A stretch of DNA of 64,000 nt from positions 4,447-68,446 of the IMG/VR virus record IMGVR_UViG_3300037117_000143, one strand, 5' to 3'. This document shows, in pieces, positions 1-64,000 of this stretch (positions within the stretch are counted from its first letter, which is position 1; the number at the start of each line of letters is the position of its first letter). The position numbers were made by a program, and so were the translations under genes. The notes under the pieces were generated by a model. That model was not told the origin of the DNA. It saw only the letters and a list, made by a program, of their open reading frames with translations, and did not search any database. This DNA comes from a virus.

Positions 1-112
1 CCAGGGTACTGCGGAGAAGCAGCTGGTAATCTCGTTTGGGTTCAAGGACCGTGAGGCGTGTTTCGGCACCATCCTGCTCTCAGATGTGGAGACGTTCCTT
101 GGCGCGAGTTAA
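1..112 (+). CDS. C-terminal fragment of a gene running in from outside the window; probable glycosyltransferase-associated beta-propeller domain
   Basis: Frame 2 is open from base 2: QGTAEKQLVISFGFKDREACFGTILLSDVETFLGAS*. The LVISFGxxD blade resembles GH130-like propeller C-termini. It overlaps the next gene's TTG start. Confidence 0.45.
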   Translation, partial: QGTAEKQLVISFGFKDREACFGTILLSDVETFLGAS

Positions 113-779
113 AGTTCGTGTAGTCACCGCGTTCGTTCCGATCCCGGGCCACCCGCGCCCGCTGGCGGAGTACGAAGCGCTTGGTCAAAAGCTGAGCGGC
201 GCGCTTGGTCTTGCCGATCTTGCTGTCTACTATGACCGGATACCCGATCTCTGGTTGACCAAGTTCCTCGAGAAGTTGCCGTTTATGGAGCCCCCACTTA
301 GCTGGGCCACAGGCGACAACCCGAAGAAGAACAGCTTGGAGTACCATTGTGTCCAGCACCAGAAGTTCGAGTGGCTCGCGCGTGCAGCTAACGAAGATCA
401 GGAATCCGATACATTCGTATGGATGGATTACGGGATTTGTTCCCAGCCCGGCATCACCGGTGAGGTTGTCCAGGACTTACTTGGAAAGATACGAAAGAAT
501 GACTTTGCCATGCCCGGCTGCTGGGGGCCGACCCCTGAACCCATGGACGCATTCCCATGCTGGCGCTTCTGCGGCTCCCTGATGGTCGTACCGCGCGCAG
601 ACACGCACCGGATGCTGCAAATAGTGCAAGCGGTTACGCGCCTCTACGTGCGTTCCATGAAAAAGGTGACCTGGGAAGTCAATATGCTGGCCCGCTGCGA
701 GCCGATGCTGAAGAAGGTTGGCCTGCGCTGGTACCAAGCAGATCATAATGCCCTCCAATTTACTCGGTACGACCAATGA
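99..779 (+). CDS. WlaTC/HtrL-family glycosyltransferase-like protein
   Basis: Motifs VVTAF, QHQKFEWLARAA, FVWMDYGI, CWRFCGSL, WEVN, WYQADHN. TTG start at 99 after GGAGA. Confidence 0.7.
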   Translation: MARVKVRVVTAFVPIPGHPRPLAEYEALGQKLSGALGLADLAVYYDRIPDLWLTKFLEKLPFMEPPLSWATGDNPKKNSLEYHCVQHQKFEWLARAANEDQESDTFVWMDYGICSQPGITGEVVQDLLGKIRKNDFAMPGCWGPTPEPMDAFPCWRFCGSLMVVPRADTHRMLQIVQAVTRLYVRSMKKVTWEVNMLARCEPMLKKVGLRWYQADHNALQFTRYDQ

Positions 780-1159
780 AACGTACCCAGGCAACAAAGA
801 ATTGGTACAACAGAAATCGCGTATCAGAAAACGCCCGAAGTCGTGCGTACTACGCAGCAAACAAAAAGAAGATAGCGCTTGTCATGGCGCGCCGCCACTA
901 CATTCGGCTGTATGGCATTACGATCGCAGATCGCGATATTATGTTGGCTGCCCAAGGAAATGTGTGTGCCGCCTGCGGAAGTCCGGAACACGGCAATTCT
1001 TTGCCCGGTTGGGGCTGGGCTACTGACCACAACCACAAAACTGGGAAAGTTCGCGGGATCATCTGCTGCTCCTGCAACTTGACACTCGGGAATGCTCGTG
1101 AAGATACGAAGCGCTTGCGGCTTCTCGCTTTATATCTGGAGCGTCACTATGACCACTGA
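776..1159 (+). CDS. Endonuclease VII-type HNH homing endonuclease
   Basis: LYGIT...QGNVCAACG...DHNHKTGKVRGIICCSCN. Confidence 0.88.
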   Translation: MKRTQATKNWYNRNRVSENARSRAYYAANKKKIALVMARRHYIRLYGITIADRDIMLAAQGNVCAACGSPEHGNSLPGWGWATDHNHKTGKVRGIICCSCNLTLGNAREDTKRLRLLALYLERHYDH

Positions 1160-1853
1160 ATTGTGGACCATCTATCACGAGGCCAAGCCTCCAGTGCGTC
1201 CTGCCGGCGGGATCGTTAGACAGTACACGGTGCCCGCTCGCGGCAATATGTTGAGCTCACGCTTTGCTAGCATGAACGCATACTACGACGTGTGGCGCAT
1301 GCCGGCTATCCCCGGCATTATCGGTTTCCAGGCCTACCGCAAGCACTTCAACTTTCGCGATCACCACCTGACCGGCTGGGAAGAAGTCGCACCGAAGACT
1401 TTCTACGAGTACCAGGACTGGCTGTACAAATGGGATGGTGGCGCGATCGAGGACTTCCTGGACAAATATGACATGATCGTCCCGCCGCCGTTCGATCTTA
1501 CCGCGCAGGGAGGTTTAGACGAGGATTTTTGTCGGTCCCGTTCGTACGCTGACTGGGTGGCCTTTGTAAAGGTGGCGAGCAAATATCACGATTTTGACTA
1601 CAGCATCAACCACGTCACGAGCCACTGGTTCATTTGTAAGTGGGGCCTGTTCAGCGAGTTCATGGCCGTTTGGTGGAATGTGTTTAGGGAGTTAGAGCCA
1701 TGTATCGAGAGCAAAGATGCTGCGAGGAACATTCCTTACGCCTCACGGGCGTTGGACTTCCTCACAGAAAGATTCTTTACCCTGTGGCTAGCGAGCCGGT
1801 CGGACCTCCGGACAAAAACTTTCCCGTTGATGATATCGTGGGACGCCCGATGA
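1149..1853 (+). CDS. DUF4422-like (GT-A, galactofuranosyltransferase-related) glycosyltransferase
   Basis: IIGFQAYRKHF, YDMIVP, FICKW..F..F..WW, R..DFLTERFFTLW. ATG at 1149; ATGA overlap with the next gene. Confidence 0.65.
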   Translation: MTTELWTIYHEAKPPVRPAGGIVRQYTVPARGNMLSSRFASMNAYYDVWRMPAIPGIIGFQAYRKHFNFRDHHLTGWEEVAPKTFYEYQDWLYKWDGGAIEDFLDKYDMIVPPPFDLTAQGGLDEDFCRSRSYADWVAFVKVASKYHDFDYSINHVTSHWFICKWGLFSEFMAVWWNVFRELEPCIESKDAARNIPYASRALDFLTERFFTLWLASRSDLRTKTFPLMISWDAR

Positions 1854-2476
1854 ACCCGATCATCCTGATCCACGCCACCCCTGCCGATGAGAGGCGCGGC
1901 CTTGTGCAGGCGATCAGGGAGACGTGGCTTGCCGGTTGGGGCGCTATTATCCCGCACCGCTTCATCTACGACCGTACTCGCACAGGCACGGTACAAGAAG
2001 ACGAGTGGGTATTTGACGTTGACCCAGGATATTGGGTAATGATGCGCAAGACACAGGCTGCGGTGACCTTGGCGGCCGCAAACGGATACTCACATGCCTT
2101 CGTTATCTGTTCCGACACTTACGTTGTTATCTCCCGCTTATTGGCTTCGGGATACGAGGACCATCACTACTCGGGACACCGAGCGGATGAGGGCCATGCT
2201 GGCGGCGGCTGCGGATACTGGCTTGATTTACGCGCCATGTATCGGATCATCGACGCCCGCGTCTTCAGCGACTACGAAGACCGGTGGGTCGGAATCGTCC
2301 TGAAAGAGGCCGGCATCGAGTGTTTCCACGATCCCAGATATTGGGGGGCTGTGCATCCGTATCTGGATGGGATCATAACGGTGCATCTGCACCAAGGTGA
2401 CGGGGTGCTAGATCCACAAGCACTCCGTGATCAGCACACGGCTTTCAGGACGGACGGTGAAGTATGCGCGCATTAA
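1850..2476 (+). CDS. GT31/Fringe-like glycosyltransferase
   Basis: R..AIRETW, KTQA, degenerate DxD (CSDTYV), GGGCGYWL, EDRWVG..L, ITVHL. Confidence 0.7.
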   Translation: MNPIILIHATPADERRGLVQAIRETWLAGWGAIIPHRFIYDRTRTGTVQEDEWVFDVDPGYWVMMRKTQAAVTLAAANGYSHAFVICSDTYVVISRLLASGYEDHHYSGHRADEGHAGGGCGYWLDLRAMYRIIDARVFSDYEDRWVGIVLKEAGIECFHDPRYWGAVHPYLDGIITVHLHQGDGVLDPQALRDQHTAFRTDGEVCAH

Positions 2477-3474
2477 TCACTGGAGCCGGCGGTTCAATCG
2501 GCTGCCACGTCCTTCGCCATCTTATGGCTAACACCGACTGGGATATCATCGCTATAGACAGTTTTCGCCACAAGGGTCTTACAGATCGAATTGAACGAGT
2601 AACGTTCAAGCACCCAGAGACACGAGAGCGGCTTAGCGTGTTTACGCACGACCTGCAGGCACCGTTCAGCCCCATGCTCACCAAGAAAATAGGCCATGTG
2701 GACTACATTTTTAATTTAGCGGCGATGTCAGATGTGGACGATTCGCTTGAGCATCCCTACTTCAATATCCGAGCCAATTGTGAGATCATGCTTAATGTCC
2801 TCGAATACGCCAGACAGGTCAAGCCTAAGGCCTTCCTGCACGTAAGCACTGACGAGGTTTTCGGGCCTAGCGACGGTGAGCGCTACCACCCCGAGTGGGA
2901 TGCCATTATCCCTTCTAATCCATATTCGGCATCCAAAGCGGCACAGGAAGCGTTTGCGTGCGGCTACTGGAGAGCATACCAATTGCCATTGATTCTCACA
3001 AATTTCATGAATCAGTTTGGCGAAATGCAAAGTGTTGCCAAGTTCCCCGCGATCTGCATTCGGAAGATCATGCGCGGCGAGACGGTGACGATCCACGGCT
3101 CACCCGATGCAATCGGCTCGCGTTTCTACATGCACGCGCGCAACGCGGCCGACGCCATGTTGTTCCTCGTTAAAAAGACTATGCCCTACCTCCACGAAGA
3201 GGGTGAGGTCGATCGTCCTGACCGCTACAACGTTGTCGGTAGCCAGCGCGTTACCAATTTAGATTTCGCCAAACTAGTTGCGAAATATCTCGATAAACCC
3301 TTGCATTTTAATTGGTCCGACTTTAAGGTCGCTAGGCCTGGGCACGATTGGCACTACGGTTTAGATGGAACGAAGCTACACGATCTTGGTTGGTATCCCC
3401 CGATCTCGTTTGAAGAGTCTCTGCAAAATACTGTGGCCTGGTATCAAAGGAATAAATCGTGGCTAGACATATAA
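2464..3474 (+). CDS. rfbB: dTDP/NDP-glucose 4,6-dehydratase (extended SDR)
   Basis: GAGGSIG Rossmann motif, LAAMSDVD.S, STDEVFG, PSNPYSASKAAQE, RPGHDWHY.LD..K. Confidence 0.85.
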   Translation: MRALITGAGGSIGCHVLRHLMANTDWDIIAIDSFRHKGLTDRIERVTFKHPETRERLSVFTHDLQAPFSPMLTKKIGHVDYIFNLAAMSDVDDSLEHPYFNIRANCEIMLNVLEYARQVKPKAFLHVSTDEVFGPSDGERYHPEWDAIIPSNPYSASKAAQEAFACGYWRAYQLPLILTNFMNQFGEMQSVAKFPAICIRKIMRGETVTIHGSPDAIGSRFYMHARNAADAMLFLVKKTMPYLHEEGEVDRPDRYNVVGSQRVTNLDFAKLVAKYLDKPLHFNWSDFKVARPGHDWHYGLDGTKLHDLGWYPPISFEESLQNTVAWYQRNKSWLDI

Positions 3475-4721
3475 ACACTACGCACGGTCGAGCTGAGATA
3501 ACCCGATGCGAGGTGTGCGGCAACAATAACCTGCCAACCGTTTTCGACCTCGGCATGCACCCGCTGCCGGACGACTTGGTGAAGATCGGCGACGATCGCG
3601 TCTGCGCCGAGTACCCACTCGAGGTTCTATTCTGCGATCGTTGTAAGACAGCGCACCAGAAATACCAGCTCCCACGGGAGCAGCTTTTTTTCCCGGAGTA
3701 TCACTACCGCGGCGGCCAGACCCAGGATGTGCTCTCGGGCATGGAGCAACTCGTCGACTCGGTTGAAGAGCATTTCTCCGTCCGCGGCGCGCGCGTGCTG
3801 GACGTCGGTTGTAACGATGGCAGCCTGCTCGATGCGTTCCGCCGGCGCGGGGTCATCACGTCTGGGATTGAGCCGACCGATGCTGCCAAGGAAGCCCAGG
3901 AGAAGGGTCACGCTGTCATGCATACGTTCTTCGATTGTCAATCCGCGGTTGACTATCTGAGGCATCACCTGCCGCCGGACGTCATCACGTTCACGAACGT
4001 GTTCGCGCACATTGAGGATCTGGAAGAGTTGCTCGCGGCGCTGCGGATTATTAAGGCGCCATATACGCGTATCGTGGTTGAGAATCACTACCTTGGCTCC
4101 GTGCTCGATCGACACCAGTTTGACACGTTCTATCATGAGCACCTGCGCACCTACAGCTTTACTTCGTTTCTGCACATCGCCTTAAAATTGGATATGCGCG
4201 TTAGCACCGTGGAATTCCCCGCGCGCTACGGCGGCAATATTCGCGTGTTCATGGAGCCCGGTGAGGCGGTCCATGTAAGCGGCGAAGAGAGAGTGCTAGC
4301 CCGCGAGGAGAAGTTCGGCGATCGTCTGCAACATCTGAACACGCAGGTGGCGCACTGGGCGTCTAAAAAGCGTTCTAAACTAATAGGGTATATTATGGCG
4401 GACTACCCGGCCGTCACACCGCTCTCCGCTGTTGCCTTCCCCACGCGCGCATCAATCCTGATCCGCCTTCTCTACTTAAACGAGGAGCACATTGCCGCTG
4501 TGTACGAGAAGGAAGGGTCGAAGAAGATCGGATACTACGTGCCGGGCACGCGCATTCCAATTTTATCGGATAGCGGTGGGGACCTTGGAATTAGCCGAAT
4601 GGCTGGTCCACTTCTAAACTTGGCGTGGCACATTCCTGAAGAAATCGACAAACGCTGGCGCGGCACCCTTGACTACCACGGGGAGTTTATTCAGGTCATC
4701 GCGGAAGAGGATTTCAAATGA
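3459..4721 (+). CDS. NDP-hexose C-methyltransferase (Zn-binding N-terminus plus class I SAM domain)
   Basis: CEVCG, DLGMHPL, CDRC, VLDVGCNDGSLL, GIEP, TNVFAHI, QFDTFYHEH, YGGNIRV, KIGYYVPGTRIPI, LAWH. Confidence 0.88.
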   Translation: MARHINTTHGRAEITRCEVCGNNNLPTVFDLGMHPLPDDLVKIGDDRVCAEYPLEVLFCDRCKTAHQKYQLPREQLFFPEYHYRGGQTQDVLSGMEQLVDSVEEHFSVRGARVLDVGCNDGSLLDAFRRRGVITSGIEPTDAAKEAQEKGHAVMHTFFDCQSAVDYLRHHLPPDVITFTNVFAHIEDLEELLAALRIIKAPYTRIVVENHYLGSVLDRHQFDTFYHEHLRTYSFTSFLHIALKLDMRVSTVEFPARYGGNIRVFMEPGEAVHVSGEERVLAREEKFGDRLQHLNTQVAHWASKKRSKLIGYIMADYPAVTPLSAVAFPTRASILIRLLYLNEEHIAAVYEKEGSKKIGYYVPGTRIPILSDSGGDLGISRMAGPLLNLAWHIPEEIDKRWRGTLDYHGEFIQVIAEEDFK

Positions 4722-5290
4722 CGTCGCTATGCGAGCTCAGCCGGAAGTATGGCACCGACAAGGGTGGCGTGATGGAACCGACGCCGAATCATCGCGCCAA
4801 CCTGTTCCACGACTACACGCCGATCTACTACGACCTGATGAAGGACTGGGCGTCGGAGGCGTGGAACATTCTCGAGATTGGCGTTGCCGAGGGGCGCAGC
4901 GCGCGCATGTGGGCCGAGTTCTTCCCGAACGCGAAGATAACCGGGTTCGATATTGACCCGAAGAGCCTAGAAATTAAGGAGAACCGGATCCGCACCTTCT
5001 ACTGCGACCAGAGCGATAGTCGGTCTATCGCCAAGGCCCTCGGTGCTTCGTACAAACGGAACAAGAGCCTTTTTGACTACATCATCGATGACGGCTCTCA
5101 TATTTACGGGCATCAGATTATAACAATGCTTGGTCTGCTGCCAACCCTCAAATCCCATGGCATCTACTTCATTGAAGACCGCATTGACGAGGCGCCACCA
5201 GTTGAAGCTCCACAGGGCTGGACTAACAAGGTCTTTCGCTGGACCGATAAACCCCACAGCATGCTGCAAGTTATCAGGAGAGTTCAGTGA
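4718..5290 (+). CDS. Class I SAM-dependent methyltransferase (sugar O-methyltransferase-like)
   Basis: YGTDK, HDYTPIY, ILEIGV, W.EFFPNAKITGFDI, DQSD, FDYIIDDGSH, YFIED. Confidence 0.8.
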   Translation: MTSLCELSRKYGTDKGGVMEPTPNHRANLFHDYTPIYYDLMKDWASEAWNILEIGVAEGRSARMWAEFFPNAKITGFDIDPKSLEIKENRIRTFYCDQSDSRSIAKALGASYKRNKSLFDYIIDDGSHIYGHQIITMLGLLPTLKSHGIYFIEDRIDEAPPVEAPQGWTNKVFRWTDKPHSMLQVIRRVQ

Positions 5291-6252
5291 AGCGCTTCAA
5301 AGGCAAGACAGTCCTGATCACCGGCGCTGCCGGCTTTCTCGGTCGCCACTTGACCAAGAAATTCAAAGAGCTAGGCGCTCACGTTTACTCGCTCGACAAC
5401 TATATCACCGGTGCCGAGCATGACGAGTCAATTATGCCCGCTGACGTTACCAACCACACGGTGTTCGATGGTGCGCTCCACTACATCCTCCACGCCGCCG
5501 GCATCGCGTCTCCGGTTTTTTACGCCCAACACCCGCTGGAGACGATCGACGTTGCCGTGAAGGGCACGCGTAACATGCTTGTCCTCGCCGAGATGCATCC
5601 AGAGCTGGAAGGCTTCCTGTATTTCAGCTCGAGTGAGATCTATGGAGGTCCTCATGTCGTACCTACACCCGAAACGTACCGTGGAAATGTTAGCTGTACG
5701 GGGCCAAGAGCGTGTTATGATGAATCAAAGCGACTTGGGGAGACCCTATGTTCTATATACCACCAACAATACGGAGTTCCCGTTAGAACTGTTCGCCCAT
5801 TCAATATATTTGGGCCTGGCATGTCCCATGCGGATCGACGTGTCGTGCCCATGTTCACCTACGAGGCTCTTAATGATCGCCCTCTCCCTCTGTTTCGCGA
5901 TGGCAGGCAGACGCGTACGTTTTGCTATATCACCGATGCGATTGATGGATTTCTCAAGGTACTTTTGGACGGGCGCATAGGTGAGGCCTATAATATCGGC
6001 AACCCGAGCCCCGAGATTTCTATGCGAGATCTAACGCTCCTCTTCAAAGACTTCTTCCCGAAGTCGACCTACAAATCCATGCCATATCCCGACGAGTATC
6101 CGACCGACGAGCCCTTGCGTCGCTGTCCCGATGTCGTAAAAGCGTGGCGTGATGTCGGTTATCAGCCGCAGTGGACGCTTGCGCGCGGGCTCTGTGAATT
6201 CATCGAGTGGGCGCAGGAACAACCTTCCTATCGGGACTTAACGATTTCTTGA
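5287..6252 (+). CDS. UDP-glucuronate decarboxylase (UDP-xylose synthase)-like SDR
   Basis: GAAGFLG, LDNYITG, IASP..Y, SSSEIYG, GNVSCTGPRACYDESKR, QTRTFCYI.D, YNIGNP, DEPLRRCPD. Confidence 0.85.
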   Translation: MKRFKGKTVLITGAAGFLGRHLTKKFKELGAHVYSLDNYITGAEHDESIMPADVTNHTVFDGALHYILHAAGIASPVFYAQHPLETIDVAVKGTRNMLVLAEMHPELEGFLYFSSSEIYGGPHVVPTPETYRGNVSCTGPRACYDESKRLGETLCSIYHQQYGVPVRTVRPFNIFGPGMSHADRRVVPMFTYEALNDRPLPLFRDGRQTRTFCYITDAIDGFLKVLLDGRIGEAYNIGNPSPEISMRDLTLLFKDFFPKSTYKSMPYPDEYPTDEPLRRCPDVVKAWRDVGYQPQWTLARGLCEFIEWAQEQPSYRDLTIS

Positions 6253-6272
6253 CATGCACCTGATTACATGCT
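6238..6272 (+). promoter_or_regulatory. CtrA-box-like late promoter upstream of the head-gene operon
   Basis: TTAA-cgatttc-TTGA-N11-TTACAT. Confidence 0.5.
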
Positions 6273-6367
6273 GGCGGGCATAGCCCGCGAGGTCGTCGTA
6301 TGACGGCTGCCCGGCTAAGTCGACCGCAAGGTCCACAACAGAGCCGGGTTTAATTCAGGAGAGTTTC

Positions 6368-6688
6368 ATGGCGAAAGGTCCTTCAGTGACGGCGAAAGAT
6401 GGCGGAAGCCCCGCCTTCAGCTCTGGCAAGAAAACCAGTGCCGACGCGACCGAGAAGACCAAGAACGTTGACTTCGCCAAGGGTGGCGACACTCACATGT
6501 TCGGTTCAGGCGACCACACGAAGACCGCTCCGTCCGATGCAGCCGGCGAGCAGACGCCCGCTCAAACGGGTAAAGATAATGCTGGCGGCTCTGGTGACAA
6601 GTTCGCCAAAGGCGGCACGAACAAGATGTTCGGCTTCAGCGGCTCGCTACCGGCCACTGAAGGCATTTCGGCTGCTCGAAAGTCGTAA
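6368..6688 (+). CDS. Small Gly/Lys-rich phage protein with two FAKGG motifs
   Basis: Strong SD (CAGGAGAG); internal repeat FAKGGxx.MFG. Confidence 0.75.
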   Translation: MAKGPSVTAKDGGSPAFSSGKKTSADATEKTKNVDFAKGGDTHMFGSGDHTKTAPSDAAGEQTPAQTGKDNAGGSGDKFAKGGTNKMFGFSGSLPATEGISAARKS

Positions 6689-6690
6689 AC

Positions 6691-6927
6691 ATGGCGTTCA
6701 GTGTACCAAAGCCCAAGATGGGCGGCGGGGCACCTAAACCCGCTGCGGCGGCAAAGTTCGCCCTTGGATCTCGGCCCGCGTCTCTGCGTGACACTGGTCT
6801 TCCGCGCGTCAAGGCGCCGAAGCCGGCCGCCGCGCCGAATACACGGGACTACAGCACCAAAGGGGCGCCGGCGACCGCGCTCCAGCCGGGCAACCCGATG
6901 CCGCCTACGAACCAGGGGCCATTCTAA
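6691..6927 (+). CDS. Hypothetical Pro/Lys-rich protein
   Basis: Tightly packed ORF; TAATG coupling to the next gene. Confidence 0.6.
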   Translation: MAFSVPKPKMGGGAPKPAAAAKFALGSRPASLRDTGLPRVKAPKPAAAPNTRDYSTKGAPATALQPGNPMPPTNQGPF

Positions 6928-7157
6928 TGATGAAAAAGGACATGACCGCCCTCACCAAAGGCGGCCAGAAGACGGTTCACCAGGGGAAGGGCTCCAATAC
7001 GCAGCCATTGTCCCCTCACAATAATGTCAGTGCTAGCGGCTCCGCGCAGCCCGGCGCCGGCCTCAACAACTACGCGAAAAGTACGCCAATGGCAGGTCCT
7101 ACTCCGCCAGCTCCAAACGGGATCGGAAGTGGGACTTGGCCCGGAATCGGGCAATAA
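6927..7157 (+). CDS. Hypothetical protein
   Basis: TAATG-coupled on both sides. Confidence 0.6.
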   Translation: MMKKDMTALTKGGQKTVHQGKGSNTQPLSPHNNVSASGSAQPGAGLNNYAKSTPMAGPTPPAPNGIGSGTWPGIGQ

Positions 7158-7438
7158 TGTCAGATATTTGCACGCGTGTGAATATGCCGGGGTATGTTTG
7201 TTGGGGCGCCGGCAACAAGGCGTGGCTAGACACTTGCGACAAACAAGATATAGAGCACCACAAAGTCAAACTGCAGTACCATCATCTTGAAATTACAGAG
7301 GAAGATGTGACAAGAGGGGATACTGCTACCCGCTTAAAACTGTTCAATTTTATGAGTAACCCTCCTCCAGAATGTGAACGTGATGTCAGACTCCTACACC
7401 CCCCTGCGCGCCGCCGCCCTGCGGATGCGCAACGCTGA
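7157..7438 (+). CDS. Hypothetical protein
   Basis: ATG overlaps the previous stop; lower GC; overlaps the next ORF. Confidence 0.35.
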   Translation: MSDICTRVNMPGYVCWGAGNKAWLDTCDKQDIEHHKVKLQYHHLEITEEDVTRGDTATRLKLFNFMSNPPPECERDVRLLHPPARRRPADAQR

Positions 7439-7625
7439 TCCGCAGGCGTTCGCCGACTTCGTCGCTGAGCTCGAGAAGTTTGTCGGGCTGCTTTTGCTGG
7501 GCATGACCGAAGCACCACCTGACGCTATTTTCCTTGCTCAGGGCCAGGCGCGTGCCGCACGCGCCCTCTTAAGAGTTTTTAACGAATGTCACTTACAGTC
7601 TCCGAAGAAGCCCGGAGCGACCTAA
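7383..7625 (+). CDS. Conserved-type small head protein preceding the scaffold
   Basis: Helical ORF with AQGQARA motif; position between portal region and scaffold. Confidence 0.6.
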   Translation: MSDSYTPLRAAALRMRNADPQAFADFVAELEKFVGLLLLGMTEAPPDAIFLAQGQARAARALLRVFNECHLQSPKKPGAT

Positions 7626-7649
7626 TCCCTCCGCGCGCAGGAGGATGTT

Positions 7650-8732
7650 ATGGCCGCCACTCAGCTAGCCCCCATCGACGAATCAGTCAAAATCCCAGAA
7701 GCAGTACGGCGCGCCGCGGCCCTTGCCGAAGCGCACTATGCCAAACCCGCTGATCCCGCGCCGGCCGCGCCGCAACCCGCCAACCAACCCGCCAATAATC
7801 CGCAAAATCCCGACCAACCCCTTAATATCGTTGCGGTTCCGGCTCCCCAAGGCCCGACAGAACCGCGGCCGCTCTTAACCGAACCTGTTACCGAGCAGGT
7901 ACAAGTTGCACCTGTTGCACCTGTTGCACCGCCGCAAGTGGATCCTGCACAGCAACCTGAGAATTGGGAGCATCGCTATCACTCCATGAAGGGGCGCTAC
8001 GACCAGTCCCAGCAGATCCTGGGAGGCATGCAGGAGCAAATGAATCTGCAGAACCAGGAATTGCAGCGGCTCATAGCCCGCGTCGACCAGCGCCCGCCTG
8101 AGCCCGTACGCACCATCACGGCGGAAGACGAGAAGGTGTACGGTCCGGAATTGATCGACTTGGCGCGGCGCGCGGCGCGCGAAGAATTGCAGCCGCAAAT
8201 TGAGGCTGCTCGCCAGGAAAGCCATCGTTCTACGCAGCGCGCGCAAGCGATCTCCGAGCAGGATGTTCGCAACCAACTGGACGTCCAACTACCAAACTGG
8301 CGGTTGATAAATACCGACCCAGACTTCCTCCAGTGGCTATCTTTACCAGATATTTACTCTGGTGGTGTAAGACGCGGCCTGTTGACACAAGCATTCCAAG
8401 CGGCTTCGGCCCCTCGGGTGCTCGCGTTCTTCAAAGGTTATCTCGCTGAAGCACAGGCCACGGGTCAGCTCCCAGCGCAGCCGACGACAGCCGCCGCCCC
8501 GGCGCCTACTCGACAAGCTGCAGTATCGCTGGACACGCTTGTATCCCCTGGTAGGGCCCAGCCGGCTGCCGGATCTGATGGACAGCCGCCTGAAGCGCCG
8601 ATCTTCACGCACAAACAAATCCGCGAATTCTACACGAACGAGGGGCGAGCTCGCTACGTGGGTCGTCAGGCCGATCGGGATGCGGATGAAAAACTGATCT
8701 TCGAAGCCCAGAAAGCTGGGCGGGTTCGTTAA
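7650..8732 (+). CDS. Capsid scaffolding protein (putative)
   Basis: Directly upstream of the MCP; WEHRYHSMKGRYD, coiled coil, LPNWRLINTDPDFLQWL, C-terminal IFEAQKAGRVR; SD AGGAGG. Confidence 0.75.
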   Translation: MAATQLAPIDESVKIPEAVRRAAALAEAHYAKPADPAPAAPQPANQPANNPQNPDQPLNIVAVPAPQGPTEPRPLLTEPVTEQVQVAPVAPVAPPQVDPAQQPENWEHRYHSMKGRYDQSQQILGGMQEQMNLQNQELQRLIARVDQRPPEPVRTITAEDEKVYGPELIDLARRAAREELQPQIEAARQESHRSTQRAQAISEQDVRNQLDVQLPNWRLINTDPDFLQWLSLPDIYSGGVRRGLLTQAFQAASAPRVLAFFKGYLAEAQATGQLPAQPTTAAAPAPTRQAAVSLDTLVSPGRAQPAAGSDGQPPEAPIFTHKQIREFYTNEGRARYVGRQADRDADEKLIFEAQKAGRVR

Positions 8733-8773
8733 CCGGGGGGTACCACTGAGGGCCCCCACAACAGGGGGCTCAA

Positions 8774-9784
8774 ATGGGCATTCCTAGTGGTGCATTCCCA
8801 GGCGCAACGTCTGGCACGACTCCTCCCATCTACCCGGTCGGTAGCTCTGGCAACCAGCTCCAAGCTACGGGCTTCATCCCGGAGATTTGGTCTGGCAAGT
8901 TGGTTGAGAAGTTCTACGCGAGCACGGTGCTCGCCGCGATCTCCAACACCGACTACGAAGGTGAGATCAAAAACAAGGGCGACCGCGTTAAGATCCGCAC
9001 CAAGCCGACGATCACCATTCGAAACTACGACTCGGATGGCTTGCTCGCTCTTGACCGCCCGACGGGTGGCACGGTCGAGCTCTACATCGGCAACGGCAAG
9101 TACTTCTCTCTGATCCTCGACGACGTCATGGAAGTTCAGTCCGACCTGAACATTCTCTCCATGTGGTCGGACGACGCTGCACAACAGCTGAAGATCGCTG
9201 TTGACTCGGACGTGCTCCAGGGCATCGTCGGTCAGATGGCGGCTGCCAATCAGGGCACCGCCGCGGGCGTGATCACTGCCTCGTTGAACCTCGGCGCTCA
9301 GGGCTCGTCCCTGTCGGTCGTGGGCCGCAACGCGGGCGTCGGTCAGGTCGAACTCCTCGACGTTCTTATGCGTATGGGCCAAGCGCTCGACGAGCAGAAC
9401 ATCCCGGAAGTCGGCCGCTGGGTCGTTATGCCGGCTTGGGCTGGCCGCATGATCAAACAGTCCGAGCTCCGTCAGGCCTACTTGTCTGGCGACAGCGTGT
9501 CGATGCTGCGGAACGGCCGGTTGGGCATGGTGGATCGCTTCACCCTGTACGTAAGCAACCTCTTGCCGAACAACAGCAACGACTCGGCGCAGTACAACTC
9601 GGGCGAATGGCCGATCTTCGCTGGCCACGCGCATGGGCTGACGTTCGCCAGCCAGATTTCCAAAGTCGAGACGTTGCGTTCCGAGCTGACCTTCGGTCAG
9701 ATCCTGAGAGGTCTCCAGGTATACGGATACCAGGTCGTTGACGGGAAGGCCCTTTGTCAGGCCCAGGTCACGCCAGCTTCCTAA
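8774..9784 (+). CDS. Major capsid protein
   Basis: FIPEIWSGKL, ISNTDYEGEIK..GD.VKIR, RNGRLGMVDRF..Y.SN, RGLQVYG; highly biased codon usage; followed by a terminator. Confidence 0.92.
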   Translation: MGIPSGAFPGATSGTTPPIYPVGSSGNQLQATGFIPEIWSGKLVEKFYASTVLAAISNTDYEGEIKNKGDRVKIRTKPTITIRNYDSDGLLALDRPTGGTVELYIGNGKYFSLILDDVMEVQSDLNILSMWSDDAAQQLKIAVDSDVLQGIVGQMAAANQGTAAGVITASLNLGAQGSSLSVVGRNAGVGQVELLDVLMRMGQALDEQNIPEVGRWVVMPAWAGRMIKQSELRQAYLSGDSVSMLRNGRLGMVDRFTLYVSNLLPNNSNDSAQYNSGEWPIFAGHAHGLTFASQISKVETLRSELTFGQILRGLQVYGYQVVDGKALCQAQVTPAS

Positions 9785-9811
9785 GTGATTTCAACCACTT
9801 AGATAACATCT

Positions 9812-9843
9812 AAGCCGGGGCCTCGAGGCCCCGGTTTCTTTTT
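9812..9843 (+). terminator. Rho-independent terminator after the MCP
   Basis: GCCGGGGCC-TCGA-GGCCCCGGT followed by TTCTTTTT. Confidence 0.85.
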
Positions 9844-9914
9844 ATCTGGCCCCTGTTGACATTTTCCACCAATAGTATATTTGTCAATTCATGATCCAAC
9901 TTTAGGAGACTGAA

Positions 9915-10424
9915 ATGACAAAACCTAATCCCCGAGCCCGCGCTTATCCCGCGCAACGTGCTGCCCGCGTTGACCGTTCAAAAATGACCCTGGAGGAATG
10001 GGCAGGGCATAAACGCATAAAAGATTGTGAAAAGTGCGCCCGATGGAATGCACGTAATCCAGGAAAAAGTAACAGCAACCTTAGACGGCGTCGCGCTGAA
10101 AATCCGTGGTATTCTTCATTACTGCATGCGGGCGATCGCTCAAGAAAAAATGGGTTGGTTTATGACCTTACAATTGAGTGGGCCATTGCTACCTATACCG
10201 GAGCTTGCTCTTTGACCGGCATCCCATTTATTATTTCTGCACAAGGGCCAGCTGGTAAGAGCGGCCTTCGCCCTTACTCCCCGTCTATTGATCGGATTAA
10301 CCCACTGAAAGGCTACACCCAAGACAATTGCCGGTGGGTGCTAAGTGCGGTGAACTCGTTTAAAGGCGAAATGACCGATGCCGAAATGCTGACGATCGCG
10401 AAGGCCCTTCTCGCGCAAGCTTAA
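9915..10424 (+). CDS. HNH-like homing endonuclease
   Basis: G.CSLTGIPF, SPSIDRINPLKGYTQDNCRWV...VNSFK; SD AGGAGA. Confidence 0.8.
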   Translation: MTKPNPRARAYPAQRAARVDRSKMTLEEWAGHKRIKDCEKCARWNARNPGKSNSNLRRRRAENPWYSSLLHAGDRSRKNGLVYDLTIEWAIATYTGACSLTGIPFIISAQGPAGKSGLRPYSPSIDRINPLKGYTQDNCRWVLSAVNSFKGEMTDAEMLTIAKALLAQA

Positions 10425-10452
10425 TCATTCCCTAACCCCCTTAGACTAGGCT
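10421..10452 (+). promoter_or_regulatory. CtrA-box-like late promoter upstream of the adaptor/tail operon
   Basis: TTAA-tcattcc-CTAA-N11-TAGGCT. Confidence 0.55.
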
Positions 10453-10480
10453 CCCAGCTGAACGCTGTGGAGCCTTTTCT

Positions 10481-10903
10481 ATGTACAACCTCGAAACCGT
10501 GAAAGAATACATCGATGACGCGCGAACCCTCCTGCTTGATCAGATCGCGCCCTACCGTTATTCCGACGTCTCCCTTCTCGTTGCATTTAACATCGCCCTT
10601 CTGGAAGGCCGTCGTCTTCGGCCAGACCTTTTCGTCTACCGGCACGGTAACAGTGTCCCTTCCTATTCCGCCATCACCGGCGAAAAAGTTCACATTGAGC
10701 CCCAGTTCCGAAAAGCCTTCGTCTACGGGCTTGCTGCGCACGCGCTCGCGCGCGACCAAGAGGACGTCCAGGATCAGCGATCAAATATGTTCCAAAGCGT
10801 CATGAACTCCATCTTGACCGGTCTTGGCGGCGCGCCGATTGGCGGCGGCACCCCGCACGGTGGCCCACAACAGGGAGGCGGCATGCAGCTGCCTAGCGCC
10901 TAA
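10481..10903 (+). CDS. Head-tail adaptor-like virion protein
   Basis: ARTLLLD...YRYSD..L...FN.AL....RLRPDLF; post-MCP position. Confidence 0.7.
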   Translation: MYNLETVKEYIDDARTLLLDQIAPYRYSDVSLLVAFNIALLEGRRLRPDLFVYRHGNSVPSYSAITGEKVHIEPQFRKAFVYGLAAHALARDQEDVQDQRSNMFQSVMNSILTGLGGAPIGGGTPHGGPQQGGGMQLPSA

Positions 10904-11598
10904 TGGCCATTCAGATCCGTGACTTTGAACGATTGATGAACCAGGCGCGTATCCAGCTCCCTGGCTCGTCCGATGCCGGCGTGAAAGGCGTCATGTTTGA
11001 CATTATCGACGAGTTCTTCGACGTGTCCAACAGCTGGACCGAGTGGCTCTCGTTAGCCATCCTGCCCGGCGCGCAAATATACGCGGTCTATCCGCAGCAC
11101 GGTGGCATGATCAACCGTCTCGTCACTGCGCTTGATAGCAACCAGGTCGTACTGCCGGCCGGCATAACTTTTGGCGATTCGCCCGCGAGTGTCGGCCACA
11201 TTCACGTCGACCCGCCTGGCGTCGTGCTATCGCTGACGTTCCCACAGAACACGTCCTACTCGGCGAGCGTTCTGGTGACCAAAAAGACCATTTTGCCGAC
11301 GAGCGGTGACGATATTCCCAATGCGCCATCGTGGTTATTTCCACTTTACGCCCGCTATATTCTCGAGGGCACAGTCGGCACGTTGATGATGCAGAAGGGG
11401 AAGTCGTACACTGATTTCAACAATGCACCGTTCCATTTGAAGAAATTCCGCGATGGCATGGCCATGGCGAAGACGGCGACGATGCGCAGTGGAATTTTCG
11501 GTGGCCAGAGCTGGGGCTTCCCGCGGTTGTTCCGGACGAACAGTCAGCGCGGTGGTGTCTCGACGCCATTCCCGACACCGAGCGGACAGGGGTTCTAA
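10903..11598 (+). CDS. Tail tubular/adaptor virion protein (putative)
   Basis: LPG.S......EFF..S..W; coupled to the previous gene; structural context. Confidence 0.6.
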   Translation: MAIQIRDFERLMNQARIQLPGSSDAGVKGVMFDIIDEFFDVSNSWTEWLSLAILPGAQIYAVYPQHGGMINRLVTALDSNQVVLPAGITFGDSPASVGHIHVDPPGVVLSLTFPQNTSYSASVLVTKKTILPTSGDDIPNAPSWLFPLYARYILEGTVGTLMMQKGKSYTDFNNAPFHLKKFRDGMAMAKTATMRSGIFGGQSWGFPRLFRTNSQRGGVSTPFPTPSGQGF

Positions 11599-12045
11599 AT
11601 GGGCATCTATGGCATTAATACCAGTCGAGCAGAGACCGCTGCCGAAGTTGATGTCATAACGTCAACAAACTCGACATGGATGGATGCGTTCCAGTTCGAT
11701 CCGCCGCCAACTCCCGGCGGACCGCCAACACCGTACTGGCCGCAAGGGGCCAGCGGCCCGACGTGGACGTTCACCAACCAGAACTTTCGCATGGATGTGA
11801 AGACCAACATCAACGCTTCTGGGCCAATCGCATCGTGGACGTCGTCAAACAACCAGATAGTTGTTGACGATCCGATCAATCGCGTTCTGCACATGAACGT
11901 TCCTGAGAGCCAGTATCCTCTCCAGGGGATGGTGCCCGGGACCTATTTGTACGACTTCATCATGTTCGATGGTTCTTCGCCACCGATTCGCGTGATGTTG
12001 ATGCAGGGGAAATTCAAACTACAAGCCGGCGTGACCGGGGGATAA
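11599..12045 (+). CDS. Virion protein (fibre attachment-like domain)
   Basis: GTYLYD....R..LMQGKF..Q.GVT signature; directly precedes the fibre genes. Confidence 0.55.
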   Translation: MGIYGINTSRAETAAEVDVITSTNSTWMDAFQFDPPPTPGGPPTPYWPQGASGPTWTFTNQNFRMDVKTNINASGPIASWTSSNNQIVVDDPINRVLHMNVPESQYPLQGMVPGTYLYDFIMFDGSSPPIRVMLMQGKFKLQAGVTGG

Positions 12046-12049
12046 GTCG

Positions 12050-13351
12050 ATGACAGTTTCTGTGAACGGTCCAGCTCCAGTCTACGCGCGCCCCGTTGTT
12101 AGTTCGTACGGGCCACAAGGCCCCACAGGTCCGGCTGGTGGTCCAACGGGAAACACCGGTAACAGCGGCCCCACGGGCGCAGGTGCAGTGGGTCCTCAAG
12201 GACCAACCGGACAACAAGGTCTGCAGGGATTCACTGGGAATACCGGGCCGACCGGTTTCAGTGGCCCCGCCGGCGTAACCGGATCCCCAGGCGCAGCAAC
12301 AAATACTGGCGCGACGGGCCCTTCTGGCCCTACCGGCTTTACGGGTGCTGGCGGTGCCGCGTCAAACACAGGCGCTACAGGTTTTACTGGTCCTACGGGC
12401 AGCACCGGCTATGGTGCGACGGGCCCCACTGCTGGCCAAGTCGCGGTGAATTATTTCTTTGGCAGCAATGCACCGCAGGGCCAAACTGCAACGAATGGCG
12501 ACGCCGGTCTCCCGCTAGCAACAGGCTTTGGTGCCGGCCGCCTGGCTGCGTCGATTACGCCGGCGGTTAGTGGCGATGTAATGTTCAGAATTGACGGGTC
12601 AATTTATAATATTACTCTTGGTTCCCCCGTTGCACTTGGCGTAGTTTACGGCACCGGTATTGCGCCGGCATTTCAAACCGCTGTCCCTTGGAATGTTGTC
12701 GGGGGCACGGGGGCCTATAATGGCAGCAACGCCCAGTATGGTGGGTTTTCTGCGGGGGGAATTGCTTCCGGGTTAATTGCCGGAACAAAATATTGGTTTG
12801 ATCTTATAACTTATCCAATAGGTTCGGGCACGGTAGAATTGCTTACATGTAATTTGACCGCCTACGAACTTGGCGGTGGTCAGTATGGTCCTACGGGCTA
12901 CACTGGAAATACCGGACCAACTGGACCGTCTGGCCCCACCGGTCTTCAGGGCTCCGCCACAAATACAGGAGCAACAGGACCAACATTCACTGCAACGGGG
13001 AATACTGGGCCCCAGGGTGCATCTGGGCCGATCAACCTTAACGTGAACACCCTATCAACCGCCTACACGGCCGTGTTGGCTGATGGCGGCGGTGTTCTCT
13101 ACCATTCAGGAAACGATGGATCTGCGCGCACGTTTACAATTCCCGCCAACGCTGCTGTGGCGTATCCAGTTGGAACGACCCTCACGTTCGTAAATTTTGG
13201 AGGCGCTCTTACGATCGCGATTAATTCTGACACTCTAGCTTGGGCAGCGGCGAATCTTACAGGAACTCGCACACTAACATCGTACGGTATAGCTACTGCA
13301 CTCAAATTTGACGCGACTCTATGGGTAATCTCCGGCGCGGGATTGTCGTAA
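12050..13351 (+). CDS. Collagen-like (Gly-X-Thr) fibre protein
   Basis: Long GPT/GAT/GFT triplet runs; C-terminal FTIPANAAVAYPVGTTL...WVISG domain. Confidence 0.85.
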   Translation: MTVSVNGPAPVYARPVVSSYGPQGPTGPAGGPTGNTGNSGPTGAGAVGPQGPTGQQGLQGFTGNTGPTGFSGPAGVTGSPGAATNTGATGPSGPTGFTGAGGAASNTGATGFTGPTGSTGYGATGPTAGQVAVNYFFGSNAPQGQTATNGDAGLPLATGFGAGRLAASITPAVSGDVMFRIDGSIYNITLGSPVALGVVYGTGIAPAFQTAVPWNVVGGTGAYNGSNAQYGGFSAGGIASGLIAGTKYWFDLITYPIGSGTVELLTCNLTAYELGGGQYGPTGYTGNTGPTGPSGPTGLQGSATNTGATGPTFTATGNTGPQGASGPINLNVNTLSTAYTAVLADGGGVLYHSGNDGSARTFTIPANAAVAYPVGTTLTFVNFGGALTIAINSDTLAWAAANLTGTRTLTSYGIATALKFDATLWVISGAGLS

Positions 13352-13352
13352 T

Positions 13353-14087
13353 ATGGGCCACGCTCCAGTCCCGGCTCTCTTCATCAACGCCGTCATCGCC
13401 AAGACGGTAACGTACACATCGGGGTCTGGCTCGTTCCATGTGCCACCATACAATACTCTCACGATTAAAATGTGGGGCGCTGCCGGCGGCGGTGGCGGCG
13501 GTAGCGGCGGCCAGGGGGAATATGGTGGGTCCCCCGGCAGTATCGGTGCAGTTGGTGCGAATTCTACTGCCGGCTCTTTAACATCTAACGGTGGCGGCGG
13601 TGGCGGTCGCAGTGGCGGCGGCAGTGGCGGCGGAGCCAGTGGGGGCAATACGGCGAATACTGCCGGCTACCCCGGTATTACGAATAATGGTGTTGGAGGG
13701 GGCAACGGTGGCGCTGCTGCTGCTGGTGGTGGGGCTGGTGGTGCTGGCGCAACGTCTGGCTTTGGAGTAGGCGGAGCTGTTGGAAATCCTCCTGGCGGTG
13801 GCGGTGGCGCTGGTTCCGGCGGCGCACCTGGTGCATATGCCCGTGCTCCTGGCGTGGGTGGCGGCGGTGGCGGTGGCGGTGGATACACGTATAGTTTATG
13901 GAACCCCTCCACTACCGGGGCCCCAGCTACCGGATCAACTATTGCTTGGATAGTTGGAGCAGGCGGCACGGGGGGCGCGGGGGGCGCGGGTGGCGGTGGC
14001 GGCGGTGGCAGTCAGTTTCCCGCTGGCGGAGCTGGCGGAGCTGGCGGAGCTGGTGCCCGCGGACAAGTCCAATTCATAGTGAGCTAG
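13353..14087 (+). CDS. Glycine-rich fibre tip/adhesin-like protein
   Basis: F.VP....I.MWGAAGGGG...VGAGG pattern with poly-Gly runs. Confidence 0.75.
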   Translation: MGHAPVPALFINAVIAKTVTYTSGSGSFHVPPYNTLTIKMWGAAGGGGGGSGGQGEYGGSPGSIGAVGANSTAGSLTSNGGGGGGRSGGGSGGGASGGNTANTAGYPGITNNGVGGGNGGAAAAGGGAGGAGATSGFGVGGAVGNPPGGGGGAGSGGAPGAYARAPGVGGGGGGGGGYTYSLWNPSTTGAPATGSTIAWIVGAGGTGGAGGAGGGGGGGSQFPAGGAGGAGGAGARGQVQFIVS

Positions 14088-14089
14088 TT

Positions 14090-14321
14090 ATGCCCGACTT
14101 CTACGCAAACGCTCCGCCCCCTTTCGACGTGCCCAACGACCATCCGTTTTATGCGAATCCCGCTATCGTGTTCGTGAAGGCCGGCCTGACTCCGTTAATT
14201 GAACATCCGGCCTACCCTCCGCCGTTCGCGAAGCCACCGACCAATGAAATCGTGCACCCATCAGCCGCGTCTAGTTTCAAGAGAATAACTACCTTCTCCA
14301 CGATCATTGCGAGGCAGCGCA

Positions 14322-14335
<14 letters not shown>
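14090..14335 (+). CDS. Hypothetical Pro-rich protein
   Basis: Fills the gap between fibre genes. Confidence 0.5.
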
Positions 14336-16484
<2,149 letters not shown>

Positions 16485-16485
16485 C

Positions 16486-16785
16486 ATGCAGCTTTCAAAT
16501 CAGAACATCACCGCGGGCGATACGCGCCGGTATCAGGTCGACTACACACCGTTTCTACAGGACGGTGATAAACTGACCAGCTTCACTTTGGCAATCGCCG
16601 CACAGACGCCTGCGGCCACGTCGAGCGTTGGCTCCAACTCGTTCCTCGATGTCAGCGAAACGCAGCTGTACCTGTTCGTGACAGCGGGGGTTGTTAATGA
16701 AAACTTCACGGTGAAGGTCCAGGTTAAGACCAGCTACGGTGAAACCGTCAACGATACTATATCGTACACGGTGGTAGCCGCATAG
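16486..16785 (+). CDS. Fibre-tail adaptor protein, paralogous to the N-terminus of 14322..16484
   Basis: RRYQVDYTPFLQDGDKL vs [17 protein letters not shown]; V.T.[YF]G. Confidence 0.75.
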   Translation: MQLSNQNITAGDTRRYQVDYTPFLQDGDKLTSFTLAIAAQTPAATSSVGSNSFLDVSETQLYLFVTAGVVNENFTVKVQVKTSYGETVNDTISYTVVAA

Positions 16786-16794
16786 GAGCCCCAA

Positions 16795-16944
16795 ATGTCA
16801 GTAATCACCACGCTCGAGAGCGAATGGACTCGCCTCGTCGCCGAGCTTAAGAAGGTGTTCGAGAAGGGCATCGCTGCCACGCCTCCGGGCGCGACCGGCG
16901 CAACAGGACCGACCGGTGCCACTCCCCCAACTCCCAAAGCTTGA
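16795..16944 (+). CDS. 49-aa protein with a short collagen-like tail (not in ORF track)
   Basis: SD AGGAG; [49 protein letters not shown]. Confidence 0.6.
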   Translation: MSVITTLESEWTRLVAELKKVFEKGIAATPPGATGATGPTGATPPTPKA

Positions 16945-17182
16945 GACCGATAAGGTAGCCGCTGTCTTGGATAAGGTAGCAACGCCCGATTGGCGATTGC
17001 TTCATCGATTTTGGTCAGTGCAGCTGTCTGTACTCTGGGCAATCATTGGAGGACTTTGGGTCGCGATTCCCGCGTTTCAGAGTTGGATGCATCCGGTTAC
17101 TTTCGCTTGTGTTTGCGTTGGATTTAGCTTATTGATCCTGTTCGCTAGAGCAACTAACCAACCGGGATTGCCTTTAATATGA
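16916..17182 (+). CDS. Holin (two transmembrane segments; start uncertain)
   Basis: DWRLLHRFWSVQL, two hydrophobic helices, AR..NQP; upstream of the lysozyme. Confidence 0.7.
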   Translation: MPLPQLPKLETDKVAAVLDKVATPDWRLLHRFWSVQLSVLWAIIGGLWVAIPAFQSWMHPVTFACVCVGFSLLILFARATNQPGLPLI

Positions 17183-17287
17183 GAACGCCCGCGCAAGCCC
17201 AGCAACGTCTCCGTCATTTGCGACACCTTACAACTGCGCTCACAGAATGGAAAAAGCACCCGCGTTATTCCAAACTAGCTTACTGAC

Positions 17288-17776
17288 ATGGACCTCAGGA
17301 ACATCCACCCCGCAGTCAAAGGAGCCGCAGGCGCCACCGCCGTATGGCTCGTGCTCGCGGTGGCGCTTGTTGGACCATTTGAAGGTCTGTACACCAAGAT
17401 GTATTACGACGTGGTAGGGGTCCCCACGGTTTGCTATGGCGCTACCGCAGAGGACGGCGTTGACCTTGAACGGACCTATACACCGGCCGAGTGCAAGGCG
17501 ATGCTGGGTGCAGATCTGATTAAATATGACAAAATGGTGCACAGCTGCATCGATGTACCTCTGCCACCAAGCCGGGAGGCCGCTCTTGTCAGTTTCACGT
17601 ACAACTTGGGCCAGGGTGCTTTATGCCACGGTGCTGTTGCTCGTCGCCTTAACGCTGGCGATGTGGCCGGCGGATGTCGAGCTATGCTCGCCTACGATCA
17701 CGCTGGTGGCCATCGCCTGCGGGGGTTGACTACCCGACGCCAAAAAGAGTACCAATTGTGCCTAAAGGACAATTAA
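17288..17776 (+). CDS. SAR endolysin (GH24 lysozyme)
   Basis: Gly/Ala-rich N-terminal hydrophobic segment; E-x8-D-x5-T triad (EGLYTKMYYDVVGVPT); ALVSFTYNLG; GLTTRRQKE. Confidence 0.92.
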   Translation: MDLRNIHPAVKGAAGATAVWLVLAVALVGPFEGLYTKMYYDVVGVPTVCYGATAEDGVDLERTYTPAECKAMLGADLIKYDKMVHSCIDVPLPPSREAALVSFTYNLGQGALCHGAVARRLNAGDVAGGCRAMLAYDHAGGHRLRGLTTRRQKEYQLCLKDN

Positions 17777-18137
17777 ATGCTGATGACAGCAGATATCCAC
17801 TGGGCAGCGGGCTTTCTTGATGGGGAAGGGTCATTTTCCTTTCAAGGAAGAACTCCCCGTTCGCATGGGAAATCTCTAAAAATAAGCGCCAAGCAAAAAT
17901 ACCCGCCGTCTCTCGAGAAACTTAAACGTCTGTTTGGTGGAGGGATTTCATACTACTCTCGAACAACGGGTAACCCCATCCACAGCTGGGCGATTTCTTC
18001 TGTCCGCGCCGCAGATGACGTTGTACACACTCCTGTCTCCATACCGCCAAGGGCAAATTGAAAAAGCTCTAGGGGAATGGAAACAATACAAGGAACGCTA
18101 CACCAAGGAAGGGCGAAAATGGGCATCATCGGCATAA
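17777..18137 (+). pseudogene. Frameshifted single-motif LAGLIDADG homing endonuclease
   Basis: WAAGFLDGEGSF...LKRLFGG in frame 17777; the continuation MTLYTLLSPYRQGQI is in another frame after about 18012. Confidence 0.7.
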
Positions 18138-18181
18138 TCATCGTGGTCATTATCGTCCTCTTCCTCCTGGGACACCTGTGA
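18119..18181 (+). CDS. 20-aa single-helix membrane peptide
   Basis: SD AAGGAAGGG; MGIIGIIIVVIIVLFLLGHL*; stop 1 nt before the i-spanin ATG. Confidence 0.55.
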   Translation: MGIIGIIIVVIIVLFLLGHL

Positions 18182-18182
18182 C

Positions 18183-18491
18183 ATGTTCCTCATTGACAAG
18201 TTTTTCGCGGGTGCGCTTGCGTTGGTGTTCCACTGGGGTGCAGCCGTAGCAATTATTATTCTGTTGCTTGCCCTCGCATACTTTTCCCCACTTTATAAAA
18301 AATGGTTCCTCGGCGCCGCGGGCGTAGTTTTTCTCTGCTTGGTAGCCTACGGCGTCGGCATCGCCGACGAGGCCTCGCGCGCGCAGGCACAGCAACAGGT
18401 CATAATTAAATATGTGGATCGCATCGTGGACAGAACTAAAACTCCGCGCTACCGGGCGCGAAAGGACCCATATGACAACCGCAACAACTAA
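18183..18491 (+). CDS. Inner-membrane spanin-like protein
   Basis: Transmembrane segments plus a short coiled periplasmic tail; lysis cassette position. Confidence 0.6.
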   Translation: MFLIDKFFAGALALVFHWGAAVAIIILLLALAYFSPLYKKWFLGAAGVVFLCLVAYGVGIADEASRAQAQQQVIIKYVDRIVDRTKTPRYRARKDPYDNRNN

Positions 18492-18534
18492 AGTCTCGTG
18501 TGCAATTTTCGCCATTTTATGCGGATTTTCTTAC

Positions 18535-18765
18535 ATGCGTAAAGTATCACTATTTGCGACTTTATGCATGTGCGCTGTATTCCTTGGCGGTTGTGATCCA
18601 GATCTAACGCAAGCACAAACTACCGCGATTTGTCACGCCCTCGTATCGCCGATTTACTACAACAGCTATAATCCTAAGAGTGGGCGCTACGCTGCTCACC
18701 TCCTCGTAATTACGCTCAAGCAACGAAACCAGATCTGGCAGGGGCTCCACTGCCATGTCAGATAA
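18535..18765 (+). CDS. Outer-membrane lipoprotein (o-spanin-like)
   Basis: MRKVSLFATLCMCAVFLGG-C lipobox. Confidence 0.65.
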   Translation: MRKVSLFATLCMCAVFLGGCDPDLTQAQTTAICHALVSPIYYNSYNPKSGRYAAHLLVITLKQRNQIWQGLHCHVR

Positions 18766-18807
18766 AGCGCCTGTGGGTCTAAACCGGATAAGCACGGAAC
18801 GAGACTT

Positions 18808-19047
18808 ATGCGCGCAATATCGCTGATCCTGGTCCTGAGTTTGTATACATGCAGCGGACACCCCGCACTCGCGCGCGCTGCCGCCCCCCAGTTCTCTTGC
18901 GCGAACATCCCATATTGGGTAAGGAATTACGGTATCGCGCAGATAAACCCGGTTCTGCGCAATCTCGGCATGCTCCGTTGGCAGATAGCACGTGTCGACC
19001 GGTGCTTAGCCTCAACCAACGACCCCAGCTACAACATAGGACCTTGA
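18808..19047 (+). CDS. Small secreted protein
   Basis: Signal peptide ending ...PALA; SD-like GAG. Confidence 0.55.
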   Translation: MRAISLILVLSLYTCSGHPALARAAAPQFSCANIPYWVRNYGIAQINPVLRNLGMLRWQIARVDRCLASTNDPSYNIGP

Positions 19048-19048
19048 C

Positions 19049-19222
19049 ATGGCAAAAAAATTCAACCCCGGTGGACACAAAGGTAAACTGCACCGTGAGC
19101 TCGGCGTGCCCGTGGGCAAGCCGATCGGCAAGGGGCGCATCGCCGCCGCGGCGCGCTCGAGCAACCCCGAGGTCGCCCGCGATGCCAAACGAGCCCAGAC
19201 CATGGGTAAATGGAAACATTAA
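19049..19222 (+). CDS. 57-aa basic phage protein (not in ORF track)
   Basis: SD AGGA; MAKKFNPGGHKGKLHRELGVPVGKPI...AKRAQTMGKWKH, a common phage small-protein pattern. Confidence 0.7.
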   Translation: MAKKFNPGGHKGKLHRELGVPVGKPIGKGRIAAAARSSNPEVARDAKRAQTMGKWKH

Positions 19223-19292
19223 CAAGTGCGTAAGCCCGGTCGTGCTACAAGCCATATCGGCACCCACAGCCATCGTTTTTCAGGAGCAGAAA

Positions 19293-19838
19293 ATGCCAGA
19301 GGACCCCCAGGAGACAATAGCCCCGGTGGAAACAGGATTCGGGGATCTGGCAGCGCCAGCGCCCCAGCTAGCGCCCGCGCCCACAGCGGAAGAAGTCGCA
19401 GCCGAAAGCCTCGCCCTCGAGCAGGAGAAGGCCCAGCGGCTCGCCGTTAAGTCTGCGGCCGAGGCCGAGGAGCGCGCCTCCGCGCAGCGCACGGAAGCCC
19501 CCGAAGGCGAACCCGTAGACCTGCGCAGCGATGCGGCCAAGATCAACGACCAGATCCACAGGCGGATCCTTGAGGCGCGCATGCAGGCGCGTAAGGCCGA
19601 GGTGCCGAAGCCCCCGCAGCCTGTGCACCAGCACATTATGGAACAGACCAAGCGAGAAATGGCCGAGGGTGCCGCCCAGAGCAAGTGGCACGCTGACCAG
19701 CGTGCGGCCGCGCATCATAAGCACACGCCGCGCAGTTCGACTATGAGTCCTGTTCCCGTGCCGGAGGGCTCAACCCCAGTGTTTCGCCCGGACGACTACA
19801 TTCCGGACCAGGTCAAAAAGCAGGGCTATACGACCTAA
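19293..19838 (+). CDS. Hypothetical coiled-coil protein
   Basis: SD CAGGAG before ATG 19293. Confidence 0.7.
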   Translation: MPEDPQETIAPVETGFGDLAAPAPQLAPAPTAEEVAAESLALEQEKAQRLAVKSAAEAEERASAQRTEAPEGEPVDLRSDAAKINDQIHRRILEARMQARKAEVPKPPQPVHQHIMEQTKREMAEGAAQSKWHADQRAAAHHKHTPRSSTMSPVPVPEGSTPVFRPDDYIPDQVKKQGYTT

Positions 19839-19849
19839 GGGGGTGTACT

Positions 19850-22276
19850 ATTCCTGGGGTAAAACTCAATCAGTTCGGCGGGGAGCTCCCGGGCTGGGAT
19901 CCAAAGTTGCTTCCGGGAGGACAGAGTGCGCGCTCTCTTAATGCGTATCTGTTCAACGGCGCCCTTGCCGGCTGGCGCATGCCAAAACTTCTGCGCCCAC
20001 TCACCAACCCCCACGCGGCCTACGCTTACCGCATACCATCAACGGTAATAAATGCTCAAGGTGTTCAGACGTTTAATCCTAGCATTCTTGGGCCGTCGAA
20101 CTGGATTGAGTTCGCGGATCCGGATACGGATGTTGTCAGATCTCAGGTTGTCAATGATGCTTTCCAACGGTACTACACCGCGAGTCCTACCCAAGGGCCA
20201 CCCACTTACAACACACTTGCTAGAATTCAGGAGAGCCTACCGTTCTTCCAGCTTGGCATCCCAGCGCCCACCATTGCCCCTATTGTTGGCGTCTCGGGAG
20301 GAGGCTCGTCAGCAACGCTTGGCCCACAGACGTCGACCGGCGGCGTTGCCACTGTAAACGGCAATTCCGTCTATTTGATCCCGATCGTGCCGTCAGGCGC
20401 GCTCCTCCTTAACTCGATCCAATTCTTGCCAAATGGATCCAATGGCAGCGTAGAATTCGCAGCTGTAATTTACGCGGATGCGGCGACCGGCGGCAATACC
20501 GCCACGGTGCCCGGTGCGCTACTTGCTGTTGGGTCGGTTATTACCGGCGTCACTGGCTCCGCGCTGGCAACATCAACCTTCAACAATCCAGCCGCTCTGT
20601 CTGGTACTACTCCGTACTGGATTGGCATCATGGCCAATGCCAACATCGCGGTGCAAATAGGCAACAGCTTTAACGCCAGCGTGCAGTTCAACAACACGTT
20701 CTCCAACGGACCCCCCGGCTTCGCACCGGCCGTAACGACAGGGCAGCCTGATCTGGTGATGTTTGCCAACCTGACAATATCGTCTGTTGTCGAAGCGCGC
20801 ACTTACATATACACATACATATCCGCGTACGGCGAAGAGGGGCCGCCGTCCCCGCCGACACTGCTGAACGGATGGTCAAATGGCACCTGGACAGTCGCCC
20901 CCGCTCTCCCGCCGGCCAATTACTTCGGCGGAAGTGGCCTCGGCAATATCGCTATCATCCGTATTTATCGGACCGTTGTATCCAGCGCAGGGGCGGCTAC
21001 GTACTTCTTTGTGGCGGATATATCTGTCGGAAGCACAGATCCTGATGCCATTGCTGCGGTCGCTGCGGATGTTGGTGTCAACGGTATCGGTTGCCTCTCT
21101 CCCCGCAGCACCTACACCGATCAACAGCCGGACTCCACCATCGCCTTGAACTTGCAGATGCCGTCGACGAACTACTTCCCGCCGCCGGCAAACATGCAGG
21201 GTATCATTGTCATGCCAAACGGCATGTATGCTGGCTTCGTTAACAACCAAGTCTGGTTCAGCGTCCCGTATCTGCCGCATGCGTGGCCTCCGGGCTTCGT
21301 CTACACCGTGGACTTTCCAATTATCGGGTTGGGGATCACCAGCGGCGCGCTTGTCGTTGTCACGGCGTCGATCGCATGGATCTTTAGTGGAACGTCGCCG
21401 GCGGCACTGTCGCAGGTGAAGACCACTCTGCCGGCCCCCTGCACATCGCGCGGCAGCATTCTTAGCACCGACCAAGGCGTTCTGTATCACAGTCAAGTTG
21501 GCTTGATCATTGTGCCGAGCTCGCCGCCGGCAATGAACTCAACGTTGCTCTGGATAACTCAGGAGAAGTGGAACGTGCTGACGCCGCAGCTGTACACGCG
21601 CGCAATCTTGCTGGCCGGCTGCTATTTTGCTTTTGGCTCAGTGTCACCACCCAGTGTATCGCCGCAGGATACATCACAGGCTCAGGTCGGGTACACCGTG
21701 GAGCTGCAATCAGATGCCTCATCATTCACGATCTGGCCGCAGCCGGGCGGCCATCGTATCGGATTTGGTGAGTTGACAGCACCGAACGGGTTGAACGTTG
21801 TCAACGTCATGACTGATCCGTGGACCGGGATTGGTCTTATAATTCAGAACGGCGGCGTGTACCAGTTCGATTTTACCGATCCGAACTATGTCATGCAGCC
21901 CTACGACTGGACTAGTAAAATTTACCAACAAGGCAGCAAGAAAAACTTCGAAGCCGCCCGCGTGTTCTTCACAACGATCCCTTCGTCACCGAACAACGCC
22001 GCGGCAGTGGTCAACCAATCACCTAAAACCGATCCCAGTTGGCAGGCACTATCGCCGACACAGTGGGGAATATTATTAGTCTACGCGGATGTCGACGACG
22101 GTAATTCCGACGGCACCATGCAACTGGTTACAGCGCGAGAGATCACCGCGTCTGGCGGCCTGCTGCGGTTCGAGAGTGGGTTCAAAGCTGAGAATTGGCA
22201 GATAAGGATTTTGGGCAGGGTGGTCATTTCAAACATTCAATGGGCTACCAGTGTGAAGGAGCTAGCGTCAGTCTAA
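19850..22276 (+). CDS. Tail nozzle/stabilisation-type virion protein, apparent ATT start
   Basis: KLNQFGGELP, R.YIYTYIS.YGEEGPPSP, IRIYRT, PPP.NMQG...MPNG, WFS.PYLPHAWP; SD GGGGGT upstream of ATT 19850. Confidence 0.8.
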   Translation: MPGVKLNQFGGELPGWDPKLLPGGQSARSLNAYLFNGALAGWRMPKLLRPLTNPHAAYAYRIPSTVINAQGVQTFNPSILGPSNWIEFADPDTDVVRSQVVNDAFQRYYTASPTQGPPTYNTLARIQESLPFFQLGIPAPTIAPIVGVSGGGSSATLGPQTSTGGVATVNGNSVYLIPIVPSGALLLNSIQFLPNGSNGSVEFAAVIYADAATGGNTATVPGALLAVGSVITGVTGSALATSTFNNPAALSGTTPYWIGIMANANIAVQIGNSFNASVQFNNTFSNGPPGFAPAVTTGQPDLVMFANLTISSVVEARTYIYTYISAYGEEGPPSPPTLLNGWSNGTWTVAPALPPANYFGGSGLGNIAIIRIYRTVVSSAGAATYFFVADISVGSTDPDAIAAVAADVGVNGIGCLSPRSTYTDQQPDSTIALNLQMPSTNYFPPPANMQGIIVMPNGMYAGFVNNQVWFSVPYLPHAWPPGFVYTVDFPIIGLGITSGALVVVTASIAWIFSGTSPAALSQVKTTLPAPCTSRGSILSTDQGVLYHSQVGLIIVPSSPPAMNSTLLWITQEKWNVLTPQLYTRAILLAGCYFAFGSVSPPSVSPQDTSQAQVGYTVELQSDASSFTIWPQPGGHRIGFGELTAPNGLNVVNVMTDPWTGIGLIIQNGGVYQFDFTDPNYVMQPYDWTSKIYQQGSKKNFEAARVFFTTIPSSPNNAAAVVNQSPKTDPSWQALSPTQWGILLVYADVDDGNSDGTMQLVTAREITASGGLLRFESGFKAENWQIRILGRVVISNIQWATSVKELASV

Positions 22277-22635
22277 TGCCCGCATCCATTGGCCAACCAC
22301 CAATCCCAGTCCCCGACGGCAGCAACACGGTTCAGGTGCTTGCGGCCATCCGAAATGCGCTGATCGCGGCATCGAACACCGACGCCGGGCGCTCGAGCCC
22401 CGCCGGCACCGTGAACTCGAACAGCAGCGCGCCACAGCCATCCCAGTTTGTAGTGACCCAGCAGGTAATTGTGCCCGTTACGTACACGGTAGCAGGTGGC
22501 ACGGGGCCAGCGGCTTCGGTGACAGTTCCGCAGCTGAAGAGCCTAACCCTCCTCAATTCGACCACCAACGAGACATGGACCTGGGCTGCACCGGGCAAAA
22601 TGTTCAACGGTGGTACGATCGGAGCGGCTCTCTAA
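22276..22635 (+). CDS. Virion protein (hypothetical)
   Basis: TAATG-coupled to the tail gene. Confidence 0.65.
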   Translation: MPASIGQPPIPVPDGSNTVQVLAAIRNALIAASNTDAGRSSPAGTVNSNSSAPQPSQFVVTQQVIVPVTYTVAGGTGPAASVTVPQLKSLTLLNSTTNETWTWAAPGKMFNGGTIGAAL

Positions 22636-22637
22636 CC

Positions 22638-22670
22638 CTAACGGGTTATTAACCTGAAGGGGGTAAACCT
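22638..22670 (+). promoter_or_regulatory. CtrA-box-like late promoter upstream of internal virion protein genes
   Basis: CTAA-cgggtta-TTAA-N11-TAAACC. Confidence 0.55.
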
Positions 22671-22698
22671 AGAGGCAAAGCCTCTGGGAATATTTTCG

Positions 22699-23829
22699 AT
22701 GACAGTAACATACACTCCATTTAATACCGGTCAGACCTCTGGCTCGAGCGGCTCAACTACAACTAGTAGTTCGTCTCCGGTTGATACCCTTGACGCCCAG
22801 CTGTCACGAATGATCAGTCAACTCGCTACAGAATACGGCACGCAAGTTTTCAACTGGGCCAATAGCACGCTGGCTCCGAACCAGGCAGTGACGAACGACG
22901 TCGTCGGCAACTACATGCAGGCAGCGCAGAGCGGCTTAAGCCTGGCAAATGAAACTCAACAGCAATATACTGACATCGGCGCACCCGCCCTTGCAGCCTT
23001 AAACGACTCTGCAGGATCCTACTCAAGCAAGGCGCGCCAGCAAGTGATGGCTGGGCAGGCCGAAGCCGGCTCCATGCAAGGCTCTCAGGCCGGCATATCG
23101 TCCGCTGAGCAACAGTTGCAGGGATTCGGTATAAATCCGAACAGTGGCGTCTACCAGGAGCTCGAGGATAGCAACAAGGCCGCAGCGGGGGCCAGCGCGG
23201 CCGCGGCCGGCACAACCGCAGCCCTAAATACGCAGGCGGCGGGGCGCGGTTTGCAGCAGCAGGCTGTGACCGCGGACCAGCAACTTCCCGGACAAGCAGT
23301 CAACGCACTCGGCGCTGCATCTTCGGCGTCGGGCGGCGCATCAAGTGCTGCGTTGTCCAATACAGCCACCGCTGCCGGAGCGATGGACGCAGCAAATCCA
23401 TTTCTATCGACCGCGCAGAATCTTTCTACTGAGGGCACGGGTACTAATTCTACATCAAGTTCGCACTCGTCCAATACAGGCACTACAACCGCGCCACTCC
23501 TCTCCCCATCAACAATTACCACCAATTATGGTGTAGCGGCTGGTGGCGCGATCCCGGATAGCGCTACAACTGGTGGGTTTGTCAGCCACAAGCTTAGCCC
23601 GAGTGGTGGAGCAAATACAGATGATATCCCGGCCCGGTTGAACGCTGATGAGTTTGTCATGCCGAAGGACGTGGCCCACTGGTACGGTCAGAAGACGTTC
23701 CAAGATATGATCTTGAAGGCTCGTAAGGCGATGGGTGACCATGCCCAAGCGCCGGCGAAACCTTCTATGGGCCCTCCGCAGCCGGCGCATGCTGCGAGCG
23801 GTGGCGCCATCCCGACTGGGAGCTGGTAA
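22699..23829 (+). CDS. Internal virion (ejection) protein
   Basis: Ala/Gln/Ser-rich; GINPNSG; DDIPARLNADEFVMP.DV..WYG motif. Confidence 0.7.
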   Translation: MTVTYTPFNTGQTSGSSGSTTTSSSSPVDTLDAQLSRMISQLATEYGTQVFNWANSTLAPNQAVTNDVVGNYMQAAQSGLSLANETQQQYTDIGAPALAALNDSAGSYSSKARQQVMAGQAEAGSMQGSQAGISSAEQQLQGFGINPNSGVYQELEDSNKAAAGASAAAAGTTAALNTQAAGRGLQQQAVTADQQLPGQAVNALGAASSASGGASSAALSNTATAAGAMDAANPFLSTAQNLSTEGTGTNSTSSSHSSNTGTTTAPLLSPSTITTNYGVAAGGAIPDSATTGGFVSHKLSPSGGANTDDIPARLNADEFVMPKDVAHWYGQKTFQDMILKARKAMGDHAQAPAKPSMGPPQPAHAASGGAIPTGSW

Positions 23830-24920
23830 TGGCGAAGAATACAGGGCGACGGATCGCTCATTTTGCTGCCGGCGGCGATGCCATCAACGCGACCGCGCAG
23901 GGGCTGCCCGCGCCTACGCCCGGCGGCGGCTACACGCCCGGCCCGGAAACGAATCCCGCTGGATCTTGGGGTGCCAGTGCGGAGAGTGGTGGTATCTCAG
24001 GGGATACAAACGTGTCACCTGTGGGCACGCCGGATCTGTCACAGTTCAACCAGCCTGGAGATTATGTAGCACCACAAGCGGCGCTCCCGGCCGCGGCCGC
24101 AAACGTGGCAGCAGCACCAGTAGCCGCTCCATACACTGGCCCCGGCGCCGCCACTATACAGGGTTCCATGCCTGGCGGATATGGCACCCCAGGCGAAGTT
24201 AGCGGTCTTGGCGGCCCCAATTGGTTGGAAGAAGGTGGCAGCGTGCAAAGTATGAAGCGAGGCGGTAAAGTGCGACAACCGAAACCAAACGGCAAGCCTG
24301 GCAGCAGCCAGCCGACCACCGATCCGAACGCACAGCCGCAGGGGCGGCCGGCGACGCCGCTTCGCGCCCCCTTGCCGAATACAGACACCACCCCGTACAG
24401 CAATCCCATGGGCGGAGATACTCCCCAGCCCGCGGGCCAGGGATTTAGCGCGCAGCCTCTAGCACCATCTGGCCAAGCAATTCCGGCCGGCCCTCCAGTG
24501 TTCGATGGTGGCGGTGCTGCACCGGAACAACAGCAACAAGATCCTATGGCCTCTGTGAAGAGTGCGTTGAGCGCGGCGCGCACGCAATTCGGTTTGAGCG
24601 ATGGAATATTTGACAACATGAAAATGGCAGGGGGCGCTACTCCGCAAACGCCATCACAACAAAACCCCACCCAACAGGGGGGCGGTGGATTTCCAGATCC
24701 CGATGTAAACGAACAAACAAAAGGAACACTTGGCCGCTTGAAGAAGTTGCCCGGTCTTGAAAATGAAATTAACTCGGGGCCGCCAAATCAGGGGGCCACG
24801 CCACAAACGCCCACGCCACAAACACCAACTCCACAGGCAGCAGGGGGCGGAGCAATCCCAGAAGCTTGGTCTACAAAGGTGCCACTGATGGGCGATCGGG
24901 CGAAAAGGAAGAAAAAGTAA
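23829..24920 (+). CDS. Pro/Gly-rich internal virion protein
   Basis: Coupled by TAATG; multiple xxxGG motifs. Confidence 0.6.
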   Translation: MAKNTGRRIAHFAAGGDAINATAQGLPAPTPGGGYTPGPETNPAGSWGASAESGGISGDTNVSPVGTPDLSQFNQPGDYVAPQAALPAAAANVAAAPVAAPYTGPGAATIQGSMPGGYGTPGEVSGLGGPNWLEEGGSVQSMKRGGKVRQPKPNGKPGSSQPTTDPNAQPQGRPATPLRAPLPNTDTTPYSNPMGGDTPQPAGQGFSAQPLAPSGQAIPAGPPVFDGGGAAPEQQQQDPMASVKSALSAARTQFGLSDGIFDNMKMAGGATPQTPSQQNPTQQGGGGFPDPDVNEQTKGTLGRLKKLPGLENEINSGPPNQGATPQTPTPQTPTPQAAGGGAIPEAWSTKVPLMGDRAKRKKK

Positions 24921-26698
24921 TGCGCGGAGCAATTCCAGAGTTCGACGAAGGTGGCGCAGCGCCTCCCCCCGATACCACTACGCCCGACCTGGACGGCGGT
25001 GGGTTTGGTGGTGGTGACACGACGCCGCAGCCGCCCGCGCCTAATGCCCAGCCGCCATGGGGCCAGTCGCTTGGCAGTGACGTCGGCAAGGTAGGGTCCG
25101 CGATCAGTGGAGCTATTCCAGAGGGCGGTATGGAACCCAACAGTGGCGCTATCGGATCTGATACCGGCGACGCAATGTCTCAGAAAGTGCAGGGGCTCAA
25201 AGATTACATTTCCGGCAAGGGGGCAATGCCAAAGGATCAATTCGAGGCGATGAACAAAGCAGTGGATCCTCGTGGTACAATGGATCAGAATGAGCGCAGC
25301 ATGCGCATGCTTGACGCAAGCGCCGGCGACCCCACCCAGTCCGCAGCCGTTGTGCAGGCGTTGCGCCAGCACTGGGATGTTCAGCGCGGCAACGCGGCAA
25401 AGTTGCTCACCGAGGGCAATGCCACAATGGCGGCTTCGGAAATGAGCAAGGGGTTTCAGTATGTTCCTGACGGCACCAAGACCATGGTCACGCCGAACAA
25501 GGACGGTTTCACTTTTACAACTCACACGATGGACGGCCAGGACACTACAAACTACATGGACGCAAACCAGACCAAGCAATTCCTCACTGGTTCACATGGT
25601 CTGTTTGATCATGTTGTTGGCCAAGGCGCCGGTACTGTTCTCAGCTCATTGAGCCCGCCTGCTCCATCTGGTGGCCCAAGCCCCGAAGCTGGTGGCCCGC
25701 CCACGGATAGTTTTGCCGATACGCAGGTGGGGGACGTCGCTAAAAAGCCGAAGCCTGGGTATCCAGATGAAAATCCGGCTACCCGAGATACCAGCACCCC
25801 TGCCTACGATAAGCGTGCAGATGATCCAAACGCGCTGTACGGTCAAAACGTACCCGGCTCTAAACAGAAAGCGACGCCAGGTAATGACCCCGCATATACC
25901 GAGTGGCACAAAGCGCAGGCTGATCGCACTAAGGCTCTTGCTTCAAACAGCGGTGGTGATACGGCACCGTGGCAACGTAAACCAACCTTCACCAACCCCG
26001 ATGACAAGACCGACGACGAGATCAATAGCCCGATCACTGTCGTACGGGGGAGCAGTGCGAAAGGCCGTAGTCTAGAAGGCAACGCGACAGCGCCTAGCGG
26101 GGCCAGCGACGATCTTAAATCGTTGGCGCGCCAGATGCACCCTAACGATGCGCAGAAGCAAGCGGAGTTCTACGAGCAACAGCGCTCGATCGCGCAGGAG
26201 CAAAAAAGCAAGTTTGATGTTGCCGGGAATACACGATACGGCGCTGCTACAGTGGCCGCCGCAGGACGTTCGGCTGACGCGCAGACGCGCGCGGGAGCTA
26301 CTGTTCAATCGGCAATAATCAAAGCGCAATCTATCGCCGACGGCACCGATAAACGGTTTGAAGGCGAGCAAGGCCGCGATGCCGCAAATATTCTCAAACA
26401 GATGATGCATGATAATCCAGGATCGCCAATTGGCGACCAAATAGCCGCGCTTCGTAAAGGCAACATCAACGAGAAACTCATTGCACATCTGGTCAATCCG
26501 ACCCCGGGACAGGCACGGCCGCAAGGGCAAGGGCGCAGGCTGGGTGCCACACCCCAACAGCCCACGCAGCAGCAGCAGCAGCAATACCCGCAACCGCCTC
26601 CCGAGGCGCTCCAGATGCTCCAGGATCACCCGGAGACCGCTGACCACTTTGATGCTATTTTCGGACCCGGGGCGTCGCAGCGACAATCGGGGCAGTAA
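24920..26698 (+). CDS. Internal virion protein
   Basis: Coupled by TAATG; C-terminal P.....FDAIFGPGAS. Confidence 0.65.
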   Translation: MRGAIPEFDEGGAAPPPDTTTPDLDGGGFGGGDTTPQPPAPNAQPPWGQSLGSDVGKVGSAISGAIPEGGMEPNSGAIGSDTGDAMSQKVQGLKDYISGKGAMPKDQFEAMNKAVDPRGTMDQNERSMRMLDASAGDPTQSAAVVQALRQHWDVQRGNAAKLLTEGNATMAASEMSKGFQYVPDGTKTMVTPNKDGFTFTTHTMDGQDTTNYMDANQTKQFLTGSHGLFDHVVGQGAGTVLSSLSPPAPSGGPSPEAGGPPTDSFADTQVGDVAKKPKPGYPDENPATRDTSTPAYDKRADDPNALYGQNVPGSKQKATPGNDPAYTEWHKAQADRTKALASNSGGDTAPWQRKPTFTNPDDKTDDEINSPITVVRGSSAKGRSLEGNATAPSGASDDLKSLARQMHPNDAQKQAEFYEQQRSIAQEQKSKFDVAGNTRYGAATVAAAGRSADAQTRAGATVQSAIIKAQSIADGTDKRFEGEQGRDAANILKQMMHDNPGSPIGDQIAALRKGNINEKLIAHLVNPTPGQARPQGQGRRLGATPQQPTQQQQQQYPQPPPEALQMLQDHPETADHFDAIFGPGASQRQSGQ

Positions 26699-29600
26699 AT
26701 GGCTGACCCAGACATTAATCCGTACGCCCAGTTCGCCCAAGACCAACAGCAATCGGACCAGCCCGCGCCGGATGAAAACCCATATGCTAAATTTGCCCAG
26801 CAACCGGATCAGCCCGCTCCGGACGAGAACCCTTACGCCAAATTCGCCCAACAGCCCCAGCAAGACCAAAGCAATCAACGGACATGGCCTGAGGAGATCA
26901 GTCGTGACGTCCGCGGCTTCGCGCGCGGCTTAATACCCGCTGCAGGAGCGGGCGTTGGCATAGTTGCCGGCGGCATCGCGGCCGGTCTCCCCGGAGCTAT
27001 AGCCGGCGGTATTGGCGGCGGCTTCGCTGCTGATGCGGTTCAGAACAAGCTGACCGACGCCCTGGGCATCGATAGCGAGGCATCGCGACAGGCCGACGCG
27101 GCCAACCCCAATGTTGGGTCCATAGCGTCCGAACTGGCCCCGATGGCAGCGTCTTTCAACGTTCCTGGCCTAGGCGTCAAACTGGCCACCCGGCTCACTA
27201 ACGCTGCGGCTATGGGCGGCCTCGATATCGCCCAACAGGCGCTCACGAAGGGGACGTCCAATATCGACCCCACAGAGGCCCTTGCGTCGGCCGGGGCGGG
27301 CGCTGTGCTGGGTGCACCGCGCGCCGGTATCCAGAAGGCCGGCGAGGCCGTTGGAGCCCGTGTAGGGGCTGCGCTGGGCCGCAGCCCGGCCGTTACACCC
27401 GGCAGCGAAGGCACCGCGGCCGAGCATGCCCCGGCTAACGATGCCAAGACAGCCCCGGCCGGCGAACAGACCGGCGACGGCTTTGCCGCGGTGCCGGACA
27501 CGAACGAATATCTCAAGAACGATAATCCGGCCTCAGAGGCAGGTGTTCCCGGTGCCGAGACTACGCCGTTGAACGTGGGGAAAGGATCCCCAATGGACGA
27601 TCCGGCTGTTCAAGCGGCCATGAAGCCTCCCCAGCAGGGGATGGACGTCAACCCCGAGGCGCAGTTATACGGCGGCCAACCGCCGGCGACACCGGACGTC
27701 AATCCTGAGGCGGAGCTCTACGGTGGCCAGAAGCCGCCGCCTCCTGAGACGCAGCCGCGCGCGCCCGCGGGCCAGCCTGAATACCAGCCCAATTACGAAG
27801 CGGAACTCTACGGTGGCCAGCCGAGAGGCGAGCCCCCCACGGAGCAACCCACGCGCCCCCCTGCGGCCCAAGCGGCGATCGAGCGGCGTAATCCAGACAA
27901 CCAGATGTTGGGCGACCAGGTAGAGCGTCGTGGTGGCCCAACGCCGAAGGCGGCCAAGGGTAACCTTGACGAACCGCTGACGCCCGAGGAGCTCGCATCA
28001 CCGGCAGGGGAGCCAGGACGCCCCGCAGTGAAGGCAGAACCTCCTGAAGCAACCCAAGCGGCGATCGGAGGCCGTACACCCGAAACGCCGGCGCAACGGC
28101 AGAAGCTCATCGACGATATCTTCCCCGGGGAAGCGCCGGCGCCGGACACGGCCGGCCTCGAGACGCCGCCAAAGGATCTATCCCTCCCGGACGACGGATC
28201 CATTCCGGACTTCCTCAAGCGCCCTGCCCCGCAGTCGTTGTCTGGCGCTGCAACGGAAAACCCGACCTTTGCCGCTGCGGAGGTAGCCAAACAGAAAAGC
28301 AAGATCGGGGAAGCGATCGGTAATTTTGCACCGGTGAAATGGTTCTGGACTGCGTTCACGCCAGAAGGCCTTACGGAAAATACGGGCAAGTTTGAAAATA
28401 TTGTCCGTGAGGGCCAGGGCACGATCAATCAAGCGCGCCTGACGTCTGATCGCAATATGAACGAGTTGACTACGGCGATCAACAGTACGACCCCCGAAGC
28501 GCGGGATGAATTTGCACGGACATTTCAGACTGGCGTGCCCAAAGACAACCCCCTCGCCCGGCTGTCCTCCAGCGCACTGGACACGCAGAACGATTACGCC
28601 GTTCGAATTGGAAAAGTTGATCCTGACGGCAATTGGCAAAACGGAATGCTCCCCGCGATGTTTGCAGATAAACAAGGGGCAAAAGATTTCGCTACACAGT
28701 GGCAAGAGGACGAACGCCACGGCGTACCAACCATCGGCGATTTTCTCAATGCCGGTATAAAGCCTAGCCCGAACTGGCTACGCCAGGACGGCAGCATTGA
28801 CCCGGTTCGCATGATGCAGAACCTGCACACCGCCCAAGACAAGTTCCTCGAAGGAAAATTCATCGCCAACAAGGCTACGGATGAAGGCATTATTTTTCCG
28901 CACAACGTACCTGGCACCGTGCCACTCGAAGGGCTTACACGTGGCGGCGCGCCGCTCTACGCCGAGCCCGAAGTGGCGACGATGTGGAACCGATACTTCG
29001 GCCCGAACGCGGTCGACCCGACCGAAAAGAGTTTCTACAACACCGCGCAAAAAGTGAAGAACTTCACTACCGCATGGCAGCTGGTGGGTGGCGGCTATCA
29101 TATGGTCGCAGAAACCACGGAGGCCATAACGGGCGACGTGATGAAAGCAATTTCGCAGGCGGCGGCCGGGCGCTTTGGCGACGCCGGCATGAAGCTAAAA
29201 GGCGCTCTTGTAGCCCCCTACCGGCAGGCGACTAAGAGCGCCAGTGATGCCTTGGAGGCATACTATGATCCAAAGAATGCCGGACCCGCTAGGGCGGCTA
29301 TCGACTACCTGGTCAAAGGCGGCCTCACCCCTGAGCGTGTCGCACGCTACACGCCGGACATCAACAGCGCTGCGCACGGGTTCTTCACCGGCTGGAATGT
29401 TGAGATGCCGCAGGGACTCAAAGGGCTGGGCGTCGACAAACTTGGAATGTCAGAGCTGGCCGCGCAAGCACAAAAAGGCCCAGCGGGTGCAGCCAAGAGC
29501 ATGTACCAGTTGCTGGGAAAATCCATGCAGTCGGTCATGGAGCCGATGTTCAACACCTATATTCCACGTCTGAAACTTGGAGCGTCACTCGAGCAAATGC

Positions 29601-30442
29601 AGGACTACATTGCCGCCAACCCTAACAAATCCCCGGATGAATATCAGACAATGGCCAAACGCATTCTGAAGTCGACGGATGACCGGCTCGGGGAAATGAA
29701 CCAGTCTACATTGTTCTGGAACAACAACCTGAAGAAGGCGGCCAATCTACTGATGATCTCGCCGGGCTGGGAAACTGGCACGCTGCGCACGGCCATCGGT
29801 GGTGGAAAATCGTTTGCCACTAACCCCGGACGGCTTTCAATTCAACATCCAGACTTCCAGCCGAACGCGGCGTTCCCGTTCGCTTTCGCGATCACGACTG
29901 CAACGGTGGGGTCAATTTATCAGTTTCTCAAAACTGGCGAGATGCCGAAAGACGCCAAGGATCCGTTCTTCCCGAGAACAGGTGGCACCGCGGCGAACTC
30001 TTCTCAGCCCGAGCGTGCGATCATGCCCGGCTACCTCAAGGATGTTTATTCAATGTGGCACGCTCTCACGGGATCAGAGGGCATGACCAAAAATGCGTCC
30101 TCGATGCTCTACAACAAACTTGCCATGGTGCCCCGTACAACCTGGGATACGATGGCCGATAAGGACTGGGCAGGGAAACAGATCTACAATCCATCCGACC
30201 CCCTCCACGAAAAGATGCGGCAGTATCTTGGTTACGTGCAGGAGAACATGATGCCGATCCTCGCGCAACAGGTCACGAAGGGGCAGAAGGGCACCAACAT
30301 CAGCAAGCCGGAAGCGGCTGTTGGCATTCGGCATGCACCGGGGCCCGTTCAGGACCCACAGAAATCGGAGACGGGTATAGCCAAAGCCAATAAAAGGGCG
30401 CAGGATGAGTCCAAGAAGTTCCACCAGAAAATTGGCTTCTAA
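26699..30442 (+). CDS. Large internal virion / DNA-ejection protein
   Basis: 1247 aa; N-terminal NPYA[QK]FAQ repeats x3, LYGGQ repeats x3; last large structural gene. Confidence 0.7.
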   Translation: MADPDINPYAQFAQDQQQSDQPAPDENPYAKFAQQPDQPAPDENPYAKFAQQPQQDQSNQRTWPEEISRDVRGFARGLIPAAGAGVGIVAGGIAAGLPGAIAGGIGGGFAADAVQNKLTDALGIDSEASRQADAANPNVGSIASELAPMAASFNVPGLGVKLATRLTNAAAMGGLDIAQQALTKGTSNIDPTEALASAGAGAVLGAPRAGIQKAGEAVGARVGAALGRSPAVTPGSEGTAAEHAPANDAKTAPAGEQTGDGFAAVPDTNEYLKNDNPASEAGVPGAETTPLNVGKGSPMDDPAVQAAMKPPQQGMDVNPEAQLYGGQPPATPDVNPEAELYGGQKPPPPETQPRAPAGQPEYQPNYEAELYGGQPRGEPPTEQPTRPPAAQAAIERRNPDNQMLGDQVERRGGPTPKAAKGNLDEPLTPEELASPAGEPGRPAVKAEPPEATQAAIGGRTPETPAQRQKLIDDIFPGEAPAPDTAGLETPPKDLSLPDDGSIPDFLKRPAPQSLSGAATENPTFAAAEVAKQKSKIGEAIGNFAPVKWFWTAFTPEGLTENTGKFENIVREGQGTINQARLTSDRNMNELTTAINSTTPEARDEFARTFQTGVPKDNPLARLSSSALDTQNDYAVRIGKVDPDGNWQNGMLPAMFADKQGAKDFATQWQEDERHGVPTIGDFLNAGIKPSPNWLRQDGSIDPVRMMQNLHTAQDKFLEGKFIANKATDEGIIFPHNVPGTVPLEGLTRGGAPLYAEPEVATMWNRYFGPNAVDPTEKSFYNTAQKVKNFTTAWQLVGGGYHMVAETTEAITGDVMKAISQAAAGRFGDAGMKLKGALVAPYRQATKSASDALEAYYDPKNAGPARAAIDYLVKGGLTPERVARYTPDINSAAHGFFTGWNVEMPQGLKGLGVDKLGMSELAAQAQKGPAGAAKSMYQLLGKSMQSVMEPMFNTYIPRLKLGASLEQMQDYIAANPNKSPDEYQTMAKRILKSTDDRLGEMNQSTLFWNNNLKKAANLLMISPGWETGTLRTAIGGGKSFATNPGRLSIQHPDFQPNAAFPFAFAITTATVGSIYQFLKTGEMPKDAKDPFFPRTGGTAANSSQPERAIMPGYLKDVYSMWHALTGSEGMTKNASSMLYNKLAMVPRTTWDTMADKDWAGKQIYNPSDPLHEKMRQYLGYVQENMMPILAQQVTKGQKGTNISKPEAAVGIRHAPGPVQDPQKSETGIAKANKRAQDESKKFHQKIGF

Positions 30443-30470
30443 CGCATCCTTAACCCTTGCCAGATAGGCT
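30439..30470 (+). promoter_or_regulatory. CtrA-box-like promoter
   Basis: CTAA-cgcatcc-TTAA-N11-TAGGCT. Confidence 0.55.
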
Positions 30471-30477
30471 GCCTCAT

Positions 30478-30873
30478 ATGCCGTATAAATCAAAGGCCCA
30501 GGCCGCCTATTTCAATATTCACAAGGGCGAGCTCGAGAAACAGGGCGTGAGCGTAAACGAGTGGAACTCGGCCAGCAAGGGGACGAAAATGCCACAATAT
30601 GCAAAGGGTTCCGCACCGTCCGAGGCTTCTTACGCCAAGGGTGGCACCGTTCTAGGTCGCAGCAAGGACTGGGCGAAGAAAGACCCCCAGGGGCGCGGAG
30701 AATTCGGCAAGTTCCTCGGCACTGAAGACGAATTTAGAGACCCGGGTGAGGGTGACGCCCGCGCCGACGAGGACCAGAAGTACGGCAAGACCGGCGACGG
30801 TGCCGGCAAGGGCACGATCAAGCCGCCCAAAGCGACCGACAAGAGTTTAAAGCCGATCAAACCACGGAGCTAA
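30478..30873 (+). CDS. Basic phage protein (MP[YF]KSKAQ type)
   Basis: MPYKSKAQAAYF...EW...SKG..MP; YAKGG motif. Confidence 0.75.
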   Translation: MPYKSKAQAAYFNIHKGELEKQGVSVNEWNSASKGTKMPQYAKGSAPSEASYAKGGTVLGRSKDWAKKDPQGRGEFGKFLGTEDEFRDPGEGDARADEDQKYGKTGDGAGKGTIKPPKATDKSLKPIKPRS

Positions 30874-30988
30874 TGTGCCATGTGCGCCCGCCGATCACGG
30901 AATTGTTGTGTTGTCGATGGGCTAGACGTGGACGATATTTTTGGGCCCCAGTTCTCAAACGAATGTGACGAAGGTTGGAACCGGCGCC

Positions 30989-31180
30989 GTGACAGAGCAC
31001 ACCTATCTCACCCCACACCTGGCAAAAGAGCAGCTCGCCGCACGCATGCGGCTGGGCCACATCCTCTATCGGCACGTTGACGTCGACGACATGAATCTCA
31101 GCGACGACGCTTTTATTCGGAAGGTGTGGGAGCGCTACCTGGCGTCCCGCGAGACGCCTCTCATTGATCCGGCCGAATAA
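30989..31180 (+). CDS. Hypothetical protein
   Basis: GTG start; converges on the primase gene. Confidence 0.4.
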   Translation: MTEHTYLTPHLAKEQLAARMRLGHILYRHVDVDDMNLSDDAFIRKVWERYLASRETPLIDPAE

Positions 31181-34163
31181 CCTTAAGCCGATCGGCATCG
31201 TTGCGCTTCTTGATTTCCGCCGCAGGGGTGTACGCTTGCGCTGTTTCATCCAACCAGCTGTCCTGTGGGACAGGGATCTCCAACAGGCGTTCTTGTCCAC
31301 CTTGGAATAGGGTACCTGCAGCGAGGTTTGCTCGCCCATCCCGCATTTTATAGAACGTGCGCAAGCCCGCCATGACCATGCTCGGGCTGTGCTTCGTTTT
31401 GTGCAGATGATCGATAAATTGTTTCCGAGAAATTCGCAGCAAGTGCTCGTCAAGCACGAACTGGACATGGATCGGCGCATCAGTGTGTTCCGGGCCGCCA
31501 ACAAAACCAACCTGCTTGCTACGGCCGCCAGCGCCGCGCACCATATCACGGGTTCTGATTGTATTGCCGGCCATGGCTTTGATGAAATGCGTCAAGGCAG
31601 CGGTGATATTTTCCTCCGAGTCTCCGATCAAATCTTCCGAGACGACCCGGTCACGTATGGCTTTGTAGGAGTCGACGAGGAATACGTGAATTTCTTCAGT
31701 GTTGAAGCTAGCTCCAATTGTATTAGCCAATCGAGCACCTGCCAATATTGTGGTGGCAATCGCGAGCCAGAACCTCTCATCCGGCTTGTACGCGACTTCG
31801 TCCGCGAGCTTCTTTTGTGTGTCTGTGACAAATTCCTGCATGGCCTCCGGGTTTGACAGCATGACCTTGGAATAGCGTTCTCCCATTCGCCCATAGTTGG
31901 TCTCCAACTGCTGCTGTAGAATAGTCGCCGCCCACTCCTCGATGCGGCCGGGCGTATTGTCGTCATTCTTGGGAACAAGGAATTCAAAAGTGCGGTAGAT
32001 GCCGGCGGCGTTGCTCTGCTGGTGATCAACCATGTAATCGAACAGACTAACGTTGGAGCAGATCGTCAGCAGCGACTGCCAGCTTCCCACCACCTTCTGC
32101 GAGCGGTCGACATTCATCTTGCCGCCGTCCTTGCCTTGGGTGATATCGACAAGAACCTCGGCGGCCTTCTCGATGGCCTTGGGCAGCGAGACGTCGTCCC
32201 AATAGCACGGCAGGTTATTCAGCTCCGCCATCTTGCCGCGCATGCTGTTCTGTGACGAGCTGGCTACTTCCTTAGTCAATTTCGGATTGCCCCAGACAGC
32301 GGCGCCCACATTCAACGCAGTAGATTTGTTCCCCCCGCTCTGCGAGTACGCGACTAGCGCCCCCGAATAGTGCCCGGTGAAGTGGAGCAAAGGCGATGCA
32401 AAGGCCGCCGCGGCAATACATTCGATCGCCGGCCGATGTTGGTCCGTCACCAGCTTGAGGGCTTTGAACCACGTCTCTATGTCTCCCTGTGGGGTGTAGA
32501 GGGCGCGCACGGCGGGATCACCTGAAGATGATTTCATTGTTGTTCCATCCTTCTTGTTGATGATGCCACCGTAGGCCCAGCCCGTGTCATGGCCGGCTTC
32601 CTTGTACCAGCCATAGGGTACGGTATCACGGGCGGCTTTCATACTGTTGAACCTGTCCATCCACGCCACCATAAACTCCATCAAAAGCTTCGTTGTACCT
32701 GGGCTGTAGAGTACGAATTGTTTTGACAGCGATCCGCCTAGCATGGCCGCTGACGCCAAATCTTTGCTCTCGACCAACACTTCTACCGTGCTACCTTTAT
32801 CCGTAGAAGCGGTGAAATTCAAGCCTCTATTCTTCTGCGTCCAGGGCTCTGTGATCACGCAGTGGAAGAGCGGTATGTCGACCGGCACGGCAGCCGTGCG
32901 CGTTTTCACTATGCGCCCCACGTTGTTGGTGGAGTACCCCAAAGGCAGCTGGAGGTCGTTGGCGAGAGTGCTAGGATTTGAACCTAGATCCGCGGTGGAG
33001 GCCGCTGTTCTATCCGGTTGAACTACACTCCCAAGAATATTAAGCGGCGACTTAATCGTGCCTTTAAGCGGGCAGGCAGCGCACTGTTTGGAACCATATT
33101 GCTCAAACGTCCTACAAGAGGGCCAGCCAAGCTTCTTTTCTTGCTGCTCCGCTTCCTTGCGGTCGTACATCGCATCGGCACCCGCCTCGGTGTAATCCGC
33201 ATGGCCAGTGCTCAGCGTGTGGAAGAGCTCGCGGCCCTTCCGCATGAACGTCGTCGTGAGGGCTGTGAGCATCCACAGCCCCTGATCGTGGTATTTCCCT
33301 CCGGTCAGTATGGTGCCGCGCAGAAACGGGCATTGGTGGAACGCGGGCGCCGGATCTAGGAGATCAACTTCAACGGTCCCAATTTCTTTTTGGTACCCAG
33401 CGGTGAGGATATCGGGTGATCCGGCTTGCGGGGGAAGGTGGCAGAAGATCCACGCGCCAGTCTGAGCCCCCGCAGCCACTCGTTGTTGTCCGGGTACGGC
33501 TTTGATTCCGGCGAACGCTTGCTCGAAGTTGATGTCTTGCGGGGCGAGGAGGAGGAGTTTGACTTCGCGAGGGATTTGCTCTTTTTTATTGTAGGTGCCG
33601 GGGACGCGGAGAATTCGCGCGCAATCGATTGTAACCCCTGCGTCAAATCGGAGACCAAAATGTGTAGCTGCTGTTCGGAGTCCCTCGGCAAATAGGGTCC
33701 AACCCTCAACTGGTAACTCTTTAGAAGAGATCCAATAGCAGTGTACTCCACCTCCAGATCCAACAAGAGCTGTCGGGGAAGGTAAATTTTCGGCGGCGCA
33801 GAAGGCCTTGATTGCTTGGAGGGCTTCGGTGACACTGGCATATCCTTTCTCTTTGACATCTAGGTCAAGCCAAATGGCTTTAAGTGCAACCGTGTTGAGG
33901 TGATTTCGGAGTGCGTGCGCGCGACCATTGACTATTTTCCCTATGTCTTTCTGCCGGCCTAGGCAGAAGTAGATGTCCTTCGCCATGCCCGGATGCGTCT
34001 TGGCCCACTCGACACCTTTCATGAAGTCGGCGAGCGTCTGAAACGGCAGGCCGGCCATACCCTGCCGCTTCACCATAGAATAATGCAAGTTGATGTAGCC
34101 GGGTTCATCACCCGGCCACGCCATTACTCGCCTTAGAAATTCCGCAATACTCGGCGCCACCAT
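31161..34163 (-). CDS. Primase-polymerase / DUF927-type helicase fusion
   Basis: WLDLD, VGSGGGVHCYW, DCARILRVPGTYN; Zn motif C...CAACP; degenerate Walker A SQSGGNKST; QGKDGGKM. Confidence 0.88.
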   Translation of the reverse strand: MVAPSIAEFLRRVMAWPGDEPGYINLHYSMVKRQGMAGLPFQTLADFMKGVEWAKTHPGMAKDIYFCLGRQKDIGKIVNGRAHALRNHLNTVALKAIWLDLDVKEKGYASVTEALQAIKAFCAAENLPSPTALVGSGGGVHCYWISSKELPVEGWTLFAEGLRTAATHFGLRFDAGVTIDCARILRVPGTYNKKEQIPREVKLLLLAPQDINFEQAFAGIKAVPGQQRVAAGAQTGAWIFCHLPPQAGSPDILTAGYQKEIGTVEVDLLDPAPAFHQCPFLRGTILTGGKYHDQGLWMLTALTTTFMRKGRELFHTLSTGHADYTEAGADAMYDRKEAEQQEKKLGWPSCRTFEQYGSKQCAACPLKGTIKSPLNILGSVVQPDRTAASTADLGSNPSTLANDLQLPLGYSTNNVGRIVKTRTAAVPVDIPLFHCVITEPWTQKNRGLNFTASTDKGSTVEVLVESKDLASAAMLGGSLSKQFVLYSPGTTKLLMEFMVAWMDRFNSMKAARDTVPYGWYKEAGHDTGWAYGGIINKKDGTTMKSSSGDPAVRALYTPQGDIETWFKALKLVTDQHRPAIECIAAAAFASPLLHFTGHYSGALVAYSQSGGNKSTALNVGAAVWGNPKLTKEVASSSQNSMRGKMAELNNLPCYWDDVSLPKAIEKAAEVLVDITQGKDGGKMNVDRSQKVVGSWQSLLTICSNVSLFDYMVDHQQSNAAGIYRTFEFLVPKNDDNTPGRIEEWAATILQQQLETNYGRMGERYSKVMLSNPEAMQEFVTDTQKKLADEVAYKPDERFWLAIATTILAGARLANTIGASFNTEEIHVFLVDSYKAIRDRVVSEDLIGDSEENITAALTHFIKAMAGNTIRTRDMVRGAGGRSKQVGFVGGPEHTDAPIHVQFVLDEHLLRISRKQFIDHLHKTKHSPSMVMAGLRTFYKMRDGRANLAAGTLFQGGQERLLEIPVPQDSWLDETAQAYTPAAEIKKRNDADRLKVIRPDQ

Positions 34164-34165
34164 TG

Positions 34166-35419
34166 TTAGCGGGGCAGCAGCGCTGCAATTGCATCATCAA
34201 GCGCGCTGTCTGCTTGATCTGGCTCCCCGGTGTCAATTGACGCGGCCACCGTCTGCGTAGCGGCAGGCGCTGCGGACGTCGTCTGCGGTGTCCCAGAAGG
34301 CGTCGCGACCTGTGAGGCCGCTGCGCTCGCCGGGGCAGTCGTCCCACCCAGCCCAGTATCGATCGAGGCCGGCGGAGTGGGCGGAGTAGGGTTTACCTTT
34401 AACTCCAACGTCTTCACGGGAGCAGCGGCTTTCTCGAGCTCGTCAGCTTCTTTGCGGATGGCCGTTAGACGTGCCTGCCGATCGGCTTCCAGCTTGAAAG
34501 CAAGAGCCGCTCGCTCAGTATCGGCTTGGGCGATCGCTACCTCTGGCGCAACCTGCTGCACTGCCTCCTTAGCCTGCTGAACAGCACTCGGCTTATTGCC
34601 AAGATAGTGGTCCGGCGCAGGCTTATCCTGCTCCTGCACGAGGCCTGTATCGGCGGCCGGCGCGAGCTGCACCAGCTTCGGAGCGCTTTGCCCTGTCGTA
34701 TCGCCACCGCAAATACGGAACGACATTGGATCGTCCCGTAATTCGATAACTTTCGCGGCTTCCTTATCCGTTAGCTTCTGGATCGCCGTGAACCGCATTT
34801 TCGGATACGCCTTGTCCGGGTCGAAGTCGATCCGGGTGATAAAGGCGAAATAGGCATAGCCCATGCGCTTCGTGGCGTCGCCCATCTGGCTGAGCCCCTG
34901 CAGCGAAGCAGCGGGGACGCGCAGGAACACCGGCTCGATCAGCGGCACGCCAAGGAGCTTCTCGGTCTGCTTCGGCATCGGAACGACGGAGAGACGCTTG
35001 GCGTCGTTGCATTCCTTGACCTTGATGCCCTTCTCATTAAGCTTGAACACGTTGCGCGGGCACATACCGCACGTCTCGGATTGCTTGTGCAGCACCCCGA
35101 TATCCGGCACGATATTGTCGGATGACGTGCATACGGGCGCGTCCTTGCTTCCCTCTTCGTAATTCTCGAAGTAGGCCTTGGACTTATTCTGCGCCTGCCG
35201 CAGAATGATAACGTCGAGAAACGGCGAGGGATAGCCCTTCTCGTCGACGAACGTATGTTCTTCGCCGCGGACCTGGATCTTCCAAACTTTACCTTTGTAT
35301 CTAATTAAGGGATATCCACCCCCAATTCCATCAGAGAGCGATTCATCCATTCCCATCCCCGCAAATGCAGCGGCGGGGCCACCTTCAAAACCCTTAGTAT
35401 TAACTAGTTCCTGAGCCAT
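34166..35419 (-). CDS. Single-stranded DNA-binding protein (putative)
   Basis: LDVII, SKAYF..Y, PVC.S.D, C..CP.N, C...KRLSV, LRVPAASL; acidic C-terminus. Confidence 0.7.
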   Translation of the reverse strand: MAQELVNTKGFEGGPAAAFAGMGMDESLSDGIGGGYPLIRYKGKVWKIQVRGEEHTFVDEKGYPSPFLDVIILRQAQNKSKAYFENYEEGSKDAPVCTSSDNIVPDIGVLHKQSETCGMCPRNVFKLNEKGIKVKECNDAKRLSVVPMPKQTEKLLGVPLIEPVFLRVPAASLQGLSQMGDATKRMGYAYFAFITRIDFDPDKAYPKMRFTAIQKLTDKEAAKVIELRDDPMSFRICGGDTTGQSAPKLVQLAPAADTGLVQEQDKPAPDHYLGNKPSAVQQAKEAVQQVAPEVAIAQADTERAALAFKLEADRQARLTAIRKEADELEKAAAPVKTLELKVNPTPPTPPASIDTGLGGTTAPASAAASQVATPSGTPQTTSAAPAATQTVAASIDTGEPDQADSALDDAIAALLPR

Positions 35420-35848
35420 CTAGGCCTCCTGGTTATTTGTGCGGGACAGATAGTCGATAGCATCTTTAAGGCGCACAACGCTATCCCTAAAATGCCCCAA
35501 ACCAACATTGCATGTGTGGCATAGAATACCGCGCACAACATTGGTTTCATGGTTGTGATCAATGTGCCAATTGTTTCCATTTGGCTTGTCGCTTTTGCAG
35601 CAGGCGCAACGACGCCCCTGCGCCATGAACATGCGATCGTACTCAGCTATCGTGATGCCGTACTCCCGTTTAAGTTTGGCGCGTCGCATATAAATTTTCC
35701 ACTTTTCCGGATTAGCCTTTGCCCACGCCCTATTCCGCGCTCGGATACGACCTGGATCGGCAGCGTGATAGCCTCGCTGCAACTCAGCGTGGCGAGTTAG
35801 TTGGGCTTTAGTCCTCATCGTTTTCCGAAGCTCCTGGACGCCTGACAC
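35420..35848 (-). CDS. Endonuclease VII-type HNH homing endonuclease
   Basis: YGIT..EY, QGRRCACC, IDHNHET..VRGILCHTCN.GLG.F.D. Confidence 0.9.
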   Translation of the reverse strand: MSGVQELRKTMRTKAQLTRHAELQRGYHAADPGRIRARNRAWAKANPEKWKIYMRRAKLKREYGITIAEYDRMFMAQGRRCACCKSDKPNGNNWHIDHNHETNVVRGILCHTCNVGLGHFRDSVVRLKDAIDYLSRTNNQEA

Positions 35849-36245
35849 CTACTTTTGCTATCGCATTTATCGCGACGCCCGGTAGCGGAGCGCCATTTTC
35901 CTTCTCGAAATCTCGGGCGGCTTGCACATTGCACTTCCAATCGAGAAGATCGTAGTTTGCCGTGCCGATGACGTGTCTGGAGAACTCCTGCTTGTCTTTG
36001 ATCGAGGCGCTGTACTTGGTGGTTGAGTAGAACGTGCCCGTCTTGCAGGCACCCCTAATCTGACCGGTCTTATCTAAAAAAGTCTGAAGGATGCCCTCGA
36101 TTGTCGTCATCGCCAGTTTCTTTTTGGCGATCCGCTCCTTATGCGCTACCTCTTGTGCCTTGACCCAATCGCGGCACTGGATGTAGAGGGCCACCATGGC
36201 GTCGACCTTCTCGAGATCGAGCGGGCTGGCAACTTCTTCGGTCAT
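35808..36245 (-). CDS. Conserved replication-module protein
   Basis: YIQCRD...GTFY...PLPGV pattern, typically adjacent to SSB; SD GGAG. Confidence 0.7.
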   Translation of the reverse strand: MTEEVASPLDLEKVDAMVALYIQCRDWVKAQEVAHKERIAKKKLAMTTIEGILQTFLDKTGQIRGACKTGTFYSTTKYSASIKDKQEFSRHVIGTANYDLLDWKCNVQAARDFEKENGAPLPGVAINAIAKVGVRRPGASENDED

Positions 36246-36682
36246 CGCACACTCCAACTTCTCTGCTTTTGGATATCGTAGATAGTAGCCCTGCTTACTC
36301 CAAATTCTGCAGCAAGAGCTAGAACATTTCCAGGGTGTTGTCGAGAACCAATTTGTACGCGACGCCGAATATCACGCGCCTGTGATAGCGAAATTACATT
36401 GCGCCGGTTGCGATTTTGAGTTAGGCGTGTAGCCCACCGCCAGTTGTTCGGGCCATAGTCGTTGTTGTTCTTGGGTCGGTCAAGAGCCCATCCTTTTCCT
36501 GGGTGCGGGCCTACATCTAGCGCGAACAGTTCAAAGCTATTCCATCTCTTGTGTATTTTTATCCCTCGGCCACCATAATTCGCCCAACACAACGCATTTG
36601 GATTGTTACAGCGGGCACGCATATTACTCCATGCGCAGTATAGGGGGCTGTTACTCGAGTTTAACCCATGGCGATATTTCAT
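36242..36682 (-). CDS. HNH-related homing endonuclease with C-terminal HTH
   Basis: AWSNMRARC, YGGRGI, LDR..NN..Y.P.N.RWAT...QNRN. Confidence 0.85.
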   Translation of the reverse strand: MKYRHGLNSSNSPLYCAWSNMRARCNNPNALCWANYGGRGIKIHKRWNSFELFALDVGPHPGKGWALDRPKNNNDYGPNNWRWATRLTQNRNRRNVISLSQARDIRRRVQIGSRQHPGNVLALAAEFGVSRATIYDIQKQRSWSVR

Positions 36683-38241
36683 TTGGCTGCTGTCGCCTCT
36701 TCCAACATATTAAGCAGCTTCTCCTGCAACGCTTCTTTCGCAGCCAACATCTTATAGCAGCGTTTCTCTTCTCTCGTCGCCTGCATCATAAGGATCTGCT
36801 GCTTGTGGCGCTGCCCTACACGAATTATCCGGGCATTTGCTTGCATGTAGATCTCATTGGACAACGTTGGCGCTGCCCAGATAATGGTGTCCGCGGCGGT
36901 TAGGGTCACGCCGTGGTGGCACGTCTTTGGATGCGCCAACAACACTTTGTATTGGTCGGTATTTTGAAAAGCGTGAAAAATATCCTCTCGGTTCGTGGTA
37001 TCGCCGTGGATGACAGCGTGATCAAAGTCCACTTTTAAACGGGTGAATATATCGCTAATCCCTTCGATCATATGACGCCACGGGCAGAACACAATAACCT
37101 TATGGGCCGACGACTCAATTTCGGTGATCAGAGCAGCGATCCTTGGTGCGGCATCAATCCTGACAAACTGTGGATTATTAGTGTATATCCAGCCCCCTGC
37201 AACCTGCAATAATTTACTGAGCGCGACTCCCGCATTCACCGCGCTGATCGTCTTGTTTTGGACGAGCGCCACCAACTCGGTTTTGATCTTCTTGTGGACT
37301 CGTTTCTGTTGAGCGCTGAGTTCAACGTCGATATTACGATAGATCGTCTCCGGGAGCTCGGTAACATCATCCAACGCATAGCGGACATTAGGTTGTAGAA
37401 TTTGGAACGCATGTTCAACTGCCTCCGGTCGCGGTTTCCAAATATATTGCGATATCTGGACCATGAGGATATCGCGCATAGCTTTGAAGTATTTTGGAAC
37501 ACTGGTGGGCCTCACAATCTTTGCCTGTGACCAAATATCGGTAGGGGCCTGTGGCATAGGGTCTCCACTCATTCCCCAGACAATACCAAATCTCTGAGCG
37601 AAGCGACGCATGTGCTTAGATCGGTCCGAATTATTGCGGTAGACGGCGAGCTCGTCAATACAGAGGCAGTCAATATCACTGCGCATTTCAAGCTCTTTCG
37701 AGATCACCCTTAATCCATCATGGTTACAAACGTATATATCTGCTTCCTCAGCCAACTTGTCAAGCCTTTGTTTCTTCGTGCCATGGAGCACCGCGACCTT
37801 TCTGTTCAGTTTGATCTTGAATACTTCCGCTGCCCAGGTGAAATGGAGCGTCGACAGTGGCGCTACAACGAGCAACTTCTTGCACATGCCTGTCTTGTTC
37901 AGATAGTCCCAGGCCCACAGCGCCGTGCGCGTCTTGCCGGTGCCCTTGTCGTTGAGGTTGTAGAACCGCGGGTTCTCCGACATCTTCTCACAGGTGTCGA
38001 ACTGCGTCTCGAACGGTGGCTCGTCAACCGGGTGCGGGAAATCGTAGTACAGCCGCATCGGCGATGGCACCTTGTGCCCCAGCTTGCGCAGGAGGATCGT
38101 GTTGGCAACATTATGCGGGAGCAGAACCGTTTCAACGTGCTCAGAATACGTTGGGCCCGCGGGCGCGCCGGGGAACAGCGCCTCTGTGCCGGGGAGTGGC
38201 ACGACGAGCATTTGGTGTTTATGCGAGACGATCGCGGGCAC
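36679..38241 (-). CDS. SNF2/DEAD-like helicase
   Basis: GTGKT, LVVAPLS, IDE, MSGDP, HGVTLTAA, QANARIIRVGQ. Confidence 0.9.
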   Translation of the reverse strand: MPAIVSHKHQMLVVPLPGTEALFPGAPAGPTYSEHVETVLLPHNVANTILLRKLGHKVPSPMRLYYDFPHPVDEPPFETQFDTCEKMSENPRFYNLNDKGTGKTRTALWAWDYLNKTGMCKKLLVVAPLSTLHFTWAAEVFKIKLNRKVAVLHGTKKQRLDKLAEEADIYVCNHDGLRVISKELEMRSDIDCLCIDELAVYRNNSDRSKHMRRFAQRFGIVWGMSGDPMPQAPTDIWSQAKIVRPTSVPKYFKAMRDILMVQISQYIWKPRPEAVEHAFQILQPNVRYALDDVTELPETIYRNIDVELSAQQKRVHKKIKTELVALVQNKTISAVNAGVALSKLLQVAGGWIYTNNPQFVRIDAAPRIAALITEIESSAHKVIVFCPWRHMIEGISDIFTRLKVDFDHAVIHGDTTNREDIFHAFQNTDQYKVLLAHPKTCHHGVTLTAADTIIWAAPTLSNEIYMQANARIIRVGQRHKQQILMMQATREEKRCYKMLAAKEALQEKLLNMLEEATAAK

Positions 38242-38539
38242 GGATTTTCTTTCTGATATCTTTGATGACCATTTCCACCAGCTCGGCGCTGTCTACCACA
38301 TAACAAATGCCGCCGGCGGCACGAATTGCTGCGATGGTTAAGTCTTGTCGCGGAGTCGGCTCTTTGCCAGGCGCCTTGGTTTCAATCCAAAACCAAAGAC
38401 CGTCGACACAATACAACACGTCCAGCGTAGGCGAGCCCATGCCGTTCTGCACAGGAGCGAAGCGATACATGAGCGTGTTGAACTCGTCAGCGAGACGGCG
38501 CTTTACTATATCCTTGATTCTTTTTTCTGGCGTCGGCAT
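38219..38539 (-). CDS. VRR-NUC domain nuclease
   Basis: TPEKRIK, G.PTLD, WIETKAPGK.PTPRQ, AAGG. Confidence 0.88.
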   Translation of the reverse strand: MPTPEKRIKDIVKRRLADEFNTLMYRFAPVQNGMGSPTLDVLYCVDGLWFWIETKAPGKEPTPRQDLTIAAIRAAGGICYVVDSAELVEMVIKDIRKKIRARDRLA

Positions 38540-38720
38540 CTTCTCTCCATTTTCTTTGGGCCTCTATGTGCTCTAGCATGGCTCGCAGGGCAGCAGTCTC
38601 GTGTTCGTGAGGCCCGTGCCGGTACTGGTTAGCATCCAGCCAATACCAACCGTCGACATCCGGATAAGGATTACGCAGGGGCCAGTCGGTCACCGGCGTA
38701 TCGTTGCCTGATACGCCCAC
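38487..38720 (-). CDS. Hypothetical protein
   Basis: GWYWLD...HGP motif; overlaps both neighbours. Confidence 0.45.
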   Translation of the reverse strand: MGVSGNDTPVTDWPLRNPYPDVDGWYWLDANQYRHGPHEHETAALRAMLEHIEAQRKWREDADARKKNQGYSKAPSR

Positions 38721-39007
38721 ACGTGTGGCCCTACGCGCTTCTGCGTCAAGAGAACACGGCCAACTTCGTAGGCCTCATAGACAGCCCCGGCGAGGCTATT
38801 CAGTTTGCTCTTATCGGCCTTTGTCAGTTTAGTGTTGTAGGCGCGATCGTACATGAGATCGCCCTCGTAGTACAAAAGCGTCTGGCCCGGCTTGGCATTT
38901 TCTAACGCCAGCCGAAACGCTTTAATCGTGTCGACCACGATCGGTATAGGAGAGGAGGGCCTAGTCATAGGAGGGGTGTTGGTTACTATAATCGCGGGCA
39001 TCGTCAA
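38690..39007 (-). CDS. Hypothetical protein
   Basis: AKPGQ...YYEGDL..DR...V.LTQKR pattern. Confidence 0.65.
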   Translation of the reverse strand: MTMPAIIVTNTPPMTRPSSPIPIVVDTIKAFRLALENAKPGQTLLYYEGDLMYDRAYNTKLTKADKSKLNSLAGAVYEAYEVGRVLLTQKRVGPHVWAYQATIRR

Positions 39008-39405
39008 TCTCTCCAGGTCTGTTCTCTTATTACGTGGGATATCGTTTGGCAGGAAACACCAAACTCAACCGCTAGCCGCGGCCCACTACCACGTATATAG
39101 CAACTTCTTATAGTCCGAACGTTGTCTTTTGTGAGCTTATTGACACGTCGGTTTTGGCTTTGGGTAGATGGCGTAGCCCACCGACAATTGGCTTTGCAAT
39201 AGTTTTGGTCGTTCTTTTCCCGCTCAAGAGACCAACCTTTGCCAGGGTGCGGACCCATATCCGCAGCGAAGACAGCGAAGTCATCCCACTCGGGGCATAT
39301 CGTAATGCCACGACCTCCGTAATTTGGCCATTCTGGGTTATTCAAATTAAAGCAACGTGCGCGCATGCCCGCCCACGCCGTGTACAGACGCGTGACTCGG
39401 GGCAT
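39004..39405 (-). CDS. HNH-related homing endonuclease with C-terminal HTH
   Basis: AWAGMRARC, YGGRGITIC.EW, NCRWAT; paralogue of 36242 and 40488. Confidence 0.85.
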   Translation of the reverse strand: MPRVTRLYTAWAGMRARCFNLNNPEWPNYGGRGITICPEWDDFAVFAADMGPHPGKGWSLEREKNDQNYCKANCRWATPSTQSQNRRVNKLTKDNVRTIRSCYIRGSGPRLAVEFGVSCQTISHVIREQTWRD

Positions 39406-39820
39406 GGTGGCCCCCGTGGTGGTGCCCGTGGTGGTGCCCGTGGTGGTGCCCGTGGTGGTGCCCGTGGTGGTGATGGCCATGGTGGTGTACCTTGTGGTGG
39501 TGTTTCTTGGGGTGGTGCTTTACGGCATGAGGGCTGCGATGAACAGCAGACTGCAGATGATGAACGTGGCCATGCACACAGTGAACGCGATGATTTCTAG
39601 GTTTTGTTGGTTCGGCATGTTTCTTCTCCTTGGCCACTGAGTACGATACCGCGATCGGCTTGGCAACAATTTTCTGCGCGTGCGGCGCAGGCAGATAGTG
39701 CACGGGTACCGGCTTGGCATGGTGGCCGACTCCAAACGTGACAAAGGCTATCACCGCCAACGCGACAATCGCAGCCACGGGAAACACGAGCCAACTATAT
39801 TTCAAAGATGGCAACGTCAT
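39347..39820 (-). CDS. Membrane-anchored His-rich protein
   Basis: N-terminal transmembrane helix; C-terminal (GHHH)n; ATGA-coupled to the exonuclease gene. Confidence 0.55.
   Translation of the reverse strand: MTLPSLKYSWLVFPVAAIVALAVIAFVTFGVGHHAKPVPVHYLPAPHAQKIVAKPIAVSYSVAKEKKHAEPTKPRNHRVHCVHGHVHHLQSAVHRSPHAVKHHPKKHHHKVHHHGHHHHGHHHGHHHGHHHGHHHGGHHAPSHASVHGVGGHARTLL
39413..39472. repeat. 12-bp tandem repeat x5
   Basis: CCCGTGGTGGTG x5. Confidence 0.9.
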
Positions 39821-40497
39821 CGAGGCGTTCCTTTGCCGTGGAATTCACAGTCGGTGCAAGGACACCATTTTATACAGAGCCCGCTCGGCGTTTTCGGGTA
39901 GTGTTGCGTGGCAAACGCACTTTCAAGACTCCCAATTCTGTCAAGTACGCTTGCCCGAAGGGCAGTAGCCACACTTTCTCTCGTGAAAGTATCGGAAGTC
40001 GTACAGTCGTCCGGTAACCAAACGAATGTCGTGCGGATTCTCTCGATGTCTTGGTGATGTGCAAAAGCACAGACTGCATTAAGGAGCAACTGGACGCTGT
40101 CATGTTTTTGGGATCCCGTTTTCCAATCAATAAGTGCGGCGCGCTTGTTGTCGTGGTCTACCTTTAGAACGTCAAGCCGGGCGCGCCACCAACAAGTAGG
40201 GCCGAAGTACTCGCTTGGCGTAAGGTCTCGCGCTAGAGCATATTTCATTTCAACAAACAACTCTCCAGGCAGCAGATTGATCATTGTGATCCACTTCTGC
40301 CACGGCTTCATCGCTGCCGGTAGAGGCTGGCCAGACTTCAGCGCGTGCTCGAGAGCCGTATGACATTTGTTCCCCCACACCAGCTGCTCAGATGATTCCT
40401 TGTACTTTTTAAGTACATCAACTTGCTCATATTTATATGGGCAACTTTCGAACGCTTTTAGCTTAGAGAAACTACCTGTGAACGGTTTCATTTCCAA
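39817..40497 (-). CDS. PD-(D/E)XK (Cas4/RecB-like) exonuclease
   Basis: SFSKLKAFESCP, G...H..LE, RARLD, IDWKTG, QL, CIKWCPC..C. Confidence 0.88.
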   Translation of the reverse strand: MEMKPFTGSFSKLKAFESCPYKYEQVDVLKKYKESSEQLVWGNKCHTALEHALKSGQPLPAAMKPWQKWITMINLLPGELFVEMKYALARDLTPSEYFGPTCWWRARLDVLKVDHDNKRAALIDWKTGSQKHDSVQLLLNAVCAFAHHQDIERIRTTFVWLPDDCTTSDTFTRESVATALRASVLDRIGSLESAFATQHYPKTPSGLCIKWCPCTDCEFHGKGTPR

Positions 40498-40940
40498 AAG
40501 GCCCGCCGTGCCACGTTGAGAATTTCAACTTGGGAGACGCCAAGCTCAATAGCAAGAACCGCACTGTTGCCCGTATCCACTTGGTTTACCCCTCGAACAT
40601 ATCGCCGGCGTATGTAGGTCACTTTCTCGCTTGTAAGTTTAGTGGTGCGCCGATTGCGGCTCTGCATGGCTCGTGTTGCCCAGCGACAATTAGCTGGCTC
40701 ATAATTGCCGTTGTTATTAATCCGATCTAAAGTCCATCCTTTACCGGGATGCGGACCCATATCCGCAGCGAAGTTCTCAAAGCTATCCCATCGCTTACAA
40801 ATGCTAATGCCGCGGCCACCATAGTATGAATAGTCGGCGCTGCGCGGGTTGTTACAGCGGGCGCGCATATGTTGCCACGCGATATAGCGCCTGCTCCCGC
40901 CGTTCGCCTTAGAGCCTTCTCCGTGGCGTATTTTTGTCAC
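40488..40940 (-). CDS. HNH-related homing endonuclease with C-terminal HTH
   Basis: AWQHMRARC, YGGRGISIC.RW, TLDRINNNGNYEP.NCRWAT. Confidence 0.88.
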   Translation of the reverse strand: MTKIRHGEGSKANGGSRRYIAWQHMRARCNNPRSADYSYYGGRGISICKRWDSFENFAADMGPHPGKGWTLDRINNNGNYEPANCRWATRAMQSRNRRTTKLTSEKVTYIRRRYVRGVNQVDTGNSAVLAIELGVSQVEILNVARRAFWK

Positions 40941-41389
40941 TATCTAGCCCCCGGTGGCGGCTTGATTTTGTATTTGTTCTCAAGGAACATCTGCAGATCG
41001 GCCATGGCGCGCCATGCTGTCTGGGCCATGTGCTCCTCGTCATCGTTGCACAGCATGTGGCGGGCTAGGCAGTCACCGTGGTCAGCCGATTTGCCGCGCG
41101 CCCAGTGTGTCGGCGTGCCGGGGTTATGCTGCTCGTTGCCCACATAGGAGACGTTCGCCACGCGGAAGATGGCGTCGCGGAAATAGTCCATGAACCCAGT
41201 CTTCACCGGATAGCGCTTGCGTTCGTTCGATCCCATGCCATGCAGAAGATCATGCGCGAACTCACGGGTGGTAGCTGGGTCCGGACTTTGCGGTAATTTA
41301 CCGTGCGGTAATTTACCGCTTGCGGGATAATCGGGGTCGGGCATGGAGCGTACTCTCAATTGTGGTTTACCAAAACCGTTCAAACACAT
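40940..41389 (-). CDS. dATP/dGTP diphosphohydrolase (DUF5664-like)
   Basis: ERK..P...G..DYF.DA...VA.VS..GNEQHNPG...HW.RGKS.DH.DC..RH...H.A..AWRA. Confidence 0.8.
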   Translation of the reverse strand: MCLNGFGKPQLRVRSMPDPDYPASGKLPHGKLPQSPDPATTREFAHDLLHGMGSNERKRYPVKTGFMDYFRDAIFRVANVSYVGNEQHNPGTPTHWARGKSADHGDCLARHMLCNDDEEHMAQTAWRAMADLQMFLENKYKIKPPPGAR

Positions 41390-41742
41390 CAGTCCAACCT
41401 GATGATCTTTAAACCAAGCGCTTCAGCTGTTGCCTTCTCAGCGCAAGCGCCCTTGCTGTTCTCGAAACCCGGCAGTAGGGCAACGCCCTCGGCGTGAAGG
41501 CAAATATATTCCAGGTCTTCAGCAAGGGCAACGCGAAGGCTGAACCCGTATGCATACCGGGCTATCTCTTCGCTTCCCGTCGCATTGCCTTTTGAGATAT
41601 CCGTACCGTGGCGCTCCATGTCCTTTTCGGCCGGACTGAAAACAGTATGCCCCTCGGCACGCAGCTTCTTCGCTGCAGCATGAAACGCCGGGAAATTGAA
41701 CTCGGGGATGCCCCGCATTGGTCCTGCCAAGTATAATCTCAT
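41389..41742 (-). CDS. DUF4406 / nucleoside 2-deoxyribosyltransferase-like protein
   Basis: YLAGPMRGIPEFNFPAF, SPAE, LLPGFENSKGA.AE...A..LG. Confidence 0.88.
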   Translation of the reverse strand: MRLYLAGPMRGIPEFNFPAFHAAAKKLRAEGHTVFSPAEKDMERHGTDISKGNATGSEEIARYAYGFSLRVALAEDLEYICLHAEGVALLPGFENSKGACAEKATAEALGLKIIRLD

Positions 41743-41957
41743 TTTGCATTCCTCTTCGGGCCGGGGCGGCCCAGCTTCTCTTCCAGCGCGTTTCTGATAT
41801 CCGCTGCTAAACAGGGCATACTACTATCCTCAAGAGCGACGTAGGCTCTATAGAGCAGCTTCTCCAGACGGCGCGTTCGCCGGCGCCACTTATCGGTGGC
41901 GTTAGCCGCTCGTTGTTTCACACCCTCTTCGAACAGCTGGCCGGCGAACGGGATCAT
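41739..41957 (-). CDS. Hypothetical protein
   Basis: ATGA-coupled on both sides. Confidence 0.6.
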   Translation of the reverse strand: MIPFAGQLFEEGVKQRAANATDKWRRRTRRLEKLLYRAYVALEDSSMPCLAADIRNALEEKLGRPGPKRNAK

Positions 41958-42223
41958 TGTGCTGCTCTCAGTTTCTCTATGACCTGATTTACGTTTTCCT
42001 GCACGATGATGGTGCCGCCGCCTACGCTAACTATTGTGCCGTTTGGATAACCTAACTGTCCCGCGCCTTGCACCGTGTTCAGGTTCGCTGGATTGATATA
42101 CACCAGATGCCCATCGAGCCGCTTCAGCGAGACGAGTTTTATTGATCCCGCGAGGACGATCGTCGTCATGCACAAACTTATTGCGCAAACTATCCCAACG
42201 TGAACCAGTTTTGATTTCAGCAT
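41954..42223 (-). CDS. FlbD-like small beta protein, possibly with a signal peptide
   Basis: LVSLKRLDG..VYINP......TIV..GG..IIVQE.V.QV..KL. Confidence 0.55.
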   Translation of the reverse strand: MLKSKLVHVGIVCAISLCMTTIVLAGSIKLVSLKRLDGHLVYINPANLNTVQGAGQLGYPNGTIVSVGGGTIIVQENVNQVIEKLRAAQ

Positions 42224-42521
42224 TCGTAGCCTTCTTATCCAATAACTTACCAATTCGATTGGTCGCTTTCGCTCTCGTCTCGGTCTGTCGCGTATCCGTC
42301 AGCTCCGCGATCACTTCCAGGTCCCGCGGCGTAAGCGGATACAGCTTGCGCGTGAGCGGCTCGTGCGCGTTCAGCGAGGACAAGGCGGAGCTTGGTCTCG
42401 ATAAGACGCTCGCGGGCATAGCGCGCACGATCGAAGGGGATAGGGACGTTAAAGCCGACGAAGGACATGGTGACCAGTTCTTTCTCAGGAGGAAGTCTGG
42501 GATTGTCTCGGACTCTTCCAT
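42027..42521 (-). CDS. Hypothetical protein with N-terminal IPDFL motif
   Basis: ORF in operon orientation; 3' end overlaps the FlbD-like gene. Confidence 0.5.
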   Translation of the reverse strand: MEESETIPDFLLRKNWSPCPSSALTSLSPSIVRAMPASVLSRPSSALSSLNAHEPLTRKLYPLTPRDLEVIAELTDTRQTETRAKATNRIGKLLDKKATNAEIKTGSRWDSLRNKFVHDDDRPRGINKTRLAEAARWASGVYQSSEPEHGARRGTVRLSKRHNS

Positions 42522-42617
42522 TTCTTGTTCTTTCGATGTGCTCGTTTCAATAGCCAGCCGGCACCCGTTACTCGAACGACGTAGATGTAGTCCTCGTCAA
42601 ACCAGGACATCCAATAT

Positions 42618-42764
42618 TCAGGGACGAGCATTGACGTGCGACTCCGACGGAGACATCGGGAAATGCTTAGGCGAGCACGCTGCCACAAAGAAAGCGCACG
42701 CGGCTATGACGCAGAACGCTGTGGACATGATCGCAAGCCCGGCTCTCCATCGTTCTTCGTTCAT
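42618..42764 (-). CDS. 48-aa lipoprotein (not in ORF track)
   Basis: MNEERWRAGLAIMSTAFCVIAACAFFVAA-C lipobox; SD GGAGA; starts right after the PolA stop. Confidence 0.5.
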   Translation of the reverse strand: MNEERWRAGLAIMSTAFCVIAACAFFVAACSPKHFPMSPSESHVNARP

Positions 42765-43700
42765 TTAGCAATCTCCATAGCTTTGTCCTGAGGATACATC
42801 AGCTTTCAACGGAAGGTCCGGTGCCCAGGAAGGTCGCATGACCATCTGGGAATGTATAATCACTTTCGCGTGATCTACATATTTGTCGGGGACGACCATC
42901 AAGAGTTCATCATGGATTTGATGCGCCATGCGCAGAAACGGAATCTTGGTTGCCTGCAGGCGCAACGCCGTGTTCATTAAGACAATGCGTGACAGAAACT
43001 GGGATACGTTTTCCAAGCATGCAGCACCATATATCTTTCGCGGCCGGCCGCCGTAATCGTACCATAACTCGCCATCTTCGGTTTGCCGTGGGTCGCCGTA
43101 CAACATACGCAAACTGCCGGGCCCTTCAATGCACCCGCGGCTAATCGTGATGGGGCCAATTGTCGCAGGGGGGGCTAATCCAAGCCACTCGCGCTTCAGG
43201 TGCTTGTCAAGCAGGTACCAGAATTGCACCGTGGCGGCGTTAAACTTGCGGTAAATCTTAACGGTCTTTTGGGCCAGCTCAGGCGTCCACATTTCGCCAA
43301 GGGCAAGCCCCTGCGTGCGTGCGGCCATACCCGCCTTAATGTAGAAATTATCGGGGCCAAGGCCGTATTGGAGGCCAAGGACTGCCGTCTTACCCACCCA
43401 CCGTTCCAACGTGTTCGCTTTCGTTACCGGAAATCCGAAGATTTCGCTGGCCATGACACAATACGGGTCGCCATTGTCGACGAAGACCTGCAGGAGGGCG
43501 CTCTGAGACAGCCAGGCGACCATCCTGGCCTCTATTTGCGCTAGATCGCAGGATACCACCTTATGGCCCGGAGGCGCTTCTAAGGCCCCTCTGAGCTCGC
43601 CGCCACGGGGTAAGTTCTGGAAGTTGCATTTCCATTCACCTGATAACCTATGAGTGTGTGCACCGGCATAGCGCAGGGCGATCGGCATTAGGTTGGCCAT
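42765..43700 (-). CDS. polA: DNA polymerase family A, polymerase domain (C-terminal part)
   Basis: THRLSG, NFQNLP, motif A DLAQIEAR, motif B R..GK...LGLQYG, motif C QIHDEL. Confidence 0.92.
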   Translation of the reverse strand: MANLMPIALRYAGAHTHRLSGEWKCNFQNLPRGGELRGALEAPPGHKVVSCDLAQIEARMVAWLSQSALLQVFVDNGDPYCVMASEIFGFPVTKANTLERWVGKTAVLGLQYGLGPDNFYIKAGMAARTQGLALGEMWTPELAQKTVKIYRKFNAATVQFWYLLDKHLKREWLGLAPPATIGPITISRGCIEGPGSLRMLYGDPRQTEDGELWYDYGGRPRKIYGAACLENVSQFLSRIVLMNTALRLQATKIPFLRMAHQIHDELLMVVPDKYVDHAKVIIHSQMVMRPSWAPDLPLKADVSSGQSYGDC

Positions 43701-44596
43701 GATAGCCCCGCAATCGCTAAAAGGCGCTCCGTTCGGCTCTCTTCCAGCGTAGACTTCAATCCAATTCTTGCGGCCGCCAGGCTTTGCACGCGAGGGTTTT
43801 CATGCTCTAGCAAATCAACCATGAATTGATCTGATTTTGCCAGGGCTGGAATGGTATTGCCCGTGTTCGATACCTTTGTCTCGATTTCCACGCCTTCGGC
43901 CACGAGCAGGGCGGCAAATTGAGTAGCGGACATTAGCTGGGGCTTCTCAACGCTAGCCCCCCGCAGCAACGCTTCTTTGGCGGCGCACACGTTCTCTAGG
44001 TGCGCCGTGAGCTTGGGAATGTTCATGGTGAGCCTTGGTTCCACTGCACATCTAAGCACCAAGTCCATTACCCGATACTCGGCTTTCGGGAACGATGGCG
44101 CTAGCTTATTGAAAACGCCCTTGAGCAGGCGCACATCTTGTGCGGCATATTCACAAAAGGACGGAAACAGGCCAGCAGCGATTATGTCGGCGCGCCGCAT
44201 GCCAATGACGCTGCGGATCGTGTCGCCTTTGTCGCCGAGCTCCAGATGCTTTGCAACGCTTTCAAGGCTCAATCGTCTGAGTTTGTGGCCCAATAGAGCG
44301 CGAGCCATACCAAGCCCGTCGACCATACGACTCGGCACCCAACCAAAACGCCAAGCCAGAATGCAATTGTCGAATAGGGCGTTGAAAGTAAGGCTGATGC
44401 AATCAGCAGGGTCGTGCTGACTAAGCCAATCACGAAATTTAGGCCCATCAACGTTTTGAACGGGGCCAGCGTCAATTTGGGTCGCGCAGCAAATTGTTTC
44501 ATAGCGTTCATCCAGTATGTATTGCGCCGGCGTCATTTTGCGCAGGCTGTATTCCTTGTCGTAGTACGTTTCGAAGTCGAGTGTGATCAGCTTCAT
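43688..44596 (-). CDS. polA: DNA polymerase family A, 3'-5' exonuclease and thumb (N-terminal part)
   Basis: ExoI LDFETYY, ExoII FNALFD, ExoIII YAAQDV, ARIGLKSTLEESR. Confidence 0.88.
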   Translation of the reverse strand: MKLITLDFETYYDKEYSLRKMTPAQYILDERYETICCATQIDAGPVQNVDGPKFRDWLSQHDPADCISLTFNALFDNCILAWRFGWVPSRMVDGLGMARALLGHKLRRLSLESVAKHLELGDKGDTIRSVIGMRRADIIAAGLFPSFCEYAAQDVRLLKGVFNKLAPSFPKAEYRVMDLVLRCAVEPRLTMNIPKLTAHLENVCAAKEALLRGASVEKPQLMSATQFAALLVAEGVEIETKVSNTGNTIPALAKSDQFMVDLLEHENPRVQSLAAARIGLKSTLEESRTERLLAIAGLSWPT

Positions 44597-45099
44597 AGGA
44601 AGAAAACCGCCACGTCCCGCCAGGGTGCATCAATTTCAATGTTGTAATTTGGGTAGCCCACGTTGTGGTTGTAGGGTGGCTTGATCATTGAATAGCGCTT
44701 AACTTCACAGCCGTACAGCCATCCGCGGAAGTAGACTGCACGCTCGGGCACATTAAACCACGCATGCACATAGATATGATCAAGGCCCTCAATTAGATGC
44801 GGCACTTTTATCAGCATAGGCCACACGCCATTGGGTCGCGTCTTCACATCTATAGTAGAGCCATCATAGCGGAAGTCGATCCCCATATCACCCTTGCGAC
44901 GTAAGGTGCGGTCCATCAACCAGCCGGTTGGCTTCTCAAACGCTCGCTCACCTATGGCACCAAGCACGTGCTCACTGTTTAAGTTAGCCTGCGTTCGCGC
45001 CGAGTCGCGGTCAGTCACAGGATGCCCCGTCTGCCGCGCCACGCCAATGATCGTAGCCTCTTCATATTCTTCCTTTGCGAGGGGCACAATCCGCATCAT
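44593..45099 (-). CDS. PD-(D/E)XK nuclease-like protein
   Basis: GAIGE.AF, GD.GIDF, TIDVKTR, RGWL. Confidence 0.65.
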   Translation of the reverse strand: MMRIVPLAKEEYEEATIIGVARQTGHPVTDRDSARTQANLNSEHVLGAIGERAFEKPTGWLMDRTLRRKGDMGIDFRYDGSTIDVKTRPNGVWPMLIKVPHLIEGLDHIYVHAWFNVPERAVYFRGWLYGCEVKRYSMIKPPYNHNVGYPNYNIEIDAPWRDVAVFFL

Positions 45100-45695
45100 A
45101 ACGAGTATCTACCTCCTATAAGCGCCACCACCTCCTTAACAGATAAATCCAGCCCTTTGCAAAATAATTTCTTTGGTGGCTTGTTAATCCGCGTGTAACC
45201 CAGCGCTTGAAGCTTTTCACGACTCTTTGTCTTATGCCGGCGGTACATGACAGGCGACGAATAGCGCACGCCCTCACGTTCCCAATAGTCTGTAATGCGG
45301 CTTTCACCTAGATATTTGAAGCGTGCCGCTTGGTAGACAGCACCGTGATTTGGTTTGCCGTTGTAGATGTTCGATGGGTCAGTATAGCTAAACACGCACG
45401 GGCAATTCGGATCATTCTCGCGTAGCCACTGCAGCGAAGCCTTCAAGAAAACACTCAGCGGGCCGTCCGCCTGCCGACGGGCACGGCGCGCATCCGATTG
45501 CCATAACCTAATTAATTCGAGGCAGCCGGGTAACTTAACCTTAAAATGCTGCGGTATAGGCGGCGAGTATACGGCAAGCGCGTCGAGCTGTTCCGTAGTT
45601 AAACAAAACTTTGGATGGTAGCCGATGCGACCTAAATAATGCTCGTGCTCAAGGAGCTTGTCAGCTTCCCCCTTTTTGATGGTGATTATTTTCAT
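45096..45695 (-). CDS. Mom-family (GNAT-fold) DNA modification protein
   Basis: HYLG, LELIRLW, S.FL..SL.WL, VFSYTDP, HGAVYQAA.F.YLG, KKLF. Confidence 0.75.
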   Translation of the reverse strand: MKIITIKKGEADKLLEHEHYLGRIGYHPKFCLTTEQLDALAVYSPPIPQHFKVKLPGCLELIRLWQSDARRARRQADGPLSVFLKASLQWLRENDPNCPCVFSYTDPSNIYNGKPNHGAVYQAARFKYLGESRITDYWEREGVRYSSPVMYRRHKTKSREKLQALGYTRINKPPKKLFCKGLDLSVKEVVALIGGRYSL

Positions 45696-45958
45696 GCGCC
45701 GGCTTTCAACTTATACCGTGCCAACGCCTGCAGGGCGACCTGATCGCCGTTCGCCTGCAACGACCGCTTTCGACGCGGGTGGTCGACCTGCTCCTTGATG
45801 CGTGCGCTGTACCGCGCTATGTGTCGCTGTATGCGACGCACGTGCGATTTCTCATGGCGCGCCTCACGCTTATAGGCGATATTGGCGCCGCTCTTCGTAT
45901 TGCGGCCGTGCTTTCGCCCCTTCTTGGTCTTCTTAGCTTTTTGCTGTGCTTCTGCCAT
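45692..45958 (-). CDS. Basic hypothetical protein
   Basis: K/R-rich; coupled to the mom-like gene. Confidence 0.6.
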   Translation of the reverse strand: MAEAQQKAKKTKKGRKHGRNTKSGANIAYKREARHEKSHVRRIQRHIARYSARIKEQVDHPRRKRSLQANGDQVALQALARYKLKAGA

Positions 45959-45959
45959 A

Positions 45960-46235
45960 TCACACCCTACTCACTGAACCCCAAGCCTCCAACGATATGC
46001 GGCGTGCGTCATAATGACCGACGCTTCCGATCTCAGAGCCAAGCTTGACGCGAGTATTCTTTCCGCGTGCGCTGTCCTTCCAGCTCCAATCCATATCTGC
46101 TTGCGTGCATGCGCCGCACAAGCCTTGCCGTATGTGCGCTAGGCCGCGGGCGTACGCATGCGGATCACTGCGATCGAACTCGGCATAGCGCTGCAGCCCG
46201 GCCAGCATGTACGGCTCAATCTGTTCAAGCTTCAT
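45960..46235 (-). CDS. Hypothetical protein
   Basis: ATGA-coupled ORF. Confidence 0.5.
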   Translation of the reverse strand: MKLEQIEPYMLAGLQRYAEFDRSDPHAYARGLAHIRQGLCGACTQADMDWSWKDSARGKNTRVKLGSEIGSVGHYDARRISLEAWGSVSRV

Positions 46236-46611
46236 CGCTTAGCCTTTCCGCGAGCATGTACGAAATTGAAATCGCGGCTGTGCAGACCGCATTCCCGGGT
46301 AAGATAACGGCGCCTTGAAGCAGAAACTTTGTCTTTGTTGCTGAAAGTTGAAGTAGCCTTTTCGCGCTCCCTGATGGTTTGGACCTGTGCTTCCAACCTA
46401 TCTTTGTTGGCTTCAAAGAAGCGCAAAGCGCGCTTAGCTATTTCTAGCGCGTGTTCCCGCGAATCGCTTTCAAAGCAAAAATACGGAGCAACCCCCGTAG
46501 CGGCAAGCCACCGGCCGGGGCTGACTTCCTTATTATAGATAAACACGTCTTTCATCGCGGCCTCCCCCTCGATTTCCGATAAGCGGCGTGCATCATAATG
46601 ACCGACGCTTC
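45993..46611. repeat. 35-bp direct repeat (45993-46027 and 46577-46611)
   Basis: CGATA[TA]GCGGCGTGC[GA]TCATAATGACCGACGCTTC, 2 mismatches. Confidence 0.85.
46232..46555 (-). CDS. HicB-like fold protein (putative)
   Basis: SD GGGGAGG; GRWLAAT..AP.FCFESDSREHALEIAKRAL. Confidence 0.5.
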   Translation of the reverse strand: MKDVFIYNKEVSPGRWLAATGVAPYFCFESDSREHALEIAKRALRFFEANKDRLEAQVQTIREREKATSTFSNKDKVSASRRRYLTRECGLHSRDFNFVHARGKAKR

Positions 46612-46754
46612 GCGTAGTCAACCAGCGCACGGTACACTGCCGGCTCAAGGTATATGCGTTGATTGTTGCTGTCGCCCGTACGCAGGCATAGCTGGTAGCC
46701 ATCGTGCGACACGTACACGGCATCGCCGAGGTATGTTTCGTTTTCAGCCTTCAT
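46593..46754 (-). CDS. Small conserved phage protein
   Basis: SD AGGAGG; YLGDAVYV..DGYQL.LRT....IYLEP.V. Confidence 0.7.
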   Translation of the reverse strand: MKAENETYLGDAVYVSHDGYQLCLRTGDSNNQRIYLEPAVYRALVDYAKRRSL

Positions 46755-46916
46755 CGCTTTCGCCTCCTGTAGCGCCTCTGAACCACACTGGTCTACGCGT
46801 CGCGCTTCCGCGCCGAATTCGAGGATGCCGCCGGCTATGGCTGGAATGTTTCGCATTCGACATGAGGATTAGCACGTTCGCGAAAATAAGTGCAACAAGA
46901 ATAATCACCCCGGTGA

Positions 46917-47447
46917 TCATATGTCCTCTCCGTCTATCGTGCGCGCATCTTCGCGTGTCTTGTCCCGAATGAGCTCTTCGCGGCTATAAGGTTCCGCGCT
47001 TTCGTCGTGCGTACGCTTGCCAAACGTTCGCGGCGCCGCAGGAAATATATCCACATTCTCCTGCTGGTATAGTTCGTGCTCTGGCACGCCGTCTGTGAGC
47101 CAATCAAGGCTTGGGCCGTTGTCGCGCTTGCCCGGCTTCACCCGCTGGCGTGTGCCGTGCGCCTTGCGACTGGGGAAGTGCGCGTCACTATGGCATTGTC
47201 GGCAACGTAGCTCACATTTCTTTAGCTCTTTAATCAGGCGAGCTTTGCTGTGCGTCAAACGGCTTTGCACACAAAATTCTCTCACTGTGCCCGGCTTATG
47301 GTGGAACTCCAAACGTTTCCGCGTTGTGCCACACCCAACACATGCGCCACCAAGTAGGGCGATAGCCCACGCACGCCGTTGCTTACGATAGGCGCGTTGA
47401 TACAACCTATTTTGCAATGGCGTGCGCGCCATGGTTCTAGTGCGCAT
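46917..47447 (-). CDS. HNH endonuclease
   Basis: LGGACVGCG, LEFHH, ELKKCELRCRQCH. Confidence 0.8.
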   Translation of the reverse strand: MRTRTMARTPLQNRLYQRAYRKQRRAWAIALLGGACVGCGTTRKRLEFHHKPGTVREFCVQSRLTHSKARLIKELKKCELRCRQCHSDAHFPSRKAHGTRQRVKPGKRDNGPSLDWLTDGVPEHELYQQENVDIFPAAPRTFGKRTHDESAEPYSREELIRDKTREDARTIDGEDI

Positions 47448-48072
47448 GATAGGCGACCTGTTTCACGTCCCGGTTCCAGCATGCGCGGCAATCTTTGCAT
47501 TCGTTGTCTTGTTGCTGCGCCGGGCATGCATGCGCGCTCTTATCCGGCTTTGTATGCTTCCAGACAACGCTTGTCAGTGGCCACGCTTTCGTTGCAGGTC
47601 CGTCAATCATGGTGCCGCTAACCCGTATCGCAAGGTTATCAGGAACAATACCGCCGGTTTTGACGTAGGCTTGCACAAAACCGAGCTCTTTCGTCGGTAG
47701 CCAATGGCGCACGCGAGGCGTCAACTTGCACACTGCGACAATCTTCGCTAGATGCCATGCGCCTTGCAAATCGCCCGAATCGAACCACCTGAAAACGTTT
47801 TGACCCCCGCGCAAAATAAGAACGGCCATTGCGCTAGGCCATTGCGGCGCTTCTAGCGCGGCCATATGATTGGCGTGCGATTTCTTTACGCTTGGATATT
47901 GATAGTTTCCGCGATCAAGGGCATAGCATACGCTGCACACACTACCTTTTATTTTGGCTAACTTTCCGCCCGTGATGCAATCGCTAGCAGATATAGAATA
48001 CGATTGGCCCGGCATTTTGCTCACCTGGCCTAATCCGCCGCCTGTTAGCTTCTTGGCCTCACCGATATTCAT
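47437..48072 (-). CDS. Gp88-like (radical-SAM-related) phage protein
   Basis: SKMPG, C..G..L....GSVC..CYA, FRWFDSGD, HWLPTKE, NL.IRVS, CPA.....C..CRACW. Confidence 0.8.
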   Translation of the reverse strand: MNIGEAKKLTGGGLGQVSKMPGQSYSISASDCITGGKLAKIKGSVCSVCYALDRGNYQYPSVKKSHANHMAALEAPQWPSAMAVLILRGGQNVFRWFDSGDLQGAWHLAKIVAVCKLTPRVRHWLPTKELGFVQAYVKTGGIVPDNLAIRVSGTMIDGPATKAWPLTSVVWKHTKPDKSAHACPAQQQDNECKDCRACWNRDVKQVAYHAH

Positions 48073-48185
48073 GTGCTCTCGCTTTCGTTGTTTGAAAAAA
48101 GACTAGGCGCATTCGCGGCAAAACGCAATCCGTTGCCATACCACTTAGGACCATTGCCCGTTTGCACTTCCGGTTTCCAAGACAT
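48069..48185 (-). CDS. 38-aa early protein (not in ORF track)
   Basis: SD AAGGAAG; MSWKPEVQTGNGPKWYGNGLRFA...; ATGA overlap with the gp88-like gene. Confidence 0.55.
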   Translation of the reverse strand: MSWKPEVQTGNGPKWYGNGLRFAANAPSLFSNNESEST

Positions 48186-48205
48186 AGCTTCACTTCCTTG
48201 TTTGC

Positions 48206-48254
48206 GGCGTGATTGCCGAACCTGCGCCCGTTAAGGCGCAAGCGCTGCGATCAA
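48206..48254 (-). ncRNA. Early-operon structured RNA motif, copy 1
   Basis: UUGAUCGC-AGC-GCUUGCGCCU(UAAC)GGGCGCAGGU-UCG-GCAAUCA-CGCC. Confidence 0.7.
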
Positions 48255-48273
48255 AGCGACAATTCCATAAACA

Positions 48274-48483
48274 TCATGATAACCCCCGACATTGGCGCAG
48301 CACGCTCTCACACTCTTGGAGCAGATCGGCGGACACTTGCCCTAGGGCGCGTTCCGCCAAGAGCTCTTGTTCTAGCGCGGCAACGTAGGCGATGCTAGGA
48401 AGCTCTCTGATAACATGCCGCATCTTGTGCGCTGTTGCGCGTGCGCGTTCTTGTCGTTTCGTTTGCAGGTCAATTATAGTCAT
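48274..48483 (-). CDS. Hypothetical early protein
   Basis: SD AAGGA. Confidence 0.6.
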   Translation of the reverse strand: MTIIDLQTKRQERARATAHKMRHVIRELPSIAYVAALEQELLAERALGQVSADLLQECESVLRQCRGLS

Positions 48484-48495
48484 GGCGTGTTTTCC

Positions 48496-48729
48496 TTATG
48501 CTTTCGTTGCACAGTTTATTCCGCTTTTGTCACCGCTGGCAAGTTTCTTCGTGCGCGCGCGTTCACAAAAATAGCCTGCCATCCATGAGGCAAGCAATTC
48601 ACTTTCGCCCCAGCCGCACGAGCGCGCAACTTGTTCAACGTTGGCACGATCGGCCGGGCGATTATTGCGCCAATAGGCGATGCCGGCTTGGTGTGCCGCG
48701 ATCATGTTTGTTTCTTGTTCGTTCGTCAT
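48496..48729 (-). CDS. Hypothetical early protein
   Basis: SD GAGGAGCAAAT after motif copy 2. Confidence 0.7.
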   Translation of the reverse strand: MTNEQETNMIAAHQAGIAYWRNNRPADRANVEQVARSCGWGESELLASWMAGYFCERARTKKLASGDKSGINCATKA

Positions 48730-48751
48730 AGCGTTATTTGCTCCTCAGTCT

Positions 48752-48805
48752 GGCATGATTGCCGACAATGGCGCGAATCGCACGCACGCCATTAGCTGCA
48801 ATCAA
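48752..48805 (-). ncRNA. Early-operon structured RNA motif, copy 2
   Basis: UUGAUUGC-AGC-UAAUGGCGUG(loop)CGCGCCAUUG-UCG-GCAAUCA-UGCC. Confidence 0.7.
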
Positions 48806-49095
48806 ATCGGGGCTACAATCAATCTACGGTCAATCATGTCGCGGCCGCATTGGATGGCGCTTTTCCAATAGATAGCCCAATGCAGGGCTAGCGCGTGCGC
48901 TGTAGCGCCTTCTATTGTCTCGTGCTTGGTATTGTCCATGCCCCCGTCATGCCTCCAAGCGACCACCCTGCATTCAGCCGGCCGCTTAGTCGGCAGGGGC
49001 GCCGCAGGCGGTTCAATGGGCGGAATAGTGTCCGCCAATATCGGTGCGAACGGAATTTCATCCCACGCGATTTTAGCACGCGTTTTTGTAGGCAT
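48802..49095 (-). CDS. Hypothetical early protein
   Basis: ATG at 49095 after AGGAGCAAATAAG. Confidence 0.65.
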   Translation of the reverse strand: MPTKTRAKIAWDEIPFAPILADTIPPIEPPAAPLPTKRPAECRVVAWRHDGGMDNTKHETIEGATAHALALHWAIYWKSAIQCGRDMIDRRLIVAPI

Positions 49096-49111
49096 CTTAT
49101 TTGCTCCTAGC

Positions 49112-49168
49112 GGCAGGATTGCCGACAATGCCCCGTGGCAACGTGCTACGGGGCATCAGCTGCAATTA
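49112..49168 (-). ncRNA. Early-operon structured RNA motif, copy 3
   Basis: UAAUUGC-AGC-UGAUGCCCCGU...ACGGGGCAUUG-UCG-GCAAUC-CUGCC. Confidence 0.7.
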
Positions 49169-50182
49169 CGCTGCAACACGGTCCTTAATCATCGGCATCA
49201 ACAAGCCTAGCGCCTTGTCCTTGAGCGCCGCGCCGGAACCAAAGAGGCGGTTTTCAGTATTGCCAGCATCACGATCATGGTCAACATAGCGCGTGATCGC
49301 CTGAAGCGCGGTAAAGGCATCAATGTTCGCAGCGCCACCCGTGAACTTTATCGCCCGCTCGTTGCACGAGGTTGAAAGCGCATCGATAATCGATTGACGC
49401 TGATTTTTTTTGCGCGTCGAAACGTCTTTTTGTTCAGCGTCAATTGGAATATCCAGAACGCCGCGAATGAACGCGGAGAGCGCTTCCTTAGGCATAATGA
49501 AGCCGGCCAAAGCATCGCCGATTTGCTTGTACTGCGCGAAGCCGGCCGCAATCGATGCAAGGGCTTTCATCGCCTTTGCAGCGTCGAACTTGGTGGAATG
49601 GCGCACGTTGATTTTGGGCGCGTCCTCACCCATGGCGACATTGATTGTATTCTGACAAACAACGCATTCCATGCATGATTGTAGGCGCGTAGGGCTTGTC
49701 GTGTTGAACGTAGTGGAAGCTAGTAGGCGCACCTTGTGCGCCGATCCGCCGATGGTTTGTTCACCTGCAAAAGTGGCCTGTGCCCATATGCGTTTTCCGC
49801 CATCAAGGCTCCCCATAGTCGTCATGGTGAAACGCGGATCGATCTCGATCAATTCCCATAGTGCATTTTGCGCGTCAACCGGTTGCACCAAATTGTAGCG
49901 CGTGGAAACAAGGCCAAGCCCCGCGCCGGTATCTTCCCGGGCATTTACGAAACGATCCGGATAGTCGCGCAGCGCGCCCGTAGCGTCGCGGTAGTGCACG
50001 GGAGTGGCGCTAACAGTGAAGCTTGACCCAGCGGCTTCGCTCCACTCTTCCCGCGTCAGCGGCCGGCCAAGGCGCGCCACGATATCGTCAACCGATTGGC
50101 CAGTACCGTGCCAGATTTTTGAACGTGGGCCGACGAAAGCAAGGGCGACAAAGCCCAAGGTCTCGTCAAGATTTGCAGACAT
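49166..50182 (-). CDS. DUF932/DUF945 family protein
   Basis: WHGTG, LGLVS.RY..VQP, GSLDGGKRIW, VVCQNT, RHS, A.QAIT.YVDH; SD AGGAG. Confidence 0.85.
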   Translation of the reverse strand: MSANLDETLGFVALAFVGPRSKIWHGTGQSVDDIVARLGRPLTREEWSEAAGSSFTVSATPVHYRDATGALRDYPDRFVNAREDTGAGLGLVSTRYNLVQPVDAQNALWELIEIDPRFTMTTMGSLDGGKRIWAQATFAGEQTIGGSAHKVRLLASTTFNTTSPTRLQSCMECVVCQNTINVAMGEDAPKINVRHSTKFDAAKAMKALASIAAGFAQYKQIGDALAGFIMPKEALSAFIRGVLDIPIDAEQKDVSTRKKNQRQSIIDALSTSCNERAIKFTGGAANIDAFTALQAITRYVDHDRDAGNTENRLFGSGAALKDKALGLLMPMIKDRVAA

Positions 50183-50265
50183 AATATTTGCTCCTAGGTG
50201 AGAGTTTTTAGGGGCGGTGACCGCCGTTCTAGGTCACATTAGGCTCAAACGAAAGCACCCCTAGC

Positions 50266-50314
50266 GGCATGATTGCCGAACCTGCGCCCGCTAGGGCGCA
50301 AGCGCTGCAATCAA
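50266..50314 (-). ncRNA. Early-operon structured RNA motif, copy 4
   Basis: UUGAUUGC-AGC-GCUUGCGCCC(UAGC)GGGCGCAGGU-UCG-GCAAUCA-UGCC. Confidence 0.7.
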
Positions 50315-50484
50315 TCCTCAAAACGGTCGCGGGACAGGTAGCGTGTGAAGTATTCATCGACGGCGAGGGGTTCCGGATATTGCGGCGCCACGACATGCAA
50401 GGTGGCGGCGGTGCGGGCGATTTCGCGTCTAGCGTGGTCTCGATGACCGGCATAAGCGGCTAGCTGCAGCAGTGGGGTAAGCAT
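50311..50484 (-). CDS. 57-aa early protein (not in ORF track)
   Basis: SD AAGGA; MLTPLLQLAAYAGH...RDRFED*; stop lies inside motif copy 4. Confidence 0.55.
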   Translation of the reverse strand: MLTPLLQLAAYAGHRDHARREIARTAATLHVVAPQYPEPLAVDEYFTRYLSRDRFED

Positions 50485-50520
50485 GTGATATTCCTTTTGG
50501 TTGGCGGTTTCTATGGATTG

Positions 50521-50549
50521 AATGTGCGCCCGATCGCAAAACGTTTCAA
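50521..50549 (-). promoter_or_regulatory. Sigma70-type early promoter
   Basis: TTGAAA-N17-CACATT. Confidence 0.5.
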
Positions 50550-50579
50550 GCTAAATCTTTTGTGATTTGTGGTGATGGT

Positions 50580-50762
50580 TTACAACGTGTTAACGTATCG
50601 GGCATCTGGTCCCCAGTACTCAGGGGGTGGCGCTAGAACGCGGCGCTTATCCTGTGGCGGGAATTGCCCGCCCCAGCGATTCATGTATGCCTTGTGCTCT
50701 GCCTTGGCGGTATTGGCCGCGGCGCGCCCGTGCTTAAATTCAATCCATTCTAAATGTGTCAT
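50580..50762 (-). CDS. Hypothetical early protein
   Basis: ORF in operon orientation with GGA SD. Confidence 0.5.
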   Translation of the reverse strand: MTHLEWIEFKHGRAAANTAKAEHKAYMNRWGGQFPPQDKRRVLAPPPEYWGPDARYVNTL

Positions 50763-50794
50763 GACAACTTGTTTCCATCTTCGCTAGGCGGCAG

Positions 50795-50978
50795 CAGGGC
50801 TTTGATGGCCGCGTCTAGGTTGGGGTCTGCAGGCTCAGGTATGACCGTGGCAACGTGCTCAGAGGGCATTGCGGCAACGTTGGCCACAGGGCTTTGATGG
50901 CCGCGTCTAGGTTGGGGTCTGCAGGCTCAGGTATGACCGTGGCAACGTGCTCAGAGGGCATTGCGGCAACGTTGGCCA
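50795..50978. repeat. Perfect 92-bp tandem duplication
   Basis: 50795-50886 is identical to 50887-50978. Confidence 0.92.
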
Positions 50979-51312
50979 ATACAGCGGCCGGTAGCGGTAC
51001 GCTCTCTACAGTCTCAAGGATGGTCGCAATAGACGCGGCAACAGCAGGGGTGAGCTTAGCCTCGTGCCTGGCGCGTTCAATCCGATTTAGAGTGTCAATA
51101 GTGGGGTCGCCGGTCAATACGATTGGCTTGTCTAGTGCGCCTCGTTCGGCCTGCCTCTTACGATTTAGCATGATGTCCAGGCGACGCTCGACTTGTATTA
51201 TTTGTCCGCCTATTTTAAACCAAGGACCATAAGCCTTGTCGTTTGTGTAGCGAGCTTGTTCCTTCTTTAGTGCGGCGATCTTCTCTCGGCATTGATCGAT
51301 GCTTCTTGCCAT
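50815..51312 (-). CDS. First leftward early gene (C-terminus frameshifted by the 92-bp duplication)
   Basis: SD AAAGGG; downstream of a strong promoter. Confidence 0.65.
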   Translation of the reverse strand: MARSIDQCREKIAALKKEQARYTNDKAYGPWFKIGGQIIQVERRLDIMLNRKRQAERGALDKPIVLTGDPTIDTLNRIERARHEAKLTPAVAASIATILETVESVPLPAAVLANVAAMPSEHVATVIPEPADPNLDAAIKALWPTLPQCPLSTLPRSYLSLQTPT

Positions 51313-52108
51313 TTTGTAACCCTTTCACGGTTCAAATTATCTTATAATTATTTTATTATAGCTGTCAAGGGGTCATAATCCAGGGGGAGCAAAGATAATG
51401 GGATAATCAAAACGAGCGGAAAACGTCAATGGTGGCAACGTGTTATAAGGGTCGCCCTCAAAAGTCAGCTAGAAATAAGACTTCTATAATATACTATACA
51501 TGAGAAAAAGTGGAACGTCCCCCTGGGGCTTCATGCATCCTTACGAGGCCGTGAGCACGTTGCCACGTGAGCCCCCGTGAAAGTCTGTTATACATTAGAA
51601 TCCGGTCGGATTATGCCGATTTGACCCCCTTTTGGCACGTTTTCCCCTTTAAAACCTCATAATCCATATTTATTGCTATATAGCGGATTATGCTACATAA
51701 TGTCGCAGGTAATCCTAATAATGGAATCTAATAAATCTAATAACGGTGCGACCTTTAGCCGCAGGCAGCTCGCATACCGTGACAAGGCACGTTAACCCGT
51801 TGATATCAATGCGACATTTAGCCGCGCCTGTGGCAACGTGCCACTCGAGTTAACTATAGTGCGATCACGGTTTTGTGATTTGACTTAAAGAAGTTCAATG
51901 AAATCAGGGATTTAGATGGTTAACGGGTGTGGGGTGGCACCGTGTTAGGGTTAACCGGGTGGATGCCTGGCCCGGCGGCACGGCACAACTTTTGCAAGAA
52001 AGCAGGAGGTACGCACACCTAGGTTGTATTTTTGGAGTGTTAAGGTTTTCTTTACTGATTTGGCCCAAAACCTTGACTACCACGGTAGAACGGTGATACG
52101 GTAGCCTC
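51313..52108. other. About 800-bp AT-richer non-coding divergent control region (origin or genome-end candidate)
   Basis: No credible ORF; strand switch; repeated ATAAT, GTTAAC and GTGGCAACGTG elements. Confidence 0.6.
51339..51368 (-). promoter_or_regulatory. Sigma70-type early promoter
   Basis: TTGACA-N18-TAAGAT (or N16-TATAAG), AT-rich spacer. Confidence 0.65.
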
Positions 52109-52405
52109 ATGACGCGGAAGCTGACGTTCGACGAGATCAACCGACCCTACGCCGTCTACCGGCTCTTCGACGAAGCCGGCACCCTGCTCTATATCGGGTG
52201 CTCCCACAATCCCCCAGGAAAAAGGTTCCCGACCCACCGAAAAAAATCCTGGGCGGCCGAGATTGATTGGGATAAGTTAAAGCTCGAGTGGTTCGCGAAC
52301 TGGTCGCTGGCCACCCTGGGAGAGTACTACGCCATCGCCACGGAAGACCCAAAATACAACTGCCAGCACACGCTGGTCTACGGCAGAGTAGGAGCCTACA
52401 AATGA
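52109..52405 (+). CDS. GIY-YIG nuclease-domain protein
   Basis: AVYRLFD..G.LLYIG.S, R...H, E..AI..E.PKYN. Confidence 0.85.
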   Translation: MTRKLTFDEINRPYAVYRLFDEAGTLLYIGCSHNPPGKRFPTHRKKSWAAEIDWDKLKLEWFANWSLATLGEYYAIATEDPKYNCQHTLVYGRVGAYK

Positions 52406-52497
52406 TCGAGTTCATCGTTGTGCTGGTTATCGGGTGGGCTATCTACGTCCTGTTGCCGATTGCCATGAGCGGCCTCTTCGCAAAGAAAAAGCCTTGA
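52402..52497 (+). CDS. 31-aa membrane peptide
   Basis: SD AGGAG; MIEFIVVLVIGWAIYVLLPIAMSGLFAKKKP. Confidence 0.55.
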   Translation: MIEFIVVLVIGWAIYVLLPIAMSGLFAKKKP

Positions 52498-52523
52498 CGG
52501 GTGCCACCGTGCCACGGTATACG
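52494..52523 (+). promoter_or_regulatory. Sigma70-type promoter with GTGCCAC repeats in the spacer
   Basis: TTGACG-ggtgccaccgtgccacgg-TATACG. Confidence 0.55.
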
Positions 52524-52559
52524 CGATCGGCGAAGTGCGTATAAACGAGGACCATCCCC

Positions 52560-52751
52560 ATGGCCAAACCAGGTAAGCGCAAGTTCCCCCTCTGCGACGT
52601 CTGGGCGAAGGACATCCTAGCACCGTATCGCCGTGGGGGCTACGAGGCAAAATATAACCAGCTCGAGCAGGCGATCTACGAAGCGCTGGTGGAAGCGTGC
52701 CAACGTGGCACCCCGCTGCCGTTCGGTTATGTCGAAGCAGGGCCGGCCTGA
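52560..52751 (+). CDS. Hypothetical protein
   Basis: SD GAGGA; TGATG-coupled to the next gene. Confidence 0.6.
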   Translation: MAKPGKRKFPLCDVWAKDILAPYRRGGYEAKYNQLEQAIYEALVEACQRGTPLPFGYVEAGPA

Positions 52752-53608
52752 TGACCCCCCGAAAAATCCTGATTTGTGGTTTGCCTGGCAGTGGCAAGAC
52801 CACGCTGGCAAAATCGCTAGCACCGCTGATCAACGCCGTGCACTATGACGGCGACGAAGTTCGCTCCGTGACCCTCAACGACGACTTCAGCGTGGCTGGT
52901 CGCGCCAAACAGGTCGTCGACATGCGATGGTTGTGTGACAAGGTGAGAGCCGCGGGGCAGAACGTGATCGCCAGTTTTATTTGCCCGACTGCCGCTCTTC
53001 GCGAGGTCTTCGCTGCGGACTACACTATCCTCATGGACACCTCTCCCGACATTAAATACGCCGACACCAGGGTGATGTGGGAATATCCCAGCGATCCGGA
53101 CTGGACCGTTAGAGGGTTCGGAACGAGCACCGATTCGATCTCGTCCGTTGACATGATCGTTGCAGACTTGAACAAGCCAGCACCTTCCCCGTACGCGTGG
53201 AACAACGAAGCGCCAACAGGTTTGGTTCTTGGCAGGTTCCAGCCGTTCCATGCCGGGCATAAGGCGCTCGTCGATGAAGCGTTGAAGCGCTACCCGCAGG
53301 TGATGATCTGTGTTCGGTCCATGCCGGTATCTGACAAGAATCCATACACCTCGTTGCAGGCCCGCAACTTCATTTGGGAGTCCGTAGGTGATTACGGTGA
53401 CCGCGTGCGCGTGTTGCCTATGCCAAACATCGCCTCGGTCCTCTATGGCCGGGATGTCGGCTACAAGATCGAACGGGTGCACCTTGACACGGAGACAGAA
53501 TTGATATCCGCTACCGAGATACGAGGGCGGTACGGTCAGAATTCTATTCCGTCGGTCATCAAGGACTTCAATATGGATGACCCGCTACCAGAGGAACTGT
53601 ATCCATGA
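52751..53608 (+). CDS. cysC: Adenylyl-sulfate (APS) kinase fused to a HIGH-family nucleotidyltransferase
   Basis: GLPGSGKTT, DGDEVR, DFS..GR..Q, IASFICP, WEYP; then LGRFQPFHAGH and ISATEIR. Confidence 0.8.
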   Translation: MTPRKILICGLPGSGKTTLAKSLAPLINAVHYDGDEVRSVTLNDDFSVAGRAKQVVDMRWLCDKVRAAGQNVIASFICPTAALREVFAADYTILMDTSPDIKYADTRVMWEYPSDPDWTVRGFGTSTDSISSVDMIVADLNKPAPSPYAWNNEAPTGLVLGRFQPFHAGHKALVDEALKRYPQVMICVRSMPVSDKNPYTSLQARNFIWESVGDYGDRVRVLPMPNIASVLYGRDVGYKIERVHLDTETELISATEIRGRYGQNSIPSVIKDFNMDDPLPEELYP

Positions 53609-53949
53609 AGAAGCATATTTTACTGATGACAGTTGGAGCGCTCGCGGTATGGGGCTGCGTAATGGCAGGCGTACTGTACGCTCACGCTAACGATACCGGC
53701 GAGGCACAGCGGCAAATCCAGGCGGACTATTCTACACCAGATGGACAAACTGGTTCCTCGCGTTGGAAAAACCGGATTTTTGACAATGAAGGAGATTGTC
53801 AATCAGTGGTCAAGACCGGGCATAACCCTGATGGTTCCGCGGACGAGGCGTGGGTAGCAGCTCTAATTGAGCTGCAGAAAATTCTGCCAGCAGGGACTAC
53901 AGTCAAATTTTCTTGTGTTCCCCTGGTACAGGGCAACAATAGCATCTGA
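53605..53949 (+). CDS. Secreted/periplasmic protein
   Basis: Signal peptide ending AHA; F.....C ... FSCVP. Confidence 0.7.
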   Translation: MKKHILLMTVGALAVWGCVMAGVLYAHANDTGEAQRQIQADYSTPDGQTGSSRWKNRIFDNEGDCQSVVKTGHNPDGSADEAWVAALIELQKILPAGTTVKFSCVPLVQGNNSI

Positions 53950-54026
53950 TCCTCGACCCAGCTGCGTTGTCCGGTTGGGTTGATGAACGGGGCCCGGTAG
54001 CTCGCACACTCCCGGGCCCCAACCAA

Positions 54027-54087
54027 TCAGGGGTAGCTGAAAGGTAGCGGGAATAGATGCCGGGGTCACGTCCGGCACCCTGGTACA
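54027..54087 (+). ncRNA. tRNA-like element lacking an anticodon arm
   Basis: TCAGGGG/ACCCTGG acceptor-like stem, TAGCT..GGTAGC D-like arm, GCCGG/CCGGC T-like arm, 3' TACA. Confidence 0.35.
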
Positions 54088-54097
54088 GGAGAATGCC

Positions 54098-54367
54098 ATG
54101 ACCTGGTTTGGACGCCGCAAGGGAGACTACGATCCGCCGTTGGTAAAGCCAGAACCGTCCAACGTTGTGCAGTTACCTAAAAAACAGCTGCGAGCACCAG
54201 AGTTTCTTAAAATTCCCGATCGGCTGCGGGGCCCGGAGCACATAGAGCGGCAGCCGGCGGAAGAGGACTGCGACGCCGTAGAGGTGTTCAAGCAGATCCT
54301 GGCTGGCCTGGAGCCCACCGAAACGCTGGTCATCTACGTCGTTGACGAGAACGACGAACTGGTTTAA
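54098..54367 (+). CDS. Hypothetical protein
   Basis: SD CAGGAG. Confidence 0.7.
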   Translation: MTWFGRRKGDYDPPLVKPEPSNVVQLPKKQLRAPEFLKIPDRLRGPEHIERQPAEEDCDAVEVFKQILAGLEPTETLVIYVVDENDELV

Positions 54368-54395
54368 CCATTTTGTATCCCCGTTATATCATACT
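54364..54395 (+). promoter_or_regulatory. Degenerate CtrA-box-like promoter
   Basis: TTAA-ccatttt-GTAT-N11-CATACT. Confidence 0.4.
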
Positions 54396-54401
54396 GGCCG
54401 C

Positions 54402-54560
54402 GGCCGGTGTGGTCGCGTAGGGTGTTGAGGTAATTCCACCCTGGGGTACGGGACTGCGCCGGCCACTTGGCTTGCTTGAGGGGACGACCCCCTGCGGTAG
54501 AGGACAACCCTCTGCTGTATGGGGCTGGCCGAACCGGTGTAAGCCGACGCCAGCCCCAAC
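54402..54560 (+). ncRNA. Putative structured ncRNA or leader
   Basis: 13-bp stem 54402-54414/54452-54464; 9-bp stem 54521-54529/54549-54557. Confidence 0.45.
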
Positions 54561-54621
54561 TACTTGACTTGCCGTCGCCCCCTGTGGCTAATAGCCGCGT
54601 GTGCGGGCAGACAAGGCCCCT

Positions 54622-55197
54622 ATGGATCTCCCCACGTTGCCACGTGATATGTCTCTCATCGCCATGCGTCTAGCGGTGGAGGGCGTACCGATCGCCGCCA
54701 TTGCCCGCGCCATAGGCCACCCGGCATCCGACGTTCGTGACACTCTCATCTACCACCTGGAAATTGGCAGCATCACCGAGATGCCAATCGCCGACTGGCC
54801 GCCCACAGCGCGCCGCTCCGACCACATGCCGGCGTTCCTGCAGAAAGAACCGGAGAAGATCCAGCTGTTCTCGTGCCAGCGAGCTCTCGGCTTGACGCGG
54901 CTCGAGGCAGGCTTCATGCTGATTCTTCTGAAGCGGGAGGAAGCCGACAAGGAGACATTGCATTTTGTCATCGAAACCCAGAGAGCGCTTCGACGCACGC
55001 GCCCGGATTCGGTTGAAAGTACTGATGTTAAGATGGTAGATGTGGTAATCTGTAAGCTGCGAAAAAAACTCAAATTAGTCAATGCAAAGATTGACACTCT
55101 GTGGGGGCACGGTTATTATTTGGACGAGAAAAGTCGGGACACAATTGAAGCTCTTTTGTTGGAGGTTAAAATAAGTGGCTCAAACTCTGGAATATAG
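54622..55197 (+). CDS. Transcriptional regulator: N-terminal HTH plus CtrA-like OmpR/PhoB winged-helix domain, no receiver domain
   Basis: EGVPIAAIARAIG; LTRLE...L..LLKR; KMVDVVICKLRKKL....IDTLWGHGYYL. Confidence 0.85.
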   Translation: MDLPTLPRDMSLIAMRLAVEGVPIAAIARAIGHPASDVRDTLIYHLEIGSITEMPIADWPPTARRSDHMPAFLQKEPEKIQLFSCQRALGLTRLEAGFMLILLKREEADKETLHFVIETQRALRRTRPDSVESTDVKMVDVVICKLRKKLKLVNAKIDTLWGHGYYLDEKSRDTIEALLLEVKISGSNSGI

Positions 55198-55579
55198 TCG
55201 TCAATACCAACGCCGGCGCAGGTTAGACCCTGAGTTCAGACTAAAGGAGAGGATCAAAACACAGATCCATAGGGCCAAGCCGGAAATACATATAAAGTAC
55301 GTTATGTACAGGACACACCAGCGCTCTCGCAAGCATGGGTGGGCTCCGATTGATCCGGCTACGCTTACGCCGTACCCTGCCGACGGCACCTGTGAACTAT
55401 GCAAAAAGAAATCAAATTCTAAACGACGCCTCCATGCGGATCACGACCACACCACCGGGCGCTTTCGGGGCTGGATCTGTTATCCCTGCAATATCGCCGC
55501 TGGGTGGGTTGAGCGCGTCGGTCTTGATGCATTTGCGGAGTGGGTGAAATATGAGAACACCTTTGCCAAAGCCGCCTGA
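55175..55579 (+). CDS. Endonuclease VII-type HNH homing endonuclease
   Basis: CELC, LHADHDHTTGRFRGWICYPCN. Confidence 0.88.
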   Translation: MAQTLEYSRQYQRRRRLDPEFRLKERIKTQIHRAKPEIHIKYVMYRTHQRSRKHGWAPIDPATLTPYPADGTCELCKKKSNSKRRLHADHDHTTGRFRGWICYPCNIAAGWVERVGLDAFAEWVKYENTFAKAA

Positions 55580-55976
55580 TAAGCCGCGGCATCTGGCCCC
55601 GGTCTCTCCACAGCTCAACGAGAAAGAGATCATCGAGCAGCTGGCCGCGCCCTGCACGATGGACAACAGCAACTATTCCCGGGTTGCTGCCTTCCTATCC
55701 ATGATCGACGTCCACGACCGACGGCTCCAACGTAGTGCGGTCGTGCAGACGGCGGCGCGCGCGCTGGCCATGATCGAGTTCCTGCGAAAGGCTGAAGCCC
55801 TGACGCGAGTCCTCCACAGCCTGGTTTCTGGCAAGTACACGCCCGAGGAGACTATAAAGGGCGTCAGCCTGGCGATTGAGAAGAATCTGGAAGCGGCCAA
55901 CGAGACCCGTATTCTCTTGCACGCGGACATGGAGAAGGTCATCCAGTGCGCCTACGAGGGGGACCCCATTCAGTAA
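55551..55976 (+). CDS. Hypothetical helical protein
   Basis: SD GGAG; coding-like codon bias. Confidence 0.65.
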   Translation: MRTPLPKPPDKPRHLAPVSPQLNEKEIIEQLAAPCTMDNSNYSRVAAFLSMIDVHDRRLQRSAVVQTAARALAMIEFLRKAEALTRVLHSLVSGKYTPEETIKGVSLAIEKNLEAANETRILLHADMEKVIQCAYEGDPIQ

Positions 55977-56001
55977 AAATTAACCTAACAACATCTATGC
56001 T
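55969..56001 (+). promoter_or_regulatory. CtrA-box-like promoter
   Basis: TTCA-gtaaaaa-TTAA-N12-TATGCT. Confidence 0.5.
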
Positions 56002-56069
56002 GCTCCAAGCGCCGTTCCGAAAACAGTGACGAGCGGCGAGGCAGGGCGGCGGGATCGAGGCGTACCCCC

Positions 56070-56447
56070 ATGTGGAATAACCAGTTTGACTATTCACACG
56101 TGTGGGGGCATTTCGTGGCAACAGTAGCAATTATTGGTACTTTCGCTGGCTACCTACCCTATGCAGCGGCCACCGCAGCGTTTATATGGTATATCTTGCA
56201 GATCTGGGAGTCCCCCGTGGTCCAGAAATTACGCCCCCGCCCAACACCCCTAGAACGTGAGCGTCGGATCGCCCTTCTAGTGGCCTCGGCCAAAGTCATC
56301 AGTGCGGAGATTGTCGCCTTGCAGCTGGTGGTCGAGGCCAAGGCCACGGCGGCCGATTTGCTGTCAACCGCAGAGACTGTTGCAAAAGACCTAAAAGATG
56401 CTACAGGTAATATCATACGGGTGGCGCCGGCCATACCGGCCCACTAG
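56070..56447 (+). CDS. Holin-like membrane protein (may extend by frameshift to 56671)
   Basis: GTFAGYLP..AA....IWY..QIWES.VVQ pattern; two hydrophobic segments. Confidence 0.65.
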   Translation: MWNNQFDYSHVWGHFVATVAIIGTFAGYLPYAAATAAFIWYILQIWESPVVQKLRPRPTPLERERRIALLVASAKVISAEIVALQLVVEAKATAADLLSTAETVAKDLKDATGNIIRVAPAIPAH

Positions 56448-56671
56448 GCCGCCTTGAGGAGTTCTTTGAGCACCGCCACGGCCATACCGGCTATACCGGC
56501 TATACCGGGGCCACAGGCGCGTTTGACTACGTATCCGATGGAGCTGCCCCGGCTGTTCCCGAGGGCAAGACTTTTGTGAAGGATGTTGGTGTTGTTCCCG
56601 CTAGTCAAGTTGGCCAGGTAGCGCCAAACAACCAGCCGGGCACCGGTAACCAGCCTCCCGAGCGCAAGTAG

Positions 56672-58147
56672 TCAGGTCCATGCCGCGGACGTAGGTGCCT
56701 GCTTCTTCCGCACCTTACGGCCCCAGATGTGCTGCGCCACGTAATCCGTCAGCCCACCGTGCACGATCAGCGAGACGTATTGCAGATCGTCGACTACGTG
56801 CGAGAAGCCTTCGATGTCGTCTTTGTTCGGCTTCGGCTTGAGGGCGCCGTCCCGCGTTTTTTTGAACCGGTAGCCGCCTGCCATTGCTCTGCAGAGGAGA
56901 GGGCAACCCGTGCGTGATATAATGAGAGACGGGCCTCCGTTAGTCTGTCTGGCCAATAGGGCTTCGACGGCCATAATCCGTTTTTCAATGTCATTTGTTG
57001 GAGCTGGGAAAGCTGCGAGGCCGAGTCTTTTAAGAGCATCAAACATACTTTCCTCAGAGACGCTGCTTTTAGATATGCCCGATGGATCGCCGATAAGGAC
57101 GACGCGGTAGCCGGTGAATTGGTTGACGAGCGTGGGGACGAGTCTTTCTTTGACATGTTTATCCAGGCCTATGTTGGTGGCGCCGACTTCCTTATGCACA
57201 AGAAGACGCCCCATGTGATCCATTTGACATACAAGGGACCAAGGGTTGCGCCCAAAGTCTTGGCCAACGAGGAGAGGATATCCCGGGATAGGTAGCGTGT
57301 CGTCCACAATGTGAAAATTAGGCCGAAAGCTTTCCTTGAATACGGCCGCGCCACTGGGGTCATCGCCGTATTCTGATTTGACGTAGCGCTTGACCCAGTC
57401 GTGGTCGATTCCCCAGAACGCAACAGGTCGCTCATAGTATTTCCTCCCCTGCGCCTCGCGCGCCGGATGGCCCACCGGCAACTTCACCGACTCTTCCGTC
57501 TGTTCCAGGAACGACAGATTTTCTGCTTCTGGAGAGAGCCCGGAGGGTTGATGAAACAATTGCCAGTCGGGCGGCAAGTTCGTCATAAAAGTATGCCAGG
57601 GGGTCATTTCCGTCGGCGAGTTGGTGTCCGCGATTATTCCACTCCACGTCGGAGTGCCACGCGCCCCCGCCGGATATCTTCCCAAACGCCCAGTGACAGG
57701 CGTAACAACATCCAAGTTCATCTCGATACATTCTGATAGCCACGCTCCCGTCAACTGCATCGATAAGAGTCTCGCTTGATCCGTTGCATCCTCCAGGGGA
57801 ATGAAGAACCACTCGCTTCGGACGTCTTCGAAGTTCAGGTGGAACACGCTCTCGCTTACTTTCCATTTGCCTAGTCCCGGGGTTGCTAAGATGGTTTCGC
57901 AGTCCTTGACGACAGTGTCCTTGAGCTGCTTCAGCGTCTGCCGCACGACCGCGTGTCTGGTGTAGCGTAGGCCGTCCGGCGCCTTCGCCTGCGCCCGCGA
58001 CTTCATGAACAGGTCCAGGATGCAGCCGGTAGTCTTCCCTGAGCCCACAGGGCCCATCAAGATGCGGCCAAACGACTTGGAGTCCATGAACCGCCCGATA
58101 GTCGGTGCGGAGCGCCTTAGATTATAGTCTATGACTATGTCTGCCAT
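56672..58147 (-). CDS. terL: Terminase large subunit
   Basis: GPVGSGKTT, VVRQT..QL..T, LLSMQLTGAWLSE, ADTN.P, GQDFG, GDPSG, SHVVDDLQY. Confidence 0.93.
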   Translation of the reverse strand: MADIVIDYNLRRSAPTIGRFMDSKSFGRILMGPVGSGKTTGCILDLFMKSRAQAKAPDGLRYTRHAVVRQTLKQLKDTVVKDCETILATPGLGKWKVSESVFHLNFEDVRSEWFFIPLEDATDQARLLSMQLTGAWLSECIEMNLDVVTPVTGRLGRYPAGARGTPTWSGIIADTNSPTEMTPWHTFMTNLPPDWQLFHQPSGLSPEAENLSFLEQTEESVKLPVGHPAREAQGRKYYERPVAFWGIDHDWVKRYVKSEYGDDPSGAAVFKESFRPNFHIVDDTLPIPGYPLLVGQDFGRNPWSLVCQMDHMGRLLVHKEVGATNIGLDKHVKERLVPTLVNQFTGYRVVLIGDPSGISKSSVSEESMFDALKRLGLAAFPAPTNDIEKRIMAVEALLARQTNGGPSLIISRTGCPLLCRAMAGGYRFKKTRDGALKPKPNKDDIEGFSHVVDDLQYVSLIVHGGLTDYVAQHIWGRKVRKKQAPTSAAWT

Positions 58148-58737
58148 GCTAGGTGTTTCCAGTTTACACCAGAGCGAATCTTGTTGACCGTGCTTTTCTT
58201 TACACCAAACAATTTGCCGGTAGCCATTGCTGTTATTGCGCCCCTACAAGCTAAAATTTGTTTGGCTTGGTCTTCTGTAAGTTTTGCACCACCACCCTTT
58301 TCTCCTACTGCATGGCGGTTTTTCTTCATTTGGTCCGCTATGTTTTCAGCTGCTGTGCCCGGAAACAGGTGGTCCGGCCGAACGCATAAAGTAGTATCAC
58401 AGGTGTGGCACGCATAGATACCCCGGGGCACGCGCCCGATTTGGAGAGCCAGCGATATCCGTGGGGCCGACGCACGGCGGCTGCTCCCATGAAACTTAAA
58501 GCGACCATATCCGTTTTCTGCGTGCGGCTGCCACAGCCAGCATGCGCCCGGGTTCCAGTCTATTTTGACCCGAGTCCAAAAGGCCGCTTCTGTTGTTGCG
58601 CTAATGTCTGAAAGACACAGTTCTTTTTCTAGCGTTTTTCCCACGTTACCCACTCTCTGGCCGCTTGCGTTTTGATTTTTCCCTCTAAATAAACTTCCCA
58701 GCGGGCCGTGGTGCCCCACTGCGGATGGTTGAACCAA
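58135..58737 (-). CDS. HNH homing endonuclease with C-terminal HTH (start uncertain)
   Basis: FW..V, CWLW, GYG.F, ACHTCD...CVRPDHLF.GT..EN..D...K.R. Confidence 0.85.
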   Translation of the reverse strand: MVQPSAVGHHGPLGSLFRGKNQNASGQRVGNVGKTLEKELCLSDISATTEAAFWTRVKIDWNPGACWLWQPHAENGYGRFKFHGSSRRASAPRISLALQIGRVPRGIYACHTCDTTLCVRPDHLFPGTAAENIADQMKKNRHAVGEKGGGAKLTEDQAKQILACRGAITAMATGKLFGVKKSTVNKIRSGVNWKHLAWQT

Positions 58738-59756
58738 AGCGCTTGGGAGGGTGTTGTGGGTGGTGCACGCAGCTTAAGCGCCGCATATTCATCCCAGCCT
58801 TTTAGCGCGTTATTTACTGTTACTCCCGGAAGCCACAAAAGTTGGTGCCAGTGGCATAAAACTAATTCGTCGAAGTCCAGGCCGATTTTATGAGTTTGCT
58901 GACCAAGCTTGATGCTACCTCTGACGACGGGCCCGATTGCCGCAATAATTCCATCGCCACCTTTAACTCCAAGATTATCGCCATGTGAAAGCATATATTT
59001 GGTGCCGAAGCTCTGATAGTGAACGTCGGCGGCCTCGGGGGCATCAATGTGGATGAACTTGTTTTGCCGCGAACCAAACATCCCTTTACTGAAATGGCGG
59101 ATCACGTTGCAGTAGAGAGCGTAGTCATAGTTAAAATCGGTGATGCCCTTGAAGGGTGGCTTGCGAGTAGTACGCCCGTGATTACCAACACAACAGGGGA
59201 CGTACACCTTGCCGAACTTGCTCGCCATGTGTTCGAGCCCCGTGCAGAGGATGTCGGTCATGAACTCGACCGACCGGAGTGGCGTCATATCGTTGGAACG
59301 GGCGAGTTCCTCGTGGATATCCCCCCCAATCATGTCGCCGCCTAAATTGACAATGATGCCGGGGTACTCGGTTTTGGCTTGCCCCATATGCTCGTAACAG
59401 AGATCCACGGTCGTATCGAATAACCGTAAAAACCTCTTTTTACAGACATCTTTGTTGAACCTGTTGACGTTATTAACGCCCTTGGGTTGGACCACCTCGC
59501 CCGCGTGCGAGTCTGACCACACTGTTATCGGGCAGCCGCGTGAGCCGATCTTGCCGCCCTTTCCGGAAATCCAATCTGGCGGCGTCGGATCGTACTTGGC
59601 GATGTCAAAATACATCTGCCGCACTTCGTCGGCGGTGTCGCCTACAACCTGCAGATCAGCTATTTGCCGCTTGTAGTCCCTGATCTCAGATATTTGCTTG
59701 CGGATGATCTCGTTTGCGTCTTGCACTTTCTCGGCGTCTGTCTTCAATTTGACCAT
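58629..59756 (-). CDS. Calcineurin-like metallophosphoesterase
   Basis: SDSHAGE, GGDMI, VGNHGR, SHGD, CHWH; N-terminal coiled coil. Confidence 0.85.
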   Translation of the reverse strand: MVKLKTDAEKVQDANEIIRKQISEIRDYKRQIADLQVVGDTADEVRQMYFDIAKYDPTPPDWISGKGGKIGSRGCPITVWSDSHAGEVVQPKGVNNVNRFNKDVCKKRFLRLFDTTVDLCYEHMGQAKTEYPGIIVNLGGDMIGGDIHEELARSNDMTPLRSVEFMTDILCTGLEHMASKFGKVYVPCCVGNHGRTTRKPPFKGITDFNYDYALYCNVIRHFSKGMFGSRQNKFIHIDAPEAADVHYQSFGTKYMLSHGDNLGVKGGDGIIAAIGPVVRGSIKLGQQTHKIGLDFDELVLCHWHQLLWLPGVTVNNALKGWDEYAALKLRAPPTTPSQALWFNHPQWGTTARWEVYLEGKIKTQAAREWVTWEKR

Positions 59757-60012
59757 AGCAATATCTTTCTTGACTGATGATGCCTTTTGGAGAATCTCGA
59801 TGTCGCCTGTGTTTTCTCAACCCGAGAGGAGATTTATCGTATCCCCTCATCCTTGCTAGTCCCAGCGGGCTCGTGTTGTACCGGGACTGAGTTTTTTTCC
59901 CTAGCACTGAGATCTGGTATCGAGATTGGCGCTGTTTCCTGAGCAACCGGTACTGCTTCAATTGTTTTTGTAATTGTTTGTTGGTCGGATCCAGTAGTAA
60001 TATTGATAACAT
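59686..60012 (-). CDS. Basic ORF overlapping the TerS 3' end (endonuclease N-terminal repeat-like remnant)
   Basis: Repeated RY..SP.G units; fills the 59757-59833 gap. Confidence 0.3.
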   Translation of the reverse strand: MLSILLLDPTNKQLQKQLKQYRLLRKQRQSRYQISVLGKKTQSRYNTSPLGLARMRGYDKSPLGLRKHRRHRDSPKGIISQERYCYGQIEDRRRESARRKRDHPQANI

Positions 60013-60457
60013 ATCTTTCACCCGCAGCCGGGCCTTCTTTGACTTCGCCGGCACCGGCGAGCTTGGCGAAGAGCTTCGCTGCTTCGACGACTTGGTTGAG
60101 CTGCTCTTTGTCATCTGTCATCCGTAGGGCGAGGTGAGGCAGGCTGTCTTCTAGCGCTGCTGCGGCCTCAATGGCAATCCTCTTGTTGGTTGATAGCGCA
60201 CTTTCCCACTCCATCACAAACGTTTCGTATGCCCGCTTGTAGAGAGGGTTAACGGCGACGAACGTCTCGAATTGGCCTTTGGTGATGCCGGCGGAGCGCA
60301 GGACGATCGCTTCGCTGCGGATATCCATCGCCTTCTCGCGGGCGAGCGCGGCGATCTGGTTTGCCGTAAGGTTCGGATGCACAGGCTTGCTTGACAAATC
60401 GTGGCTTTCGTAAACCTCGACGTCCTCGAACCCCGTCTCTACTAGCGGAATGGTCAT
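59834..60457 (-). CDS. Terminase small subunit (putative)
   Basis: LARE.AMD, helical body, C-terminal GERYVINI; heads the terminase operon. Confidence 0.65.
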   Translation of the reverse strand: MTIPLVETGFEDVEVYESHDLSSKPVHPNLTANQIAALAREKAMDIRSEAIVLRSAGITKGQFETFVAVNPLYKRAYETFVMEWESALSTNKRIAIEAAAALEDSLPHLALRMTDDKEQLNQVVEAAKLFAKLAGAGEVKEGPAAGERYVINITTGSDQQTITKTIEAVPVAQETAPISIPDLSAREKNSVPVQHEPAGTSKDEGIR

Positions 60458-60501
60458 TTCGTTGGAATATCATAGGATTGCCTCATCTGCAAGGCAAACC
60501 T

Positions 60502-60533
60502 TTATGAAATCGTTAAGGAACGCCCGATAACCT
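60502..60533 (+). promoter_or_regulatory. CtrA-box-like promoter upstream of the portal
   Basis: TTAT-gaaatcg-TTAA-N11-TAACCT. Confidence 0.55.
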
Positions 60534-60560
60534 GCACCCAGCACTGCGCAGGAATTTTCA

Positions 60561-62867
60561 ATGTCGGACATGGCGCTTGGTCAGGCGGGGACACTTTCAG
60601 TCACGCCCGAGGCAGAACTACAGAAGCAGGACGCTGCCGCTGCCAACAGCGCGATGCCGCCACCCTCACAAGATCCACAGCAACTTGTTGGCTATATCAA
60701 GGGCCAATTTGACATTATGCGCAACCACCGGAACACGGCTTCCGGGTGGACGGAAGATCTCCTTGTCTGCCTACGGACGTTCAACGGGCAGTACGACGCC
60801 AGCAAGCTAAACGAAATCAGGAAGTTTGGGGGATCCGAGGTTTACGCGCGCATCACTGCGCAGAAAGTCCGCGCGGCCGCGTCGCTCCTTCGGGACATCT
60901 ATCTCGGCCAAGACATTCCGTGGGCAGTCCGCCCATCGACGAACCCGACCGTTCCACAGGAAATTCTGCAGGCGATCGATCAGCTGATGCAGGCAGAGAG
61001 CCAGCAAATTCAGCAGACGAGCGGTAAAGCTCCGCAGGCTACCGACGTGCAGAAGCGCAAGACTGCGTTGCTCGAGTCTGCGAACGATGCCGCTAAAAAG
61101 AAGGCCGTGCAGCAAGCGCGGGATAGCGGCGATAAAATAGAAGATATTCTGCGCGAGGGCGGCTTTTATACAGCGCTGTCCGCGTTCGTGGCCACGTTGC
61201 CAATTTTTCCGTTTTCGTGCATTTGTGGTCCCGAAGTTAAGGTTATCCCGACTGTAACGTGGCCGGCTGGTGGCGGCCAGCCTACAGTTGTTCAGACGCC
61301 CAAGCTTACCTGGCGTTGGGTAAACCCGTTCGATGTATGGTGGACGCCGGGCGTAGCGGATATAGCTAATGGTGACATCATTGAAAAACAGAGAATCACC
61401 CGCGCCGAGCTCAACGACGCACTAGACCTCCCTGGTTACAACCAGGAAGAAGTACGTGCTGTCTTGGACGAATACGGACGGGGCGGCCTATACGATAACT
61501 GGGACACTCCCGATGCCGAGAGGGCTGTTCTTGAGCGTCGGGAAAATCCTGCGTGGAACCGGAGTTCCATGCTCTCAATGATGGCTTTCACTGGCCACGT
61601 TCAGGGGCGGCTGTTGCAGGATTACGGGCTTGCGGTGCCCGACGCGCTCCGCGATTATTTCGTGCAGGTGTGGAGCATTGGCTCGCACGTCATCAAGGCG
61701 CAGATGTCGCCGAGCCCGCGCCAGCGCCACAACTACTACATTACCAGTTTCGAGAAGGCTCCTGGCTCCGTTCTTGGTCACAGCCTGACGGAGCTCATCG
61801 CTGACATTCAGGAGGTCGCAAATGCTACCCTACGTGCTCTGGTTAACAATCTTTCAATCGCTTCTGGACCCCAAGTTGTGGTCAATGACGACCGACTATC
61901 CCCGGATGAAACCGGAGAGGATATGTTCCCATGGAAGCGATGGCATGTACGGAACGACCCAGTATCCAACAACAACCAAGAGCCGATCACCTTCTTCATG
62001 CCGACGTCGAACTCCCAGCAATTGATCCAGGTGTTTCAGGCGTTCCAAGGATTTGCCGACGACATTTCAGCCATTCCCAAATATATTGGCGGCGATACGG
62101 GCGGTGGCGGTGCTGGGCGGACGGCGTCCGGCCTCGCGATGCTGATGGGGAACGCATCGAAGATACTTCAGACTGTGAGTGCCAACATCGATCGTGACGT
62201 GATGGAGCCGCTACTGCTCAACCTCACCGACATGATCATGTTGACCGATACGACCGGCCTACTCACCGGTGAGGAGAAGATTTCCGTACAGGGCGTGCAG
62301 GTTGCCGTCCAGCGTGAGACGCAGCGGCAACGCCAGATAGAGTATCTCCGCGAAACGCAAAATCCAACGGATTTGGGTATCATGGGGATTGCAGGCCGCG
62401 GTAAAGTGTTACGCGCTATCTCCCAAGACATAGGGTTGGCCGGCGAGGAAATCGTTCCGTCGGACGAAGATCTAGAGAAGAAACAGCAAGCGCAGGAGGC
62501 CCAACAGCAGGCCGGCACCGGTGCGATCGAAGCGATGGTCCAGAAAGGTGTGCAGCAGGGCGTTATGGCCGGCGTGCAGAAGATCACGTCTGAGCTCACT
62601 GCTGGCATCCTTGCGGCGAAATCAGGAATGTCGGAAATAGGTGGCGGCGGCACCGAACCAGTTGTACCGGGAGGACCCGCTACACAAGGACTACCTCCCC
62701 AACAAGCAGCGGCGGCTTCGCACATGCCCGGGCCTCCGGGATCACCGGGTAACCAACCGCCAAAAGGTGGGGCGGTAGGCGGAGGTATTGCGCCACAAAG
62801 CGCGACTGTGGTAGGGAGCACGCCAGGCCCCAATGCCCGGCACCAGATCAGTCCCGGCCCCGGATAG
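60561..62867 (+). CDS. Portal protein
   Basis: 768 aa; GSEVYARIT..K.RAA, VNPFD.WW.P, NNLSIASGPQVVVN, RTASGLAMLMGNASK, NID. Confidence 0.9.
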   Translation: MSDMALGQAGTLSVTPEAELQKQDAAAANSAMPPPSQDPQQLVGYIKGQFDIMRNHRNTASGWTEDLLVCLRTFNGQYDASKLNEIRKFGGSEVYARITAQKVRAAASLLRDIYLGQDIPWAVRPSTNPTVPQEILQAIDQLMQAESQQIQQTSGKAPQATDVQKRKTALLESANDAAKKKAVQQARDSGDKIEDILREGGFYTALSAFVATLPIFPFSCICGPEVKVIPTVTWPAGGGQPTVVQTPKLTWRWVNPFDVWWTPGVADIANGDIIEKQRITRAELNDALDLPGYNQEEVRAVLDEYGRGGLYDNWDTPDAERAVLERRENPAWNRSSMLSMMAFTGHVQGRLLQDYGLAVPDALRDYFVQVWSIGSHVIKAQMSPSPRQRHNYYITSFEKAPGSVLGHSLTELIADIQEVANATLRALVNNLSIASGPQVVVNDDRLSPDETGEDMFPWKRWHVRNDPVSNNNQEPITFFMPTSNSQQLIQVFQAFQGFADDISAIPKYIGGDTGGGGAGRTASGLAMLMGNASKILQTVSANIDRDVMEPLLLNLTDMIMLTDTTGLLTGEEKISVQGVQVAVQRETQRQRQIEYLRETQNPTDLGIMGIAGRGKVLRAISQDIGLAGEEIVPSDEDLEKKQQAQEAQQQAGTGAIEAMVQKGVQQGVMAGVQKITSELTAGILAAKSGMSEIGGGGTEPVVPGGPATQGLPPQQAAAASHMPGPPGSPGNQPPKGGAVGGGIAPQSATVVGSTPGPNARHQISPGPG

Positions 62868-62873
62868 TCCATA

Positions 62874-63380
62874 ATGCCTAAGGGTATACCTCAGCCCGGC
62901 CGCACTAATAAGGAGCGTACCGACGCGGCGCACGCTGCTAAATACCGCTATAGGCATTCAGCAGCAGGCCGAGCAAAGGAGCGCGCCTACAAAACTAATT
63001 ACGGTAGGTCAGACCGAGGAAGAGCGGTTGTGGCCGCGAATCGTCGATCTAAACGAGGTCGCCCGGGATCTTGGGTTGTAGAGATAATTCAGGGTATTCG
63101 CCAGCGGAGCAAGGAATACGGATACCCCTGCACTATTACAGGGCAAGATATTCTTGGGGTTATTCCTTCAGATTATAAATGTCCTGTTCTTGGCCTCCCG
63201 CTAATTTTTGGTGGAAAACAATCTTCAAATAGCCCGTCTGTAGACTGTATCGACCCCCGCCTTCGTTACGTTAAAGGCAATATTCGGGTGATTTCCATGA
63301 GAGCAAATCTACTCAAGTCCGACGTGACCGACGCCGAGGAGCTGCAGAAAGTCGTCGACGACCTCCGAAGGCAGTACTGA
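62874..63380 (+). CDS. HNH-like homing endonuclease
   Basis: CPVLG.PL, SPSVD.IDP...YVKGNIRVISMRAN..K. Confidence 0.82.
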   Translation: MPKGIPQPGRTNKERTDAAHAAKYRYRHSAAGRAKERAYKTNYGRSDRGRAVVAANRRSKRGRPGSWVVEIIQGIRQRSKEYGYPCTITGQDILGVIPSDYKCPVLGLPLIFGGKQSSNSPSVDCIDPRLRYVKGNIRVISMRANLLKSDVTDAEELQKVVDDLRRQY

Positions 63381-63418
63381 TACGTTATGTCGGGAACAAT
63401 CTAGGAACATTGGCAAAA

Positions 63419-64000
63419 ATGATATATCATTTTGTGTCCGGTTTGCCCCGCTCTGGCAGCACCCTCCTTGCGGCCATCCTCCGCCAGAACCCACGTTTCC
63501 ACGCGGGCATCATCAGCCCGATGGGCCCGATGCTTTCCGCCATGCGCGCCAGTATGAGTCCGCAGCAGGAGACGCACGGCATGTGGACGGGTGACCAACA
63601 GACGTCTGTTCTGCGCAAGGTGTTCGACAACTACTATGAGGTTGACGCCACTGATCCGCGGGACGTGATCTTCGACACCAACCGCCGCTGGTGTGCCGAT
63701 TCGTCCGTTATAGCGCACTTATATCCTGCAAGTCGTATCATCTGTTGCGTGCGTGATCCCGTGGACGTGGTGAACAGCTTCGAACACTTGATCCGGAAAA
63801 ACCCGATTGCCGGCGCGGTCATTTGCAACAACCAGAATACGACAGTTTTCCAGCGCGTGCCGATCATCATGGCCGCCGATGGCGTTGTCGGGTACGCCCT
63901 GCAGGCGCTCCGCGATGCTCTGGCTGGTCCAGAGCGGGAGCGGTTGCTCGTTATTGAATATGCAGATCTTGCTTCCAAGCCGGCCGACGTAATGGCGTGG
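63419..64000 (+). CDS. Sulfotransferase (runs off the window end; absent from ORF track)
   Basis: MIYHFVSGLPRSGSTLLAAILRQNP (5'-PSB loop), FDTNRRW, IICCVRDP...VNSFE (3'-PB); SD AGGA. Confidence 0.88.
   Translation, partial: MIYHFVSGLPRSGSTLLAAILRQNPRFHAGIISPMGPMLSAMRASMSPQQETHGMWTGDQQTSVLRKVFDNYYEVDATDPRDVIFDTNRRWCADSSVIAHLYPASRIICCVRDPVDVVNSFEHLIRKNPIAGAVICNNQNTTVFQRVPIIMAADGVVGYALQALRDALAGPERERLLVIEYADLASKPADVMAW

Follow-up and report, generated by a model that had tools for sequence, protein, structure and literature searches.

The short hairpins that recur in the leftward gene cluster of this phage genome belong to a widespread family of intercistronic hairpins, found where small accessory genes are clustered in a range of soil and peat phages. 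The hairpin is approximately 55 bases long and occupies the interval from the stop codon of a small gene to the ribosome-binding site (RBS) of its downstream neighbour. An initial annotation of the window, the whole stretch of 64 000 nucleotides that was analysed and most of a 68-kb metagenome phage genome, had described four copies; the observation was confirmed and reaches far beyond these four. Clusters of small and mostly orphan genes are the sites of host takeover and counter-defence in phages and the least understood part of their genomes, and the hairpin is a covarying signal, defined by its sequence, at nearly every gene junction in such clusters. The hairpin provides a practical marker for accessory clusters in metagenomes, which the current model already finds, and a handle on operon expression, be it through processing, stabilization or coupling. 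It is also a testable candidate for a homology patch in the trade of accessory genes between unrelated phages. That its internal loop is invariant implies that something reads it, and this is probably a host factor.

Hairpin copies in the window

The window contains exactly four hairpin copies, all on the minus strand, which is the sense strand (Table 1). A search of the whole 68 446-bp record with the pattern GCAGC-N15–45-TCGGCAATC gave four matches, all on the reverse strand and at the sites where the annotation had placed them (48206, 48752, 49112 and 50266), and the reversed-pattern control gave none. With a stricter TTGCAGC pattern, three matches were obtained (0.02 expected); copy D (48206) reads TCGCAGC instead.

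Most features that had been attributed to the four copies were recovered, some of them in a narrower form. The proposed basal stem UGAUUGC/GCAAUCA is present with 7 bp in copies A (50266) and C (48752), but contains one C·A mismatch in copy D and only five contiguous base pairs in copy B (49112), in which the stop codon is TAA. The AGC/UCG element, described as invariant, occurs as AGC and (G or T)TCG in all four copies, but of its UCG side only N-C-G is kept in the wider family. Flanked by this element, an apical stem of at least 10 bp is present in every copy and comes in three versions, as claimed: those of A and D are identical, and B and C each differ. TGCC or CGCC (the YGCC of the annotation) follows the hairpin in 4/4 copies, each copy begins at a stop codon, and the seven-codon ORF with its TGATG overlap is as originally described. 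The shared RBS, AGGAGCAAAT, occurs four times in the window, three of them in the hairpin cluster, but is local to this phage and a close relative; at copy A, a second small hairpin separates the motif from this RBS.

Folding of single sequences gives only moderately convincing support for the hairpin, with z-scores of −2.50 and −2.20 for the two copies whose values are not listed in Table 1. The proof of the structure is the covariation among relatives described below.

Table 1. Hairpin copies, genes and signals of the leftward gene cluster, in order of transcription
Feature	Position	Strand	Details
Candidate promoter	51339–51368	−	Sigma-70-like TTGACA-18-TAAGAT, 10/12; best match upstream of the leftward gene cluster
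57-aa gene	50311–50484	−	Upstream of hairpin A; no family match
Hairpin A	50263–50315	−	cmsearch 54.5 bits, E 1.2e-13; fold −34.2 kcal/mol, z −3.28; first three stem nt are the stop TGA (50311–50313) of the 57-aa gene
Repeated RBS AGGAGCAAAT	50186–50195	−	Ahead of the DUF932 gene; ~68 nt past hairpin A
338-aa DUF932/phrog_1221 gene	49166–50182	−	Between hairpins A and B; PF06067, E 1.1e-28
Hairpin B	49109–49170	−	cmsearch 45.7 bits, E 5.5e-11; fold −32.8 kcal/mol; stem base holds the stop TAA (49166–49168) of the DUF932 gene; orthologous copy in the relative L124
Repeated RBS AGGAGCAAAT	49099–49108	−	Immediately past hairpin B
97-aa gene	48802–49095	−	Between hairpins B and C
Hairpin C	48749–48806	−	cmsearch 48.9 bits, E 6.1e-12; fold −23.1 kcal/mol, z −0.56; stem base holds the stop TGA (48802–48804) of the 97-aa gene
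Repeated RBS AGGAGCAAAT	48736–48745	−	Immediately past hairpin C
77-aa gene (48496–48729) and 69-aa gene (48274–48483)	48274–48729	−	Block between hairpins C and D
Mini-ORF MFMELSL	48251–48274	−	Start codon overlaps the 69-aa stop as TGATG; direct sequence reading
Hairpin D	48203–48255	−	cmsearch 43.1 bits, E 3.5e-10; fold −27.0 kcal/mol; basal stem TGATCGC/GCAATCA with one mismatch; stop TGA (48251–48253) closes just the seven-codon ORF
38-aa gene	48069–48185	−	After hairpin D; shortened form of a 74-aa gene in L124

In the region 47500–53000, ten promoter-like and seven terminator-like sites were found, none of which overlaps a hairpin copy, and no T run lies 3′ of the stem; judged by its sequence, the hairpin is neither a promoter nor an intrinsic terminator. 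Sigma-54 and sigma-70 promoters, a CRISPR-repeat mimic and a K-turn were dismissed on reading the sequence. Readthrough or bypass was likewise rejected, as the lengths of the hairpins are not divisible by three and each gene downstream is preceded by an RBS of its own. A search for RNA sequencing runs that contain the region found none. Genes for endonuclease VII and HNH proteins are numerous in the window.

Covariation, placement and distribution of the family

A covariance model (R1) was built from relatives and scanned against the retrieved loci and 11 whole records. It gave 101 matches, 90 of them distinct, in approximately 55 IMG/VR phage contigs; most of these copies had been found by a pattern fixing ATTGCAGC, CGGCAAT and GCCG. 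Read 5′ to 3′, the stop codon (usually UGA) supplies the first bases of a 6–8 bp basal stem, (U)GAUUGC/GCAAUC(A), which is followed by an invariant A·G mismatch and a G–C pair and then by a 2 × 2 internal loop. The apical stem above is of free sequence, 9–12 bp long in 77 of the 90 distinct copies and mostly capped by a tetraloop (4 nt in 40/90). An unpaired NGCC(G) tail leads to the Shine–Dalgarno sequence, and the start codon lies ∼20–25 nt after the stem. The full helix comprises ∼22 stacked positions, equivalent to two A-form turns.

The covariation that had been read from the four copies holds in shuffle tests across the family. Among 18 copies of equal length, 95.7% of cells are paired and 12 of the 18 pairs have changed on both sides; the observed values were not attained in 500 shuffles, apart from three shuffles that did so for the number of pairs with two-sided changes, and slid controls were 27–45% paired. 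For the 90 distinct copies, 96.4% of cells are paired and two-sided changes occur at 15 of the 18 pairs, with none of 500 shuffles as good. In the gene-sense reading there are 66 G·U versus 18 A·C cells, and the folding strand is thus that of the mRNA. Model scores are 40–75 bits on the sense strand compared with 19–32 bits on the opposite strand.

Residues G8, C9, A10 and G11 together with C72, G73, G74 and C75 (core GCAG…CGGC) are invariant in 90/90 distinct copies and the G-C-C of the 3′ tail is kept in 88–89, whereas the apical stem is free to vary. This invariance is partly circular, because the search pattern fixed these elements in most copies; in copies found by the model alone, the outer stem varies and GCAG, CGGC and GCC are retained. 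The persistence of GCAG/CGGC and the GCC(G) tail despite fully diverged apical stems points to a sequence-specific reader.

The placement of the motif follows the translation signals closely. An upstream ORF of at least 30 codons ends within 15 nt of the motif in 79 of 86 distinct copies; in 57 of the 86 its stop codon is the first three stem nucleotides (52 TGA and 5 TAA), and the TAA copies lose the base pair while retaining the stop. The next RBS-preceded start codon lies at a median of 17 nt past the model end (13–20 nt in 55/86). Co-oriented ORFs were found upstream in 79/86 copies and, under a permissive rule, downstream in 86/86. All examined copies sit in the sense orientation between co-oriented genes, none within a gene. 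Only a few of seven examined copies that lack a long upstream ORF have an in-frame start before the stop of the motif; such mini-ORFs are exceptional, and coupling through them is unsupported as a general feature of the family.

Copies form same-strand clusters, with 12 in 8.3–16.1 kb of contig G006, ∼11 in 6.0–12.4 kb of G007 and seven in 91.8–95.8 kb of G008. The phages that carry them differ in tail type and have almost no proteins in common: in a comparison of five motif-bearing genomes (BLASTP E 1e-5, naive ORF calls), no protein was found in at least four of the five, and only DNA polymerase and helicase clusters reached three. In one loose pattern scan of viral contigs, all 119 loci among the matches listed were chance by the fold filter, and a second yielded a handful of true copies among the matches listed. 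A scan of bacterial genome contigs gave at least 120 matches; of the 120 listed, 22 passed the fold filter and one was a true copy (L420, a MAG); 150 further genomes of the class of this MAG gave none, at the low sensitivity of 37 candidates scored per genome. Cultured phages gave no blastn match to window positions 47000–51500, and tblastn with the DUF932 protein returned relatives all below 30% identity. The rhizobial T7-like phages TRX32-1 and Lo5R7ANS, reached through tblastn with a flanking GP88 protein, contain no copy over their whole length with filters off (best E 0.16); their early gaps carry other strong hairpins. No copy lies near the ArdC homologues of three plasmids (one of Bradyrhizobium CB82 and two of Microvirga VF16).

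Approximately 110 of 134 flanking proteins scanned have no Pfam match, and 104 of 138 flanking genes have no homologue beside a motif in another contig. The families recognized include DUF932, ArdC and pentapeptide repeat; the labels 'early' and 'anti-host' given to these genes in the initial annotation rest on position and on these few families.

The annotation had also proposed that the hairpins mark cassette boundaries, and boundaries of gene gain, loss and replacement do coincide with them, both in a 78% relative (L124) and in contigs from other metagenomes. L124 is without the block comprising the 77-aa gene, the 69-aa gene, the mini-ORF and hairpin D, with the junction at the RBS, and an unrelated hairpin replaces its hairpin A. 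Contigs from two further metagenome runs skip or replace the 97-aa gene between B and C (joint 48767–49113). Among contigs of four other runs from peat metagenomes, five of 20 joint ends lie within 10 nt of a copy, against ∼1 expected. Near-identical apical stems occur in five of 88 within-contig pairs compared with 11 of 3828 between-contig pairs; in L273, L328 and L360, adjacent copies of this kind have a single gene between them, and in the window a block of 2 kb is enclosed by copies A and D. A breakpoint test on one related pair among the retrieved loci was negative, with two of 19 alignment ends at the motif versus 1.4 expected. In phages, gene junctions are in any case where indel boundaries would be expected to fall.

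Possible roles of the hairpin

The interpretation in the initial annotation, of RNase III-type processing sites, a protein-bound translational operator and/or cassette boundaries, is supported in part. We tentatively favor, with rather less than even confidence, an intercistronic element for mRNA processing, stability or insulation, of RNase III-substrate size, that would also serve as a recombination linker for cassettes. The hairpin would split a long transcript into units whose stability and translation are independent of one another. It would be cut or bound by an RNase III-type double-strand-specific endonuclease or by a different host factor, one that recognizes the invariant internal loop. 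The hairpin would then serve the cistron before it as a 3′ stabilizer and keep the RBS after it unstructured regardless of the upstream gene. As a secondary effect, the conserved arms, since they are present at numerous gene junctions and in phages that are unrelated, could act as homology patches for the gain, loss and exchange of cassettes. Cleavage or stabilization, the host factor and early timing are all presumed here.

The succession of a 7-bp base, A·G mismatch, G–C pair, 2 × 2 loop and an apical stem that is mostly 9–12 bp has the size and shape of an RNase III substrate. According to a review (PMC3867540), the ideal Escherichia coli substrate has 22 bp in two A-helical turns, internal loops lead to single-strand cleavage and the cut leaves a stabilizing 3′ hairpin. 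Size and shape fit such a substrate, but they would fit other readings too. RNase III needs no fixed sequence, yet the core and tail are invariant, and processing leaves the stop codon inside the stem unexplained. As the motif is nearly absent from the host genomes scanned, a dedicated host partner is not evident.

Translational coupling or ribosome sensing is a possible but on balance unlikely explanation. A ribosome terminating at the stem-base UGA would melt the lower stem, and the compact hairpin would bring the stop near to the next RBS, so that downstream translation is tied to upstream translation or reinitiated; the freed 3′-arm CGGC and the GCCG tail could also form a small hairpin of their own as an alternative. 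The stop within the first stem nucleotides, the tight start distance and the retention of the stop where TAA costs a base pair all agree with this, as does copy D, where the TGATG-coupled seven-codon ORF brings ribosomes to the stop of the motif. CGGC and GCCG are complementary and both conserved, but their pairing lacks covariation because neither side ever varies, and a fifth pair, A–U, is available in only 46/90 copies. The hairpin leaves the RBS unsequestered in all four folds and access therefore needs no coupling. Furthermore, a conserved UGA would serve as a stop anyway, since ORFs extend to the first stop, and in-frame mini-ORFs are rare where a long upstream ORF is missing.

Less probable is a primarily DNA-level recombination linker, similar to the PeSL cassettes discussed below (PMC2839356), in which the arms are kept for safe intergenic exchange, possibly via circular intermediates. 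The same ∼25 conserved bases are found in phages of different tail types with almost no common proteins, which requires horizontal spread. The indel and replacement boundaries, the single genes and the 2-kb block between near-identical copies and the mostly orphan flanking genes would all follow, and recombination proteins are encoded in motif-bearing contigs (RecT in G006, Sak4 in G007 and exonuclease VIII in G004). However, homology for recombination needs no pairing, whereas compensatory changes keep the pairing and G·U pairs are acceptable on one strand only. Selection for recombinogenicity is second-order and would hardly fix single bases, the strict co-orientation with genes and the fixed stop and start distances point to an RNA role, and the sole systematic breakpoint test was negative.

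We give less weight again to the reading that the hairpin is the operator, or a decoy, of an RNA-binding protein with sequence specificity, which would recognize the A·G/G–C/internal-loop core and the GCC(G) tail. The binder could be a translational repressor, an endoribonuclease of phage or host origin that is not RNase III, or a host defence protein titrated by the phage. An invariant core and tail with a free apical stem is the usual signature of a protein-recognized hairpin, and known or suspected counter-defence families (ArdC, pentapeptide repeat, DUF932) flank the motif. On the other hand, the search pattern itself accounts for part of the invariance, the bacterial genomes searched almost entirely lack the motif and the protein comparison gave no candidate common to the motif phages, although small divergent proteins would escape it.

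It is distinctly unlikely that the hairpin is the junction signal of an integron-like cassette network among unrelated soil phages that works without an integron integrase. The site, folded as RNA or single-stranded DNA and read by a host factor, would then set both the expression of each small counter-defence gene and the point of its excision, circularization and insertion.

A selfish palindromic mobile element (MITE- or REP-like) without function for the phage is very improbable. The many copies per genome, the inverted-repeat build, the near-identical copies within a genome and the occurrence in unrelated phages are as expected of one, but the copies are uniformly sense-oriented at fixed distances between co-oriented genes, no transposase or target-site duplication is seen where L124 lacks copy A, and the apical stem evolves by compensatory changes, which indicates long-term selection on pairing. 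Hardly credible is a double-stranded DNA operator or cruciform, with the conserved inverted half-sites TGATTGC/GCAATCA bound by a dimeric regulator or the structure acting as a replication or priming signal. The conserved half-sites and the many endonuclease VII and HNH genes of the window speak for it, but the half-sites are a variable 33–53 nt apart, the spacer itself pairs and covaries, the G·U excess lets only one strand fold well and placement tracks translation signals.

Comparison with known systems

The hairpin matched no described family in covariance searches of Rfam 15: the whole window at the gathering threshold gave only a tRNA (32963–33032), and the region 47900–50600 at E values up to 10 gave three weak chance matches, none on a hairpin copy. 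A text search of the literature found no description of the motif; no paper contains a 14-mer of the 3′ arm, and a 10-mer is found only in papers that seem unrelated, judged by title. In the searchable tables of a catalogue of 10 006 candidate viral RNAs (PMC10690425), neither the motif nor any of four contig numbers from the present set appears; the catalogue may contain the hairpin. The family seems to be undescribed so far.

REP/BIME elements, which are likewise intercistronic hairpins and rich in GC, shield the mRNA upstream of them against 3′ exonucleases; they are chromosomal, host-specific and linked to RAYT transposases. Liang, Rudd and Deutscher reportedly found in 2015 that a REP with a stop codon within ∼15 nt can affect translation of the upstream gene. 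In contrast to REPs, with their many host copies, the present motif is phage-borne and nearly absent from the bacterial genomes searched (one true copy among the matches listed in the first scan, and none in the low-sensitivity second). The attC sites of integrons are structure-defined recombination sites with a conserved paired base, an unpaired centre and a variable top, which lie at the 3′ end of promoterless cassettes, often overlap the stop codon and are active as one strand. The paired base, variable top and stop-codon overlap resemble the present hairpin. Neither strand of the motif consensus contains the attC core sites, RYYYAAC and GTTRRRY, and no integron integrase was found among 48 window proteins scanned, all from outside the plus-strand structural half.

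The SAS/ESAS elements of Cluster K mycobacteriophages resemble the hairpin in occurring in one orientation just upstream of some non-structural start codons; their function is given as unknown and is thought to be translational (PMC3203893). As described there, ESAS are 17-bp imperfect inverted repeats with a 4–13 bp spacer, followed by the 13-bp SAS GGGATAGGAGCCC and confined to one phage cluster. Compared directly with that description, the present hairpin differs in sequence and geometry: its conserved arms are 7–8 bp, its 30–50 nt spacer pairs and covaries, it has no SAS and it occurs in unrelated phages.

The promoter-early stem-loop (PeSL) cassettes of the T4-type phages RB49 and phi1 are closer in genomic setting. 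According to PMC2839356, they carry a stem-loop with G–T pairs, are concentrated among orphan genes of variable regions and sit at boundaries of insertion, deletion and replacement. The orphan genes and indel boundaries are shared by the present family. What defines a PeSL, however, is the presence in AT-rich DNA of a strong sigma-70-like promoter together with a terminator stem-loop (PMC2839356), whereas the present copies overlap neither kind of site, conserve the stem base and internal loop and lie inside a predicted operon.

In form, the nearest counterparts are the five RNase III signals of the T7 early polycistronic mRNA, which, according to PMC3867540, are hairpins of about two turns with an internal loop, placed between non-structural cistrons with several per operon. 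Cleavage at the T7 sites leaves a stabilizing 3′ hairpin (PMC3867540), while the present hairpins are known from sequence. No T7-type RNA polymerase was recognizable in the part of the proteins covered from the phages examined. The T7 signals belong to one lineage, whereas the present family, compared here by form, is found in many unrelated phages and is set apart by its invariant core and 3′ tail and by the stop codon within its stem.

Setting of the hairpin cluster

The window covers positions 4447-68446 of an IMG/VR virus record of 68,446 bp that bears direct terminal repeats, and its G+C content is 56%. Genes run rightward up to ~31 kb, and a long leftward block extends from ~52.6 to 31.2 kb, opening with small unassigned ORFs followed by HNH endonucleases, a split family-A DNA polymerase, a helicase and a primase. 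The hairpin cluster lies near the beginning of this block, a position that suggests that the hairpin-bearing genes are early. Endonuclease genes recur in the replication block (region 35400-47450), and the polymerase occupies two adjacent ORFs. Within a 1000-residue primase/polymerase-like ORF lies a tRNA-like element (50.6 bits for Rfam tRNA; typed by ARAGORN as tRNA-???, its anticodon being the two bases 'tc'), and the PHROG match of the ORF spans the element unbroken. One copy of a perfect 92-bp tandem duplication is missing in contigs of two other metagenome runs (joint 50794-50887).

The four hairpins of the initial annotation were found at their sites and are the only matches in the whole record, all on the reverse strand; the reversed control pattern gave none in the same 68,446 bp. 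All four fold into the shape described, with modest single-sequence z-scores. Copies A and D have the same apical stem and B and C one each, giving the three versions reported, and the stop codon at each copy, the YGCC tail, the shared RBS AGGAGCAAAT at three sites and the 7-codon ORF with its TGATG overlap with the upstream stop likewise agree with that description. At copy A this RBS lies ~68 nt beyond the hairpin, past a second small hairpin that makes the junction with the DUF932 gene ~60 nt longer than the others. Rfam gave no match to the copies, even at E up to 10, and no promoter-like or terminator-like site overlaps any copy in the window.

Coordinates of features in the window
Feature	Position	Strand	Fold (kcal/mol)	z-score	Remarks
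Hairpin A	50263-50315	minus	-34.2	-3.28	
Hairpin B	49109-49170	minus	-32.8	-2.50	
Hairpin C	48749-48806	minus	-23.1	-0.56	
Hairpin D	48203-48255	minus	-27.0	-2.20	
Second small hairpin	50217-50237	minus			GTGACC...GGTCAC; between hairpin A and DUF932 RBS
Candidate promoter	51368-51339	minus			TTGACA-18-TAAGAT; top sigma-70-like match of the region, upstream of the hairpin cluster
Tandem duplication	50795-50978				2.0 copies, 100% matches; within 165-aa ORF 50815-51312
38-aa gene	48069-48185				after hairpin D
DNA polymerase ORFs	42765-43700, 43688-44596				family A
HNH and endonuclease VII genes	35420-35848, 36242-36682, 39004-39480, 40488-40940, 46917-47447				
tRNA-like element	32960-33032	minus			within ORF 31161-34163

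Structure and extent of the family

Two loose pattern scans of IMG/VR gave mostly chance matches, with a few true relatives bearing new apical stems among the matches listed. The stricter pattern ATTGCAGC-N15-45-CGGCAAT-NNN-GCCG returned 112 IMG/VR loci, and a covariance model (R1) was built from an ungapped alignment (A2) of 18 equal-length copies with a hand-written structure. At E up to 0.01, R1 gave 180 matches in 100 sources, including weak opposite-strand echoes and sites that fit the pattern but form no hairpin. The stricter limit of 1e-8 left 101 matches in 66 sources, with 90 distinct copies in ~55 contig groups. Copies cluster on one strand in the whole records G006 (65.5 kb; 12 copies at 8.3-16.1 kb), G007 (46 kb; ~11 at 6.0-12.4 kb) and G008 (110 kb; seven at 91.8-95.8 kb).

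Across the 18 founding copies, pairing holds in 95.7% of cells, compared with 27-45% in a slid-partner control, and 12 of the 18 pairs change on both sides; none of 500 shuffles was as good, except for three in the count of pairs changed on both sides. For the 90 distinct copies, the alignment of which was fitted to R1 and is biased in favour of pairing, the values are 96.4% (control 25-49%) and 15 of 18, equalled by none of 500 shuffles. The whole helix (base, internal loop and apical stem) spans ~22 positions, with an apical stem of 9-12 pairs in 77 of the 90 and a 4-nt loop in 40. Residues G8, C9, A10, G11, C72, G73, G74 and C75 are invariant and the G-C-C tail is kept in 88-89 of 90 copies, much of this invariance being imposed by the stricter search pattern; copies found by R1 alone retain GCAG, CGGC and GCC while their outer stem varies (TGATCGC, GAAATGC, GGCGATC). 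Across the family, the UCG originally taken as invariant holds only as N-C-G: at position 71, 39 copies have T, 31 have A, 11 have C and nine have G. Read in the gene sense, the alignment holds 66 G.U cells versus 18 A.C cells, and R1 scores 40-75 bits on this strand versus 19-32 bits on the opposite strand at the same sites; the mRNA-sense strand is therefore the one that folds.

The motif is a real, widespread phage RNA element of a known general kind, and is apparently new to the literature. A text search found no description of it, and the readable tables of a 2023 catalogue of 10,006 candidate viral RNAs (PMC10690425) contain neither the motif nor four of its contig numbers, although the alignment archives outside those tables could hold it unnamed.

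Five motif-bearing genomes have almost no proteins in common (BLASTP, E 1e-5, naive ORF calls), the clusters found in three of the five being DNA polymerase and helicase only. By its PHROG matches, G004 resembles a podovirus (internal virion protein), whereas G007 has a baseplate wedge and hub and G006 a tape-measure protein. Among 134 copy-flanking proteins ~110 have no Pfam match; the families present include DUF932 (five, one only at its cut-off), GP88 (five), DUF7192 (two) and, once each, ArdC, pentapeptide-repeat with DUF5758, DUF2786 with DUF7168, DUF6011, AAA ATPase and UvrD helicase. For 104 of 138 derived flanking proteins no homologue adjoins a motif on another contig.

The motif is scarce in bacterial genomes: among the 120 matches listed there is one true copy, 3' of ardC in an island rich in IS elements within an alphaproteobacterial MAG (G011, contig 68; L512 1-6000); its ArdC is 73% identical to that of a Bradyrhizobium plasmid. 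The island also carries a truncated resolvase, DDE and rve transposases and a TIR-domain gene. A low-sensitivity search of 150 further genomes of this class gave no copies, and none was found in three plasmids with ArdC homologues or two cultured rhizobial T7-like phages. In the cultured T7-like Mesorhizobium phage Lo5R7ANS (L517), early gaps 2552-2640, 4640-4737 and 5565-5690 contain strong hairpins of -41 to -52 kcal/mol, which are unrelated in sequence and may be intercistronic signals of a comparable but distinct set.

Gene exchange at the hairpins

The relative contig L124, whose DUF932 protein is 78% identical to that of the window, is mosaic with respect to it. Similarity ends exactly at the stop codon preceding copy A. 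L124 retains copies B and C, the latter with a new apical stem, and lacks the block comprising the 77-aa gene, the 69-aa gene, the mini-ORF and copy D, such that the RBS after copy C leads into the gene found downstream of copy D in the window. In the place of hairpin A, L124 (3918-3990) carries a TAG stop and a GC-rich hairpin of unrelated sequence, so that a hairpin occupies the position even without the motif. The 38-aa gene is a shorter version of a gene of 74 aa in L124 (5466-5710), ~190 nt being absent from the window, and differs by a further 30 nt in contigs of two runs (joint 48117-48148).

A survey of 46500-52500 in contigs from four other DNA runs (three peat and one permafrost, from four studies; a possible source run was excluded) yielded ten joints, which, given the 85% likeness used, probably derive from related phages rather than the same strain. 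The joint 48767 to 49113, found in two runs with sides of 85 and 94 nt, has one end within copy C and the other within copy B, with 28 other nucleotides in place of the 97-aa gene. Other ends fall at 50311 (5' edge of A), 48808 (5' edge of C) and 48741 (linker after C), and one more contig diverges exactly at 50311. Five of the 20 ends lie within 10 nt of a copy versus ~1 expected (intervals totalling 306 of 6,001 nt; simple binomial ~0.003, the ends being non-independent). The proposal that the hairpins bound gene cassettes is supported by these ends and by the L124 mosaic, but not by the single related pair among the fetched loci, in which alignment ends coincide with the motif in two of 19 cases versus 1.4 expected. 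Breakpoints at gene junctions are expected for any phage. With identical copies collapsed, near-identical apical stems are ~20 times commoner within contigs (5/88 pairs) than between them (11/3,828).

Function and relation to known systems

Of 86 distinct copies, 79 have an upstream ORF of 30 or more codons whose end is no more than 15 nt from the motif. The first three stem bases are the stop codon in 57 (52 TGA, five TAA); some others have TAG, TGA or TAA 1-6 nt farther upstream, and there the outer stem pair covaries (GAATTGC/GCAATTC, AGATTGC/GCAATCT). The next start codon with an RBS before it lies a median of 17 nt past the model end (13-20 nt in 55 of 86). Together with strand asymmetry and strict gene co-orientation, these fixed distances to the stop and start codons point to an mRNA element.

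We tentatively favour a role in mRNA processing, stabilization and insulation, with recombination linkage as a side effect. The motif is a two-turn internal-loop hairpin that would recur between cistrons of one operon, a build shared with the RNase III signals in the early mRNA of T7, which after cleavage retain a protective hairpin at the 3' end (PMC3867540). The invariance of core and tail implies a reader that recognizes the sequence itself, taken to be host-encoded since the motif-bearing phages have no common protein; this sits awkwardly with the searched host genomes, which do not use the motif.

Coupling of translation between neighbouring genes accounts better than processing for the stop codon within the stem, yet we consider it unlikely as the main role. 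A primary function as a PeSL-like recombination linker, to which the mosaic edges and joint ends are relevant, is rather less probable, and an operator or decoy for a protein, the former also suggested initially, is more doubtful again. A selfish palindrome is very improbable, and a DNA operator, set against the mRNA-sense character of the motif, scarcely credible.

Among known systems, integron attC sites are defined by core sites that are absent from the motif, and the ESAS repeats of Cluster K mycobacteriophages (PMC3203893) are unlike it in geometry and sequence. The promoter-early stem-loops (PeSLs) of T4-type phages (PMC2839356) are similarly distributed, but two of their defining features, a promoter and a terminator, are both missing from the motif. 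The T7 RNase III signal would be the closest to it in working.

Follow-up and report, generated by a model that had tools for sequence, protein, structure and literature searches.

A phage-encoded fusion of an APS-kinase-like domain with a small HxGH nucleotidyltransferase, a candidate compact PAPS synthase

Genes at the locus

Here we describe the gene P0001 of a Rhizobium-type phage, in which an APS-kinase-like domain is followed by a mini HxGH nucleotidyltransferase. The window, i.e. the whole stretch of DNA analysed, comprises 64,000 nucleotides (positions 4,447 to 68,446 of IMG/VR record IMGVR_UViG_3300037117_000143), and its relevant features are listed in Table 1.

Table 1. Position and properties of the fusion gene, its neighbours and the sulfotransferase and glycan genes in the window.
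Feature	Position	Strand	Remarks
Final part of the glycan cluster headed by the sulfotransferase	36..6252	+	
NDP-sugar 4,6-dehydratase	2464..3474	+	glycan cluster
C-methyltransferase	3459..4721	+	glycan cluster
Methyltransferase	4718..5290	+	glycan cluster
Epimerase	5287..6252	+	glycan cluster
63-aa ORF upstream of the fusion	52560..52751	+	TGA stop shares one base with the fusion ATG
Fusion gene P0001	52751..53608	+	285 aa; APS-kinase-like domain, then mini HxGH nucleotidyltransferase
Kinase domain (residues 1-146)	52751..53188	+	P-loop GLPGSGKTT, DGDEVR, F..S..GR stretch, FICPT; canonical lid absent
Mini nucleotidyltransferase domain (residues 155-270)	53213..53560	+	GRFQPFHAGH, invariant R189, PN, YGRDVGY, ISATEIR
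114-aa ORF downstream of the fusion	53605..53949	+	hydrophobic N-terminus; ATG overlaps the fusion stop (ATGA)
Portal gene	60561..62867	+	two genes upstream of the sulfotransferase
Sulfotransferase	63410..64000, past window end	+	Sulfotransfer_3 55.5 bits, Sulfotransfer_1 34.5 bits; GLPRSGSTLL near N-terminus

Read from a GTG codon, the open reading frame of the fusion spans positions 52697 to 53608. The downstream ATG is the likely start because the close homologues P0003-P0008 all begin with MTPRKIL, as does the 285-aa product initiated there. The overlap of this ATG with the stop codon of the preceding ORF suggests translational coupling. Pfam searches yielded no family match for the 63-aa ORF and none for the 114-aa ORF downstream; the latter sits in the slot that is filled by DUF2061 in most relatives. 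Chance does not account for the ORF of the fusion, because its two-domain layout is common to 2823 relatives at E ≤ 0.001 and PHROG 10255 ("kinase") matches residues 5-261 at 7.1e-48 (profile positions 3-228 of 230). A megablast search of the fusion region against cultured phages returned no matches, and the family was rare in a sample of Rhizobiales (2 of 301 genomes).

An earlier note, made from the sequence of this stretch, had described an APS-kinase domain fused to a small HxGH nucleotidyltransferase in a protein of 285 aa, with a sulfotransferase in the same genome. Both observations were confirmed: the Pfam families APS_kinase and CTP_transf_like exceed their cut-offs on the fusion, and the sulfotransferase is complete at 263 aa in the record, which is circularised across a 127-bp terminal repeat. 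The sulfotransferase heads a cluster of collagen-fibre and glycan genes between portal and capsid, to which the 4.4 kb of the record ahead of the window contribute two collagen-repeat proteins and a GT2-TPR protein. Because of this position, a role of the fusion in morphogenesis is plausible. The fusion itself lies in the early-gene region, 9.8 kb from the sulfotransferase, and the two genes are not adjacent. Among the complete genomes of the lineage, the phage studied here carries both genes, and neither gene was found in any of nine uncultured relatives, in RHph_TM27A or in phiM6.

The kinase half

By sequence and structure model, the N-terminal half is APS-kinase-like. APS_kinase (PF01583) matches residues 5-86 with 30.7 bits (cut-off 21.1), covering only profile positions 4-91 of 152, and the CysC equivalog TIGR00455 (NCBIfam) scores 25.9 bits, far below its cut-off of 138.7. 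Among the best 60 of 100 matches to a profile of 32 family members, solved APS kinases are in the lead (2yvu, 1.3e-14; PAPSS1, 7e-14), aligning at 1e-14 to residues 6-113 of the fusion, and NadR is matched through its NMNAT part only. A Foldseek search with the model of the whole fusion returned kinases alone, with APS kinases bound to APS at the top (4fxp, 2ofw, 1m7g) and 1x6v_B in fifth place.

Residues G15, K16, T17, D35, R38, F46 and R51 are invariant in all 32 sequences. The last four align with LDGDNIR..LGFS..DR of PAPSS1 (the DGDxxR...F.S..DR stretch), which we take to be the residues lining the APS site. The 20-residue mobile lid, located between the fourth strand and the YE.PE motif, is missing, as seen from a 20-column gap in the alignment with the full-length APS kinase of locus L113; the partner kinases of Peribacteria show the same gap.

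The small nucleotidyltransferase half

CTP_transf_like matches residues 159-205 of the fusion (32 bits, cut-off 21), and the C-terminal domain contains both the HxGH motif GRFQPFHAGH and the S.T.IR-type motif ISATEIR. The catalytic motifs known from active HxGH transferases are all kept and are invariant in 23 of 23 sequences; the family also has invariant arginine residues of its own (R189, R234). The best sequence matches of the domain in NCBIfam and PDB are NMNAT and NadM, and the NMNAT models of NCBIfam all score below their cut-offs on the fusion (38.3 vs. 397, 35.8 vs. 127, 31.7 vs. 181.2). When aligned with 30 NMNAT-like proteins, all 23 family members lack GSAQ and a 17-column segment with a Trp that is conserved in those 30 proteins; the C-terminal ~35 residues of NMNATs are absent as well. 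The conserved Trp of NMNATs has a role in nicotinamide binding.

ATP sulfurylase is a member of the HIGH superfamily. The Sat-type ATP sulfurylase family PF01747 has no match on the fusion, and the transferase of the relative at L113 gives a weak match below the cut-off (18.2 vs. 24.3 bits). With the model of the C-terminal domain, Foldseek matched NMNAT and PPAT, and ATP sulfurylase was absent from its top 50. VIA-align ranked PPAT first (Z 10.2) and the ATP sulfurylase 1v47_B sixth (Z 8.4, rmsd 4.0 over 120 residues), i.e. within about 2 Z units of PPAT and NMNAT, as one of many HxGH folds. Structure does not separate the hypotheses; NMNAT, PPAT and ATP sulfurylase share one superfamily fold. 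In sequence, and by rank in the fold comparisons, the small domain is closer to NMNAT and PPAT than to Sat.

Coupling to APS kinases

The mini-transferase is associated with APS kinases in several arrangements. It is fused to the C-terminus of the kinase in the family studied here and to the N-terminus of a canonical APS kinase in P0155 (PF01583, 211.9 bits, profile positions 2-151 of 152), an order also present in P0246 and P0220. Transferase and kinase are encoded by split adjacent ORFs in SAR11, and the mini-transferase adjoins an APS kinase in three loci of Peribacteria and one of Flavobacteriaceae. The partner at L113 is a high-scoring canonical APS kinase. Fusion in both orders together with adjacency is the pattern expected for consecutive steps of one pathway.

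In five complete phages with the fusion, the latter is the sole APS_kinase match, and PF01747 or PF01507 was found in none of them. In 14 SAR11 genomes bearing the split pair, neither Sat nor CysD was detected, and Sulfotransfer_3 exceeds its cut-off in nine of these. The neighbours of the SAR11 pair are Rieske, BHMT, M24, enoyl-CoA hydratase and CoA-binding genes, and not sulfation genes. Pair-bearing SAR11 combine the presence of AprA with the absence of Sat and CysD.

Co-occurrence with sulfotransferases

The co-occurrence with sulfotransferases that the earlier note had named as a check was borne out: a sulfotransferase-like ORF lies within 24 of 79 viral fusion loci (at a distance of up to 2 kb in 16 of them), compared with none of 45 loci that were chosen as controls around more remote HxGH-domain matches, for the most part archaeal NMNAT-like genes. 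Sulfotransfer_3 or Sulfotransfer_2 exceeds its cut-off in 12 of 35 fusion-bearing viral records, and G001-G005 have 5-10 sulfotransferase matches apiece. A reverse search detected the full-length fusion in 11 of 45 viral records bearing Sulfotransfer_2.

In phages as well as bacteria, the fusion has sulfotransferase genes next to it or close by, which fall into four Pfam families. The gene directly upstream of or overlapping the fusion matches Sulfotransfer_1 in a Rhizobiales genome (94 bits), Sulfotransfer_3 at L039 (65.7 bits) and L036 (62.2 bits), and Sulfotransfer_2 at L031 (22.7 bits). Sulfotransfer_4 has a short and weak match (26.2 bits, residues 48-99) two genes upstream of the fusion in Sanovirus Bhz60. 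Sanovirus phages had been considered as counterexamples to the co-occurrence, which was rejected in view of this weak match near the fusion.

Two of eight complete viral records with the fusion are without a clear sulfotransferase. The complete record G015 has no match to any of the four Pfam families, and G024, likewise complete, has a match of 14.3 bits only. The cultured cyanophages S-SKS1, S-SRM01 and S-SCSM1 encode a sulfotransferase of the type found in the window, yet are outside the 18 fusion-matching records. Sulfotransferase-bearing loci are scattered over the fusion family tree (25 Fitch changes vs. a shuffled mean of 24.8; L085 left out of the count). A jackhmmer match at L085 overlaps the fusion ORF and was discarded as a P-loop artefact. 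The fusion family travels with sulfotransferases, but not universally.

Proposed function and alternatives

The earlier note had proposed that a bifunctional enzyme supplies PAPS. The part of this claim that concerns PAPS has stood: comparative genomics supports well a probable link of the fusion to PAPS, through the APS-kinase-like half, the co-occurrence with sulfotransferases and the coupling to APS kinases. The sulfurylase part is weakened by a small domain that resembles NMNAT and PPAT rather than Sat. In the proposed mechanism, the C-terminal mini nucleotidyltransferase would convert ATP and sulfate to APS and PPi, the lid-less N-terminal domain would phosphorylate the 3'-OH of APS to give PAPS, as suggested by its homology, and the phage sulfotransferase may spend the PAPS on sulfating a phage-made glycan or fibre, as suggested by its gene position. 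We consider it slightly more probable than the opposite that the small domain performs sulfate adenylylation, and our confidence that the fusion is a compact two-step PAPS synthase feeding the phage sulfotransferase, for which it is a candidate, is likewise a little better than even.

It is unlikely, but worth weighing, that the kinase half alone acts in sulfate activation, turning APS of the host into PAPS, with an HxGH domain that is regulatory or structural or adenylylates another small phosphate compound. Such a division of labour would fit the missing Sat signature, the kinase-only relatives in phage RsoM2USA, Methylocapsa, G376 and one SAR11 genome, the CysD of that Methylocapsa genome (G099), and the AprBA found in 13 of the 14 pair-bearing SAR11 genomes, which could provide APS. 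Against it stand the invariant catalytic motifs of the small domain and its ties to APS kinases, which recur as fusions in either order and as neighbouring genes in phages, Alphaproteobacteria, Peribacteria and Bacteroidota.

We regard as improbable that the pair makes a different PAPS-like donor, a 3'-phospho-nucleoside 5'-diphospho-X, on the model of the O-methyl-phosphoramidate pathway that serves to decorate the capsule of Campylobacter. In that pathway, Cj1415 is presumably a CysC homologue. Cj1415-Cj1418 produce CDP-phosphoramidate 3'-phosphate (PMC11800397), and the fusion family is often set within glycan clusters (L084, L087, L114-L116). However, the partner transferases fall in four sulfotransferase families, neither a glutamine kinase nor an amidohydrolase recurs as a partner among the neighbour clusters, and P0155 and L113 have canonical high-scoring APS kinases as partners. 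Very improbable, in our estimate, is an enzyme that salvages NAD or CoA, built like NadR (ribosylnicotinamide kinase plus NMNAT) or like CoA synthase (PPAT plus dephospho-CoA kinase). The NMNAT and NadM sequence matches of the C-terminal domain, PPAT as the top VIA-align match, a NADAR gene that adjoins the fusion in Sanovirus phages and the CoA-related genes around the SAR11 pair all point in this direction; the NMNAT scores far under their cut-offs, the absence of GSAQ and of the Trp-bearing segment, and the sulfotransferases in 24 of 79 fusion loci vs. none of the mostly NMNAT-like controls argue against it. The kinase, moreover, matches APS kinases, and neither a ribosylnicotinamide-kinase domain nor dephospho-CoA kinase is among the best 60 of 100 profile matches.

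Returning to the two-step PAPS synthase, a wider reading is that the NMNAT-derived domain of ~115 residues is an ATP sulfurylase of a third kind, distinct from Sat and CysDN and so far undescribed, that joined to the lid-less kinase it makes up the smallest PAPS synthase known, which feeds phage sulfotransferases, and that the SAR11 pair fills the missing ATP sulfurylase step; for this reading as a whole we see an even chance. If true, sulfate activation would gain a third, very small enzymatic solution, which current annotation would miss because it labels such genes cysC, cytidyltransferase-like or kinase. To our knowledge, SAR11 has been reported to be without the ATP sulfurylase step, and the pair would be a candidate for this apparently missing activity. 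In the phage studied here, the collagen-like virion fibres would be sulfated and glycosylated, which could affect adsorption, and a compact PAPS-regenerating enzyme would be of practical use in enzymatic sulfation.

Phage cysC genes are widely reported and transcribed; an example are 62 cysC in 7,334 freshwater phage genomes (PMC10914622). The accessible part of that report reads viral cysC as an aid to assimilatory sulfate reduction of the host and mentions neither a fused transferase nor sulfotransferases (PMC10914622). If the proposed function is correct, many such auxiliary genes would instead serve phage-directed sulfation of glycans or fibres. In the literature searched, no published description of a kinase-transferase fusion or a mini sulfurylase was found.

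Comparison with known systems

Metazoan PAPSS1/2 (1x6v, 1xjq) have the same layout as the fusion, with a homologous N-terminal APS kinase followed by an adenylyltransferase of the HxxH/HxGH superfamily. However, PAPSS comprises about 620 residues with a Sat-type sulfurylase, whereas the second domain of the fusion is an NMNAT/PPAT-like one of about 115 residues without a match to PF01747, and the kinase of the fusion is without a lid. The Sat-APS-kinase fusions of Aquifex aeolicus (2gks), Penicillium (1m8p/1i2d) and Thiobacillus (3cr8) also combine sulfate adenylylation with an APS-kinase or APS-kinase-like domain in one chain, and their kinase-like domains match the family profile. Their domain order is reversed, and their Sat-type sulfurylase domains align with the mini domain at the fold level only (Z 6.4).

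The closest relatives of the small domain in sequence and fold are archaeal NMNAT/NadM (1f9a, 1ej2, 2qjt), with which it shares GRFQPFHxGH, the NP loop and the S.T.IR motif. It differs from them in lacking GSAQ, the segment with the conserved Trp and the helices at the C-terminus, in having invariant Arg residues of its own, and in being linked to APS kinases and to sulfotransferases, a linkage that is absent from all 45 control loci, which are mostly NMNAT-like. In Campylobacter jejuni, Cj1415-Cj1418 likewise use nucleotidyltransferase and 3'-kinase steps to build a PAPS-like donor that decorates a surface glycan (PMC11800397). That pathway, however, draws on CTP and phosphoramidate and also depends on a glutamine kinase and a hydrolase, whereas the partners of the fusion are proteins of sulfotransferase families.

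Domain architecture of the fusion

The source IMG/VR record (68,446 bp, direct terminal repeats of 127 bp), of which the window covers bases 4447-68446, is estimated to be complete. The fusion protein (P0001) comprises 285 aa when read from the ATG at 52751, the likely start because MTPRKIL also opens the closest homologues; this ATG shares one base with the TGA stop of a preceding 63-aa ORF. The surrounding genes are of early type (GIY-YIG protein, winged-helix regulator, endonuclease VII), and a promoter and terminator scan gave no signal specific to the fusion gene.

Features of the phage genome (window positions unless stated)
Feature	Position	Strand	Remarks
ORF with fusion	52697-53608	+	ORF scan
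114-aa ORF, hydrophobic N-terminus	53605-53949	+	ATG overlaps fusion stop, translationally coupled; no Pfam family found
Sulfotransferase	63410-64000	+	Sulfotransfer_3 55.5 bits, Sulfotransfer_1 34.5 bits
Block of collagen-repeat, glycosyltransferase and sugar-nucleotide genes, sulfotransferase first	genome 328-10698 (window -4118 to 6252), ~11 kb		between portal and remaining head genes
tRNA-like gene	32960-33032	-	ARAGORN, two-base anticodon call (tc)

The fusion of an APS kinase with an HxGH nucleotidyltransferase (mini-transferase) proposed in the earlier note was borne out by Pfam, PHROG 10255 and a 32-member family alignment (A1). Pfam APS_kinase matched residues 5-86 (30.7 bits, cut-off 21.1, profile positions 4-91 of 152 only) and CTP_transf_like residues 159-205 (32 bits); PHROG 10255, named only 'kinase', covered the full length (7e-48). 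The best NCBIfam matches, all far under cut-offs, were adenylyl-sulfate kinases N-terminally and NMN adenylyltransferases C-terminally, and the nearest ESM Atlas clusters were viral cytidylyltransferase-like plus APS-kinase proteins. Conservation in A1 is tight throughout both domains, with invariant residues including the P-loop, D35, R38, F46, R51 and P79 and, in the C-terminal half, GRxQPxHxGH, R189, PN, YGR.VG and S253...R258; the AlphaFold2 model built from A1 had a mean pLDDT of 87. Residues 276-285 form an extra tail ending in DPLPEELYP, which is nearly identical in one relative (P0021, DPLPKELLP) and absent from most others.

In a profile search with A1, solved APS kinases were the top-ranking matches (1e-14 to 1e-11, residues 6-113), entries for ATP sulfurylase matched solely via their own APS-kinase-like domains, and the best Foldseek matches of the fusion model were APS kinases complexed with APS. 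The lid region shows a 20-column gap relative to the full-length APS kinase of a Flavobacteriaceae locus, and the same gap occurs in the partner kinases of Peribacteria. Judged by its alignment, the kinase half therefore derives from an APS kinase, retaining the APS-site stretch but not the lid.

In 45 of 82 loci, the fusion is followed immediately by the gene for DUF2061 (82 bits), a 65-78-aa membrane protein (e.g. L056:10796-11008), whereas the phage described here has the unrelated small membrane-type ORF in this slot. The portions of the literature consulted on DUF2061 held no connection to sulfate activation. Other neighbourhoods vary. In Sanovirus/Salvovirus phages (Stenotrophomonas phage Bhz60, L001:4972-6735; L256, L257), a 192-aa protein that matches Sulfotransfer_4 over a short stretch (26.2 bits in Bhz60) and a NADAR-domain gene precede the fusion, and a few genes upstream there is a MazG-like pyrophosphatase. 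A 150-kb phage with seven Sulfotransfer_2 matches carries a DUF1501 protein (373 bits), presumably of the alkaline-phosphatase/sulfatase-like superfamily, next to the fusion (L004:10877-12157). At L006:2229-4257 and four similar loci, the fusion is followed by MazG-like, SAM synthetase (MetK-like from its N-terminal sequence) and adenine-phosphoribosyltransferase-like genes, by eye an adenosine-nucleotide theme.

Association with sulfotransferases

The sulfotransferase that the earlier note placed in the same genome is likewise present, and is complete (263 aa) when the sequence is read across the record junction. It follows the portal gene and a 168-aa ORF and precedes two collagen-repeat proteins, a GT2-TPR protein, an NDP-sugar 4,6-dehydratase, a C-methyltransferase, a methyltransferase and an epimerase. 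The portal shares 53.5% identity with its counterpart in Rhizobium phages RHph_TM27A/B; in contrast, RHph_TM27A has the portal, three small ORFs, one 343-aa ORF and the capsid gene, without the ~11-kb cluster.

Among 24 portal relatives, none of the nine that are at least 90% complete has the fusion family or Sulfotransfer_3, and RHph_TM27A and phiM6 lack both fusion and sulfotransferase. Three incomplete but informative fragments are mixed: G414 has the fusion alone, G419 the sulfotransferase alone, and G420, the closest uncultured relative (17 kb, portal 93% identical), the sulfotransferase and only the kinase half (G420:C1:10331-10741, profile 1-139, in a 159-aa open frame), so that its family gene could be a split or truncated copy. 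Within the present phage genome, fusion and sulfotransferase belong to separate modules, yet they are jointly present or absent in all complete genomes examined, which may be the outcome of few evolutionary events.

The co-occurrence with sulfotransferases predicted earlier was found in part of a wider sample. Of 35 fusion-bearing viral records, 12 have Sulfotransfer_3 or Sulfotransfer_2 over cut-off (5 and 8, respectively; 9 and 10 at E<=0.001), the majority of the remaining records being fragments; G001-G005 have 5-10 Sulfotransfer_2 matches apiece. Five of the eight records at least 90% complete are positive; the others are G011, in which a Sulfotransfer_2-like gene (22.7 bits) overlaps the start of the fusion, G024 (best match 14.3 bits) and G015, with no match to four sulfotransferase Pfam families. 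By local iterated search, 24 of 79 viral loci contain sulfotransferase-like ORFs (within 2 kb of the fusion in 16), as against none of 45 control loci with more distant HxGH-domain matches (NMNAT-like ORF in 30), a comparison that is rough because genome types differ. The gene directly upstream of the fusion scores as Sulfotransfer_3 in L039 and L036, Sulfotransfer_2 in L031 and, with overlapping ORFs, Sulfotransfer_1 (94 bits) in a Rhizobiales genome. The reverse search, covering 45 of the 49 viral records that carry Sulfotransfer_2 and reach 35 kb or more, yielded the full-length fusion in 11 (G036, a near-twin of G002, is not independent), the kinase half in one, broken pieces in one and short N-terminal kinase-region matches only in five. 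A FastTree phylogeny with 89 members of the family places the 29 loci linked to a sulfotransferase in scattered positions (25 Fitch changes, shuffle mean 24.8), which means that the link does not go back to a single inherited cassette. Of the cultured phages, DLP6 matches Sulfotransfer_2, and RsoM2USA, with a kinase-only form, has no sulfotransferase match. Relatives of the window's sulfotransferase occur in just 9 of 50,697 cultured-phage records, none of them among the 18 that match the fusion, which counts against the link.

Function of the mini-transferase

The simplest account, to which we give somewhat better than even chances, is that the mini-transferase would make APS and the fusion as a whole would act as a two-step PAPS synthase. 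In five complete phages (the present one, G001, G003, G005, G049), the fusion is the sole APS_kinase match, and neither PF01747 (Sat-type ATP sulfurylase) nor PF01507 was found. Among 20 family-bearing bacterial genomes, PF01747 was absent and CysD was confined to three large alphaproteobacterial genomes; thus none of the 14 SAR11 genomes has Sat or CysD, while 13 have AprA and nine Sulfotransfer_3 over cut-off. ATP sulfurylase is missing in most SAR11, according to PMC10356861. The mini-transferase could be this missing enzyme. The conserved context of the SAR11 pair comprises Rieske oxygenase, BHMT, DMGDH-like, M24 peptidase, HalD-like, enoyl-CoA hydratase, CoA-binding and BT1 genes.

An unlikely alternative is that only the kinase half takes part in sulfate activation and the mini-transferase does something else; the recurrent coupling of the latter to APS kinases argues against this. 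An exhaustive search with the 23-member domain alignment (A3) returned 3387 representative proteins (1095 at E<=1e-10), in which the domain is standalone, C-terminal or N-terminal. Among the N-terminal forms are P0155, in which the partner is an APS kinase of canonical type (211.9 bits, profile 2-151 of 152), and likewise P0246 and P0220. In Pelagibacteraceae, the two domains are separate, adjacent, overlapping ORFs of 136 aa and 124-135 aa (e.g. L094:7992-8773, among L089-L118), or lie ~2.4 kb apart (three genomes). In three Peribacteria loci, the mini-transferase precedes an APS kinase (72-92 bits), in one of them directly after a Sulfotransfer_2-like gene, and a Flavobacteriaceae MAG (L113:834-3847) encodes a full-length APS kinase (97 bits), mini-transferase, 335-aa pyruvate-kinase barrel protein and Sulfotransfer_3. 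Joins to chorismate synthase or 3-dehydroquinate synthase fragments of the shikimate pathway (P0130, P0162) could reflect either true fusions or artefacts of gene calling.

A role in NAD or CoA salvage, which we consider very improbable, would fit the solved structures matched by A3, namely MJ0541 NMNAT (4.5e-9) and NadM, then weakly PPAT and PanC; ATP sulfurylase was not among the 30 matches at E<=1. The domain model (pLDDT 80) matched NMNAT, NadM and PPAT in Foldseek, and PPAT (Z 10.2), MJ NMNAT (9.6), NadM (9.5), NadR (9.1) and Thermus ATP sulfurylase (8.4) in an independent fold search; all share one superfamily fold, so the modelled fold does not decide the substrate. Compared with 30 NMNAT-like proteins from genome loci, the family lacks a 17-column segment holding a Trp that at least 90% of those proteins share, has vRd in place of GSAQ and lacks their C-terminal ~35 residues; on these residues, the mini-transferase is therefore probably not an NMNAT. 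Production of a PAPS-like donor, as PMC11800397 describes for the Campylobacter phosphoramidate pathway, has a small probability. A two-step PAPS synthase would differ from the role given to phage cysC in viromics papers (among them PMC10914622), whose passages on this gene make no mention of a fused transferase domain and read it as help for host sulfate assimilation.

Follow-up and report, generated by a model that had tools for sequence, protein, structure and literature searches.

A receiver-less, CtrA-related regulator and CtrA-box-like promoters ahead of the structural gene blocks of a peat soil phage

The alphaproteobacterial cell cycle is governed by the master regulator CtrA, and up to now phages infecting Alphaproteobacteria were known only to borrow the CtrA of the host. 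The locus analyzed here raises the question whether a phage may carry a CtrA-type protein of its own, and use it to switch on its late genes. The gene resides in a complete 68-kb phage genome from peat soil, 64,000 nucleotides of which (the window) were analyzed. A preliminary description had claimed that the gene product ends with a CtrA-type recognition helix and wing, that an HTH-like domain replaces the receiver, and that seven intergenic boxes resembling TTAA-N7-TTAA mark the late promoters. Printed information on receiver-less CtrA proteins of phages, in the available portions of the main texts of PMC6363796, PMC5026251, PMC9437464, PMC10589892, PMC8601537, PMC13392355 and PMC4287350, is restricted to brief mentions, for roseophage RDJLphi1, of a CtrA-related ORF without receiver (PMC5026251, PMC6363796).

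The regulator has a single Pfam match, Trans_reg_C (PF00486), scoring 26.2 bits, a value equal to the cut-off, and covering residues 131-167 (profile positions 39-77). Response_reg was not detected in the 191-aa protein at E values up to 1, and the alignment with CtrA leaves the receiver domain of the latter without a counterpart. In line with this, the AF2 model (pLDDT 91.7) has no receiver fold, the N-terminus being made up of three short helices (residues 8-19, 24-31 and 35-48). The small HTH unit which they form occupies the place of the CtrA receiver, as the preliminary description had it. Over this unit the profile of the regulator family matches the HTH repeat protein 2lvs (E 4.9e-5), and residues 7-54 match structure 9w4v with a VIA Z of 6.6. 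The C-terminal part folds as the DNA-binding domains of OmpR/PhoB proteins (Foldseek probability 1.00 over about 82-85 columns), and the VIA Z of the winged helix against VanR, ArlR and PmrA is 8.0-8.2; a sequence search found no CtrA entry among solved structures. In OmpR/PhoB effector domains a sheet precedes the helices; in the AF2 model of the regulator no such sheet was seen, helices being found instead. The alignment with CtrA reveals an 8-residue insertion between helices 2 and 3, and the regulator also features a C-terminal helix. The receiver being gone, the activity of the regulator cannot depend on the CckA-ChpT phosphorelay.

The kinship with CtrA is limited to residues 131-173, the remainder of the domain showing no resemblance. 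The best NCBIfam model is CtrA (NF045991; 32.3 bits, E 8.2e-8), matched at positions 181-223 only and below the equivalog cut-off of 350 bits, followed by PhoB at 20.5 bits. The stretch ICKLRKKL is identical in the regulator and in five CtrA orthologues. The wing, TLWGHGY in the regulator and TVWGRGY in the orthologues, conforms in both to TxWGxGY. Paralogues have R at the W position, and S, G or H plus R at the position of CK. Searched by phmmer with the C-terminal 92 aa of the regulator, all five CtrA orthologues score 26.0-30.4 bits, against 13.1 bits for the best paralogous ORF among the 25 OmpR-family loci taken from the five genomes concerned. The recognition helix and wing are thus of CtrA type, as had been claimed, and the phylogeny proposed as a check gives the same answer: in a tree of 57 rows and 79 columns a branch with support 99/92 separates 21 paralogues, drawn from five alphaproteobacterial genomes only, from CtrA and the phage forms (four of the 25 paralogue loci, L102, L106, L110 and L117, are outside the tree). 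In the family alignment of 59 sequences C144 is kept in at least 90% of the members, and W161 in all 59. The regulator differs from CtrA in having neither receiver nor phospho-acceptor, and in the additional N-terminal HTH and C-terminal helix.

The ORFs of RDJLphi1 type similarly consist of a CtrA DNA-binding part without receiver, and are 41-43% identical to the regulator over the C-terminal 80 aa. They are annotated as 'CzcR-like response regulator' in RDJL3, and as 'transcriptional regulator' or 'CzcR-like response regulator' in two vB_PmaS-R3 records. In contrast to members of the regulator family, they lack the N-terminal HTH and the linker TEMPxxDWPPTARR, and no regulon is described for them. 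Short forms of 120-145 aa, taken as being of the RDJLphi1 kind, branch between CtrA and the regulator family.

Perfect TTAA-N7-TTAA sequences are missing in the genome. Sites with at most one mismatch are 19, and include those at 6238, 10421, 22638, 30439, 55969 and 60502 (Table 1). Each of these six boxes carries one mismatch, and is followed after 11-12 nt by TAnnnT. Scored with a matrix derived from 67 sites of related contigs, the genome itself and its 94% relative being left out, the six sites reach 14.4-22.1 bits. The seventh site claimed, at 54364, scores less than 10 bits, is read as a sigma-70 type promoter by the consensus scan, and was discarded. Over the whole genome 10 matches reach 14 bits or more, whereas 200 dinucleotide shuffles yielded 0.74 on average and never more than 3. 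Half-sites may coincide with upstream stop codons, a caveat raised at the outset which proved true for four sites, the box at 22638 being free of overlap. Upon masking of the stop-codon positions the four sites concerned remain between ranks 2 and 11 among 136,752 positions (30439, rank 2; 10421, rank 6; 6238, rank 7; 55969, rank 11), and the enrichment thus survives both controls. In 80 related loci, box plus -10 yielded 98 strand-hits, compared with 8-13 in shuffles, the spacer being 11 nt long in 61 cases, and 12 nt long in 23.

Table 1. Box promoters and regulator features in the window (scores from the relatives-only matrix)
Feature	Position	Strand	Sequence	Score	Remarks
Box promoter	6238..6269	+	TTAACGATTTCTTGA, 11 nt, TTACAT	14.4 bits	-10 weak
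Box promoter	10421..10452	+	TTAATCATTCCCTAA, 11 nt, TAGGCT	20.5 bits	
Box promoter	22638..22670	+	CTAACGGGTTATTAA, 11-12 nt, TAAACC(T)	16.9 bits	-10 poor
Box promoter	30439..30470	+	CTAACGCATCCTTAA, 11 nt, TAGGCT	22.1 bits	best in the genome
Claimed seventh box, unsupported	54364..54392	+	TTAACC-17-TATCAT		sigma-70-like, 9 of 12
Regulator gene (receiver-less, CtrA-derived)	54622..55197	+			191 aa; from the ORF list; alternative GTG start at 54601
N-terminal small HTH unit	54640..54783	+	family motif RLAxEGVPVxAIAR		residues ~7-54
Winged helix, OmpR/PhoB type	54886..55125	+			residues ~89-168; Foldseek, VIA, CtrA alignment
Recognition helix	55033-55080	+			residues 138-153
Wing hairpin	residues 157-167	+			within the winged helix
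Box promoter	55969..56001	+	TTCAGTAAAAATTAA, 12 nt, TATGCT	14.5 bits	
Box promoter	60502..60533	+	TTATGAAATCGTTAA, 11 nt, TAACCT	18.7 bits	

The boxes precede blocks of virion genes, and most recur at the same places in relatives. The box at 6238 precedes gene 6368-6688, in the block ahead of scaffold and capsid, and orthologues of this gene have boxes in relatives G006 (22.7 bits) and G007 (13.2 bits). The 10421 box is located 28 nt upstream of gene 10481-10903, in the post-capsid block running to the fibres (24.7 bits for the G006 orthologue), and the 22638 box precedes gene 22699-23829, a PHROG 'virion structural protein', the orthologues of which have boxes in G006 (13.9), G007 (16.8) and G008 (17.1). 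At 30439 the -10 is followed at 7 nt by an ATG (30478), so that the mRNA may be leaderless; in G006 the box of the orthologue scores 20.5 bits, and the gene starts 6 nt past the -10. G006 has boxes at all these four places, which lie outside the loci used to train the matrix. The 60502 box lies 27 nt upstream of the portal gene (60561-62867), and in relatives 46 of 70 distinct regions upstream of the portal gene reach 14 bits or more at the same place. Boxes recur in relatives also before the collagen-like fibre gene, this place, as the portal, being within the matrix-training loci. The weakest of the six, at 55969, precedes gene 56070-56447 (125 aa, N-terminal half hydrophobic), and its conservation does not extend beyond the 94% relative L002. 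A further box of 18.7 bits is found at genome position 326, outside the window.

No conserved -35 hexamer is visible in the sequence logo of box promoters. Assuming a start 7 nt past the -10, the 5' base of the box falls at about -38 or -39. In Caulobacter promoters activated by CtrA the full motif is near -35, and at -39 in ctrA P2 (available text of PMC4287350). In sequence, and in distance from a -10-like hexamer, the boxes fit a full-motif CtrA promoter, with the start assumed and one mismatch in each box of the window; on this assumption, the position over the -35 region would be a further likeness to CtrA. The half-motif is TTAACCAT.

PhoB at the pho boxes and MotA at T4 middle promoters are activators replacing -35 recognition, and PhoB recruits sigma-70 RNA polymerase at its boxes. 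The phage promoters would work like both systems, in that a site for an activator stands in for the -35 hexamer, with a constant spacing to an ordinary -10, and MotA is phage-encoded, too. The analogy is functional, and no family membership is claimed: the match with the MotA N-terminal domain (Z 7.9) is confined to the winged helix, and many other winged helices match at least as well.

Since a CtrA-type regulator and boxes at fixed position before the late blocks are found in the same genome, expression of the late genes is probably turned on by the phage itself. The DNA-binding domain of CtrA would have been taken over by the phage, the receiver being lost and a small HTH set in its place. 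Two copies of the regulator may sit on the two half-sites of TTAA-N7-TTAA(C), located on one face of the helix because 11 bp apart. The box would cover the -35 region of promoters endowed only with a -10 (TAnnnT, 11-12 nt downstream), and the bound regulator would recruit the host sigma-70 RNA polymerase, as CtrA~P at the promoters it activates. Promoters of this kind, six or more in the window and a further one elsewhere in the genome, may head the structural, ejection-protein and portal blocks. From sequence and models, a phage-encoded, phosphorylation-independent activator of late genes, acting as CtrA at the -35 region, is the reading we hold to be reasonably probable, and we infer that the regulator would bind the boxes as a dimer, and activate and time the genes behind them. 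A homodimer predicted from two copies and the 59-sequence family alignment scored 0.39 (mark 0.42), and has weight neither for nor against dimerization.

In podovirus-like phages, it is often a phage polymerase that reads conserved late promoter motifs. The boxes could likewise be promoters of another polymerase or sigma factor, and their likeness to CtrA boxes coincidental, but we regard this as highly improbable, because the two-part motif, with its degenerate spacers and TAnnnT -10, differs from the contiguous promoters of phage polymerases, and the same genomes encode a CtrA-type reader. Sigma-factor region 4 (Sigma70_r4) was not detected in the phage genome by a search in which the positive control worked, and 30 large ORFs scanned with PHROG and Pfam revealed neither polymerase nor sigma factor. 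RNA_pol had no match in the genome and its control matched nowhere; the search for a T7-type polymerase being without a working control, this result is uninformative.

Gene and boxes go together in relatives. The regulator is present in 11 of 13 portal-clade records, and in 10 out of 10 of those at least 90% complete; the two records without the gene are 81% complete. Rhizobium phage RHph_TM27A, the nearest cultured phage (portal 53.5% identical), has no homologue of the regulator (best tblastn E 0.86) and no box match of at least 13 bits, the best portal-upstream score being -4.6. The co-occurrence proposed as a check is therefore observed, the gene-less side of the comparison being a single lineage of four near-identical Rhizobium phages, one of which was scanned. 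A distant homologue in Rhodobacter phage RcKeef is 31% identical, and another occurs in Paracoccus phage vB_PmaS-R3. Each has one strong box, perfect in RcKeef and with one mismatch in vB_PmaS-R3, and no late regulon; the composite box promoter set was not found in vB_PmaS-R3. This weighs against the late-activator reading, as do the mismatch in every box of the window, the poor -10 elements at 6238 and 22638, and the restriction of the CtrA likeness to residues 131-173.

In lytic deferment, host CtrA binds promoters of alphaproteobacterial phages (available text of PMC9437464), and host CtrA~P might also be the real activator at the boxes described here. Late expression would then be tied to the host cell cycle, the phage protein being a competitor, a fine-tuner or a regulator of other sites via its N-terminal HTH. 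The boxes match the consensus of the host protein and its activating position, so that host CtrA should recognize the same phage boxes, and unrelated phages are known to have promoters bound and regulated by it (PMC9437464, PMC10589892, as far as these texts are available). Variants of the recognition helix (CK, CN, CH, FH) show no clear covariation with the box in 49 portal promoters: in CH and FH phages the second half-site is often TTAG, and so it is in some CK phages. Covariation was dropped as evidence both ways; that the box does not follow the helix changes is an outcome also expected with host CtrA as the reader. Moreover, the regulator gene itself lies behind a box promoter in 16 of 59 distinct relatives (about a quarter), and there needs a prior activator. 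Yet RHph_TM27A, the host genus of which has CtrA (L089), shares the virion module with the peat phage and has no boxes; the regulator gene is kept in all 10 near-complete clade members searched; and a protein with the CtrA helix and wing maintained under selection (C144, W161) would most simply read the same boxes. We therefore deem reading by the host protein unlikely. The phages in which host CtrA operates (PMC9437464; Jorvik, PMC10589892) similarly have CtrA-type boxes in promoter regions but, in the available portions of these texts, the sites are read by the host protein and lie together in a single region, for example a terminal repeat or a large gap between genes. In the peat phage one site heads each late operon, and a CtrA-type reader is phage-encoded.

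The boxes ahead of the regulator gene in some relatives point to a regulator that activates its own gene, or to priming by the CtrA of the host. In the peat phage the gene has a sigma-70-like promoter instead of a box. Sigma-70 consensus matches in the 50000-61000 interval are 13, against 6.9 +/- 2.5, a weak test of the earlier claim that early promoters are plain sigma-70 types.

The absence of the receiver would also suit a repressor, or an anti-CtrA decoy, occupying boxes without activating them, and either holding late promoters off until removed or blocking host CtrA targets to arrest or redirect the cell. OmpR/PhoB proteins contact the polymerase between helices 2 and 3, and it is in this region that the regulator has the long insertion; residues before 131, including the regions matching helices 1 and 2, are unlike those of CtrA. 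However, the boxes are at the activator position (-38), not over the -10, and, in the absence of a conserved -35 hexamer, box promoters would need an activator. The loop between helices 2 and 3 is conserved in the 59 sequences (H114, E118, R121, T134, K137), as a working surface would be, and a repressing or decoy role appears quite improbable. Late-gene activation by the regulator, which we favor, has a partial parallel in GafA, an activator of phage origin that turns on head and tail genes in an alphaproteobacterium; GafA, too, has two domains, with an HTH at the N-terminus. The N-terminus of GafA is DnaA-domain-IV-like and its C-terminus sigma-like (available text of PMC6363796), in place of the OmpR-type winged helix of the regulator; the two proteins are set apart by description only.

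The earlier interpretation, a phage CtrA independent of phosphorylation, is supported in part, for the grouping with CtrA and for the enrichment, position and co-occurrence of boxes, and fails for the 54364 box; it also proposed that the protein would act in any phase of the cell cycle, and may silence the origin and division genes of the host. A wider version makes the regulator a true CtrA mimic with two jobs, activating late promoters and occupying, without phosphorylation, host CtrA sites at the origin and at division and motility genes, the cell being locked in a CtrA-on, non-replicating state; in relatives with a box ahead of the regulator gene, the switch would be set off by host CtrA~P and then made irreversible by the phage protein. 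This version is rather doubtful. If late-gene activation holds true, the regulator would be a plain example of how a virus copies a master regulator of its host and so frees its own programme from host signalling, and studies on CtrA-dependent activation would gain a naturally occurring CtrA DNA-binding domain that is constitutively active.

The regulator family is common in peat and soil viromes, and comprises 485 representative clusters (150 representatives judged, as to a receiver domain, by length and match position) and 120 viral contigs with the gene; related portals are found in at least 573 contigs. The family being large and common, late-gene activation, if it holds, would allow promoters and timing to be annotated for a whole clade of uncultured phages; megablast gave no cultured-phage match for 12 kb of the genome. 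The run search returned peat and permafrost metagenomes plus six metatranscriptome runs. Four RNA runs were compared with the 5000-24900 interval; all consist of contigs, so that transcript starts, ends and strands are unreadable in them. Run X8 has contigs without differing letters over several late genes, and a word depth of 110-115 in the capsid gene compared with 0-12 beside it, a difference to which DNA carry-over may contribute.

Two minor observations concern an 11-mer and the regulator locus. The 11-mer GTGGCAACGTG is enriched in the peat phage; the N-terminal HTH was considered as its reader and rejected, because the HTH is conserved and the 11-mer has 0 copies in each of four complete relatives. 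The sigma-70-like site at 54364 heads a structured leader of 254 nt ahead of the regulator gene. Rfam found a single weak match in 54000-56200, below the gathering score, and the leader folds, at 54395-54560, at -96.5 kcal/mol (z -5.7).

The 191-aa product of ORF 54622-55197 (+) carries a CtrA-type reading head but, unlike CtrA, the alphaproteobacterial cell-cycle response regulator, has no receiver. Pfam scans detected no receiver domain in this protein (the regulator), and matched residues 131-167 to the last half only of Trans_reg_C, at a score (26.2 bits) equal to the cut-off. The top NCBIfam model is CtrA (NF045991, 32.3 bits, E 8.2e-8), the second PhoB (20.5 bits), both scores falling far under the equivalog cut-offs. 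As the receiver is missing and 32 bits compare with 350, the regulator is neither a CtrA equivalog nor a response regulator. In the alignment with CtrA the resemblance is confined to residues 131-173; helices 1 and 2 are unlike those of CtrA, and 8 residues are inserted between helices 2 and 3. The AF2 model (pLDDT 91.7, pTM 0.66) features, in order, an N-terminal three-helix unit, linker helices, the winged helix and a long C-terminal helix; OmpR effector domains have a sheet at the place of the linker helices. The C-terminal part matches OmpR/PhoB DNA-binding domains (Foldseek, VIA-align), and the N-terminal unit small HTH proteins, in agreement with the preliminary description, according to which an HTH-like domain replaces the receiver.

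Comparators were taken from five alphaproteobacterial genomes, reached via weak genomic matches, and included one CtrA orthologue per genome above the cut-off and 25 loci of other OmpR-family regulators (paralogues). The C-terminal 92 aa, used as query, matched all five CtrAs at 26.0-30.4 bits, the top paralogue ORF at 13.1 bits. The gap results from the sequence ICKLRKKL, identical in the regulator and the CtrAs, from the matching wing (TLWGHGY in the regulator, TVWGRGY in CtrA), and from changes in the paralogues, which have S, G or H then R in the helix, and R instead of the wing W. A tree built from 57 rows and few columns (79; paralogues from five genomes only, root assumed among them, loci L102, L106, L110 and L117 left out) has a branch with support 99/92 that splits 21 paralogues from CtrA and all phage forms, a result that bears out the CtrA-like helix and wing first noticed in the sequence. 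Receiver-less short forms of 120-145 aa make up a grade between CtrA and the regulator family in the same tree.

The viral record, of which the window is bases 4447-68446, is complete (68,446 bp, direct terminal repeats of 127 bp, GC 56%), and its genes were mapped by PHROG and Pfam scans. No sigma-factor region 4 is present in the genome, and the scans found no phage RNA polymerase in it; the host polymerase must therefore be used. The closest cultured phages by portal are the Rhizobium phages RHph_TM27A/B, TM29 and TM3_14A (53.5% identity), and peat and permafrost metagenomes contain near-identical DNA. For the capsid region 8320-9737, run X8, a peat metatranscriptome, gives a word depth of 110-115 vs. 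0-12 in adjoining bins, and contigs across the capsid gene show 0 or 1 differing letters. The phage may be active in this habitat, DNA carry-over being a possible alternative.

Genes and blocks assigned by PHROG and Pfam scans, and box promoters found by the matrix scan (window coordinates unless stated otherwise)
Feature	Position	Strand	Content or score
Long block	genome start to about 30.9 kb	+	collagen-like fibres, sugar-modification enzymes, head, tail-fibre, internal virion and large unassigned proteins
Major head protein	8774-9784	+	
Tail fibres	12050-16484	+	
Internal virion protein	19907-22276	+	
Replication block	31.2-52.6 kb	-	primase/helicase, DNA polymerase
Short block	52.7-56.4 kb	+	holds regulator gene
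Terminase	56672-58147	-	
Portal	60561-62867	+	
Box	30439	+	22.1 bits (highest)
Box	10421	+	20.5 bits
Box	60502	+	18.7 bits
Box	genome position 326 (outside window)		18.7 bits; upstream of collagen-like fibre gene
Box	22638	+	16.9 bits
Box	55969	+	14.5 bits
Box	6238	+	14.4 bits

CtrA-type sites resembling TTAA-N7-TTAA (boxes), followed after 11-12 nt by a TAnnnT-like -10, had been proposed at seven places. The genome has no perfect TTAA-N7-TTAA, and 19 boxes with at most one mismatch, including six of the seven sites. Both strands of the whole genome were scanned with a two-part weight matrix (box and -10, spacer 10-13), trained only on related contigs (67 distinct sites), the genome itself and its 94% relative being excluded to avoid circularity. 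The genome has 10 matches of at least 14 bits, whereas 200 dinucleotide shuffles have 0.74 on average and never more than 3. Six of the proposed sites score 14.4-22.1 bits; the seventh, 54364, scores below 10 bits and finds no support as a box promoter; a consensus scan gives TTAACC-17-TATCAT. The 6238 box reversed and the intragenic matches 61857 (-) and 50579 also reach 14 bits, and were not taken as promoters. In four boxes part of the sequence coincides with the upstream gene's stop codon; when its three positions are masked, these boxes rank 2nd, 6th, 7th and 11th of 136,752 positions, and only 1-3 of 4,148 positions with a stop codon at equal offset score as high, so that the enrichment withstands both the shuffling and the stop-codon control. 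The six window boxes lie each 7-98 nt upstream of a + strand gene start, the 5' base being at -38 or -39 if transcription starts 7 nt after the -10. CtrA-activated promoters of Caulobacter have the 5' base of the full motif near -35, ctrA P2 having it at -39 (passages of PMC4287350).

Box promoters recur in relatives. Boxes with at most one mismatch and TAnnnT at 10-13 nt yield 98 strand-hits in 80 related loci (1.09 Mb) vs. 8-13 in five shuffles, the spacer being 11 nt in 61 and 12 nt in 23. In these loci 173 of 200 matrix matches of at least 14 bits lie within 200 nt of the start of an ORF of 60 aa or longer (distance peak 22-33 nt), a descriptive count, as the same loci supplied training sites. 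Four complete relatives (G006-G009) served as independent test set. In G006, outside the training locus, boxes are found upstream of orthologues of the genes at 6238 (22.7 bits), 10421 (24.7), 22638 (13.9) and 30439 (20.5). Boxes recur upstream of the portal and fibre genes as well, at places within the training loci; G007, G008 and G009 retain subsets. The strict pattern has 9, 1, 2, 3 and 0 matches in five relatives, the reversed pattern none in all five. At the equivalent place, 46 of 70 distinct portal-upstream regions reach 14 bits (a few low scorers had truncated flanks), vs. 0 of 80 shuffled.

Similar-length homologues of the regulator number 140 at E up to 0.001 in a 90% cluster database, many on 63-70 kb contigs. 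At the same threshold 485 representatives were found among 1.84 billion; among the best 150, length and match location suggest that the majority lack a receiver. Relatives are encoded by 120 IMG/VR stretches. Wing residues W161, G164 and Y165 and recognition-helix residues K137, D140, V141 and R147 are invariant in 59 aligned family sequences, C144 being found in at least 90%. Cultured phages host distant relatives only: Rhodobacter phages of the RcKeef group (31% identity over 85% of the length), and RDJL3 and vB_PmaS-R3, matching the C-terminal part. RcKeef has one perfect box, upstream of the thymidylate synthase gene, vB_PmaS-R3 one strong box, in the gap upstream of the packaging operon; a late box regulon is absent from both.

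Within the portal clade, all 10 records with a completeness of at least 90% have the regulator gene, as do 11 of 13 overall. RHph_TM27A, which has the virion module in common with this phage and infects Rhizobium, a CtrA carrier (L089), lacks a regulator homologue (tblastn gave E 0.86 at best); none of its six frames encodes a CtrA-type helix, and no matrix match reaches 13 bits, the best portal-upstream score being -4.6. Gene and boxes are hence jointly present and jointly absent, and this pattern, with one gene-less lineage only, favours the phage protein as the probable reader of the boxes. Several results point the other way, to host CtrA as the reader. Helix variants CK, CN, CH and FH are accompanied by no clear matching change in the box; host-CtrA sites are established in phages, and host CtrA was shown to bind promoters of other phages (passages of PMC9437464). 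Moreover, 16 of 59 distinct relatives have a box promoter upstream of the regulator gene itself, which something must fire first.

As box reader, the phage protein would activate late genes as CtrA does at promoters of class-II type, with the box in place of the -35 hexamer; the logo of box promoters from related loci has no conserved -35. Two protomers would occupy half-sites one helical turn apart, the downstream one contacting sigma-70 or the alpha subunit. In PhoB the polymerase is contacted by the loop between helices 2 and 3, and by analogy the conserved, lengthened loop of the regulator is a candidate contact surface. The receiver-less domain might pair through the long C-terminal helix or the N-terminal HTH. 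Judging from sequence, the phage has probably copied a host master regulator and turned it into an activator of its late genes. The regulon link is new as far as the literature was searched, where no CtrA-derived regulator encoded by a phage was found described together with a regulon of matching late promoters; the receiver-less CtrA-related ORF of roseophage RDJLphi1 is mentioned in passing, without function or regulon in the passages concerned (PMC5026251, PMC6363796).

A strongly folding leader of 254 nt (z -5.7) precedes the regulator gene. The 166 nt at 54395-54560, between the sigma-70-like site 54364 and the gene, fold at -96.5 kcal/mol (0/200 shuffles as good), have no Rfam match, and might control the regulator as a leader or as a small RNA. 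A candidate regulator promoter, TTGACT-17-GCTAAT (54564-54592), was read directly from the sequence and is not among the promoter-scan matches. The 11-mer GTGGCAACGTG has 7 exact copies, all at 49.1-54.6 kb (49135-54643), one just inside the regulator gene start (54633-54643, -), and 14 copies with at most one mismatch vs. 1.5 expected. Missing in four complete relatives, it may be the operator of an early regulator peculiar to this phage.

In four related loci (L046 about 10900, L060 about 1938, L062 about 1885, L039 about 11301) a box promoter lies just 3' of the regulator gene and has, downstream of it, a conserved hairpin-like element, GGGGCCCCGAA..TAACGG..CCC, then AAGGTAGGGTG. The element, absent from the window, may be a small RNA or processing signal. 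Chromosomal ORFs with CtrA-type helix and wing (KIVDVMVCK..., TxWGxGY) and no receiver were found in Rhodoplanes, Endobacterium, Maritimibacter, Beijerinckiaceae and Rhizobium (alphaproteobacterial loci L083-L087), some with a CxxC zinc-ribbon-like N-terminus and an additional C-terminal HTH; they appear to form a wider group of stand-alone CtrA-like domains, undescribed in the literature searched.

At 60469-60533 the portal box promoter is back to back with a - strand sigma-70-like promoter, TTGCCT-17-TATGAT (60497-60469), of the terminase-ward operon, and binding at the box could affect transcription in both directions. In the region 30465-30480 the 30439 promoter has an ATG 7 nt after its -10, and in the G006 orthologue, near 19252, the gene starts 6 nt after it, which suggests a conserved leaderless late mRNA. 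Three box-promoter genes have a similar region before the start codon (10470-10483, GGAATTTTCAATG; 22688-22701, GGAATATTTTCGATG; 60549-60563, GAGCCTTTTCTATG), possibly a translation initiation signal shared by late genes.
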